This document shows, piece after piece, positions 1-32,000 of a DNA stretch of 32,000 nucleotides (position 1 is the first letter of the stretch; each line of letters opens with the position of its first letter). Source of the stretch: Desulfotalea psychrophila LSv54 (GTDB lineage: Bacteria > Desulfobacterota > Desulfobulbia > Desulfobulbales > Desulfocapsaceae); assembly GCF_000025945.1 (NCBI RefSeq), contig NC_006138.1, positions 2,280,001 to 2,312,000 of the forward strand, written 5' to 3'. A model generated the notes under the pieces. It did not search any database and was not told the origin of the DNA. It saw nothing but the letters and a program-made list of their open reading frames with translations. A program made the position numbers and the translations under genes.

Positions 1-573
1 AGAATATTCCGCACCCGCTACGGCAACGCTTTCACCAACGACCAAACTACGAAGAAAAACATTTGGGGAAACATTGTCTACCCAAGCAGTGTTGTATAGC
101 ATTAAAAGCGGAGCAGGGGCGGTAGGAGCCGCTGGATTGTAGTGCGACGCAAGTGAAAACTTACCATAGCCAACAGTTACACCAGCTTTAAGCACGGAAG
201 GGGCACCTATTGTAATTGCGTAGGTGCTTTTGTCGTAACTTATTTTGCAAGCTTCTAACCTGCCGTCGGTTGAATACGCCAGAACAAAGCTACCACTATT
301 TGAGTCCCATTCTAGGGCAACGAAATCAATATCTTCAAACGGTGTGGGGATTTCAAACATTACCTCCCCACGGGCAACTGCGCTAAACACGCCATCTGCC
401 TCTGTCATTTCTACTAAGCTCAGTCGCCCCTTAGCTCCATCCAGATTCCAATAAGATGACTCGTCAGCAAAGTTTAAAATGAAGTTGTTCGCTCTGTCGG
501 TAGCCGTATGGAGTTGTGCTGGAAATATGGCCGAAGGCGATTCTAGCCCCGGATTAACTATTTCTATTGTCAT
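1..573 (-). CDS. hypothetical phage structural-module protein, 3' end cut by window edge
   Basis: Not in the ORF track because it is open at the edge. ATG at 573-571 with AAGG upstream. Hand translation gives MTIEIVNPGLESPSAIFPAQLHTATDRANNF... I checked every in-frame triplet to base 1 and found no stop. Same strand and tight spacing as the head genes. Confidence 0.5.
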   Translation of the reverse strand, partial: MTIEIVNPGLESPSAIFPAQLHTATDRANNFILNFADESSYWNLDGAKGRLSLVEMTEADGVFSAVARGEVMFEIPTPFEDIDFVALEWDSNSGSFVLAYSTDGRLEACKISYDKSTYAITIGAPSVLKAGVTVGYGKFSLASHYNPAAPTAPAPLLMLYNTAWVDNVSPNVFLRSLVVGESVAVAGAEYS

Positions 574-632
574 GATATTTACCTTTTAAAATTATCGTAA
601 AACATATTAATCTATCCCTAACCCCTCGCTAC

Positions 633-1082
633 CTATGCTGGTGGATTATTGACATTCAGAGTCACGATAATACTCTGGCCCATATCAACAGTTACATTTT
701 CAAGCAACAGATCGGCATCGGCCACACCGACAGAACCATCCCATCGAACAGCAACATCGGACGCATCGGTGATTTCGTCTTTATCGTAAAAACGGAACCA
801 AGTTGCCTCACCCGTAGCAACCCAAGTGCCCTTCCATTCTTCTCCTTCGGCAGGGCTAATTACGCCATCTACCGGAGAACCAAAATTGAGACCATTTGTC
901 ACCTCCCCAGGAGTATGCGCCAAACCATCTACTGTGATAATTCCGAGCAGCGTTCCCGCCTCTGCATCATCTGCTGAGGCAGGTTGCGTTCCGCTGTAGA
1001 TATGAAGAACGCCACCGGCAAACCGAGCGGCAAAGGCAATAAGCTCAGCCAAGATCATTCCTTTTGCTTTTTTCACACTCAT
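633..1082 (-). CDS. hypothetical phage structural-module protein
   Basis: 149-aa ORF packed in the minus-strand late operon. No motif recognised. Confidence 0.5.
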   Translation of the reverse strand: MSVKKAKGMILAELIAFAARFAGGVLHIYSGTQPASADDAEAGTLLGIITVDGLAHTPGEVTNGLNFGSPVDGVISPAEGEEWKGTWVATGEATWFRFYDKDEITDASDVAVRWDGSVGVADADLLLENVTVDMGQSIIVTLNVNNPPA

Positions 1083-1100
1083 TATATAATCCCTCTGTTG

Positions 1101-1502
1101 TTACTGGCCTTCATTAAGGGCCAAAATCCCGTTTTCAAAACCGTTACAGTAGAAAACGTTGCTCCCCAGGAGCGTATAGGAAATTCGTGCGCCTTGTGTT
1201 AAAGCAGAACGAATACCCTGTTTAGTTATCCCGTTAGCATTTGTTTGTATGAAAAATAAAGCCGTATCTGCTTCTCTATCTTCTGCAATAAAAAAATTAT
1301 CCCCCAAGGGAAACATCGAATGATAAGCACCCTCAGCCAACTTCTTTACATCTAGGGCAGAAACAATAGCCCCGGTATGGTCTATCTCAATATCACGGCA
1401 ATCTTCTAGTGTTGATTGCCCTTTCGCAATGACTAATCTTGCCGGATCATCGACGTTATTCAGGCCTAAACAATTATTGTATAAAACGATATCATGGGCC
1501 AT
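1101..1502 (-). CDS. hypothetical phage structural-module protein
   Basis: 133-aa ORF, 18 nt from the next gene in the same operon. No motif recognised. Confidence 0.5.
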   Translation of the reverse strand: MAHDIVLYNNCLGLNNVDDPARLVIAKGQSTLEDCRDIEIDHTGAIVSALDVKKLAEGAYHSMFPLGDNFFIAEDREADTALFFIQTNANGITKQGIRSALTQGARISYTLLGSNVFYCNGFENGILALNEGQ

Positions 1503-1520
1503 ATTCTTTCCCCATAACGA

Positions 1521-2198
1521 TTACCATAAGTGATTACGATGTGGGCGATTCTGGCTATTAAGTCTCTGCCTGTTGGCCCTGAGCATATCGCCAAAATAAT
1601 CCTCAAATTTTTCCAGATGAACTGCGGCAACTTGTGGTGCATAGGAATCCAAATCAACATCGGAAAGAGCTAAATAAACAGCCCAATGATGCAACCTGCT
1701 ATGGTGTCTTTCAGAAATAACCGGCTCGCTATCCACATCATTCAGGGACAGCTTTTCGCTTGCAAGTGGCGTTCTGTACCCCTCCAATTCGATAATACCG
1801 CCACCAAAGGGGGGGGGCGGTAGAATAAATATTTTCTTATCGTCTGTGATAAGGAAAGCCGGGTCGCCCACAGCTTGAAGGTCGGGTAAGTTGTTGCGGA
1901 AAGAGAGGTCGCCACGGGAACGAATTTCCAAGTCAGTTCGTTGCCCGGAAGAATTAAGGAAATGGGCGATATCAATTTTATAAAGACTTCCGCTAATGTC
2001 AGCATGCAACTCCCCTTCCCTTAGAACGAGATTACTCAATCCATCAGTATTAGATTCAAAGATAAAATCCCTGCGAAGACAGGCCTCATCTATCGCAGCG
2101 TTAAAAAAGGACACAATGGTATCATCGTCCCAAAGATACGGAGTAACCTTATCACCAGTAACGCGCCTAAACTGAGCGACAAGGTCTGTAGTTTTCAT
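1521..2198 (-). CDS. possible head-tail adaptor / head completion protein
   Basis: 225 aa. The N-terminus (VTPYLWDDDTIVSFFNAAIDEACLRR) resembles the N-terminal helix pattern of phage connector/adaptor proteins. Lies downstream of the capsid module. Recalled pattern only. Confidence 0.35.
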   Translation of the reverse strand: MKTTDLVAQFRRVTGDKVTPYLWDDDTIVSFFNAAIDEACLRRDFIFESNTDGLSNLVLREGELHADISGSLYKIDIAHFLNSSGQRTDLEIRSRGDLSFRNNLPDLQAVGDPAFLITDDKKIFILPPPPFGGGIIELEGYRTPLASEKLSLNDVDSEPVISERHHSRLHHWAVYLALSDVDLDSYAPQVAAVHLEKFEDYFGDMLRANRQRLNSQNRPHRNHLW

Positions 2199-2788
2199 TA
2201 CGCCAACCCAAACTGATTAACAAGATTTCTCGCCAAATCTTTATAGACATCGAGTTTTTCAGTTTTTTCTAGCTCAATTTTATAGTTGGGGAAATTTGCC
2301 AAGATAAAGTCAACAACAGTTTTTTTGCTGGTCATAGAGTCCATCACCATCAACGAATCTTCTACTTCATCTTGCTTTCTTTTCGCTTCCTCAGTTTTCT
2401 TATTCTCGAAGTGGGATTTTCCCACTTTGGGAAAAGTTGCAGAAGCCGTAGCACCTCCTTCGTCAACGACATAAACACTTGTGTGAACGAGCATCTTTGT
2501 GGCTATTGACAGGGGCACCCGCTTTATCTGGTCTTTTTCCCACATGCCAGTGCCAAACAAAGAATCGTTATAAAGCTTTCTTTTCCCCACATAACGGACA
2601 AGAACCATCTCTTTTGATGGTAACCCTGGGATTGTTTTTGTCTCACTCTGCAAGGGCACAATTTTTGTTAGCACCTCTATCACCGCCTCAGTGATAAGCT
2701 CATCTATATTTTCCTCCTGAGCAGAGGAATCAAGCGTGTTAATGATCGCCTGTCGCAGACAATCTCTGTTTTTTGTAGAAATTTTCAT
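2198..2788 (-). CDS. hypothetical phage protein
   Basis: 196-aa ORF. Its stop overlaps the start of the next gene at base 2198, suggesting translational coupling. Confidence 0.5.
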   Translation of the reverse strand: MKISTKNRDCLRQAIINTLDSSAQEENIDELITEAVIEVLTKIVPLQSETKTIPGLPSKEMVLVRYVGKRKLYNDSLFGTGMWEKDQIKRVPLSIATKMLVHTSVYVVDEGGATASATFPKVGKSHFENKKTEEAKRKQDEVEDSLMVMDSMTSKKTVVDFILANFPNYKIELEKTEKLDVYKDLARNLVNQFGLA

Positions 2789-2829
2789 TGGTGGCCCTTG
2801 TTGTTCGAATAATCGTTAAAAGTATGATC

Positions 2830-2863
2830 AAAAAAAAGAGGTAAAAGGTTTCCCCTGCCTCTC
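2830..2863 (-). terminator. rho-independent terminator-like hairpin
   Basis: Minus strand reads GAGAGGCAGGGGAAACCUUUUACCUC followed by U8, directly after the 2890-3363 ORF. Confidence 0.5.
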
Positions 2864-2889
2864 TCCTGAATCAATACCCACAGCTATTT

Positions 2890-3363
2890 TTAGGAAATTC
2901 CCTGAACATAAAATTCAACTTTCCCGTCTGTAGCATGAGCCGCGCCTTTAGCAGTCAAAACCAAATAAGCATTTTTAGGCATTCGTACCGATCCTTTAGC
3001 GACAGTACGACGAATAACTGCGACAGCCGCACTAGAAGCACCGGCAAAGAGATAGGCCAAATCTTGTGGCACCTCGGCAGAATCATCCCCATCGACATAT
3101 TCAAAACCAAGATTAAAAGCGGTCTGGGCAGTACAGGCATTGGTAACAATAGCAACAGCATCAACCAGCTTTGTTCCAGCCTCAATAACACCCAAGATAA
3201 CCTTATCGTTAACGGCAACGGCATTGATAGAATTGCCATTGGCAACGGCTCCGGTAGCATCTACTTCAAACCCATATTTAAGGGCTGTCACATTTCCATA
3301 AGGTGTACCACCAAACCCTGGATCTGGAAGATGGTGGGCATTTTTTATTGTAATAGTAGGCAT
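2890..3363 (-). CDS. hypothetical head-associated protein (possible decoration/cement protein)
   Basis: 157-aa Gly/Ala/Val-rich ORF immediately downstream of the major capsid gene. The call rests on position only. Confidence 0.35.
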   Translation of the reverse strand: MPTITIKNAHHLPDPGFGGTPYGNVTALKYGFEVDATGAVANGNSINAVAVNDKVILGVIEAGTKLVDAVAIVTNACTAQTAFNLGFEYVDGDDSAEVPQDLAYLFAGASSAAVAVIRRTVAKGSVRMPKNAYLVLTAKGAAHATDGKVEFYVQGIS

Positions 3364-3386
3364 AATGTCTCCTTTTATTTTATAGG

Positions 3387-3424
3387 TTCACCCTGCCAGA
3401 AAAGTTTTTATAGAGCAGGGTGAA
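3387..3424. other. perfect 10-bp inverted repeat hairpin just after the capsid stop codon
   Basis: TTCACCCTGC (3387-3396) and GCAGGGTGAA (3415-3424). No U-tract follows on the minus strand, so it is more likely an RNA-stabilising or attenuating hairpin than a full terminator. Confidence 0.5.
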
Positions 3425-3428
3425 ATTT

Positions 3429-4703
3429 TTAGATTTTTACGGCAGTATCAATGGCAATGATACCGTGATCGGTAGGTTGTTTTCCGTCTGCGCCATAATC
3501 AACTTCAAAGCGAATTTTGGATTTACCGTCAATCATTCCTGCCAGAATTTCCAGTTTATCGCCATGATCCAACTCTTTTTCGCTCCAAAAATAGGGCACG
3601 CCTGATTTTTGATGCTTACCAAGTGCCTGGGCAAGAGCCTGACCACCAAGAAGGAGGGCACGATCAACGGCATAACCCGCTGCTGCAAAAGAAGCAGGGA
3701 CGAGATCGGTGGTGGTTTCTGCAGAAGAGTTAATGTTGGCACACCAGTTAATAGGATCACCGGCAAAGAAGCGAATCGGCTTAGGCATCTTGACAATTAA
3801 GATACCGTTCCACAATCCAGCCTCACCTTTAAACAGTGGGTTTCCACCCGCTGTTGAAGCCCTTTGCATAGCGTTAGCCTGTAGGGTACGAAAATTACCG
3901 GAGGCAATAAAAGACGCATACTGTTGGGGAGTTGCTAAACAGACACGAAGAGGATCATCACTCGCCATACTATCACCATGAAATTTAACAGGTGGTGGAG
4001 GCAGGGGCATAGAATCTACCACAGCTCTCAAAGCATCCATTAAACCGAACTGCATAACATCGGTAGTTTCGATGTTAATTTCACCAGCCGTGGCGCTGAC
4101 TTTTTCCAGATAACCACCGTTGGCTATAAAATGACGGTTGCCAGAAGGAGCCCGAACCGGATTAATACAGGTAGCAGTAAAATCAGAATCGGAGGCCAGG
4201 GGAACAACCCATTCAATGTTGTTATGGAACCCACGGGCACCGGCCATGTGTACCAGGGTTAGCTGGTCTTCGAGATTTTCCATATAGCCATACCCCGCTG
4301 CTCGCGCCAGGGTTCGTAGCTGATGCGGAGTACGCTGTTGGGTCATGGTGTCACCAGCATTGATAGGTTTCCGTGTCTGGTTAATACGGAGTTTATCATT
4401 GCTGAAAGTCATGGAAACGCCACGGCCCTCGGCCATATCACCGCCCATAATGGGTTTGCCCCCGATGGGATTGATCAGATCAAAAGTAACCTCATCCCCT
4501 GCACTTTTTTGCAGATCACGGCAACGGACGATGGGCATATCGGTCGAGGTTTGATTACGCAGATTTTTTTCCGCCCCTTTCTGGGTAGGAAACTTGCCCG
4601 CTAGACGATTAAGGTTGGTTTGGCGTTGAGTGGTCGCGGCAAATAAACCGACGGCCTGTTTTGTACATGCTATGGGGTCACCATAGGGTATATTGGTAGG
4701 CAT
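3429..4703 (-). CDS. major capsid protein, N4-gp56-like (HK97 fold) family
   Basis: 424 aa. The N-terminal pattern (...DLQKSAGDEVTFDLINPIGGKPIMGGDMAEGRG...KLRINQTRK...) matches my memory of the N4-gp56 / DUF4043 capsid family. Sits after the scaffold gene. GAGAGG RBS. Confidence 0.8.
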   Translation of the reverse strand: MPTNIPYGDPIACTKQAVGLFAATTQRQTNLNRLAGKFPTQKGAEKNLRNQTSTDMPIVRCRDLQKSAGDEVTFDLINPIGGKPIMGGDMAEGRGVSMTFSNDKLRINQTRKPINAGDTMTQQRTPHQLRTLARAAGYGYMENLEDQLTLVHMAGARGFHNNIEWVVPLASDSDFTATCINPVRAPSGNRHFIANGGYLEKVSATAGEINIETTDVMQFGLMDALRAVVDSMPLPPPPVKFHGDSMASDDPLRVCLATPQQYASFIASGNFRTLQANAMQRASTAGGNPLFKGEAGLWNGILIVKMPKPIRFFAGDPINWCANINSSAETTTDLVPASFAAAGYAVDRALLLGGQALAQALGKHQKSGVPYFWSEKELDHGDKLEILAGMIDGKSKIRFEVDYGADGKQPTDHGIIAIDTAVKI

Positions 4704-4730
4704 ATTCGTACCTCTCTAAATTTTTGGCAC

Positions 4731-4764
4731 AAAAAAAGCCCCTTACTATTTTTAGTGAGGGGCT
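4731..4764 (-). terminator. terminator/attenuator hairpin between scaffold and capsid genes
   Basis: Minus strand reads AGCCCCUCACU-loop-AGUAAGGGGCU followed by U7. Confidence 0.55.
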
Positions 4765-4793
4765 ACTGAATAAAGGCAAAACTGTGGGGCATC

Positions 4794-4826
4794 AAAAAAG
4801 CCCTTAGCTGGAATCAGCTAAAGGCT
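4794..4826 (-). terminator. second hairpin plus U-tract overlapping the scaffold stop codon
   Basis: Minus strand reads AGCCUUUAGCUG-AUUC-CAGCUAAGGGCU followed by U6. Confidence 0.45.
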
Positions 4827-5789
4827 TCGGGATAAATATTCTTCAATATCATCAGGACTCATACTCTCCATGGTGGACATCAGGTTTATGGCATTTGTCT
4901 CATTATCAAGCAGTGACAACTTATCTGCCTGGGTCGATGCCCCTGGCACATCACTTAAACTCTGCATCTCTGCTGGCTTTTTTGCTTCGGCCATGGCCGC
5001 TTGGGCAATTTCTTCTGCTGTTTGCTTTGGTGCTTCTGCCGCTTTTTCAGGGTCACCTTTTTCGGCTGTATCGTCATTTTCAACGGTAAGGGAGTCCTGA
5101 TAACGCGATACAACAAGAGCAATTGCTTCAGGGTCAGCTACCTGCTCCACGGCCCGGACATCGGCAGGTTGTTTGTCAAACCATTCCCAAAAAAGTGGGT
5201 CGTTTTTTGCCTCAAGGTAAAAGGGATTAAACTCCGCCACGGCCTGATCGAACTGACTTTGTTGAGTATTGTTTTCCTCCTGTTCCTGGGCCAGCTGTTT
5301 TTCCTTCATCATCGCCTGAAATCTTTCGGCAATTTCTGGATAATCTTCTGCCAGTTCTACAAGCTCTGCTTCATCAAGCTCAGGCAACTTTGCAGCAGCC
5401 ACCTGCTTGCTTGTTGCTAACTCCGCCTCAAGTGTCTTTACTCTGGCACGCTCACTTTCAAGTTCGGAGAAGGGGATGTGATGCACCCCGTCTTTAGCCA
5501 TAACGACAGTTTCTTGATCAGTCGCATTTTCTTCAGACCTTGCGGGCTCTTTAACCATTGCTGGATCTTCAACGGCTAAAGGGTTTTCGTCAGGTACAGG
5601 ATTGGCTAGCTCTTGATCCGAGGGGCGCGACTCCTCATCCGCTATAACATCGACTGCAGCAGTATCGCCTTCGGGTATCAAACCCGTATCAAGATATTCT
5701 GACATAATCGTGTCGGGAATATTGCCATTTTCATCCCCATACTGCTCCACTAATTCGTCAAAGTTATTACCAGCATTTTCAACACTCAT
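4818..5789 (-). CDS. scaffolding protein
   Basis: 323 aa, strongly acidic, Ala/Glu/Lys-rich and helical or coiled-coil in character. Located between the portal and major capsid genes. Confidence 0.65.
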   Translation of the reverse strand: MSVENAGNNFDELVEQYGDENGNIPDTIMSEYLDTGLIPEGDTAAVDVIADEESRPSDQELANPVPDENPLAVEDPAMVKEPARSEENATDQETVVMAKDGVHHIPFSELESERARVKTLEAELATSKQVAAAKLPELDEAELVELAEDYPEIAERFQAMMKEKQLAQEQEENNTQQSQFDQAVAEFNPFYLEAKNDPLFWEWFDKQPADVRAVEQVADPEAIALVVSRYQDSLTVENDDTAEKGDPEKAAEAPKQTAEEIAQAAMAEAKKPAEMQSLSDVPGASTQADKLSLLDNETNAINLMSTMESMSPDDIEEYLSRSL

Positions 5790-5899
5790 ATCTACACTCC
5801 CTTGCTAGATATCGCCCTAGCTGCGAAATTCAGGAGACAAAAAACCGATCACCACAATTAGTTAGAGGCAAAGGGCAACGCTTCTTGATTTTTTGGCAC

Positions 5900-5936
5900 A
5901 AAAAAACGCCCATATCCATGAAGAGAGAGGGCGTTT
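5900..5936 (-). terminator. terminator-like hairpin after the portal gene
   Basis: Minus strand reads AAACGCCC-loop-GGGCGUUUUUUU. Confidence 0.5.
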
Positions 5937-5959
5937 AAATAATTTTTTACTTAATGACT

Positions 5960-8260
5960 TTAAATAACAGGAGATTCTATCCCTCTGTTCACCTCCTCAT
6001 CGGCTTCTGCCATTGTGTCTAGCTGTTGTGTCTGAGGTTCATGTACCCTGTCTTCCTGTACTCGAGGAGGAAATAGGGGACTGGTGTTCTGGGTAACCCC
6101 GTCCGGTACACTGTTGGGTACGCCGTTGGGTACGCCGTTGGGTACGCCGTTGGGTACGCCGTTGGGTACGCCGTTGGGTACAGTGATGGGACCGGCGATA
6201 TCCACAAGTGGTGGTTCATCTTTGTCCTCTGCCCCAGCGCTATGAAGAATCTGATCGGCAGAGGCCGCCACTCCACTATTTGTGGTGACCTGCAGGCCGG
6301 CTTGGATAGCTGAGTAAATACCTTCAATCCTGTTATTGACTTGTTCGGTAATAATTTTTTCTATCTCGGCCTCGGTCTTGCGTTCTTTCAGCTCAAGCTC
6401 TTTGGTCTTTAGCTCAATCATAAGCTCTGTTTTGGTCTTCTCAATAGCTTGCTTGATCCGCTCCTGCACCTGCTCTTCCGTAATTTTGGATCCATCCCGA
6501 AGTTCAACCATTGCCTCGATAATTGCGTCCTTGTTAGGGATATCAAGAAACTCTGCAAGATAAGGCATAAGGGCTTTTTGGTAATCATCGGGCAGAGATT
6601 TCATAACCTCCTGCAACAGTGTTCTGTTCTGGGCTTTATAAGAGGCCGTGCTTGGGATCTCACACATGGTAACCCGTAGCCTGGTACGTAGTAAATTGTT
6701 GTTAAGTACCGTGACTCCCGTGCCTTTAAAATCAACTGGATCATTCAAGGCGATGATTTTGTTGTGCTGCAGAGGTTCTCGTTTAATCGTGACAATTTCT
6801 CTTTTTGTTCCAATATCTTTAATAATCAAAGAGAGAAGCAGTTCGCCGACCTGTTGCCGAGACCACTTATAATTATCGAAAAATTTTGCAATGGCCTGCA
6901 GGCTATGGTGAACCTCCCCACTTTTTACCTGGCTGATATCAACCCGCATATCAACTGCCGGTTGCTCTAGTGCCTGGGTGGATTGTTGGAAAAACAGAAT
7001 AAGATCTCGTAATCGGGCCTCCTGCTGAGAGTTAATGGCCTCATTATGATTAACCTCAAATTTGGCCCCAAGTTTAGCCATCTCTTTTTGGTTCAGAATA
7101 ATATCAGCATCGGGTCTGCCACACTCTTCTCTAAACTGATCATCCGTCATGGCCACTGCCCCATCCGTTCGTACTGTGCGGGTGGCGGATAAAGCCCATT
7201 GTTGTTTGGCTATGCGAGCATTTACCTCGTCCTGGGGGAAGATGAGATCACGAATCATCCCGTAAGGAATATTGGTTCGATCCTCTCTGATCCCCCAAAA
7301 AGGGACATAGTTAAAACGATCAAATTCACTCTTTTTCTTTCCAAGAAGATGAGGTCCAAGAAAAAAGTAGGTGGTTATTTTTGAAACAAAATGGCTTTCC
7401 AATTTCCGCCCAGCTTTCAGGGCAATAATGTGTTCTGGCCGGTGTAAATTGAACTCCACAACACGATTATCACTCAGCCGCAAAATATAAATATTTACCC
7501 GTTCACGCTTCTGTACCTCAAAGAGACAAACACGATCGTTGTCAGGGGCACGCCACTCCTGTTCATCAACGTCCCATCCTCGCTCAATTTCCCAGGATTG
7601 AAAGAGGTTGATGTTGTCGCTATCGTTTGTAGCAAAGCTCAGTTGGTCAAAACCACCCCATGAGTTCCTTACTTGGTCACAGAGATCTTTTTTGCCGGGG
7701 AACATCGACTTAACCACATTGATATCTGTCCAACGTTTTCGTAGCAGCCAACGGGCATCGGAAAGGTCAGGTTCCTTTGCCAGATGATCCCAAAAAATTT
7801 CTCCCCGGTGCACAGCCAGGCATCTATAGGGGAATTTAAAGGGGTTTGTTTCACGGCTAACCTCAACCCAACCAAGGCCTGCCCCTATTTGTGGTTCAAA
7901 GGCCATTAGGCAGGAAGTATCCATATTACTTCGACGTTCGGCCTGATTGATTTTGTAGTTGAGAGCTTCTGCAATCTCTTCAGTATCTTCCCCTTCAACA
8001 TCGGGTAAAATTTTCAGGTCAGTCTTGTTATTAATCTGAAATCCAATAGCAGCATTGACTAATGGCCCAATCATGTTTTGTGTAGCGGGAGGAATACCCT
8101 TCGCCTCAAGAGCTAAAAGGGTATCAGAATCAAGTTGATTGCCATCCTTATAATCCATGGCCTTATCCGCTTGGATACGCCAGAGTGGTTGTTCTCTGAT
8201 TTCATCTAAAATGCTCGCCAGTAACTCACTCTCAGTACGGCCAGTATTTTTTTCAGTCAT
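5960..8260 (-). CDS. portal protein
   Basis: 766 aa, immediately downstream of TerL (stop and start are adjacent at 8261/8260) and upstream of the scaffold gene. Size and position are typical of portals. The C-terminus has a coiled coil and a (PNGV)n repeat. Confidence 0.75.
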   Translation of the reverse strand: MTEKNTGRTESELLASILDEIREQPLWRIQADKAMDYKDGNQLDSDTLLALEAKGIPPATQNMIGPLVNAAIGFQINNKTDLKILPDVEGEDTEEIAEALNYKINQAERRSNMDTSCLMAFEPQIGAGLGWVEVSRETNPFKFPYRCLAVHRGEIFWDHLAKEPDLSDARWLLRKRWTDINVVKSMFPGKKDLCDQVRNSWGGFDQLSFATNDSDNINLFQSWEIERGWDVDEQEWRAPDNDRVCLFEVQKRERVNIYILRLSDNRVVEFNLHRPEHIIALKAGRKLESHFVSKITTYFFLGPHLLGKKKSEFDRFNYVPFWGIREDRTNIPYGMIRDLIFPQDEVNARIAKQQWALSATRTVRTDGAVAMTDDQFREECGRPDADIILNQKEMAKLGAKFEVNHNEAINSQQEARLRDLILFFQQSTQALEQPAVDMRVDISQVKSGEVHHSLQAIAKFFDNYKWSRQQVGELLLSLIIKDIGTKREIVTIKREPLQHNKIIALNDPVDFKGTGVTVLNNNLLRTRLRVTMCEIPSTASYKAQNRTLLQEVMKSLPDDYQKALMPYLAEFLDIPNKDAIIEAMVELRDGSKITEEQVQERIKQAIEKTKTELMIELKTKELELKERKTEAEIEKIITEQVNNRIEGIYSAIQAGLQVTTNSGVAASADQILHSAGAEDKDEPPLVDIAGPITVPNGVPNGVPNGVPNGVPNGVPNSVPDGVTQNTSPLFPPRVQEDRVHEPQTQQLDTMAEADEEVNRGIESPVI
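6101..6184. repeat. 12-bp in-frame tandem repeat encoding (PNGV)n in the portal C-terminus
   Basis: GTTGGGTACGCC occurs as 5 perfect copies (6113-6172), flanked by one degenerate copy on each side. Confidence 0.95.
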
Positions 8261-9847
8261 TTAAACTGCCCTCCAATTAACAGGTCTACGGTGTCTCTGG
8301 CTACTATTCTGTGCCGATCTTTCTCCTGCCGCGCCCATAGAACCATAGGCGTTTAAACCACGAACAAGAGTTTCAAATGCGTCATAACCGTGTGAAGCCC
8401 AATCGTGTCGTGGCCGATCTTTCCAACATCCATTGTTCTCGTCCCATTCACGCCGGTAATTTCGTAAACACTTTAGGCCGTCAGCCGCGCCCTTATTGCC
8501 AACACCGCACCCTCTTTTGCTAAAAAATGCCTTGGGAAGCCAAGACCGTGCTTCGGCAATTGCGGCCGTCTTATCATCTATTCGAGGAATAATTTGGCTG
8601 TTTTTCATCCCCGCTTCTATGAGAATATCTTCTAATGTTTTGGGCGGAGAGGCGGCACTGCTCGCTGTTCCTCCACGACGATAACCAAAATCATGGGGAA
8701 GAAAATGATAGCCCCACACACAGTTAAAATCTCTGTTCAGCTTGGCCCAATAGTACAAAACATCTTCATCGGTCCCCGTGAGATAACCGATCAGTCTGTC
8801 TTGAAACTCCACCCGTTGGTGCAACCAGACTGTCATGTTGTCATTTAACCCAAAATCCCAGCCGGTATTTACAGGAAAAGCAGGTTCAAGCAGGATCTCC
8901 TCAATAAGTCGTCCGGATTTATCAAGGACACTCAGCTGTTTGGAAAGATACGCTCCCTGAATAGATGATTGAAACGCCTCGTCGGCTGTCCCAGGAAACT
9001 CCCGTTTCATATCATCCTTTTGCTGTGCCGATTTCTCTGCATACCAGGCCCGTTTTTTCTTGCCGATTTTTAAACCAATGATCTTTTCCAGGTCGTCACA
9101 GTATTTATCCACCTCAGCAGGGATATAAATTCCATCGGGGTCCTGCTCGTTTTCCGTTCCCATCCACCACGCAAAAAAATGAAATTTATAGGCAAGTTTG
9201 CTGAGCTTGGCTCCTTGGTTGGCCTTCTCCCGGGCGGTAACACAATCTTCATAAAACTCCCCAGCATTACCTTCGGCCGTAGATTCATTAAAGACAAAAC
9301 AGCCAGCCTTTAAGGTATTCAGTGCACCCGTTCTGATTTCTCTTGCTCGAACGGGAAAACGTGTGGCAATTTTACCCATCTCAGAGATATGAAGCGCCTG
9401 CAGGGTTCCACCACGATGGGAGATAGCGGCATAAACAGCAGACCCGTTCTTCCATTCAATAGTTTCTTTTGAATCAGTTTTAAGAGGGAACATTTTTTGT
9501 AGAAATTCAGGTAAACACTCGTAGGCAAAACTGATTTTCCCAAGTTTTTTCTTGGCATCAGCGAGAGTAATATCAATAACACCTGCTTGAGTACCGCTCT
9601 TAAAAAGACAGGTGTCCAGGATGATTATAGCGATGAGGGTAGAAAAACCCCGCTGCCGATCTTTCAAAATGATGTTCATATACCACATGGCATTCCAAAA
9701 CATCTCCTGGCTCTCGTTACGAATAAATTTGACCTTTTTGCCATCCTTGTCCCGCACATAGTACAGGTTGTCGATTCTCCACTCTCTGTCTCCCAGACGA
9801 GATAAAATCTCCTGTTCTTCGGCCGGTGGATTATTGTGAGCCGTCAC
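8261..9847 (-). CDS. terL: terminase large subunit
   Basis: Contains the ILKDRQRGFST Walker-A-like motif typical of TerL. Follows TerS. The ORF track extends to an ATG at 9961, but the GTG at 9847 is preceded by AGGAGG and overlaps the TerS stop, so I take it as the more likely start. Confidence 0.85.
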   Translation of the reverse strand: MTAHNNPPAEEQEILSRLGDREWRIDNLYYVRDKDGKKVKFIRNESQEMFWNAMWYMNIILKDRQRGFSTLIAIIILDTCLFKSGTQAGVIDITLADAKKKLGKISFAYECLPEFLQKMFPLKTDSKETIEWKNGSAVYAAISHRGGTLQALHISEMGKIATRFPVRAREIRTGALNTLKAGCFVFNESTAEGNAGEFYEDCVTAREKANQGAKLSKLAYKFHFFAWWMGTENEQDPDGIYIPAEVDKYCDDLEKIIGLKIGKKKRAWYAEKSAQQKDDMKREFPGTADEAFQSSIQGAYLSKQLSVLDKSGRLIEEILLEPAFPVNTGWDFGLNDNMTVWLHQRVEFQDRLIGYLTGTDEDVLYYWAKLNRDFNCVWGYHFLPHDFGYRRGGTASSAASPPKTLEDILIEAGMKNSQIIPRIDDKTAAIAEARSWLPKAFFSKRGCGVGNKGAADGLKCLRNYRREWDENNGCWKDRPRHDWASHGYDAFETLVRGLNAYGSMGAAGERSAQNSSQRHRRPVNWRAV

Positions 9848-10409
9848 CGCTTCCTCCTGGTAAACCGCATGTTTTACCGTCGAGAATATCAATAATATTT
9901 CGTAGCGTTTGATCTGTTGCAGAGAGTTCAACATGCTCACGGTAGGCAGAGACATCAACATGCCGACCTATGGCTTCAAGGTTTTTGAGCTTACTCGGCC
10001 ATTTGATTTTTATAATTTCACAGGGTGTATCACCTTTGATTTTTTGGATAACCTCAATCCCCTCAATGGTGACCCGCCATGCTCTGGGCCACTCCTCAAT
10101 ATCCTTAACCCGTCTGTTCTCATCAAGGATATCTATCACATCTAGTCCATCAATTTCTTCATGCCGCTCAAGGACTTTCTGGGCATCGTATTTGGCCTTT
10201 TCGATCTTCAACCTCACCAATTCACGTAATCGCTTCTGTAGTTCAGGTTTTTTCAGGTTCTCATGGCCCATGGAATAGGCACTATTGCTTTTATATCCTG
10301 CCGCCAATGCAGCCTTCGAAGCATTAAAATCCACCAAATACTCACTGCAAAAAAGCTCCTGTTTGGGAGTCAGTGTCGTGCCCGTTATTTTGTTTTTTCT
10401 CTTAGCCAT
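9831..10409 (-). CDS. terS: terminase small subunit (Terminase_2-like)
   Basis: LTPKQELFCSEYLVDFNASKAALAAGYKSNSAYSMGHENLKKPELQ is the classic Terminase_2 N-terminal HTH signature. The ATG at 10409 (MAKRKNK) is preceded by GAGGAG. The track start at 10436 is probably an over-extension. Confidence 0.9.
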   Translation of the reverse strand: MAKRKNKITGTTLTPKQELFCSEYLVDFNASKAALAAGYKSNSAYSMGHENLKKPELQKRLRELVRLKIEKAKYDAQKVLERHEEIDGLDVIDILDENRRVKDIEEWPRAWRVTIEGIEVIQKIKGDTPCEIIKIKWPSKLKNLEAIGRHVDVSAYREHVELSATDQTLRNIIDILDGKTCGLPGGSGDGSQ

Positions 10410-10587
10410 CTTTGAGCTCCTCAACCTTATGTTCATGAGAGAGACTTACGCCAACCCTGCGTAGACCACCTTGGCAGAGATCAAAGCGAAGAGAGAGTGA
10501 ACCACTAAAATCCTGCTCCAATTTCTCCAAGGCAGCATCAAGAGATGCCAGGGCTTTCTCTCGTAACCTGTTTTTTTTGAGAGTCAT
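10402..10587 (-). CDS. small hypothetical protein
   Basis: 61-aa ORF that overlaps the TerS start by 8 nt and fits the tightly packed operon. No motif recognised. Confidence 0.4.
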   Translation of the reverse strand: MTLKKNRLREKALASLDAALEKLEQDFSGSLSLRFDLCQGGLRRVGVSLSHEHKVEELKDG

Positions 10588-10593
10588 TTGGTT

Positions 10594-10893
10594 TCAACCT
10601 TTCTTGGCAGAAGATCCAGCAACCTGCTGTTTGTCGCATTTACTCTTAGCCTGGGCGCCAACTTTTATTTCAGCAATTGCAGTTTCATTACTGCGTACTC
10701 GGGCATCAAGGCCATTAAGCTTATCGCTTAGGGTTGTCAGGGCGCGGGTATTGTTGTCCAGTGACACTTTCATCACACTATTGGTATTATTCACATCTCG
10801 TTTCCACAACCAGACAACCAGGCCGCTTAGCAACACAAAGATCCACGCCGCAAACAAAGGATTACCAGTAAAGAACAGTTCAACCCCTTTCAT
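10594..10893 (-). CDS. membrane-anchored coiled-coil protein, possible spanin-like lysis accessory
   Basis: 99 aa. N-terminal TM segment (LFAAWIFVLLSGLVVWLW) followed by a heptad-like helical region. Immediately downstream of the holin-like gene. Confidence 0.4.
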   Translation of the reverse strand: MKGVELFFTGNPLFAAWIFVLLSGLVVWLWKRDVNNTNSVMKVSLDNNTRALTTLSDKLNGLDARVRSNETAIAEIKVGAQAKSKCDKQQVAGSSAKKG

Positions 10894-11543
10894 TTAATCG
10901 TTCCTTCAGAGTGGCTCTGTGGGCTTATAAGGCGTGCGGCACCCTTCGCTGCCATGCGATCCCCAAACCACCAACAAACTGCCGTGGTAGTCAGATAGAG
11001 CAGGGAGCAAGTAACCTGGGTGACAATTTCAGCCGATTGTGTCGTGGTTAAAGCACCGCCAGAACTCTCTAGAATCGACCAGGCCCGACGACTAATCCAG
11101 GTGGAGAGTATCAACAGATAGAGAGTGATCCCTGGCCGAGCAAAACCCTTAACCGTATCCACCAGACCAAAAAGAATACAGATGAATACTCCGGCTGGCT
11201 GAGCCAAAATCGCTACCCAGCCCGTGGTGGAAAAAAGTTTTCCGGCCAGGGCCGTGGAAAGGGTCGGTTTATTGGCAACAATAAGGTGGGCGGCATAAGC
11301 CTCGGTTTCAGCTAGATGTAGGGCTCCTTCAGTCTGTACTCGAGCAACCCTGATATTGGCCTCGGTCTCAGCTAGCATCGCTTGACTCTCCGCCTGTACT
11401 AGCTTCAGCTCATGCTCACGCCCCTGGGCCCTATCCTTCATATCAAGTTCTCTAATCTTTCTCTGATTCCAACTGGACCAAATGGTTCCCGCAAGACCCG
11501 TAATTCCACCAAAAAGAATATCCCAAGGCATATCAATCTCCAC
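10890..11543 (-). CDS. holin-like multi-TM protein (resembles the 3-TM GTA-type holin family)
   Basis: 217 aa. An N-terminal Ala/Glu-rich helical segment is followed by three hydrophobic segments (GWVAILAQPAGVFICILFGLV, ITLYLLILSTWI, VTCSLLYLTTTAVCWWF). Sits between the putative lysin and the spanin-like gene. Confidence 0.55.
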   Translation of the reverse strand: MEIDMPWDILFGGITGLAGTIWSSWNQRKIRELDMKDRAQGREHELKLVQAESQAMLAETEANIRVARVQTEGALHLAETEAYAAHLIVANKPTLSTALAGKLFSTTGWVAILAQPAGVFICILFGLVDTVKGFARPGITLYLLILSTWISRRAWSILESSGGALTTTQSAEIVTQVTCSLLYLTTTAVCWWFGDRMAAKGAARLISPQSHSEGTIK

Positions 11544-11967
11544 TCTCTATAGTAAGTTCAAAATCTTCACCGCCCATGGCTTTGTGCAGCCTGCGGATGG
11601 TTGCTTTTGAAAGTAAAACGGCTCGCTGTCCAGCCAGGTGCCCACGTTTCTTACCATGTAATATGCAGCCGAGAACATTGGTTACATAGCCTTTGGTCCT
11701 GTCGCCGGCCACATTGCCTGAATGATGCAGAACATGCGATCGGCCCTCTACATTGCGCACCTGGTAAACCCAGCCAAAACGAGGAGACTTTACCAAACGA
11801 CAGAGATAGACACCCAAAGGAATAGAGGAGACATTGGGCCGATTATCCCGCCACGGCAGCTCCAAGGTGTAGGAGCGAAATCCCCGTTCAGGGCAGCGAA
11901 AGACTCCCTCTGTGCCCTGGTCCGTGCTCTTCTCGCGTCTTAAGTTTGCCTGGAGCATATTCACCAT
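11533..11967 (-). CDS. DUF5675-like protein, candidate endolysin / cell-wall enzyme
   Basis: TLELPWRDNRPNVSSIPLGVYLC...SPRFG...VRNVEGRSHVLHHSGN...GCILHG matches my memory of the DUF5675 pattern (TLE..IP.G.Y...SP+F..VPGR..IL.H.GN...GCIL.G). It is the first gene after the late promoter and terminators, next to the holin. Confidence 0.5.
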   Translation of the reverse strand: MVNMLQANLRREKSTDQGTEGVFRCPERGFRSYTLELPWRDNRPNVSSIPLGVYLCRLVKSPRFGWVYQVRNVEGRSHVLHHSGNVAGDRTKGYVTNVLGCILHGKKRGHLAGQRAVLLSKATIRRLHKAMGGEDFELTIESGD

Positions 11968-11976
11968 TTTTTACAT

Positions 11977-12011
11977 AAAAAAACTCCGTACTCTTGAACT
12001 AAGAGACGGGG
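11977..12011 (-). terminator. late-leader terminator 2
   Basis: Minus strand reads CCCCGUCUC-loop-GAGUACGGAG followed by U7, 10 nt before the 11967 start codon. Confidence 0.55.
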
Positions 12012-12030
12012 CTAAAAAAGAGAATGACAC

Positions 12031-12063
12031 AAAAAAAGACCCAATCTCAACCGAGACGGGGCC
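12031..12063 (-). terminator. late-leader terminator 1
   Basis: Minus strand reads CCCCGUCUC-GGUU-GAGAUUGGG followed by UCU7. Shares the GCCCCGTCTC arm with terminator 2. Confidence 0.55.
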
Positions 12064-12097
12064 TTGCCTGTGCACATTTTCTCACCTTATTTAATTT

Positions 12098-12126
12098 ATG
12101 ATAGCCAGCTGTGGACAACTTTGCAA
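12098..12126 (-). promoter_or_regulatory. sigma70-like late promoter (PR'-like)
   Basis: Minus strand has TTGCAA (12126-12121), a 17-nt spacer and TATCAT (12103-12098). It lies 20 nt downstream of the Q-like gene and upstream of the two terminators. Confidence 0.5.
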
Positions 12127-12145
12127 ACAGGATCGACAGAGTTTT

Positions 12146-12526
12146 CTAATCAATGCATATAGACGATGAAGAGCTTTCACTATCCTTTTCTAACCAGGCA
12201 GCAACCCAAGATTCACCCATACTAACCAGCTGAGTAACCTTGCGCCGATCCATCCCCAGTTCTCGGGCAACATAACTCGTATTCTCCTTACTCAGATAAT
12301 AGACCATAAGGGCTTCGGCAACGGATGCCTTTCTTTGTCTCAATCGGGCAATGGCAGTATCAATGAGCATTGCCTCCTCGTCACTGATCTCTACGGGCTG
12401 CAGCTCATAAGCAGGATAGTCCTGCCAGCAACAACTTATAGCAAGTCTGCCATAACCAAGATGGGGCACAGGTGATACACGAAGCCATAGGGCATAGTTT
12501 GTCAATTTCTCAGATATAAACTCCAT
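12146..12526 (-). CDS. Q-like late-gene antiterminator / late activator (sigma70 region-4-like HTH)
   Basis: 126 aa. The C-terminal part (ALMVYYLSKENTSYVARELGMDRRKVTQLVSMGESWVAAWL) looks like the HTH of phage antitermination Q / sigma r4 proteins. The gene, promoter, terminators and lysis-gene order is lambdoid. Confidence 0.45.
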   Translation of the reverse strand: MEFISEKLTNYALWLRVSPVPHLGYGRLAISCCWQDYPAYELQPVEISDEEAMLIDTAIARLRQRKASVAEALMVYYLSKENTSYVARELGMDRRKVTQLVSMGESWVAAWLEKDSESSSSSICID

Positions 12527-12574
12527 ACCTCCCTCCTATTGCATAAAACATAACTTGGCTAAGATAATTTTTCG

Positions 12575-12612
12575 ATCTCAAGAAGTGGCGGGTTCAAATC
12601 CCGACATCGGAA
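12575..12612 (+). other. tRNA 3'-end-like fragment, putative att core
   Basis: GCGGG-TTCAAAT-CCCGA forms a T-arm with one mismatch, followed by CATCGGA-A (acceptor 3' strand plus discriminator). No matching 5' acceptor, D arm or anticodon arm lies upstream, so it is a fragment. It is 48 nt from the integrase stop. Confidence 0.45.
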
Positions 12613-12659
12613 AAATAAAATACCATTTATTATTAAATATTTAAGTATATGGACAGCCT

Positions 12660-13883
12660 CTATTCCTGTTCATTGTGACCAAAACTGTGTCCAAAATCTT
12701 CCTTGCCCTCGACTCTTGTTCCAGAGAACTGTTTTTCCACGGAAAACCCGTCTAAACTCTTCAAATTGGGGATATAGCGACCATAGGTTCTATAAACCAT
12801 TGAGGTATCCACATGGCCCAGGGTTTTGGCCACCCATTCAGGTGTCTCTCCCAGGGCGAGGGCCCAAGAGGCGAAGGTATGCCTAGTCTCATACATACGC
12901 CGATATTGCAGTTCCAAACCTGCAAATGCTTCAACCCATACCACACTGCGCAGTTTGTCCTGTGAAATAGGCAGGCGATCTTTGTTGACGAAAACATAGG
13001 GACTGTTGATTCCCGCCGTCAGTTTACGCTGGCGCAACAGAATTCTCCGTAATCCCGGTCGCAATAAGAGCCTGCGTCTACTCTCATGGGTTTTGAGATC
13101 TTCCTTCTCTCTTCCCCGTACCCTGCTTAACTCTATGTGGATATATTCATGGTCGATGGCAACCCATTTCAGGGCCACCTGTTCCGAGGGCCTCAATCCC
13201 GTCTGTACGGCAAATTCAAAATAGGGCCGATACCAAGGGGATATATGCGTTATAAAAACCTGCCACTCTTCAAAACTAAAGGGTTGAACTCGAAACTTCC
13301 TGGGCCGTGGAAGTTTACACCGGGTAAAGGGATCCGGAAAATCCAGCCAGGCATACTCATCCACGCAATCCTCTATAATTACTCGCAGGGGGATGATGAC
13401 GTTGCGAATACGTTTAGCCGAAAGTGGTTGCCCCTGTTCACTCCTCTTGCCCTTCATGGTGGCAATAAACTTCCTCATTCGGGCAGAGGTTATCTCCGCA
13501 AAATTCAAATCACGAAAATAGGGCAAAACATGTCTCTGTAGAGCACTTTGGTAGTCCCGAATCTGATTCTCCGTCATCCCACTTCCCATATCGGCAAACC
13601 ACTGCAGTACATAATCACCAAAAAGAAGTTCAGAGGGGTGGGTGGTCACTTCCCTACCCTCCAGCTCAGCAAAAAAGGCCCTTCTCCTACTTCTGGGAAA
13701 ACGCTTGCCAAAACTGAAAACCCCATTATCTATCTCTGCCATAATCAAATCGAGCTGCCGCCGAAGAATTTGCCGGTTCTCTCTGGTGTCGACAAGGCCA
13801 GATGATTCACGAACGCGCTCCCCCATATAGCGAAAATCAAACCAGATCCTGTTGTGACGGACATAGAGAGTTCCCCTACCCAC
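12660..13883 (-). CDS. int: tyrosine site-specific integrase with N-terminal arm-binding (DUF3596-like) domain
   Basis: 407 aa with a GTG start. N-terminus (LYVRHNRIWFDFRYMGERVRESSGLVDTRENRQ) fits the arm-binding domain. The catalytic region has ...GLRPSE..., TRHTFASWAL and LGHVDTSMVYRTYGRY (R..HxxR..Y). Confidence 0.9.
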   Translation of the reverse strand: MGRGTLYVRHNRIWFDFRYMGERVRESSGLVDTRENRQILRRQLDLIMAEIDNGVFSFGKRFPRSRRRAFFAELEGREVTTHPSELLFGDYVLQWFADMGSGMTENQIRDYQSALQRHVLPYFRDLNFAEITSARMRKFIATMKGKRSEQGQPLSAKRIRNVIIPLRVIIEDCVDEYAWLDFPDPFTRCKLPRPRKFRVQPFSFEEWQVFITHISPWYRPYFEFAVQTGLRPSEQVALKWVAIDHEYIHIELSRVRGREKEDLKTHESRRRLLLRPGLRRILLRQRKLTAGINSPYVFVNKDRLPISQDKLRSVVWVEAFAGLELQYRRMYETRHTFASWALALGETPEWVAKTLGHVDTSMVYRTYGRYIPNLKSLDGFSVEKQFSGTRVEGKEDFGHSFGHNEQE

Positions 13884-13884
13884 C

Positions 13885-14106
13885 CTATCGCCTCAAACCC
13901 TTTTCGCAAGCCAGGCGCTTCATGGCTCGGTGAAAAAAGTGATCCCAATACCAGAAATAATAAGGCCGGTCACCTGCCCCAGGGCGATACTCTCCCTGCT
14001 GATTTAAGTTCTTAACCTCGGCGTCCGCCACCCTCTCAGCCTTCGGAATAAGGGCATTGATTGCCCGTCTATATATAAAATTCTCCATCGCCTCCTCCCT
14101 TCTCAT
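13885..14106 (-). CDS. small hypothetical protein upstream of int (excisionase position)
   Basis: 73-aa ORF ending 1 nt before the int start. No HTH recognised, so any excisionase role is inferred from position only. Confidence 0.35.
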   Translation of the reverse strand: MRREEAMENFIYRRAINALIPKAERVADAEVKNLNQQGEYRPGAGDRPYYFWYWDHFFHRAMKRLACEKGLRR

Positions 14107-14170
14107 GAATTTCCAACCATCGCCAAAATACTCTCCTCCAAGAGTACACCCACTTTTTACCGCTGGACGT

Positions 14171-14200
14171 GTATGGCCGGCTATGGCCGCCTATGGCCGT
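14171..14200. repeat. three tandem 10-bp repeats, TATGGCCG core
   Basis: gTATGGCCGg, cTATGGCCGc and cTATGGCCGt, at the GC-rich to AT-rich transition. Confidence 0.9.
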
Positions 14201-14557
14201 CTACATGCTATTAAAGGGTCTTGACCTGTTTTTTTGGAGGGTGATTTTTTACTGGTTAGGATGGGGGAAATGAGGTTATTTGCTTCTAATAATCTTTTTG
14301 CTTGATTAGTATTGTTGGTGGTGCTTAAGTATTTTGGATTATAAAGAAATTTTCGTAAGTTGATTAGGTCCTTCGTAGAGGGCGAGGGATTTGGATGATG
14401 TGGTGATATTCAGTTATCGCTCGTGTCGAATGACATCAGGGAATCGGGTAATAATTTTTTGTCTGTTTTGGCTAAATCAATGCGTTATTGGCGTAAGGAC
14501 TTTCATTGTTTTCGCTTATTTAATATTTAAAACGATAATATCTTCTAAGGAATATTC

Positions 14558-16003
14558 ATGTACAAATTACGATTACAAGATGTTTATCTTGGTGAAAATG
14601 ATGGCAAAAAAGAAGCTGTCTATAGGTCAGATTTTGAAAGATATTTTGTAGATATAGATGACAACTATGAAAAGCTAAAACAAGATAAGTATTTTTTGGT
14701 TTTAGGGAGAAAGGGATCAGGTAAGACCTATTTGGGGCAATATGTTAAGAGAATGTCTTCAAAAGATCCTCTCCATTTTTGTGAGATCAGTTCATATAAA
14801 GACTTTAAATTTCAAGAGTTAATTCAATTGAAATCAGGTGATATCACTCCAAATGAATATTATGAAATATGGAGATGGTTGCTATTACTTGACATAGGGA
14901 AACACTGCCTCGCTGACAACGGCATAGAGGATTGTGATGACAAGAGTAAACTTCATGCATTCCCTGAGGCTAATTACAAATCAATCGAAATTGATGCTAA
15001 AAAAATCGTGGAAGTAACACAAAAACAGCAAGTCAGAGGCGGATTCTTAAAATCATTCGTGGATATCTCTGATGGTGAAAAACTAGAGGAAGGAACATAT
15101 CTGGATTATATTGACGACTTGGAAAAGGTTGTCTTTTCCTTGCTCTCTCTTTCAGAGAGTTCGTACACCTCAATTTATGATGAGTTAGATGATCGTTTTA
15201 GAAATGATGATTATTACCGCAACTCAATAATCAGTCTAATTAAGGCCGCAGATTACATTAATTTAAAAGCAATAGAAGTAAACTCCAAAGCTAAGGTAGT
15301 AATATTACTGCGGTCTGATATTTTCTCTATATTTAACGATCCAGATCTAAACAAAATAAAAAGAGTTAATACGTTGAAGATTGATTGGGGAACTCGTGTG
15401 TCAGTCGATACTCCTCTAATTAAAATGGTAATTTATAAAGCAAAACAATCTAGTTCCTTAATGTCTGTACTTTCCAATGAGCAGATTTTTCGTCACTTAT
15501 TTCCACAAGATATTAATTACATTAATCCTGAGAGATATATACTTGAGAGATCTTTTTTTCGACCAAGGGATGTAATTACAATATTGAATTTAATCATAGA
15601 AAAATATCCAAATTCCGAATATTTTGGTTGGAAAAGTTTTCGAGTCGTTAAGCAGGATTATTCAGAGTATCTGCTTGATGAAGTAAGGAATGAAATGTTT
15701 GGACATTACCTCGATGAAGAAATCGATAACGCACTTAAATTACTAAAAAATTACAATAAGCATTTTATTGAGTATGATGAATTGAAAAAATATATGACAA
15801 TAAACTCTTATCACTACCCTGGCCTTGATTTAGAAAAAATGCTCATTGGTTTATTTAAATTTAATGCAATAGGAAATAAGTGGTTCAATGAGTACAAAAA
15901 AAAGCAATATTATACTTGGGCTCATCGTGATGAGAAAGCTGATTTAGATTTAAATAAGACTATTGTTATCCACCTTGGTCTAAGGGAAGCGCTATCAATG
16001 TGA
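14558..16003 (+). CDS. P-loop NTPase (KAP/STAND-like), cassette-borne
   Basis: 481 aa. Walker A is LGRKGSGKTY. Walker B is SIYDELDDRF. Later motifs are LLRSDIF and FFRPRDVITILN. AAGGA RBS. Followed by attC-like site 1. Confidence 0.7.
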   Translation: MYKLRLQDVYLGENDGKKEAVYRSDFERYFVDIDDNYEKLKQDKYFLVLGRKGSGKTYLGQYVKRMSSKDPLHFCEISSYKDFKFQELIQLKSGDITPNEYYEIWRWLLLLDIGKHCLADNGIEDCDDKSKLHAFPEANYKSIEIDAKKIVEVTQKQQVRGGFLKSFVDISDGEKLEEGTYLDYIDDLEKVVFSLLSLSESSYTSIYDELDDRFRNDDYYRNSIISLIKAADYINLKAIEVNSKAKVVILLRSDIFSIFNDPDLNKIKRVNTLKIDWGTRVSVDTPLIKMVIYKAKQSSSLMSVLSNEQIFRHLFPQDINYINPERYILERSFFRPRDVITILNLIIEKYPNSEYFGWKSFRVVKQDYSEYLLDEVRNEMFGHYLDEEIDNALKLLKNYNKHFIEYDELKKYMTINSYHYPGLDLEKMLIGLFKFNAIGNKWFNEYKKKQYYTWAHRDEKADLDLNKTIVIHLGLREALSM

Positions 16004-16044
16004 TGTGAACTACCGTCTAACATCACATCGATGAGATATTAATC

Positions 16045-16105
16045 AGACAACCAACTGTTCCACTGGACCCGCAAACAGCGCGTGCCAGTGAACGCCACGT
16101 TATAC
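16045..16105 (+). repeat. attC-like site 1
   Basis: AGACAAC-CAACT-GTTcCACTGG-(18 nt)-CCAGTGAAC-GCCAC-GTTATAC. One extrahelical base on the L'' arm. Confidence 0.65.
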
Positions 16106-16142
16106 AAAATAAAAATACCAGTAATTAAAATGGGAGCATAGA

Positions 16143-16904
16143 ATGGCATCAAAGTATTTGTCATCCCTATCGAAGGATGATTATTTAGAGCTTACAAAAA
16201 AACTGTGGAACATTCAGAATCATAAATGTTTTATATGTGAAGAAGAAATTGATTTAGATTTAAACACTACAAATATTGACCATATTGTACCTTTGGCAAA
16301 TAAGGGTAAAGATGCTGAGGTGAATTTTGCAGTCACACATGAAAGTTGTAACAAGTCTAAACAGGACGCAAATTTAAAGATTGCAAAAATACTACAAAAA
16401 CTTAGTAAAATTCAAAAGTCAATACAAAGTAAAACAAGTAAATCAGCGTCACTCAAGGATATACTAAAAAGCTATAATGGTTCAAAGTATGAGTTTAAAT
16501 ACAAGATTGAAGGTATGGAATTAAAATATTCATTTTCAGATATTGGAGATAACAAAACATACCAAACACCAATTTATACTGACAATCTTTCGAAAGAACA
16601 AACATGCTTTATAGAAGTTCCAGTTGAGTACCTATATCATGATGAAATTATTAACCCACGCGGGATAAATAATAGTATCGGAAAGCTTATTAAAGAGTTT
16701 GATAAGCAAAACCCACAATTGCATCTTAGTCTCGCTCGGATAGAAGATGACAGGTTAAAAATATTTGATGGGCAGCATAAAGCCGGTGCTCAAATTTTAT
16801 TAGGAACTAAAAAATTGGTTGTGCGAGTTTTTTTGGAACCAAATATAGACCGGTTGACAGAAACAAATACAATGCTGGAGTACTCTACGGCAAATTGCTT
16901 TTGA
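16143..16904 (+). CDS. HNH nuclease plus start of DGQHR (DndB/ParB-like) domain; 5' part of a frameshifted gene
   Basis: HNH motif is CFICEEEIDLDLNTTNIDHIVPLANKGKDAEVNFAVTHESCNKSKQD. DGQHR-type motif is IFDGQHKAGAQILLG. The ORF stops at 16904, while the +1 frame is already open from 16858. Confidence 0.7.
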   Translation: MASKYLSSLSKDDYLELTKKLWNIQNHKCFICEEEIDLDLNTTNIDHIVPLANKGKDAEVNFAVTHESCNKSKQDANLKIAKILQKLSKIQKSIQSKTSKSASLKDILKSYNGSKYEFKYKIEGMELKYSFSDIGDNKTYQTPIYTDNLSKEQTCFIEVPVEYLYHDEIINPRGINNSIGKLIKEFDKQNPQLHLSLARIEDDRLKIFDGQHKAGAQILLGTKKLVVRVFLEPNIDRLTETNTMLEYSTANCF

Positions 16905-16914
16905 TAAATCAATA

Positions 16915-17757
16915 ATGAGGCAATTGAACAATACGCTTTATTCGGAAAGGGTTAAAAAGTATCAAGTCGCCCATAACCTAAAAGAAGATGATTATTCTTT
17001 TTCAGAGCAGCAGCTTATTGATTTTTTCAAAGGAGATGGGGCCAATATAAAAAAATACATTATTGACTCTATAAAACATTCAATAACGAATGCAAAAGAC
17101 AATAAACTAAAAGACTATATTGATTTTGACGGGAAAGCCAAAGAGTTGCCTATTTCATACAGTGCTTTTGATAAAACTATTTTGTCTTCATTTGTCAATT
17201 CTAAACTTGTTTTAAAAACAGCGATAGATTCAAAAACAGATGAAGGGTTAAACCCAAGAGAATTGGAAATAAATCAAATTGTAAAAATTCTAAGTCTACT
17301 GGCTGAGAATATTTACATGAACAAGTTTTTGCCTGAATTAGGAACAGCACGAGTTGAAAAGAAAATTATTGATAAAAAGGATACAAATATAACAGACGAT
17401 CATTTAATAGCATACAGAATCAGCAAAGAAGAGATTCTGTATAATTGGTTGCAATATCTGAAAAAAGTCATCACAACATACTTTGCAAATACTGGTAAAA
17501 TGGTTGCTGAAGAAAAAATTTTTCAGACACCGTTTGATGAACAACTTTGGATAAATATTGGAAATTTTATCAAAAATCTTAGTCAACTACCACTGTGGAA
17601 AGACAGATCAATGGCAAGTACTATATTTTCTGGTAAAAAGAATTATGATTATTGGAGAGAGATCTTTGAAACAGGTAGTAGTTTAGATGGAGCAATTGTT
17701 TTGACTAATCCGTTAAATTTTATAGAAATGATAAAGGGTACCGAAAATTTTGTATAA
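16915..17757 (+). CDS. 3' part of the HNH-DGQHR gene
   Basis: 280-aa ORF in the +1 frame relative to 16143-16904. That frame is open from 16858 (..STLRQIAFDKSIMRQL..). Both parts sit within a single cassette between attC 1 and attC 2. Confidence 0.6.
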   Translation: MRQLNNTLYSERVKKYQVAHNLKEDDYSFSEQQLIDFFKGDGANIKKYIIDSIKHSITNAKDNKLKDYIDFDGKAKELPISYSAFDKTILSSFVNSKLVLKTAIDSKTDEGLNPRELEINQIVKILSLLAENIYMNKFLPELGTARVEKKIIDKKDTNITDDHLIAYRISKEEILYNWLQYLKKVITTYFANTGKMVAEEKIFQTPFDEQLWINIGNFIKNLSQLPLWKDRSMASTIFSGKKNYDYWREIFETGSSLDGAIVLTNPLNFIEMIKGTENFV

Positions 17758-17810
17758 CAAAAAAATGCAGGGGACGCAAAAAGCCGCGCCCCTGATTTTA
17801 GGCGTTAAAT
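17752..17810 (+). repeat. attC-like site 2
   Basis: GTATAAC-AAAAA-AATgCAGGGGaCGC-AAAAAGCC-GCGCCCCTGATTTT-AGGC-GTTAAAT. Two extrahelical bases on L''. The ORF stop TAA lies inside R''. Confidence 0.7.
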
Positions 17811-17839
17811 TTACCAAATAAAATAGGTTGCAATAACAA

Positions 17840-18967
17840 ATGTCACAAGTTGATTTGATTCGCCAAGAACTTGAGTTGGTAAATTTCCCTAGTAAAGAAA
17901 TACTACCCCTCTATCCAGATTTAATTGAAACTGTAACCAAAGCAATTTATTTAGCACCTCACGAGAACAAAGAGCCTTACTGGGGGATAATTCTTTCTAA
18001 TAATACACCAACTTCTCCGCATGAATTAGTAGATGATTTTAAAGATTCTTATTGTGATGGAAAAAGAACCTTTGGATTTTCCTCTAATGGAAGCAATGAG
18101 TTAAAAACTGTAGTTTTCCAAAGAGAAATGAATAACATAGATCTTCTTGAACTATGTAATAATAAGCAAACTTGTATCATCAACAGACAAGGGAATACTC
18201 TCAAAATATATTTTAATAATACAATTTATATTTGCGAAAATAGAGTTTGGAAAGTACTGGAAAAAGTTGACGCTCAAATAGTTGAAATAAAAAAACACTA
18301 TAGTGCTGTTGACGCAGATCTCGTCAGAAAATTGCTGACTTACTCATTCCACAATCTTTCTACCAATAAAATTGGTGCCACAATAATATATTGGCTTAAG
18401 GACGACTTTACTTCTACCTATGCAACCCTGCCGGACTCGATAAGTCTTGATTTTAACAATGAAAATCATCAGGAAATATTAAAACAATACCTTAGAAATA
18501 ATGATGGAGCAATTGTCATAAATTCAAGTGGCAAGATAATCGGTGGCAAAGCACACTTAAGTTTTTCTGATGACAGTAAATCCTTTATCCAAATTAAAGA
18601 CAAGGGAACCAGACATAACTCAGCAGCTAGATTCTCTTTCGATAATTCAAAATCCATTGTTATTACAGTCTCAGAGGACGGTCCTGTTTCAGTTTTTTCT
18701 GAGGGGAAAAATATTGCCAATTTAAGTTCCATTGATCCTTTTGAACAAAATAAAATTATTCATGAAATTGCAGAAGAAAATGATGCGATGTCCTATGAAG
18801 ATAACTTTAATATAACTTGCAGTAAGTGCGGGAAAACCTTTTATGTAAGTGTATTAACTGTCTCTGGTTGGCGAGAATGGGAAAATGAAAGATGTGATAT
18901 TTGTGGTACAGAAATTCATTCCGCAAAGTGCTTTACAATAAACTCAAGATTAATAAAAACTATCTAA
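17840..18967 (+). CDS. DAC (DisA_N / diadenylate cyclase fold) domain protein with unknown N-terminal domain and C-terminal zinc ribbon
   Basis: NKIGATIIYW, NNDGAIVINSSGKIIGG, KGTRHNSAARFS and IVITVSEDGPVSVFSEG align motif for motif with CdaA/DisA (KIGALIVI, HDGAVII, GTRHRAA, VVSEETGxIS). The C-terminus has CSKCG...CDICG. Confidence 0.8.
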   Translation: MSQVDLIRQELELVNFPSKEILPLYPDLIETVTKAIYLAPHENKEPYWGIILSNNTPTSPHELVDDFKDSYCDGKRTFGFSSNGSNELKTVVFQREMNNIDLLELCNNKQTCIINRQGNTLKIYFNNTIYICENRVWKVLEKVDAQIVEIKKHYSAVDADLVRKLLTYSFHNLSTNKIGATIIYWLKDDFTSTYATLPDSISLDFNNENHQEILKQYLRNNDGAIVINSSGKIIGGKAHLSFSDDSKSFIQIKDKGTRHNSAARFSFDNSKSIVITVSEDGPVSVFSEGKNIANLSSIDPFEQNKIIHEIAEENDAMSYEDNFNITCSKCGKTFYVSVLTVSGWREWENERCDICGTEIHSAKCFTINSRLIKTI

Positions 18968-19037
18968 CCAGGCGTTTAACCCGTTCGCTATGCTCACTCG
19001 GACTCGCTGAAGCTCGCTGGTTAACTTAACGTTATGA
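18962..19037 (+). repeat. attC-like site 3
   Basis: ATCTAAC-CAGGC-GTTtAACC-(37 nt)-GGTTAAC-TTAAC-GTTATGA. The ORF stop TAA lies inside R''. Confidence 0.6.
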
Positions 19038-19046
19038 ATTAAAACC

Positions 19047-19694
19047 ATGATCGATCAAATTGTTACTATAATCGGAGGCTCATACGTCGAGCCAATTTGT
19101 ACCCTCCTTGAAAAGTTGGAAAATTACGACCAACCTAAAGTCGGGCCGTTGGGTTCTGGCTATTATATCAATGGATATTCAGCATCAATTTGCCTTTTAA
19201 GCATCGCACTTCTTGAGTCTTACGTAATGAGAGTAAGATATATCAATGAAGCCAGTGAGAACGAAATCAACAGAATGCCCGTAGGAAAATATTTGGCCAA
19301 TCTATACGAAGATTTCCCTATGCTTGATGAAGTAGGTGAACTTTTTGTATTACGTGACACTATCACTCACAATCACCTGTGGGAACTATACTTAGATAGA
19401 AATGAAGAAGAAATTGGCCTCTCAGAAGAAATCAGAAAAAGCACGGGTGACTGGAAGTATTCAAATTACGTTGATCTAGATTTGAAGCAAACTAAAAAAC
19501 TGCAATTTACTGTTGTCCCAATAAGTATAGGTAGGTATGAGGTTATAACTGTTCTTAAAAATGTATGGAAGGTACTAATATATCTAGAAAACAAAGACTT
19601 AAGTCAATGCCCTGTTTCCGCTCAACACTATAAATATAAAGGCCAAATGCTAAATTTAGGTCAAATAGCTGAAGTCGTTGATAGATATATATAA
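19047..19694 (+). CDS. hypothetical cassette protein, possible HEPN-like (Rx4H) domain
   Basis: 215 aa, mostly helical in character. VLRDTITHNH contains an R-D-x3-H match to the HEPN R[NDH]xxxH motif. No obvious RBS. Confidence 0.3.
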   Translation: MIDQIVTIIGGSYVEPICTLLEKLENYDQPKVGPLGSGYYINGYSASICLLSIALLESYVMRVRYINEASENEINRMPVGKYLANLYEDFPMLDEVGELFVLRDTITHNHLWELYLDRNEEEIGLSEEIRKSTGDWKYSNYVDLDLKQTKKLQFTVVPISIGRYEVITVLKNVWKVLIYLENKDLSQCPVSAQHYKYKGQMLNLGQIAEVVDRYI

Positions 19695-19699
19695 TAATT

Positions 19700-19828
19700 T
19701 CATAACAAGGTGTTAAAAAGGGACTGCGTGAGGCTCGGCGTTTAAAAGTTCCGAGTTAGACCAAAAAGAAATCTAAATCAAAAAAGTAAATACTAAAGGC
19801 CCCGCAGCCCCTTAACTCAACGATAAAT
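19700..19828 (+). repeat. attC-like site 4 (long, VCR-like) with non-canonical R' GATAAAT
   Basis: TCATAAC-AAGGT-GTTAAaaaGGGaCTGCG ... CGCAGCCCCTTAAC-TCAAC-GATAAAT. Confidence 0.5.
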
Positions 19829-19848
19829 CGGACCGCTACGACGCTCCA

Positions 19849-20011
19849 ATTTATCGACCCGAGGTTAAGTTCCCTCAGATTGCCAACCGGATCGTCAAGC
19901 GCTCCGGTTATCAAACCAATGAAACCGACTGCGACCATTTTCAATTCAGGACCTGCTGTGCGGCGCCCAAATTATAAAAATAACCTCGCGGCTCATCTCG
20001 GGTCGTTCGGT
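19849..20011 (+). repeat. attC-like site 5 of an ORF-less cassette
   Basis: R'' ATTTATC plus GACCCGAG (19849-19863) pairs with CTCGGGTC plus R' GTTCGGT (19997-20011). R'' is the exact complement of the preceding GATAAAT. Confidence 0.4.
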
Positions 20012-20057
20012 GGGTAAACAATTGCAGCATTAAATTTGCACACAACAGAAAATATAA

Positions 20058-20879
20058 ATGTACATAATTGAATTACTATTAAGTCTTTTGTTAGCAACCT
20101 TATTGCTCTTTATTGTCGGTAACCAAACAGTTCTCTCCTGTTTGGATAAAGTTAATAATTTTGTAGTGTTCATTGGTGAATGCAACATTACGTTGTTTTT
20201 AAAAAGCTTTAAACACAACATTCACAATTTCTATAATAAACTAGAAATAATATCATTTTTTGAAAGTATTAAGCCCATTGTTGATGTCTTTGCAGGACTT
20301 GCTGCAATTCTCGGTATTTTAATTCCTCTTATCGCCTTTCTGCGCAGTGAACGAGACGCTATTAAAATTAAGTTAGTAAAAGTAACTGAGAATTTTTCCT
20401 CCCAAAAATGTTCTTTTTCATTTACCTTTGCCAACTGTAAAAATTATCCTGTTACGCTTCACGAAATAAATATTTACAATAAAAGATTTTATCTAGTAAC
20501 AGAAAGTACCGCTCACTCTGTTAATTTAAGTGGGCCTGGCTTTTCTATAAGTGACAGGGTTTACACAAACAAGCTTGGAAACGAAATTCCTGCATCTGGT
20601 AATTTTTCAATTATTCTAAGTAACGGTAACATTTTTGAGCATGATGATTTATATGTTCACTTGCATACTTCAGATGGCTTTCAAACTATTAAGTGTAAAA
20701 ATATTGAGTATTTAAACACTGGCGAACTAGAAACTTTCCACAACATGTATGATATTGATGATGGGCTTAAAGCAAGGTTAATTTATTTTGGATTACAGGT
20801 CCCATGTAATTACATAAATACAAAGGCTAGAGTAGCTGCAAAGAAATATTCTTTTGGCAAAAATGAAACTAATGAGTAG
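20058..20879 (+). CDS. hypothetical membrane protein (cassette-borne)
   Basis: 273 aa. Two N-terminal hydrophobic segments (LLLSLLLATLLLFIV, VFAGLAAILGILIPLIAF) precede a soluble domain with beta-strand character. Followed by attC-like site 6. Confidence 0.55.
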   Translation: MYIIELLLSLLLATLLLFIVGNQTVLSCLDKVNNFVVFIGECNITLFLKSFKHNIHNFYNKLEIISFFESIKPIVDVFAGLAAILGILIPLIAFLRSERDAIKIKLVKVTENFSSQKCSFSFTFANCKNYPVTLHEINIYNKRFYLVTESTAHSVNLSGPGFSISDRVYTNKLGNEIPASGNFSIILSNGNIFEHDDLYVHLHTSDGFQTIKCKNIEYLNTGELETFHNMYDIDDGLKARLIYFGLQVPCNYINTKARVAAKKYSFGKNETNE

Positions 20880-20888
20880 GCAATATAC

Positions 20889-21019
20889 ATCGAACAAGTC
20901 GCTCAAGAGGGGCGGCAAGAGGCTATGCTGTTTGCCAAACTCAAAGTTGAATCAAAACTTATAAATACTAAATCAGTTTCGGGGTAATTCACTTGCCGCC
21001 CTTTAGCTTAACGTTAGCT
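20889..21019 (+). repeat. attC-like site 6 (long, VCR-like)
   Basis: ATCGAAC-AAGTC-GCTcAAgaGGGgCGGCAAG ... CTTGCCGCCCTTTAGC-TTAAC-GTTAGCT. The CTCAAGAGGG arm resembles Vibrio-type chromosomal attC repeats. Confidence 0.65.
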
Positions 21020-21033
21020 GTTAAAAGGTATAA

Positions 21034-21162
21034 ATGCAGAAACATATTACAGGTATATGCATAACCACTATATGGTTTATTTTGGTAGGTATTACTGTAT
21101 TTTTAAATTGGGAATCAGCTACGAAATTAGGTCGTGATGCCAAAACGTTGAAGACATGGTAG
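21034..21162 (+). pseudogene. small membrane-protein ORF of the next cassette, interrupted by an IS1-like end
   Basis: ATG at 21034 after AAAAGG. MQKHITGICITTIWFILVGITVFLNWESATKL runs straight into the IS inverted repeat at 21130 and stops at 21160-21162. Confidence 0.4.
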
Positions 21163-21425
21163 CGTGTGATTTTTTTAAGGTTATGATATGGCTACAGTAA
21201 AAGTACCTTGTCGGTTTTGTGGTAGCACTGATGAGGTAAGGCGGCACGGCAAGGGCAGTAATGGAAATCAAAGATTTCGGTGTTCAGATTGCAAGCGAAC
21301 CTTCCAGCTAGCCTACGCCTATGAAACCGATTCGAAATGAAAGATACAGTCCTGGCAATGATGGCTGCTTCGTGATACTACAAGAGTTATTAAGGTTGGC
21401 TGAGTGGTGCACATGGGAGCCACGT
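21130..21425 (+). mobile_element. IS1-family element remnant (left inverted repeat plus decayed insA)
   Basis: GGTCGTGATGCCAAAACGTTGAAG resembles the IS1 IR (GGTGATGCTGCCAACTTACTGAT). A 50-aa ORF at 21188-21340 (MATVKVPCRFCGSTDEVRRHGKGSNGNQRFRCSDCKRTFQL...) matches the InsA zinc finger. HTH-like pieces (DTVLAMMAA, RDTTRVIKVG) follow in shifted frames. No right end was found. Confidence 0.7.
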
Positions 21426-21440
21426 TGGGGGATCATCAAC

Positions 21441-21770
21441 CTACTTTTGGTAAAGGCCATCTTTTTCGTACTGCTCTTGAGGTGAAGAGTCATCGCCAAC
21501 TCCCGTATACTCAATGAAATTTTTTGCCAACAAAAAAGAGATTATGGCCTGAGCCTCTTCACTATGTTTGGGATCGTTGTTACCCAATAGCGCCATGGTT
21601 TTGTCGGGGTCATAGGTGTGGTATCGTTTTTCCGGTAATGCTGAGTTATCTTCTGTGGGTTTCCATTTGGTTGCGAGGCTCACCTGCCAGAGATTTGATT
21701 GTGCATCTTTTTTTGTTATAAGAACGGCATTTTGATGGCTATGATTGATGATTCTGTATATTTTTTTCAT
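21441..21770 (-). CDS. hypothetical protein
   Basis: 109-aa ORF with an AAAGGA RBS. No motif recognised. Confidence 0.5.
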   Translation of the reverse strand: MKKIYRIINHSHQNAVLITKKDAQSNLWQVSLATKWKPTEDNSALPEKRYHTYDPDKTMALLGNNDPKHSEEAQAIISFLLAKNFIEYTGVGDDSSPQEQYEKDGLYQK

Positions 21771-21929
21771 CCTTTATCCCTCTGGAATTTTATTATCACC
21801 TATTTAATAAAATAGGGAAAAAAGCAGAAGGTCAAGGTTGTTGAGGCTGTTTCTTTGTAAGAAAAATGGCTATATAGAGTCAATTATTTGTCTTGATTGA
21901 CATTAATTTTCGTTTGTGAGGATAAAAAG

Positions 21930-22131
21930 AAAGAGAGTTTTCCCCCTTAGAAAAAGGGGAGACATTGTCTTTGTTGATAGAGTAAATTTATCATCGGTCA
22001 TGAAAAATTAGGATTGATTAAAAATTTTCTATTTGCCAGCGTACTCACCTGAATTAAAATCAGATAAATACTTAAATCGTGACCTAAAAAATGGCATACG
22101 GAGTTCAATTCCGGCTAAGGAAGTATTTTAA
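21930..22131 (+). pseudogene. IS630/Tc1-mariner family transposase C-terminal remnant
   Basis: One frame reads ..KRGDIVFVDRVNLSSVMKN*D*LKIFYLPAYSPELKSDKYLNRDLKNGIRSSIPAKEVF*. The LPAYSPEL(N) box is the IS630 DDE hallmark. There are two in-frame stops. Confidence 0.65.
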
Positions 22132-22245
22132 ACACCCAACTATTACTGTTGAACACAGGTTAGTAAATCAATGCCGACACAACCAACCACACTCTGCTTC
22201 TTCTACTCAACAAGCAGTGTATGCACTCCAGCAGTCCATTATTAC

Positions 22246-23238
22246 TCAATCTGCCATTGTATTTGAAATTTGTGAAAACTTTTTTTCAACCCTCATAAAG
22301 GCATCAATAATATCAGGAGCAAACTGTTTTCCCCTCTCCGCTTTTAATATTCGACAGGACTCTTCATGGGAAATAGCTTCCTTGTAACAGCGTTTACTCC
22401 GTAGCGCATCATAGACATCCGCAAGCGACATAATCCTTGCAGACAGGGGTATTTCTTCTCCCAGCAGGCCTTGAGGATAGCCTCCACCATCCCATCTTTC
22501 ATGATGGGACATTACAATCTCAATGGCTATTGTAAAAAAAGATTCAAATTCAAGCTTCTCTTCCGCTGCCCTAAGAATCTCGGCGCCAAGCTCGCAATGT
22601 TTCTTGATTATTTTAAATTCTTCGTCGGTGAGCTTCCCCGGTTTTCTTAAAATATGGTCAGGAATACCAACCTTGCCAATATCATGAACAGGAGCTACTG
22701 TAACAAGGTTTTCTATATAAGCATGTGTCAACTGTGAGTTATACCTGGGGGAGCGAGAAAGTTCTTCCGCCAATGCCTTAACGTACTGAGAAGTTCTTTC
22801 CAGATGTTTACCCGTCTCCTCGTCCCTCATTTCAGCCTCATATGCTAAAGCAAAAATGGTGACATTTTCAACCTGAGTGAGTTGAATGTTTTTACTAATA
22901 ATTTTTTCATGCCTCTTTTTAATGGAGACAAGCATATATGCCTGTAGTAATATTCCTATAAATACAAATATAGCGCCGAAAAAAAATACAACCGCAGTAA
23001 ATAAAATTCCAACCACATGTATATTAAAAACAAAACAAATCAAAACAGCCAGGTAACCGATAAAGAAAAAACACATTAAAGACAAATGTATTTTGTGTAG
23101 GCGATATATGGTTTTTTTTCTATCCTCTAACAGAGCCTCAATACCTTGAATTGTTAAAACATACTTAACAATACTCACTAACATCACCAGGGCACCCAAA
23201 GCAATAAGCACTAATGAGAGGATTATAATATTATTCAA
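22246..23238 (-). CDS. membrane-anchored HD-GYP domain phosphodiesterase
   Basis: 330 aa. About four N-terminal TM segments, then VAPVHDIGKVGIP (HD) and SHHERWDGGGYPQGL (GYP). Confidence 0.9.
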   Translation of the reverse strand: MNNIIILSLVLIALGALVMLVSIVKYVLTIQGIEALLEDRKKTIYRLHKIHLSLMCFFFIGYLAVLICFVFNIHVVGILFTAVVFFFGAIFVFIGILLQAYMLVSIKKRHEKIISKNIQLTQVENVTIFALAYEAEMRDEETGKHLERTSQYVKALAEELSRSPRYNSQLTHAYIENLVTVAPVHDIGKVGIPDHILRKPGKLTDEEFKIIKKHCELGAEILRAAEEKLEFESFFTIAIEIVMSHHERWDGGGYPQGLLGEEIPLSARIMSLADVYDALRSKRCYKEAISHEESCRILKAERGKQFAPDIIDAFMRVEKKFSQISNTMAD

Positions 23239-23390
23239 GCTGACTCCTTATTCCAATAAGTTGAGTAAAGATTGCACCTACTTCAAAGGATAAAAATAGT
23301 GTCCATAAAAGTTCAGCCAGATAATAGACTCTACACTATCCCTCTCATTAACAAATCACACCATGAATTTTGAAAAATAGCAATTTTTAT

Positions 23391-23585
23391 CTACGATCCA
23401 CAACCAGCAACAATCTGTTTTCGTTGCCAATCCTCAATAAGCAGGGTGTTGGACTCCCACCGGCCACGCACCTTCACCGCCGGGAAACCACGGCTTGCTA
23501 TGGCCTGCCGAATAGTCTCTTTGTTTCTGCCCGCATGGCTGCTGATCTCATCCATGCCCACCAGTATTGTGCCTCTCTTTTTCAT
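23391..23585 (-). CDS. small HTH DNA-binding protein (excisionase/AlpA-like)
   Basis: I take the start as the ATG at 23585 (MKKRGTILVGMDEISSHAGRNKETIRQAIASRGFPAVKVRGRWES...). The track start at 23642 is probably an over-extension. Confidence 0.45.
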   Translation of the reverse strand: MKKRGTILVGMDEISSHAGRNKETIRQAIASRGFPAVKVRGRWESNTLLIEDWQRKQIVAGCGS

Positions 23586-23658
23586 CCTGCCACCCTGTGA
23601 TATCATCCTGGTGTATCTGCTTTCCGCATCGCCCCGAAACAAACCACCCAGAAATAAA

Positions 23659-24072
23659 CTATAGCCCCAAGCGCAACGCCTCCTTCTCCTGCCGTATCAG
23701 GCAGGCCCGATTGAAGGCATTTTTCTTCCCATGCTTTTTAATCGAAACGGAGGTTTTGCCCCGCTTTCCCTCGGGCGTCACCCAGGTGGCCTCATAACGT
23801 TCCCGTTTTTCATTGAGCAGCACCCCTATAACACCGGTTCCTCCACGGCTTTTGCTGAACATCATCTGGTCCGTTCTGGGTTTGCCAATTTCTTTTTCCT
23901 TCTGGTTACGCCATGCCGTCGCAGCCTGAAGTGCTGATTCATTCCCTCCATTTTTTTTATCTGAAAAAAACTTGCTATGCATACGCCCCTGAAATGTGAT
24001 TCTTACATACCAGCCGTATGTATTCTTTGATTCCTGAGCCACTCTGCTGATGCCCTTAATCTTCATGCTCAT
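23659..24072 (-). CDS. AP2-domain DNA-binding protein (two AP2-like repeats)
   Basis: YGWYVRITFQGRMHSKFFSDKKNGGNESALQAATAWRNQ, and a second repeat GVIGVLLNEKRERYEATWVTPEGKRGKTSVSIKKHGKKNAFNRA. Confidence 0.6.
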   Translation of the reverse strand: MSMKIKGISRVAQESKNTYGWYVRITFQGRMHSKFFSDKKNGGNESALQAATAWRNQKEKEIGKPRTDQMMFSKSRGGTGVIGVLLNEKRERYEATWVTPEGKRGKTSVSIKKHGKKNAFNRACLIRQEKEALRLGL

Positions 24073-24259
24073 CGCCCTCTTCTTCAGGATAAAGTCGTTG
24101 ATTATATGTCAGTTCCCTTTGCCGATGCCCAACTATTTACATGATTCATTAATATTGTTTAACAGAAATAAAATGCTAGAACTATAACTTTTTTTATCCT
24201 ATCTGGAGAAAAGGCTAGGGCGAGAGAGCCAGTCAGCCCGTGACTCTCAGCCCCAATTC

Positions 24260-24781
24260 TCAACCATTTCCTGGTAAAATATCTTTAAATGAAGAACCCT
24301 GGATCCTCTCGGTATTTTCACGGTAAAGCTTCCGTAATTTGTTCTTTTCTACTTCAAAATTGGCCATATCTCCTCGCGCGATAGAGCTGGCTATCCGGGC
24401 CATATATTCTGCCGATTGTTGAGAGCTCAGCACTCCTGCAAGTTGCATGGAGATCACCGCTGAATTCACCGCTCCCAGCTGCTCATCCATCTCCCGTGTC
24501 GGACCCTTTTTTATTACCACGGGAATATCGCGACCAAGTCCTTCCTCAAGTAACAAATGTAATTTGCTCTTTTGCACTTTCGACCAGACAATCTCTCCCG
24601 AGGCGTCAATTCTGCCCACGGAAAAACCGTTTTCCTGAAGCTCTGTCAGAAGTTTTGCAAACCAGACAGTCCCTCCCTTTCCCAGTTCCTTATCTACGGA
24701 TCGTCCATTCTGAGCAGCTCGATAGGCGCAGATAAAATTTTTGATATTCTCTCGGCCGATAATAGCTAAGGGGCCATTCAT
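24260..24781 (-). CDS. hypothetical early-region protein
   Basis: 173-aa ORF whose start overlaps the stop of the replication gene at base 24781. Confidence 0.5.
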   Translation of the reverse strand: MNGPLAIIGRENIKNFICAYRAAQNGRSVDKELGKGGTVWFAKLLTELQENGFSVGRIDASGEIVWSKVQKSKLHLLLEEGLGRDIPVVIKKGPTREMDEQLGAVNSAVISMQLAGVLSSQQSAEYMARIASSIARGDMANFEVEKNKLRKLYRENTERIQGSSFKDILPGNG

Positions 24782-25710
24782 CAGCTCACCTCACAGTCAA
24801 CTCCTGAACTGGCGGGGACAAAAACTTTTCCGGGAGCGTCCCGTGATCTGACTGCCTGCAAATAACTTTCAAACTTGGTGCCAAAGAGAGTGAGGGGCCT
24901 CAGATACTCGCACATTTTCTCATCACTCCCCCACTCCTCAGTCTTGTTATCGATCACCTGCTTAAAATCATCGAAGCGAAAGCCTTCCTGCCAGCGAGCC
25001 CGTATTACCGAGGTGGTTGCCTTGGTGGAGTTCTTGAAATCCTTATCAGTAGCAGCGTTGAGGTAGGAAATAATCTTCGTAAAAGGAATTCTCTCGGACG
25101 CAGACGATACAACCACCGCTGTCACGACAATATTTTTTTCCTGTTCTTGTTCCTGCTCCTGTTCCTGCTCCTGTATTGGCAAGGGTTTACCCAATGGTTC
25201 CCCAAAGGTTTGGGGGATGGTTTCCGCAGGGTCAGTATCAACCATCTCCAGACCTTCTGCCCAACCATCCTGAAACCTCTCCTGTAATTCTTTGCAACCC
25301 GCAACAAAGGTCTCTTGAACCTTCCCCGACAGATACCGTAGATTATTTAAGAACCTACCCAACAGATCCGTCAGGGGTACATCGTGAAGATCCGACAGAT
25401 TGCCCTTGAGCACATTCTCATTTTCCGGATGGTTGTACTTCCACCAGGTGGGGAGATAGAGAACTCTGGCGCCTCTGTCGTACTCCCAGGCAAACCTCTC
25501 CAGCACAACGAGGAAACCTCGCTGAAACCTCTGCTGCTTCATACCAAGATCTTCGGCGGCAAGGGCTACGGAGAATCTAAAGATTCCCACTCTGTTAACC
25601 TGCGCCGAGGTGAAACAGTAAAGAGCGATCAGCTTTTCCTCTGGTTTGAGCTGGTAAAAGACCTCGTCGTCCCACACCCTGGGGTCGACCTTTCTATATT
25701 TAACAGCCAT
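24781..25710 (-). CDS. phage replication/initiation protein with Phg_2220_C-type C-terminal domain
   Basis: IPFTKIISYLNAATDKDFKNSTKATTSVIRARWQEGFRFDDFKQVIDNKTEEWGSDEKMCEYLRPLTLFGTKFESYL matches the conserved phage C-terminus (Phg_2220_C) pattern. Has an (EQ)6 linker. Confidence 0.75.
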   Translation of the reverse strand: MAVKYRKVDPRVWDDEVFYQLKPEEKLIALYCFTSAQVNRVGIFRFSVALAAEDLGMKQQRFQRGFLVVLERFAWEYDRGARVLYLPTWWKYNHPENENVLKGNLSDLHDVPLTDLLGRFLNNLRYLSGKVQETFVAGCKELQERFQDGWAEGLEMVDTDPAETIPQTFGEPLGKPLPIQEQEQEQEQEQEKNIVVTAVVVSSASERIPFTKIISYLNAATDKDFKNSTKATTSVIRARWQEGFRFDDFKQVIDNKTEEWGSDEKMCEYLRPLTLFGTKFESYLQAVRSRDAPGKVFVPASSGVDCEVS

Positions 25711-25762
25711 GGCATACCTTCATGTCTATAAGAGGGGACACATTCTGCTGCCGGCCCTGTCT

Positions 25763-26470
25763 TTACAGGCTATGCAGAATCGCAATATCAGCACAGATTA
25801 TTGATGTGCGAAAAAAATCGGCTATCTTCTCGATCGCCTCAATCTTCCAGGCACCACCATCGGCCTCAAACAATGCACAACTATGATCTTTGGTGAGACG
25901 CAGAACAAAGTTACTGCAGGGCTGTTCTAATTCTGGAAAGGTTCTATAGGGAGCAATGGAGACAGGGTTGGGCAAAGCTACTTTTTCCACATTGGCCAGG
26001 CCGGTTTTTACCTCGGCAATCTGAGTCACTCCATCGTCATAGAGCCCTACATCGGATCTGGTGACCATATTTCCCACCATCTTTAAGATGGCGCCGATCA
26101 CTTCGTCCTGGACAAACTGTGCCTGCAGGGAAACGATAAACTCTTCCACATCATAGTACCGGCCAAAAACAAAAGGATCATAGGCACAGCTGGACTCCAA
26201 AAAAGTCTCCCGGTCTCGGTGATCAGGATCCAGCCCACTCAAAAGAACCACCTTGCTCGGCGAGAGCACGTTCACCACAAAAGCCACTCCTTCCTCGGTA
26301 AGGTTGTTTGCATAGTCGGCTATGGCCTGCAAACTGTGCACTTCGAGTCCCATTGCCAGTGGTCTTGCCAGTCTATGCAGGCGTTTATTACTAAGGACCA
26401 CCCCACTTTCTTCACGAAAATTGGGTTTGCTCATCTCTTCAATTTTTTCTATAAACGTTCTATCAATCAT
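25763..26470 (-). CDS. hypothetical early-region protein (possibly DUF2303/YfdQ-like)
   Basis: I take the start as the ATG at 26470 (MIDRTFIEKIEE...) after GAGGAA. The 309-aa track ORF overlaps the upstream gene and is probably over-extended. The family guess comes from memory only. Confidence 0.45.
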   Translation of the reverse strand: MIDRTFIEKIEEMSKPNFREESGVVLSNKRLHRLARPLAMGLEVHSLQAIADYANNLTEEGVAFVVNVLSPSKVVLLSGLDPDHRDRETFLESSCAYDPFVFGRYYDVEEFIVSLQAQFVQDEVIGAILKMVGNMVTRSDVGLYDDGVTQIAEVKTGLANVEKVALPNPVSIAPYRTFPELEQPCSNFVLRLTKDHSCALFEADGGAWKIEAIEKIADFFRTSIICADIAILHSL

Positions 26471-26504
26471 CTCGAGTTCCTCGGTTATGGTAAATTTGTT
26501 GAGA

Positions 26505-26882
26505 TTAAGCCTTGGCCTGCTTTTTGAAATCCTCAAAGCTCCTGATTTTGTCGCCCGGGGAGCTACTCCCCGCCTCACTAAAGAGATTTGGCTGTTCCAT
26601 AACCTTCTCTCTTGCTGCAACCTCGCCCGAGGCCAGGTCAACACCAGAATAAAAAAGTGAGGCAAGAGGTTTTGCCGGAACGAGCTTTTCACTGCAGGAG
26701 GTAACCATCTCAGCTATCTCGCGGTCCTCTTTATTGGGTTTGACGACGATCTTTATATTGATCTCTCGCTTGGCACCGGCATCGGTATTGACATCATGAA
26801 TATTTTTTATCAACCGCGCTAAAGAACGTTGAAACTTTGCCTCTAAACTTCCCTTGCCAATTTCACTGAGTTTTATGTCCAT
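26505..26882 (-). CDS. hypothetical early-region protein
   Basis: 125-aa ORF in the operon. No motif recognised. Confidence 0.5.
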   Translation of the reverse strand: MDIKLSEIGKGSLEAKFQRSLARLIKNIHDVNTDAGAKREINIKIVVKPNKEDREIAEMVTSCSEKLVPAKPLASLFYSGVDLASGEVAAREKVMEQPNLFSEAGSSSPGDKIRSFEDFKKQAKA

Positions 26883-27069
26883 CTTTTTTCTCCTCGAAAT
26901 ATAAACTTACCAATTTTCCACTCCAGTGAGGGCAGCCCCGACAGCGAACGTCTTGGCAGTAGGCACAAAAACTCCGACCGCCATACTTTTTGTCCCTGTC
27001 GAACCAAGGCGTTCCCTTGGTGTCACTTGGGTAGGCGCTGCACCCTTGCTTTCTTTTCAATGAACCCAT
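26863..27069 (-). CDS. small Cys-rich (putative zinc-binding) protein
   Basis: 68 aa containing C..C..C..C (FCAYCQDVRCRGCPHW). Confidence 0.4.
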   Translation of the reverse strand: MGSLKRKQGCSAYPSDTKGTPWFDRDKKYGGRSFCAYCQDVRCRGCPHWSGKLVSLYFEEKKDGHKTQ

Positions 27070-27088
27070 GGATTAAAGGTCATTGGGG

Positions 27089-27397
27089 CTAAAGAGGAGC
27101 GATTAATAGAAACAGCAAAACAATTTGTTTTGATGGTAGAAAAAAGAGGCTGGCGCCAGCAAGATGAGGCGACGCCTGCGCTTGGGATTTTTGTGAGTCT
27201 AATATCTGTTCGGGGAGAGGTGCGGGATGGAGCCCTTCACCTAAAGGAAGAAGGATTATGGCGGAACGATAGCCCTCTGGGAATTCATCGGATGAGATCC
27301 TTCTACTATCATATCTAGGCAGGACAGCAGGGTCATCCCCTTGCGGAGTGATAGATGTGGGAGACGTACACCTCTTGACTAAATCGATCGTTTTCAT
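27089..27397 (-). CDS. hypothetical protein (weak)
   Basis: 102-aa ORF of low complexity, Pro/Ser-rich, with no clear RBS. Confidence 0.25.
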   Translation of the reverse strand: MKTIDLVKRCTSPTSITPQGDDPAVLPRYDSRRISSDEFPEGYRSAIILLPLGEGLHPAPLPEQILDSQKSQAQASPHLAGASLFFLPSKQIVLLFLLIAPL

Positions 27398-27412
27398 TAT
27401 ATTCCTATATGT

Positions 27413-27718
27413 TCAGTTATGGTGTTTTTCTTTTCGCACTGTAATTTTCCCTTGTTGATGTTTGCGCATCGACAGGGGATTTTTTTTGCCTACCAGCATC
27501 CTGGCTCCGGCAACTCGGCGGACAAGCTTGCGCAGAAGCCAGCAATGATGCCTTCCGGCTCTTTGCCGCCACCAACGCATGCAACTCTCATAAATGTTTT
27601 CCTCCTCTGGTTTTCTTGAAAAAGTGACCAGAAAATCTGCCAATCCATAGAATAAAAATAGTGCCAACATGGCACAACAAACTAAATACAGGTCAACAAC
27701 CATGCTCCCCGTAGACAC
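27413..27718 (-). CDS. hypothetical small membrane protein
   Basis: 101 aa. N-terminal TM segment (VVDLYLVCCAMLALFLFYGLADFLV) followed by a basic tail. Confidence 0.4.
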   Translation of the reverse strand: MSTGSMVVDLYLVCCAMLALFLFYGLADFLVTFSRKPEEENIYESCMRWWRQRAGRHHCWLLRKLVRRVAGARMLVGKKNPLSMRKHQQGKITVRKEKHHN

Positions 27719-27730
27719 CTTTGCTCCATT

Positions 27731-27958
27731 TTAAAAAATGTTTGATTGTGTAAATTGGATAATGGCTGTTTTCTCGTAACGAACAGCACCACCAACTTTT
27801 ATATAGCTGGGACCATGCCCCAGGCTACGCCAATTACGAAGCGTTCCGGCAGAAATTTTTAGAATATTACTCACCTCATCAATGGTGAGCAGTTCCTGTA
27901 TAGGAGCCACCCTTGACAGCTCCTCTCTGATTATCTCTCGCAGCACATCTTCCTTCAT
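27731..27958 (-). CDS. HTH_17 / excisionase-family DNA-binding protein
   Basis: LLTIDEVSNILKISAGTLRNWRSLGHGPSYIKVGGAVRYEKTAI. GGAGG lies 8 nt before the ATG. Confidence 0.7.
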   Translation of the reverse strand: MKEDVLREIIREELSRVAPIQELLTIDEVSNILKISAGTLRNWRSLGHGPSYIKVGGAVRYEKTAIIQFTQSNIF

Positions 27959-28235
27959 TTGCCTGGCCTCCCCTCTCCTCCTTCTCGGTGCTTATATTCA
28001 ACCTGTCATCTTCGCCCAAACTTTTTTGTTTTTGCTCCAGATAGGACTCAACAAGTCTCTTATAGATTGTCCCTCCCTCGGCGAGCATCAAAAGTTCAAA
28101 AGGTACTTTTGTCAGCTCAGCGAGAGAGTTAGCCTTTGCCCTGGAGAATTTTTTCTTGCCCATTTTTATTTCATGAATAAAAACCTCGGAAATCCCCAGA
28201 TAATTCGCTATTTGCCTCTGTTTGACCGTTTTCAT
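27879..28235 (-). CDS. Cro-like HTH regulator
   Basis: I take the start as the ATG at 28235 (MKTVKQRQIANYLGISEVFIHEIKMGKKKFSRAKANSLAELT). Divergent from the cI-like gene. The 3' tail overlaps the next gene by 80 nt. Confidence 0.6.
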   Translation of the reverse strand: MKTVKQRQIANYLGISEVFIHEIKMGKKKFSRAKANSLAELTKVPFELLMLAEGGTIYKRLVESYLEQKQKSLGEDDRLNISTEKEERGGQANEGRCAARDNQRGAVKGGSYTGTAHH

Positions 28236-28252
28236 GCTAAGAGCATACGTTT

Positions 28253-28264
28253 TTAGCTGATGGC
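28253..28264. promoter_or_regulatory. operator-like half-palindrome (O2)
   Basis: TTAGCTGATGGC, related to the O1 sequence TTAGCTATTGGC. Confidence 0.35.
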
Positions 28265-28309
28265 ATGTCAATGTCGTTTTGAAAAAAAGGCCAAGTCTTT
28301 AATATTTCC

Positions 28310-28338
28310 TTGTTTTTTTAGCTATTGGCTAATATTAT
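28310..28338 (+). promoter_or_regulatory. putative repressor-gene promoter with embedded operator O1
   Basis: TTGTTT, a 17-nt spacer and TATTAT. The spacer contains the palindrome TTAGC-TATTG-GCTAA (28318-28332). Confidence 0.4.
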
Positions 28339-28359
28339 AAAACAAAGGAGTACATAATT

Positions 28360-29070
28360 ATGCTTAAGCAAACAACCTTCTCTGCAGCGCTTGTTTATTG
28401 CTTATCTAAAAAGGGATACGGTGCAAGTAGCCTTTGTGCAAAAAGTACAGGAATATCAAGTGGGTATTTAACAGAACTTAAAAAAGCGAAAAAGAAGGGC
28501 TCAGAAGAGCAAAGAAGACTGCTCGCCCTCTATTTTGAAATGAGCTATGAAGATTTCCTAGCAGCTGGAGAGCAAATTCTTGCAGGAAAAAATCCTACAG
28601 AATTAATCTCCACTAAAATACTTAAAAAAAGGGTTAAAAACCTTGGAATAACTCATAAAAGTATAAAAAAAATACCCCTTCTTTCATGGACAGAAGCGGC
28701 TGAATGGAGTACTACCTTAAAAAATACTCTATCCGCGACAATAAATGAGTGGATTACGGTGATCTGTAAGGCCGGCAAAACAGCCTTTGCCCTTAAGGTC
28801 ATGTGCCAATCGATGGAACCAGAATTTTGTCCGGGTGATATTATCATCGTCGATCCGGAAATTGCGCCTGAAACGGGGCGTTTTGTCATAGCTCAACTAG
28901 ACGGCCAATCTTCGGGCAGCGAGGCAACCCTGAAAAGGTTTGAACGAGACGGAGGTGACCTTTACCTGGTCTCCCTCAATGACAAGTATGGAGATAAAAA
29001 TGTGACGGATACAAACTTCAAAATCTGCGGTTGCGTGGTGCAGAAGATTAAAAATTATTCGATCGGATAA
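28360..29070 (+). CDS. cI/LexA-like repressor (N-terminal HTH plus S24 peptidase domain)
   Basis: The C-terminus has MCQSMEPEFCPGDIIIVD (catalytic Ser) and ATLKRF (Lys). AAAGGAG RBS. Divergent from the Cro-like gene. Confidence 0.85.
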   Translation: MLKQTTFSAALVYCLSKKGYGASSLCAKSTGISSGYLTELKKAKKKGSEEQRRLLALYFEMSYEDFLAAGEQILAGKNPTELISTKILKKRVKNLGITHKSIKKIPLLSWTEAAEWSTTLKNTLSATINEWITVICKAGKTAFALKVMCQSMEPEFCPGDIIIVDPEIAPETGRFVIAQLDGQSSGSEATLKRFERDGGDLYLVSLNDKYGDKNVTDTNFKICGCVVQKIKNYSIG

Positions 29071-29095
29071 AATATTTTTGTTCAGAAGGAATAGT

Positions 29096-30214
29096 ATGCC
29101 TAATATATTCACCTTTGCAACTAGCGAGCTCTCCACCTCCGCCTTCTATGCCTGGCTCTTAGAAAATCTCAATCCCAAATATACCTCCACCCCAGCGATT
29201 AAACAGGCCGCCCTGGATTTCACCAACCACTGCCTGACAAAAGTCAGTATCCCCACTCTTGCCGTGGCCGATATAAAGGCTCTTGAGGTTGCAACAGAGT
29301 ATCCACTGAACCCAAATTGCAGAATAGATATCTATGCAAAGTTTACGAGATACGGAGAAGACCCCATACATCTCTTCATCGAAAATAAGGTGCAGGCAAA
29401 CGAGACAAAAAAAGACCAACTCGTGCAATACCACGATGAGATAAAGAACAAGGAGACAAAAGGCCATATCACCGGAGATATTGCTGAAATTTACCTCAAA
29501 TCAGGCTACGATTTTGCAGATCCCCTGTGCTACAAAGACATTAAGGGAATAGTTGTCTCCAAAGGTGCTTTCAAAAAGATCAACTGGCAAGATCTCTGGG
29601 CAATATTCTCTCCCCATCGTGCTATAGGCAGTGATTTTGTTCGAGACATGGCGGCCTGCGTGGAGAATAAATACAACTTCATCGATAACCAAAGAAGTGC
29701 CACTACCCTTGCTGATTTCACCTTAAGTGATCATGTCGGCCAGTCTTTTCTTCTCCAAATCATCTTTCACTCTTACTTTACCACCAACGCCCCCCTTTAT
29801 ACATCCACAGCAAACAGCCGAACCAGAACCCACTATAACAACAAGTGCTACCTCCAGGTGGGTAACAGCAGAGGCAGATCCTGGACAAAATTTGTCCCCT
29901 GCCAGGGTCAGGACATCCTGAAATGTCGCATTGAGAAATTAGCTGGTGGTTACTTCCTAAGACTGGGTATTTATATTCCCAAGGCTGACTTGCCCACAAA
30001 ACTGACATACATCAAGACGCAACGTGATAAGATGCACGACGAAATTGATGTTGCAGGGCTTAGCTTTATCGAAAAACTTCTCCCTAGAAGAGGTAACCCC
30101 TCTGCTATCTTTTTTGCCCAAATCTACCTCGATAGTAAGACCAACACCCCAAGCATGGCAGATCTGCAAAAGCTCAACAGTGTTGTTCAAAACTATATTT
30201 CAATGAAGCCTTAG
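29096..30214 (+). CDS. PD-(D/E)xK nuclease superfamily protein (PDDEXK_4-like)
   Basis: CRIDIYAKF...IHLFIENKVQANETKKDQLVQY gives D...ExK plus the QLxxY tail I associate with this family. I take the start as the ATG at 29096 after AAGGAA. Lies 25 nt after the repressor gene on the same strand. Confidence 0.6.
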   Translation: MPNIFTFATSELSTSAFYAWLLENLNPKYTSTPAIKQAALDFTNHCLTKVSIPTLAVADIKALEVATEYPLNPNCRIDIYAKFTRYGEDPIHLFIENKVQANETKKDQLVQYHDEIKNKETKGHITGDIAEIYLKSGYDFADPLCYKDIKGIVVSKGAFKKINWQDLWAIFSPHRAIGSDFVRDMAACVENKYNFIDNQRSATTLADFTLSDHVGQSFLLQIIFHSYFTTNAPLYTSTANSRTRTHYNNKCYLQVGNSRGRSWTKFVPCQGQDILKCRIEKLAGGYFLRLGIYIPKADLPTKLTYIKTQRDKMHDEIDVAGLSFIEKLLPRRGNPSAIFFAQIYLDSKTNTPSMADLQKLNSVVQNYISMKP

Positions 30215-30941
30215 CTCGATTAGACCCTTGGCCGTGGTGAGATAAACAGCAAGGTATCTCGCATAAAAGACAGAGCTCTTGATATAGTAGCAACGCCTTC
30301 TGCGGCTTTGTTTTAGCCACAGAAAATCTCTCCAAAGAGCGTCTTTCAACCTACAAACGATATACCATTTTAAGATGAGCACTAGCAAAAGCTTATCCAG
30401 CCAGTAAAACAGAGCGGTATTATCTGTAATAACTCAAAAATTTAAATTATTTGATTTAAAAAAAGTAACCGTGCTTTTGCACCTCTACATGCTAAGCAAT
30501 GGTTGATATCATGTTTCATGATATGCTGATATTTCATGGTGGAAATTTTCTCCATTTATGCACTTAATGTTCTTTAATCATTGCTTAAAGCAAAGAATAA
30601 GTGTAGATCAGAAAAAAGTAATTTCAATCCTTTGTAAGGGATAAATATAGGTGTGTAGGTTGTAATGTTGGTAAACAGATTCGTTTGTTTTCCACTCGCA
30701 CTATGATGACATAGAATCATTGGGGTAAAATTTTCAAGCAACAAACAACTGTTTCACGGGCACTACACCAAAACACTGAAGCGGCCTATTCGCAAAAAGA
30801 TCAGGTTGTCGAAAAGTGCTAGGCTATATGTCAGCGGTACTTTTATAGAGAGAGCATTTTACTAAACAACAAATTGGCGTAACGACCAATAGCTGTGTGG
30901 TATGAAAAACAACTGAATTACAAATCAACAAAGGATGAAAT

Positions 30942-31913
30942 ATGTTTTCAACTGATTTATATGATAGCGTTTTACTTGCTCCAGCTACACAAGGTGCTGA
31001 CCATTTACATGTCATATCTGGATATGCAACTGCGGCAATGGCGTTTCGCCATATCAGGCATGTAAATAAACAAGGGCATGACATAAAGGTAGATTTAATA
31101 GTAGGTATGTGCCCTAATGATGGCCTGTCGATTAGTAATCACAACGGTTTTAAAAAACTTGTTGAAGATGATTTTGCTGGTAAATTCGAATGCTCTTATG
31201 TGATGGCATCACCTGCTATTCATTCAAAAGTTTATGTTTGGACAAAAGATAATAAACCTGTATTTGGTTTTGCTGGTTCTGCCAATTATACTCAAAATGC
31301 TTTTTTTTCCAAACAGCGTGAAGCAGTAGCCTCATGTGATCCTAACATCGCTTACGACTATTTCCAAAATTTACTCTCTGACACCATATGTTGCACACAC
31401 AATAATGTTGAAAACTCAATACAGTTATACAATGAAAATTACTCGAAAAAGAAGCTACAACTTGTGGAGCAAGGAGCGTTTGAGGAAACAACACCTGACC
31501 ATATAAAGGGGTTACCTAAAATAACAATCTCATTACTTGCAAATAATGGCACTTTGCCGCCACGTTCTGGATTAAACTGGGGACAACGCCCAGAACAACA
31601 CAGAGCGCCAAACCAAGCCTATATAAGATTACCTTCTACCGTTTACCGGACAGATTTTTTCCCGGAGAAGACAATTCAATTTACAGTTTTAACAGACGAT
31701 GGAGAAACAATAATGTGTACTCGTGCCCAAGAGAATGGGAAAGCAATACATAGTCCCCACAACAACAGTTTAATTGGGAAATATTTTAGGAATAGACTTG
31801 GATTAACTTCCGGTGTTTTGGTTACAAAAAACGATTTGACATCATACGGTCGTAGCGATATTACCTTTTATAAAATTGATGACGAAACATATTATATGGA
31901 TTTTTCAGTTTAG
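30942..31913 (+). CDS. PLD-family restriction endonuclease, NgoFVII/BfiI-like, with C-terminal B3-like DNA-binding domain
   Basis: AIHSKVYVW...GFAGSANYTQNAF is an HxK...GSxN (HKD) motif. The C-terminal GLNWGQR...NQAYIRLP...FFPEKTIQFTVLTDDGETIMCTRAQENGKAIHS resembles the NgoFVII_C / B3 fold pattern. Confidence 0.7.
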   Translation: MFSTDLYDSVLLAPATQGADHLHVISGYATAAMAFRHIRHVNKQGHDIKVDLIVGMCPNDGLSISNHNGFKKLVEDDFAGKFECSYVMASPAIHSKVYVWTKDNKPVFGFAGSANYTQNAFFSKQREAVASCDPNIAYDYFQNLLSDTICCTHNNVENSIQLYNENYSKKKLQLVEQGAFEETTPDHIKGLPKITISLLANNGTLPPRSGLNWGQRPEQHRAPNQAYIRLPSTVYRTDFFPEKTIQFTVLTDDGETIMCTRAQENGKAIHSPHNNSLIGKYFRNRLGLTSGVLVTKNDLTSYGRSDITFYKIDDETYYMDFSV

Positions 31914-31956
31914 CTGTGAATGGACAACTTTCCCGAGTTTTATTGCGTAAATCATG

Positions 31957-32000
31957 GGTCATGATGCCAAAACGTTGAAGTAATAGTATAGTGTATTCTT
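31957..32000 (+). mobile_element. left end of a second IS1-family element (runs off the window)
   Basis: GGTCATGATGCCAAAACGTTGAAG is 23/24 identical to 21130-21153. The following 20 nt are also related. Confidence 0.6.

Follow-up and report, generated by a model that had tools for sequence, protein, structure and literature searches.

Positions 14459-21129 of the window analysed here (the whole 32 kb stretch of Desulfotalea psychrophila LSv54 DNA, contig NC_006138.1, positions 2,280,001 to 2,312,000) very probably represent a fragment of an integron cassette array that lies within a low-GC block of a prophage; six of its cassettes are complete and a seventh is truncated. All cassettes lie on the + strand, and each of the six complete ones is closed by an attC-like imperfect palindrome. 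Since intI, attI and Pc are all missing from the array itself, it is classed as a CALIN, which IntegronFinder defines as attC sites clustered together without an integron integrase (Cury et al. 2016, PMC4889954; Neron et al. 2022, PMC9024848). The core of an initial annotation of this DNA, which placed a cassette array with no IntI nearby among the accessory genes of a temperate phage, has support from four independent directions: the complementarity of cassette junctions, matches to a covariance model, the recurrence of one cassette in other loci and the absence of IntI. The features are listed in Table 1.

Table 1. Features of the cassette array and its borders, in window coordinates
Feature	Position	Strand	Description
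Arm-type tyrosine integrase (12660-13883) and upstream 73-aa ORF (13885-14106)	12660..14106	-	divergent from array
Spacer, 73-aa ORF to cassette 1	14107..14458		no recognisable attI, promoter or attC
Cassette 1	14459..16099	+	ORF 14558-16003, 481 aa, P-loop ATPase, Sll1717 family
attC-like site 1	16045..16105	+	61 nt; AGACAAC-CAACT-GTTcCACTGG...CCAGTGAAC-GCCAC-GTTATAC
Cassette 2	16100..17804	+	HNH-domain gene frameshifted into ORFs 16143-16904 and 16915-17757
attC site 2	17752..17810	+	59 nt; R2 25.7 bits, E 3e-4, full model, exact ends
Cassette 3	17805..19031	+	ORF 17840-18967, 375 aa; DACNK sensor and diadenylate cyclase (DAC) domains
attC site 3	18962..19037	+	76 nt; R2 17.0 bits, E 0.05, exact ends
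Cassette 4	19032..19822	+	ORF 19047-19694, 215 aa, no family
attC site 4	19700..19828	+	129 nt, long Vibrio/Shewanella-like type; R2 16.5 bits, E 0.069, exact ends
Cassette 5	19823..20005	+	no ORF; nearly all is site 5
Site 5	19849..20011	+	163 nt; long hairpin, doubtful attC
Cassette 6	20006..21013	+	ORF 20058-20879, 273 aa, no family
attC site 6	20889..21019	+	131 nt; R2 18.5 bits, E 0.022, over 20887-21019
Cassette 7, truncated	21014..21129	+	5' part and start of a small ORF only
IS1-family fragment	21130..21340	+	terminal repeat GGTCGTGATGCC... and N-terminal InsA fragment (21188-21340)

attC sites and cassette junctions

The six palindromes lie at the coordinates first assigned to them, the R'' and R' heptamers and extra L''-arm bases originally quoted are correct on re-reading, and the sites have the anatomy of attC. 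The layout first described holds for most of them; site 4 has GAT in R' and site 5 has ATC in R'', and since site 5 is without an unpaired spacer and extra bases, it does not share the layout. In length and layout, site 1 equals the class 1 integron attC sites of aadB and catB3, with one extra C at L'' base 4. In site 3, L'' GTTtAACC pairs with L' GGTTAAC, and sites of this type also flank cassettes in a second locus (L003). The stop codons of ORF2b and ORF3 fall within R'' and those of ORF4 and ORF6 lie 5 nt and 9 nt upstream of it, as had been noted for the ORFs generally; ORF1 departs from this pattern, ending 42 nt before R''(1).

Folding of the bottom strands, proposed earlier as a check, gave structures better than shuffles for sites 1, 2, 4, 5 and 6 (z -2.0 to -3.4) and failed for site 3 (z -0.4). 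The DNA fold of site 1 has -13.4 kcal/mol (z -3.4), and the z values are -2.7 for site 2, -2.0 for site 4 and -2.6 for site 6, whose arm duplex (-16.6 kcal/mol) is the strongest in the window. Site 5, which exceeds the usual length, forms a hairpin of -28 kcal/mol (z -2.3) that has no match to the covariance model described below and no homologue in any fetched locus, and its identity as attC is doubtful. The array therefore holds five convincing sites and one doubtful site.

The cassette junctions bear the G|TT recombination signature. As the initial annotation had claimed, each R' is the reverse complement of the R'' of the next site, with 7, 6, 7, 7 and 6 of seven positions matching at the five junctions, versus 4, 5, 4, 3 and 3 of seven when each R' is compared with its own R''. 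The pairs are GTTATAC/GTATAAC between sites 1 and 2, GTTAAAT/ATCTAAC between 2 and 3, GTTATGA/TCATAAC between 3 and 4, GATAAAT/ATTTATC between 4 and 5, where the core is a compensated GAT/ATC, and GTTCGGT/ATCGAAC between 5 and 6. At the four variable positions the next R'' is matched in 18 of 20 cases, and the own R'' in 1-2 of 4 per site. Only 2 of the 720 orderings of the R'' boxes reach the observed score (binomial P ~1e-7).

A covariance model (R2), trained only on IntI-linked attC sites of Shewanella prophage M16-3 and Vibrio phage Va_90-11-286_p16, was run on both strands of the window with filters off. Its top four matches in the whole window are sites 2, 6, 3 and 4 (E 3e-4 to 0.07), with exactly the ends given in the initial annotation, and the fifth-ranked match has an E of 1.8. 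Sites 1 and 5 went undetected. The miss of site 1 is weighed against the performance of R2 on attC sites from class 1 and class 2 integrons that were not in its training set, of which it finds four of eight (20-38 bits). Approximately 70 kb of non-integron control loci yielded one weak match (15.4 bits, E 0.84), and a further 115 kb yielded none at E <= 1. Rfam, which may hold no attC model, gave no match.

Cassettes and their cargo

The ATPase of cassette 1 scores 310.7 bits against NCBIfam NF047389 (cutoff 75). A 52%-identical homologue is carried by a Vibrio-type cassette in another locus, where its attC scores 52 bits with R2, and homologues of 77-81% identity in two further loci have no attC context. 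In cassette 2, Pfam HNH matches at residues 29-75 and the two reading frames overlap across 16858-16904; an intact relative of 537 aa aligns through residues 1-243 with the first ORF (72%) and through residues 259-534 with the second (66%). This gene is already a pseudogene.

The protein of cassette 3 matches PF21753 (1.3e-47) and PF02457 (7e-18). The body of the DAC cassette recurs with 81-85% DNA identity in two unrelated arrays with different neighbours (L001 and L003). The 60 nt on each side of the DAC cassette are only ~50% identical, with G|TTAGAT or G|TTAAAT marking the onset of similarity. At least one cassette is thereby shown to be an independently mobile unit.

Cassette 4 begins with TTATGA, complementary to R''(4) TCATAAC (7/7 counting the preceding G), and cassette 6 with TTCGGT, which matches R''(6) ATCGAAC at 6/7 positions. 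The ORFs of both have no match in Pfam, PADLOC or NCBIfam. By eye, the N-terminus of the cassette 6 product is hydrophobic. Cassette 7 starts with the TTAGCT of R'(6), and no R'' matching this start (AGCTAAC) occurs downstream. PADLOC assigns no cassette to a known defence system. The cargo would consist of accessory genes expressed in the lysogen, possibly including defence genes.

Ends of the array and nearby integrases

The 5' end placed at the start of cassette 1, TTGTCT, is complementary to R''(1) AGACAA, and this match weakly suggests the exact start of the cassette; the base preceding it is T rather than G, and the hexamer match has a chance probability of roughly 0.1 in the left spacer. 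Of the bounds initially proposed, 14458 is thus tentative, and at 21130 an IS1-family end begins. The spacer has no R2 match, no + strand consensus promoter and no similarity to fetched loci, and a promoter scan found no + strand consensus promoter for the array. Three phased TATGGCCG repeats occur in the spacer at 14171-14199. At the right end, the IS cuts both cassette 7 and the array. The fragment is 62-67% identical to annotated IS1-family transposases (tblastn), and a second copy of the IS1 end, 84% identical, lies at 31957-31994.

The neighbouring recombinase is, as originally recognised, an arm-type phage integrase with Pfam domains Arm-DNA-bind_2 and Phage_integrase. We rejected it as a candidate IntI: it has no match to TIGR02249, against which a control IntI scores 394 bits, and only 12/28 residues align with a real IntI. 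Six-frame tblastn searches with two IntI proteins found none in the window, and no IntI lies in these 32 kb. The claim that an integron integrase is lacking stands for the window and not for the host, whose chromosome has a lone intI (In0) elsewhere, together with three CALINs, in Table S3 of IntegronFinder 2.0 (PMC9024848); that table gives no coordinates by which a listed CALIN could be assigned to the present array.

Phage context and alternative origins

The array, the arm-type integrase and the IS1 remnant are held in a mosaic block of ~11 kb (about 12530-23500) located between an early module (repressor, replication) and a late module (Q, lysis, packaging, head). PHROG matches identify terminase, portal, capsid, Q, repressor and replication genes. 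The AT-richness reported for the block is confirmed by its GC content of 30-35%, versus 44-52% in the phage genes to the left (1-14000) and right (23500-30000), as is the higher GC of the sites themselves (40-56%). TerL shares 64-65% identity with its counterparts in contigs of about 62-63 kb, and genes flanking the block on either side have homologues in one contig (L032), with their order unchanged but 8.4 kb apart rather than 15.8 kb. Contigs of this ~62 kb family lack the block, with no int and no array in the corresponding interval. This synteny on both sides upholds the placement in a temperate-phage accessory region, and both flanks are shown to belong to one phage lineage. The prophage ends lie outside the window.

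The tRNA-like att core that lies un-recombined just downstream of int counts against the main explanation, which does not account for the way this prophage joins the chromosome. One possible explanation, which we regard as a minority prospect though a real one, is that a separate integrative island (integrase, small ORF, CALIN, IS remnant and HD-domain gene) came to lie between the early and late modules by insertion or recombination, and that the array, as its cargo, would move by the integrase of that island. The att core fits such an island, as do the distinct GC content of the whole block, the related phages without an integrase at this position, and the non-phage contexts of the closest integrase relatives (55-65% identity), of which a 59%-identical one abuts the 3' end of the tmRNA gene in L006. 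However, there is neither a second copy of the core nor a direct repeat bounding the block, the right end was truncated by an IS, the 317-aa and 408-aa genes conserved beside the related integrase in L005 and L006 are absent here, and the 73-aa ORF does not resemble the small ORF located upstream of int at those loci. The array is physically inside the prophage either way, so an island would refine the main explanation rather than replace it. It is less probable still that the array is host DNA between two or tandem prophages, left where a phage integrated beside a chromosomal CALIN. The att core would then mark a prophage end or tandem junction, LSv54 has several chromosomal CALINs, and no prophage end is visible in the window; yet the flanking modules share one strand and complement each other without duplication, the first having cI, cro and replication genes and the second Q, lysis, terminase and head genes. 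Both have homologues in the single contig L032 with order and orientation kept, and in a related Shewanella phage, too, an accessory block on the opposite strand separates the replication genes from the terminase genes.

That the palindromes are ordinary terminators or REP-like repeats, with a coincidental likeness to attC, is effectively refuted and deserves almost no weight. GC-rich hairpins positioned after ORFs are what it predicts, and the fold of site 3, no better than shuffles, is in keeping with it. Against this, there is no coding-strand T-run and a terminator scan is blank on the + strand at every site, the six sites vary in sequence and length unlike REP families, and coincidence would have to account for the R'/R'' complementarity across cassettes (P ~1e-7), for four covariance matches, and for similarity that breaks exactly at G|TT in other loci.

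Relation to known arrays

Like other CALINs, the array has several attC sites less than 4 kb apart on one strand, one ORF per unit, no intI within 4 kb and, as is often seen, an IS at one end (here the IS1 end at 21130); like about half of them, it has a host genome with IntI elsewhere. In contrast to CALINs in general it lies within a prophage, and the CALINs listed for LSv54 have at most three attC each in the published table (PMC9024848), compared with the five convincing sites and one doubtful site found here. The initial annotation regarded a phage as an unusual vehicle for cassettes, a view tempered by the three integrons and 17 CALINs described from phage genomes in 2023 (Qi et al. 2023, PMC9892861). 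Most of those phage CALINs have 2-3 sites, and attC lengths here are heterogeneous (59-163 nt).

Shewanella prophage M16-3 (MZ568829) likewise carries, surrounded by phage genes in a temperate phage, an array of cassettes in one orientation and mostly without annotated function, and it too has a CALIN between phage structural genes. However, M16-3 retains its own intI and a recognisable attI heading both arrays, neither of which is present here, and its host is a gammaproteobacterium rather than a sulfate reducer of the Desulfobacterota. Vibrio anguillarum phage Va_90-11-286_p16 (MK672802) is also a temperate phage with an array segment beside the integration module, and both arrays are proposed to derive from capture by imprecise or illegitimate recombination. 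That phage took part of a chromosomal integron including intIA and host housekeeping genes, none of which are found here, and its attC sites are homogeneous VCR-type repeats, unlike those of the present array.

Cassette arrays have been described as stores of anti-phage systems (bioRxiv 10.1101/2024.07.02.601686, 10.1101/2024.07.02.601719). The cargo here, a P-loop ATPase, an HNH nuclease fusion and a nucleotide cyclase with a sensor domain, has the flavour of a defence island, but it differs from such arrays in having no PADLOC defence-system match and one broken gene.

Proposed history

The array is a genuine CALIN in a prophage accessory block, comparable to cases already known from other phages. 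An integron integrase, working on attC hairpins folded from the bottom strand, would have assembled its cassettes elsewhere, and a piece of the array may then have entered the phage through illegitimate or IS-mediated recombination, which fits both the cut by IS1 at 21130 and the left junction, which is non-canonical. Within the lysogen the array would be static unless IntI were supplied in trans, for which In0 on the host chromosome is available. A virus is here carrying swappable accessory genes, and new hosts could receive the array as a whole from the phage.

An attC array, probably in the accessory region of a temperate phage

As in a temperate tailed phage, the window has genes for a repressor, an integrase, replication, terminase, portal and capsid that form a single co-linear unit, together with a plus-strand block of cassettes numbered 1 to 7 and six attC-like palindromes (sites 1 to 6). 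The GC content of the cassette block is 30–35%, versus 44–52% in the phage genes on both sides. Judged from sequence, five of the palindromes are convincing candidates for attC sites and one, site 5, is doubtful.

Features of the window and the six attC-like sites, with the length and core boxes of each site
Feature	Coordinates	Strand	Remarks
Phage late genes	1-12526	-	Include virion proteins and probable lysis genes
Major head	3429-4703	-	
Portal	5960-8260	-	
Large terminase (TerL)	8261-9961	-	
Small terminase	within 1-12526	-	Among the late genes
Q-like antiterminator	12146-12526	-	
Arm-type tyrosine integrase (int)	12660-13883	-	73-aa ORF next after
AT-rich cassette block	14459-21129	+	
Site 1	16045-16105		61 nt; AAC and GTT
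Site 2	17752-17810		59 nt; AAC and GTT
Site 3	18962-19037		76 nt; AAC and GTT
Site 4	19700-19828		129 nt; AAC and GAT
Site 5	19849-20011		163 nt; ATC and GTT
Site 6	20889-21019		131 nt; AAC and GTT
IS1-family fragment	from 21130		
Further low-GC DNA	~21400-23500		Includes HD-domain gene
Phage early genes	23659-28271	-	AP2-domain protein, replication initiator, cro-like HTH protein
Replication initiator	24781-25710	-	
cI-like repressor	28360-29070	+	
PD-(D/E)XK nuclease	29078-30214		
NgoFVII-type restriction enzyme	30942-31913		

Anatomy of the sites and complementarity at the cassette junctions

An attC site is an imperfect palindrome (R''-L''...L'-R') with conserved AAC and GTT cores and a total length of about 55–140 nt. 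The six palindromes follow this plan, with site 5 exceeding the usual length range. On rechecking, every coordinate and quoted heptamer of the initial annotation was correct. The attC layout that it had ascribed to most sites holds for sites 1, 2, 3 and 6, but not for the cores of sites 4 and 5. An unpaired R/L spacer and extrahelical bases confined to the L'' arm are present in sites 1, 2, 3, 4 and 6, but site 5 has neither. Site 1 shares its length and layout with the aadB and catB3 attC sites, including a single extra C at the identical L'' position. For five sites the folding of the bottom strand is better than that of shuffled sequences; the exception is site 3, which folds no better. No site resembles a terminator on the coding strand in a terminator scan. 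ORF stop codons had been placed within R'' or a few nucleotides before it, but ORF1 ends 42 nt ahead of the R'' of site 1.

In an integron array, a cassette is expected to carry at its 5' end a TTxxxx that is the complement of its R'', and each R' would then match the R'' that follows. Across the five junctions R' matches the next R'' at 7, 6, 7, 7 and 6 of 7 positions, as compared with 4, 5, 4, 3 and 3 of 7 for the R'' of its own site. When restricted to the four variable positions per box, the junctions score 18/20 (22/24 once the putative cassette 1 start is counted), versus one or two of four within a site. When the R'' boxes are reordered in all 720 ways, only 2 arrangements attain 18/20, and the score has a binomial P of ~1e-7, which upholds the earlier observation that each R' is the reverse complement of the next R''. 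The same rule is obeyed in our control arrays.

Covariance model search

Rfam gave no attC match in the window at either gathering or permissive thresholds, and we therefore built an independent covariance model. The training set consisted of 21 attC sites adjoining real integron integrases, 10 from Shewanella prophage M16-3 (MZ568829) and 11 from Vibrio phage Va_90-11-286_p16 (MK672802). The elements of both phages have been described as integrons (PMC9892861), and the integron integrase profile TIGR02249 matches the integrase of M16-3 with 394 bits. The proposed pairing occurs in 90.5% of cells across the training sites, with strong covariation. The model represents the two arms and handles the loop as an insertion; an earlier version made of arm-only constructs was unable to span the variable loops and was superseded. 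All training sites are recovered, as are further sites of the same arrays that were withheld from training.

In a search of both strands of the window with filters off, the four best matches are four of the six sites, all on the plus strand, spanning the full model and with the ends initially assigned. These are 17752-17810 (site 2; 25.7 bits, E 3e-4), 20887-21019 (site 6; E 0.022), 18962-19037 (site 3; E 0.05) and 19700-19828 (site 4; E 0.069). The fifth-ranked match is trivial (E 1.8). The expectation that an attC covariance model would find the array is thus borne out, with a model of our own rather than that of IntegronFinder. Sites 1 and 5 are not detected in this search. However, of eight attC sites from class 1 and 2 integrons absent from its training set the model found only four (20–38 bits), missing those of aadB and aac(6')-Ib and barely registering those of OXA-1 and cmlA5 (E 3–10), and the two undetected sites are therefore within its normal false-negative rate. 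In 115 kb of negative control sequence nothing was found at E <= 1, and one set of non-integron loci gave a single weak match of 15.4 bits. In class 1 integrons, the attI1 region matches the model weakly too (15.5 bits; loci L077 and L078, 6941-6979, plus strand). A simple structural scan identified sites 1, 2 and 6 only, and a 16-mer from an attC arm matched only unrelated coding sequences among viral contigs.

Integron integrase and the head of the array

The sole recombinase near the array has an arm-binding domain and gives no match to TIGR02249, and six-frame tblastn with two IntI queries found nothing in any frame of the 32 kb, in agreement with the initial annotation. Neither an attI nor an attC nor a consensus promoter could be recognised ahead of cassette 1. 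A complete integron is headed by intI, attI and Pc; this array has no IntI and no recognisable attI or Pc. The array start proposed at 14458 is suggested by one hexamer, TTGTCT, and the base preceding it is T rather than G.

To count as a cluster of attC sites lacking an integron integrase (CALIN), two or more attC sites must share a strand and be separated by less than 4 kb, and intI must be absent from the surrounding 4 kb; the array falls within this definition (PMC4889954). Table S3 of IntegronFinder 2.0 lists, on the LSv54 chromosome, a lone intI (In0) and three CALINs, two with 2 attC sites and one with 3, as well as a further CALIN on a plasmid (PMC9024848). That table is without coordinates, and the array cannot be assigned to one listed CALIN; it does answer the suggestion that intI be sought elsewhere in the replicon, through the In0.

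Three TATGGCCG repeats with 10-bp spacing (14171-14199) lie directly upstream of the 73-aa ORF preceding int. These may be binding sites for a regulator, integrase or excisionase.

Phage context

TerL is 64–65% identical to that of several contigs of ~62–63 kb, and the structural module is syntenic with the comparison loci L029, L030 and L032. On the other side of the array, L032 has counterparts of the early genes at 25763-26882; they precede its terminase gene and keep the same order and orientation. The distance from these genes to TerL is 8.4 kb in L032 versus 15.8 kb in the window, and the related contigs have neither an integrase nor an array in this interval. L032 has a small opposite-strand block in the interval, and a Shewanella phage with a related portal carries an opposite-strand accessory block at the equivalent place. 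Given this synteny, both flanks look like one phage genome, whose prophage ends lie beyond the window, and the segment comprising int, the array and the IS fragment looks like an insertion at an accessory hot spot. The comparison with related phages therefore agrees with the original placement of the array in the accessory region of a temperate phage. Scans of viral contigs with the integrase and with the portal yielded no close relative.

The same segment may derive from a separate integrative island. A 22-nt fragment (GGGTTCAAATCCCGACATCGGA; 12590-12611, plus strand), corresponding to a tRNA-like T-arm and acceptor 3' end with the core CGGGTTCAAATCCCGACATCGGA, lies un-recombined 48 nt downstream of the int stop. 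It converges on int with the geometry of the tmRNA 3' end beside a 59%-identical integrase in L006, and it is this combination that raises the possibility of an island. The fragment looks like an un-recombined attP core, though the sequence is chromosomal. The window contains no second copy of it, and no tRNA gene was found there.

The stretch from the IS fragment to the replication genes encodes an HD_5 (HD-GYP-like phosphodiesterase) protein (22246-23238, minus strand), which lies in low-GC DNA and has no homologue in the related phages, and an AP2-domain protein (23659-24072, minus strand). The PD-(D/E)XK_4 nuclease gene begins 8 nt after the cI-like repressor and is followed, after a gap, by the NgoFVII-type restriction endonuclease gene, which is low in GC and has no visible methylase partner. 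The region 28360-31913 may be a repressor-linked prophage defence module.

Mobility, state and cargo of the cassettes

Cassette 3, which encodes a diadenylate cyclase with a DACNK sensor, is found again in two other loci, L001 from an assembly of Desulfolithobacter sp. and L003 from a metagenome. The unit body of 1163 nt (leader and ORF) is 81–85% identical between these loci and the window, whereas the 60 nt before the G|TT and the 60 nt past the unit end show background identity (~50%), and the neighbours differ in all three places. The R'' of the unit is ATCTAAC in each, agreeing with the 5' end TTAGAT. This one cassette is accompanied by three different attC sites (11123-11252 in L001, ~124 nt; 18962-19037 in the window, 76 nt; 11126-11183 in L003, 58 nt) with only the R'' box in common, which suggests that a conserved gene can exchange its attC site. 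The 12 kb of L003, which carries the closest copy, contains no integron integrase; a large serine recombinase (6357-8069, minus strand) lies ~1 kb upstream of its cassettes. A genome scan with a profile of this cassette found distant homologues only (at most 34% identity), outside attC arrays. So far, the sensor-coupled diadenylate cyclase has been seen in cassettes only.

Cassette 1 encodes a P-loop ATPase of the Sll1717 family. A 52% homologue is a Vibrio-type cassette in L074, whose attC scores 52 bits with our model, so this gene family also occurs as an independent cassette; the closest homologues (77–81%) are without attC context. Cassette 2 is one frameshifted HNH-domain fusion gene, since an intact 537-aa relative (P0251) spans both of its ORFs. 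The frameshift (16858-16915) falls directly after the residues TETNT. An assignment of this protein to DGQHR/DndB received no support from Pfam.

Cassette 5 has no ORF. With site 5 it forms a 183-bp unit (19823-20011) whose ends pair as GATAAAT/ATTTATC, with GAT/ATC rather than GTT/AAC, and the hairpin of the site has no attC bubble. A cassette that is empty or a fossil is one possible reading of the unit, though it could also be something different.

The array is cut on the right, within cassette 7, by an IS1-family end. This truncation, the frameshift in cassette 2 and the lack of an ORF in cassette 5 indicate that the array is a partly decaying piece of a larger one and not a working integron. 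The IS1-family end carries an InsA fragment (21130-21340), and an 84%-identical copy of the end occurs at the right edge of the window (31957-31994), placing two ends in direct orientation on either side of the phage early region. A second IS end was suspected at 14241-14262, ahead of the array, but shuffled sequences score as well.

Two cassette proteins have no family match, and PADLOC identified no known defence system among the cassette proteins. The sole resemblance was of the HNH domain to Cas9 and PtuB models; the cassette 1 ATPase scores 25 bits, below threshold, on an NCBIfam anti-phage model. A putative defence role of the cargo is plausible.

Relation to known phage-borne arrays

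Among 10,705 phage genomes, one survey counted 17 CALINs, one In0 and three complete integrons, and showed recombination of phage attC sites with IntI1 (PMC9892861). The array is closest to these, but differs in its host (Desulfobacterota), in its size (five convincing attC sites and one doubtful), in its heterogeneous attC sites and in lacking intI and attI. The initial annotation regarded a phage as an unusual vehicle for cassettes; phage-borne integrons and CALINs are, however, already known (PMC9892861).

CALINs, phage-borne integrons and defence cassettes have all been described previously, and the array opens no new category. It does add a well-documented temperate phage with a multi-cassette integron array outside Gammaproteobacteria. 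Automated counts under-call such arrays, as no CALIN of the LSv54 genome is credited with more than three attC sites in the published table. The array also points to cargo open to testing, with the Sll1717-family ATPase, the HNH fusion protein and the DACNK-diadenylate cyclase recurring as cassettes.

The array supports phages as a route by which cassettes pass between cells. It is conceivable, but we think improbable, that the prophage is a shuttle that swaps cassettes with a host integron, with the IntI of the In0 excising and inserting cassettes at the phage-borne attC sites. If so, a temperate phage infecting a marine sulfate reducer would pick up a shifting assortment of compact genes for defence or signalling, the sensor-coupled diadenylate cyclase among them, and distribute it among Desulfobulbales.

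Follow-up and report, generated by a model that had tools for sequence, protein, structure and literature searches.

Is a gene for a DAC (diadenylate-cyclase fold) protein that lies among mobile genes, apart from any housekeeping cyclase locus, a stand-alone signalling device, and could its signal serve in defence? The gene in question, DP2016 (CAG36745.1; WP_011189257.1; UniProt Q6ALN0), lies in a 32,000-nucleotide stretch of Desulfotalea psychrophila LSv54 DNA, here called the window, and our literature search found no mention of its locus tag. An initial interpretation of the letters and translated open reading frames (the sequence-only reading) had described it as a self-contained single-gene cassette whose product combines the catalytic motifs of a DAC, in canonical order, with a four-cysteine ribbon and about 165 N-terminal residues matching nothing recognisable.

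Both the fold of the DAC domain and the order of its motifs turned out as described: a profile search recovered DisA_N (PF02457) at 64.7 bits (E 7e-18, cutoff 27, profile positions 3-118 of 119), and every motif that had been quoted could be located, including KIGATIIYW (residues 177-185, nt 18368-18394) and TVSEDGPVSVFSEG (residues 276-289). Moreover, the full-length AF2 model (pLDDT 85, pTM 0.78) matched DisA (3c1y), CdaA (6hvm) and CdaM (8ofj) in Foldseek with probability 1.0, and a phmmer search of the PDB brought the DGA and GTRH motifs into register with those of CdaA (6gyw, E 4e-5). Such agreement, which extends to the four cysteines of the ribbon in all relatives compared, is far more than chance would give. 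The N-terminal part, on the other hand, turned out not to be unrecognisable, its residues 7-140 corresponding to the curated Pfam family PF21753, DACNK (161.6 bits, E 1e-47, cutoff 27, profile positions 2-145 of 146), and the C-terminal ribbon proved real. DP2016 is thus, on well-supported domain predictions, a three-domain protein with an N-terminal DACNK domain, a DAC cyclase domain whose catalytic core is intact and a C-terminal C4 ribbon (Table 1); DACNK followed by DAC is found in ~115 representatives at E ≤ 1e-30.

Table 1. Coordinates of DP2016, its domains and motifs, its cassette and the surrounding array (nucleotide positions of the window; residues of the protein).
Feature	Position (nt)	Residues	Strand	Remarks
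DP2016 ORF	17840..18967		+	ATG start, 375 aa; DACNK + DAC + zinc ribbon
DACNK domain	17858..18259	7-140	+	Pfam PF21753; presumed sensor/regulatory module
DAC (DisA_N) catalytic domain	18344..18709	169-290	+	Pfam PF02457
DGA motif (D222-G223-A224)	18503-18511	222-224	+	DAC active site
GTRHN motif	18605-18619	256-260	+	DAC domain
SEDG motif	18671-18682		+	DAC domain
Beta-rich zinc-ribbon domain	18791..18952	318-371	+	Four Cys and AF2 model
CSKC	18818-18829	327-330	+	Zinc ribbon
CDIC	18893-18904	352-355	+	Zinc ribbon
Integron-type gene cassette (mobile unit)	17805..19031		+	From TT of G↓TTAAAT to G of GTTATGA
Upstream core site GTTAAAT	17804..17810		+	R'-type (GTTRRRY); 5' cassette boundary, 36 nt before ATG
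attC of preceding cassette	17752-17810		+	Hairpin; closed by GTTAAAT
attC-like site of DAC cassette	18962..19037		+	R'' ATCTAAC, overlapping the TAA stop, to R' GTTATGA
Array of co-oriented cassettes	14263..21165		+	GC 0.337
attC-like sites of the array	16015-16105, 17752-17810, 18962-19037, 19700-19746, 19810-19870, 20889-21019
Phage-type integrase, 407 aa	12660-13883		-	Arm-DNA-bind_2 domain; adjoins array

The catalytic residues were compared among 78 diverged full-length relatives with a pairwise identity of at most 50%. D222 is present in all 78, G223, A224, R258, S278 and D280 in 77 each and H259 in 74. As had been spotted from the sequence, residues 258-260 read RHN instead of the canonical RHR, so that DP2016 keeps R258 and H259 and has asparagine as the third residue, a position occupied among the relatives by T (60), N (11) or S (3) and never by R. 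In Mycobacterium tuberculosis DisA, ATP binding and activity depend on the RHR motif, as tested in an AAA triple mutant, the only change of RHR documented as inactive (PMC3328451). The lack of RHR in DP2016 and in all 78 relatives could mean that the protein is catalytically dead and acts as a nucleotide-binding receptor or scaffold, for example as a sensor of c-di-AMP or ATP coupled to the ribbon. We consider this very unlikely: defence-associated DACs are still active though they keep just "select residues" of the DAC motifs, and the near-invariance of DGA, GTRH and SxDG across such diverged sequences is the pattern of a working site. Judging from this conservation, the catalytic residues and the four cysteines of the ribbon are under strong purifying selection across the 78 representatives, and DP2016 is probably an enzyme that makes a signalling nucleotide, equipped with its own sensor domain and with a zinc ribbon.

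The DACNK N-terminus of DP2016 is soluble, and the domain is labelled in Pfam as a "probable sensor domain" of DACs. We take DACNK to originate in Galperin's 2023 classification of DACs, in which DACNK plus DAC would presumably be one of 22 architecture families; two preprints refer to that classification for the sister domains DACNG and DACNH and for the 22-family scheme. DP2016, in which both Pfam domains are full-length and in the same order, is a member of the DACNK-type DACs, and the literature searched includes no experimentally characterised member of this type. Residues E10, H41-E42, G49, [D/N]73-G74, R135 and W137 of DACNK are conserved in the 78 representatives. A model of the domain alone (AF2, pLDDT 85.9) had no significant match in the PDB or BFVD by Foldseek; DAC domains nevertheless made up 27 of its best 50 weak PDB matches, all at E ≥ 0.046 and TM ~0.3. 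This is no more than a hint that DACNK may have a DAC-like fold in degenerate form, with a G...DG pattern for nucleotide contacts retained. As a recognisable duplicate of the DAC domain it was rejected, with an hhalign probability of 2% against the DAC domain and Foldseek matches to DACs below significance.

The ribbon cysteines (C327, C330, C352 and C355) are invariant in the 78 diverged full-length relatives, and the ribbon is absent from a related Acidimicrobiia clade. The AF2 model gives the C-terminal domain five strands. DisA couples a DNA-binding domain to a DAC, and an invariant C4 ribbon could likewise make DP2016 a checkpoint in which the ribbon binds DNA or RNA and the cyclase reports damaged or foreign nucleic acid; the tail of one homologue (P0009) is annotated in a JGI metagenome as RNA-polymerase-subunit-like. 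Such a role strikes us as highly improbable, given that DP2016 has no HhH domain and scores 25.6 against a cutoff of 201 with the DisA model, that its C-terminal domain had no structural match in Foldseek and that no DNA-repair genes lie nearby.

The description of the gene as a self-contained cassette proved to be literally apt. We define an integron-type cassette by a 5' core site G↓TTRRRY and a 3' attC running from R'' (RYYYAAC) to R' (GTTRRRY), the 5' TTRRRY being complementary to the cassette's own R'', and the DP2016 ORF lies between such a core site and an attC-like site. The boundaries were set by comparing eight copies, at each of which the neighbours differ. The eight independent copies, 37-100% identical, all have the R'' motif ATCTAAC at the stop codon, and L124-L126 retain it despite a shifted stop. 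A GTTRRRY site lies 36-43 nt upstream of the ATG in seven of the eight, the exception being L124 with GTTCAAG; it reads GTTAGAT, the exact reverse complement of the 3' ATCTAAC, in L001, L002, L125, L126 and L131, and GTTAGGT in L123. Consistent with these limits, nucleotide homology among the copies sets in at the 5' core site (17 nt before it in the comparison with L002) and stops within ~10 nt of the stop codon: it spans 17803-18976 for L001 (85% over 1174 nt) and 17787-18968 for L002/L003 (81%). In addition, over 39 nt the attC-like site that ends the DAC cassette shares 85% identity with the attC that precedes the L001 copy.

Evidence from folding is more uneven. The hairpin of the preceding attC scored z -2.6 for the bottom-strand fold and z -5.0 for the arm duplex, while the site ending the DAC cassette had an arm duplex at z -2.5 and a whole-site fold (z -0.07) no better than shuffles. 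As a set, attC arm duplexes averaged z -1.39, a stronger pairing than in controls (0.01, SD 0.84, n=15), and of 11 attC-like sites called, six folded with z between -2.5 and -5.6 and five did not. These sites were called by hand from the comparison of copies, a regex-plus-fold scanner being neither sensitive nor specific. We conclude, with good support from the compared sequences, that DP2016 appears to be carried by an integron-type cassette and to move with it, as a one-gene unit, from array to array across different bacteria.

The DAC cassette has a GC content of 0.335, compared to ~0.46 in the flanks, and lies inside a prophage-like region, adjoining an IS1 remnant. Every gene scanned between 5960 and 25710 is of phage, cassette or HD-GYP type. 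As neighbours DP2016 has an HNH nuclease and a P-loop ATPase, in keeping with the nuclease and NTPase island that had been described, and the setting is, as also stated there, not that of a housekeeping cdaA, with neither cdaR nor glmM present and both the CdaA and the DisA equivalog models failing. The 407-aa recombinase next to the array was rejected as an integron integrase on account of its Arm-DNA-bind_2 domain and its best NCBIfam score (recomb_XerA_Arch, 36 against a cutoff of 220); because the only recombinase of the window is thus phage-type and below all NCBIfam integrase cutoffs, we regard the array as CALIN-like. A PADLOC scan gave no match for the DP2016 protein, and an Rfam scan found nothing, c-di-AMP riboswitches included.

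In the neighbourhoods of relatives, all ORFs within ±3 genes were clustered for 25 three-domain (ribbon-bearing) and 53 ribbon-less loci, and a conserved partner gene was rejected, as no neighbour cluster recurs beyond near-identical contigs. The cassette itself carries no dedicated effector either, as the sequence-only reading had stated. The subclade of the window is found among defence and mobile genes; many members of the family occur in non-defence settings. In a neighbour-joining tree, the cassette copies group with L130 and L004, apart from a clade in signalling contexts, and the subclade of the window consists only of mobile cassettes or of copies attached to Type I R-M operons (two). 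L130 shows the order hsdR-hsdM-hsdS-DAC with a 4-nt overlap, and L004 adjoins a Type I R-M S subunit and SpbK (374 bits), an AAA_14 ATPase and a Fic protein; the cassette following the L001 copy encodes PDC-S14 (368 bits), and a dCTP-deaminase-like gene and Type I R-M accompany L050. The motif R[ND]xxxH occurs in unrelated neighbours of three copies, which were rejected as HEPN proteins for lack of profile support and of pairwise similarity. Copies of the DP2016 type were absent from the phage, viral-contig and plasmid sets searched, namely IMG/VR (two pattern sets), INPHARED and PLSDB.

Elsewhere in the family, a separate and sizeable clade adjoins two-component signalling genes (CheY-like receivers, Hpt, sigma-54 regulators) and ferritin, and other copies have as neighbours GGDEF (L047), Lon, aldehyde dehydrogenase, planctomycete cytochrome-domain (PSCyt/PSD1) or, in one case, purD genes. 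DP2016 could accordingly be a non-immune accessory c-di-AMP synthase that tunes ion, osmotic, cold or oxidative-stress physiology on a metabolic cue sensed by DACNK, a possibility that we take seriously while leaning against it. These neighbourhoods, the Pfam description of DACNK as merely a probable sensor domain of DACs and the lack of a PADLOC match speak in its favour, and the adaptive functions found on integron cassettes go well beyond defence. It fits less well with the confinement of the window's own subclade to mobile cassettes or Type I R-M operons and with defence candidates such as PDC-S14 in neighbouring cassettes; moreover, DS-2C, a related DAC with N-terminal sensor domains, is needed for defence (PMC13092281).

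A third setting is that of a Nostoc homologue (L005), which directly follows Cap15 (264 bits) and a DS2_2-like NTase (266 bits) and has a CHAT-DAC fusion upstream. This, the precedents of DS-2 and PanDA/Panoptoo, and a 273-aa protein encoded two cassettes downstream of DP2016, which has two TM segments and is rich in beta structure in its C-terminal half, could point to an auxiliary or decoy cyclase serving a distant effector, whether by providing a second CBASS signal or by a constitutive signal that restrains a 2TM-beta toxin until a phage sponge removes it. We find it unlikely that DP2016 works in this way. CBASS-like operons were associated with one of the 25 three-domain loci; cassettes recombine independently, and the seven other copies have no such neighbour in their short flanks; and PanS is minimal (~150 aa), without a sensor domain. 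As for the 273-aa protein, it was rejected as a Cap15/PanE-like effector, since it has no Pfam or PADLOC similarity at E ≤ 10, detectable similarity to Cap15 included, and is an ORFan without homologues among 5.8 billion proteins; no island protein gave a Cap15 or 2TM match, and the ORF next after DP2016 encodes a soluble 215-aa protein.

We give about an even chance to the reading that DP2016 is a self-contained, sensor-gated cyclase on a one-gene cassette, with a product acting in trans and phage as the most plausible cue. In DisA and CdaA it is established that cyclic-dinucleotide synthesis by DAC domains requires two of them to meet face to face, each with one NTP. The DACNK domain would gate this pairing, to which the zinc ribbon may add, and because of that gating c-di-AMP or a related dinucleotide would be made on cue only. 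With no effector in the cassette and no neighbour conserved across the family, the signal would have to act in trans, being read by host c-di-AMP receptors (ion and osmolyte transport) or by cyclic-dinucleotide effectors encoded elsewhere; signalling into host c-di-AMP pathways is the most economical version. The likely outcome would be growth arrest or a protective state. Phage infection is the most plausible cue because of where the DP2016 subclade occurs, which would make the protein a one-gene alarm or abortive-infection module, with stress as the alternative cue. The gene appears to travel between bacteria as a one-gene cassette, and a stand-alone anti-phage or stress alarm is therefore plausible rather than a housekeeping enzyme; a defence role is likewise plausible. 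A more specific version, which we regard as rather doubtful, is a one-protein, effector-less alarm in which DACNK, as a degenerate DAC-like domain, would either keep the DAC domain inactive or sense a nucleotide cue, phage infection would trigger a flood of c-di-AMP or a variant dinucleotide, and the housekeeping c-di-AMP receptors of the host, in place of a dedicated toxin, would be hijacked to arrest growth; such an alarm would spread as a single integron cassette because it needs no other gene. If DP2016 is defensive, immune signalling would be wired straight into the host's essential c-di-AMP network, providing a new abortive-infection logic and a reason for phage c-di-AMP sponges; if it is not, it would be a clean case of bacteria exchanging a regulatory second-messenger synthase by way of integrons.

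The sequence-only reading knew of no DAC-based anti-phage system with experimental validation, a statement overtaken by DS-2, in which DAC catalytic mutants abolish defence (PMC13092281), and by the anti-phage PanDA/Panoptoo, a minimal DAC (PanS) with a 2TM-beta effector (PanE); DS-2C and PanS make c-di-AMP or cUA. DS-2C/CdaG (DACNG-DACNH-DAC) comes third among the genes of DS-2, a CBASS variant; it is located in defence islands and depends on its catalytic residues for defence (PMC13092281). Like DS-2C, DP2016 has its DAC C-terminal to uncharacterised "sensor" domains, but it has no DACNG or DACNH match at E ≤ 1, scores 11.7 against a DS2_3 cutoff of 630, is 375 aa long with a ribbon instead of ~550-575 aa with no ribbon reported, and is linked in the window to neither a CD-NTase nor an effector, a DS-2-like adjacency of NTase and Cap15 being seen only at its Nostoc relative. 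PanS is a DAC co-opted for immunity, mobile and of low GC as DP2016 is, and a separate protein reads its product (c-di-AMP or cUA); it lacks a regulatory domain and is constitutively active, with >90% of copies operonic with PanE, whereas DP2016 carries two further domains and adjoins no effector.

With CdaA and DisA, DP2016 shares the catalytic fold and the DGA and GTRH motifs. It differs from CdaA in score (39.6 against 188.8 bits, TIGR00159) and in the absence of TM helices and of cdaR/glmM linkage, from DisA in matching the model (NF010009) over residues 220-289 only and in its lack of an HhH domain, and from both in the replaced third arginine of RHR and in being horizontally mobile. Integron cassettes have been reported to carry phage defence, and like such cassettes that of DP2016 has a single co-oriented ORF, a short 5' leader and an attC-like end (RYYYAAC...GTTRRRY), in an array holding other small defence-like genes; unlike typical integron cassettes, it has no integron integrase in the window, and none was found on the contigs of the other copies or near any of them. 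For the DACNK family, the present analysis describes an RH[T/N/S] signature, a zinc ribbon that does not vary and mobility as a cassette. Altogether, DACs have figured in the anti-phage field since 2025-2026 only and always with an adjacent dedicated effector, whereas the DP2016 family joins a sensor domain and a ribbon to the DAC, has no partner gene and moves as a single cassette.

The gene for DP2016, which encodes a DACNK domain, a DAC domain (PF02457) and a C4 zinc ribbon, is on sequence comparison an integron-type cassette, our main new result. On other contigs, close homologues (75-83% identity) sit among entirely different genes, and nucleotide homology with them begins 36 nt before the ATG, at the GTTRRRY core site GTTAAAT (17804), and ends a few bases past the stop codon. 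In eight independent copies (window, L001, L002/L003, L123, L124, L125, L126 and L131, the last just 37% identical in protein), ATCTAAC (RYYYAAC) lies at the stop codon, and is kept even where this codon has moved upstream; the upstream core is GTTAGAT, GTTAAAT or GTTAGGT in seven and GTTCAAG in L124. ATCTAAC is the exact reverse complement of GTTAGAT, as it should be if, once the cassette is excised as a circle, one attC is formed from the 5' TTRRRY and the 3' site. The attC sites on either side of the L131 copy are nearly identical 125-nt repeats, which we would interpret as in sedentary chromosomal integrons; the whole fold of the DP2016 cassette's own attC-like site is weak (z -0.07). The gene is autonomously mobile. 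In L002, a 74-nt direct repeat (8470-8542 and 11459-11532, 78% identity) that may be an IS or MITE end brackets a two-cassette block with the Desulfolithobacter copy.

The array in the window has GC 0.337, co-oriented ORFs throughout and at least six manually called attC-like sites, for which structural support is moderate: 6 of 11 sites fold better than their shuffles (z -2.5 to -5.6), and the terminal arms as a set have a mean z of -1.39 versus 0.01 in controls. No integron integrase occurs in the window and the adjacent 407-aa recombinase, considered for this role, is phage-type, so the array is CALIN-like. The ATPase of its first cassette aligns along its whole length with "FunZ" genes of Bacillus plasmids at 28% identity and matches DS41_1_antiphage weakly and partially. 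The next two ORFs belong to one cassette, since no attC separates them; their frames differ, that of the second is open upstream of its ATG, and together they probably represent one HNH-DGQHR (DndB-like) gene with a frameshift. The cassettes adjoining three DAC-cassette copies (one in the window, L001 9129-9830 and L123 1439-2521) encode unrelated soluble proteins with R[ND]xxxH motifs (RDTITH, RNWGLH, RDDELH) reminiscent of HEPN RNases; Pfam did not support this, and the three share no pairwise similarity. The array's best-folding attC-like hairpin (61 nt, z -5.6) closes a cassette that apparently lacks an ORF. The 273-aa ORFan, which matched itself alone among 5.8 billion proteins, has by sequence reading two hydrophobic segments, at about residues 1-29 and 70-98, followed by a C-terminal half rich in beta structure, a layout superficially like that of 2TM-beta effectors, with no detectable Cap15 similarity; we rejected it as such an effector.

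Prophage-like sequence lies on both sides of the low-GC array, which interrupts it, and no tRNA was found in the window. Two 22-nt direct copies (82% identical) bracket the entire array, and are read as IS1-like ends because the second directly abuts what appears to be a truncated IS1-family transposase remnant, 62-67% identical to the start of plasmid IS1-family transposases; this suggests that an IS placed or truncated the array. Short tandem repeats lie just before the array, on the stretch that separates its first cassette from the phage-type integrase. The HD domain protein in the low-GC zone adjoining the array (GC ~0.38), if an HD-GYP enzyme, would be a c-di-GMP phosphodiesterase and give the island another enzyme of second-messenger metabolism.

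Features of the cassette array and its surroundings (window coordinates)
Feature	Position	Strand	Remarks
Prophage-like region, side 1	633-13883		
P22-like portal	5960-8260	-	
Small terminase	9831-10436	-	
Antiterminator Q	12146-12526	-	
Integrase	12660-13883	-	
10-bp tandem repeats	14164-14203		3-4 overlapping copies, consensus TGGCCGnCTA
22-nt direct copies	14241-14262, 21166-21187		
Sll1717-family P-loop ATPase (first cassette)	14558-16003		NF047389 310 bits; PHROG 13260 238 bits
attC-like sites	16015-16105, 17752-17810, 18962-19037, 19700-19746, 19810-19870, 20889-21019		
HNH endonuclease ORF	16143-16904		DGQHK motif near end
280-aa ORF	16915-17757		
DP2016	17840-18967	+	375 aa; ATG 17840, stop 18965-18967
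R[ND]xxxH protein	19047-19694		RDTITH
Apparently ORF-less cassette	19747-19870		
273-aa ORFan	20058-20879		
50-aa ORF (IS1-family remnant)	21188-21340		
HD-GYP-type HD domain protein	22246-23238	-	HD_5 109 bits; hydrophobic N-terminus (from sequence)
Prophage-like region, side 2	23659-29070		AP2-domain protein, Phg_2220_C protein, CI-like repressor

The DAC assignment of DP2016 from Desulfotalea psychrophila LSv54 (CAG36745.1, WP_011189257.1, UniProt Q6ALN0) is solid. All motifs quoted in the sequence-only reading were located in the order and at the positions claimed, and the fold it had named was recovered by Pfam DAC (64.7 bits, cutoff 27), by a phmmer match to CdaA in the PDB with DGA and GTRH aligned, and by the structure search it had proposed, in which an AlphaFold2 model (pLDDT 85, pTM 0.78) matched DisA, CdaA and CdaM with Foldseek probability 1.0. 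By the NCBIfam equivalog models DP2016 is neither a CdaA (39.6 vs 188.8 bits) nor a DisA (25.6 vs 201 bits), and the latter score speaks against the rival view of a DisA-like scanning protein. Overall, the earlier observation was confirmed and its interpretation partly supported.

The first ~165 residues, previously taken as unknown, include at 7-140 a Pfam DACNK domain (PF21753, 161.6 bits), described there as a "probable sensor domain". A DACNK-only model (pLDDT 85.9) matched nothing significantly in PDB or BFVD, and DAC domains from at least 10 organisms account for 27 of its 50 best weak PDB matches (E 0.046-1.6, TM ~0.3). Its secondary-structure elements follow an order similar to DAC (alpha, beta-beta, alpha, beta-beta, alpha and further beta strands), and where DAC has GA(T) at the first strand and DGA immediately ahead of the third, DACNK keeps a Gly and [D/N]G. 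We take this as no more than a hint that DACNK is a degenerate DAC-like domain, a homology unsupported by profile-profile comparison (probability 2%).

DP2016 belongs to a catalogued, uncharacterised DAC family, of which the viral contigs, phage genomes and plasmids searched contained no copy. At E<=1e-3 an exhaustive HMMER search yielded 752 representatives, 115 of them also passing E<=1e-30. Of these, 78 full-length, very diverged relatives (median 394 aa) share the three-part architecture of DP2016. Their DAC core is intact and under purifying selection: D222 and G256 are present in 78/78, G223, A224, R258, S278 and D280 in 77 and H259 in 74. Both accessory domains are likewise conserved, the four-Cys ribbon recognised earlier (C327, C330, C352, C355) in all 78, and DACNK E10, H41, E42, G49, [D/N]73, G74, R135 and W137 nearly invariantly (R135 in 63/78). 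The substitution of RHN for RHR, which could point to a dead nucleotide binder, is indeed present in DP2016; position 260 is T (60), N (11) or S (3) and never Arg in these relatives, hence RHN belongs to a family signature, GTRH[T/N]S, and is not a lesion. The sole RHR change documented as dead is the triple mutant to AAA (PMC3328451). Relatives at ~25% identity in Acidimicrobiia and other Actinomycetota (L010-L039 and many metagenome loci of L043-L122) have the C-terminal part of DACNK and DAC without the ribbon, and no conserved neighbours either.

As the sequence-only reading held, the cassette has no dedicated effector: none is linked, and no neighbour is conserved in the family. The neighbourhood survey it proposed gave defence or mobile contexts for some copies and non-defence contexts for others. 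The former include the eight cassette copies, with PADLOC candidate PDC-S14 (368 bits) in the cassette after the L001 copy; L004 (Treponema), with a Type I R-M S subunit, SpbK (374 bits), an AAA_14 ATPase and Fic; L130, with hsdR-hsdM-hsdS-DAC and a 4-nt overlap; L050, with a dCTP-deaminase-like gene and Type I R-M; L006, with a 2124-aa SNF2/ResIII protein; and L005, described below. The non-defence contexts, which an accessory, non-immune cyclase would fit, are those of copies beside GGDEF, Lon, aldehyde dehydrogenase, planctomycete cytochrome-domain (PSCyt/PSD1) or purD genes, and of a distinct clade (L007, L020, L127/L128, P0160 contig) in which the gene is in every case divergently paired with that of a single-domain CheY-like receiver and has a ferritin/Dps-like gene close by. 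L007, L020 and the P0160 contig have further response regulators, the last with Hpt and a sigma-54 activator. Together these associations suggest that the clade takes part in a phosphorelay. A rough NJ tree, built without bootstraps, places the cassette copies with L130 and L004 and separates them from the two-component clade.

By judgement rather than computation, we consider DP2016 probably an active, regulated cyclase. DACNK and the ribbon would gate the DAC-DAC pairing required for catalysis in response to phage infection or otherwise a stress, and the dinucleotide product would act in trans on host c-di-AMP receptors or effectors encoded elsewhere. That its subclade serves phage defence is a serious possibility, to which we give slightly less than an even chance; an effector-less alarm acting through housekeeping receptors seems unlikely. 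Alternatively, DP2016 could be a DS-2C/PanS-like component needing a distant effector. In L005 (Nostoc linckia FACHB-104, 5524-10861), an 806-aa CHAT-DAC fusion, Cap15 (264 bits), a 2TM cyclic-dinucleotide receptor, and a DS2_2-like nucleotidyltransferase (266 bits) lie immediately upstream of the DACNK-DAC-ribbon gene, an unusual DS-2-like locus in which a single effector is accompanied by one CD-NTase and two DAC proteins. PADLOC did not recognise DP2016, and DACNK proteins are not mentioned in the DS-2 or PanDA/Panoptoo papers.

The earlier statement that no validated anti-phage system is built on a DAC domain does not hold: mutating the DAC catalytic residues of DS-2 abolishes defence (PMC13092281), and two August 2026 preprints describe PanDA/Panoptoo, in which a minimal DAC produces c-di-AMP or cUA and keeps a 2TM-beta effector in check, and show that DS-2C (DACNG-DACNH-DAC) makes c-di-AMP. 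DP2016 is less novel than supposed, and a compact, well-defined experimental target. DAC-based immune signalling is already known, and what is new is the stand-alone, cassette-borne, sensor-plus-ribbon form.
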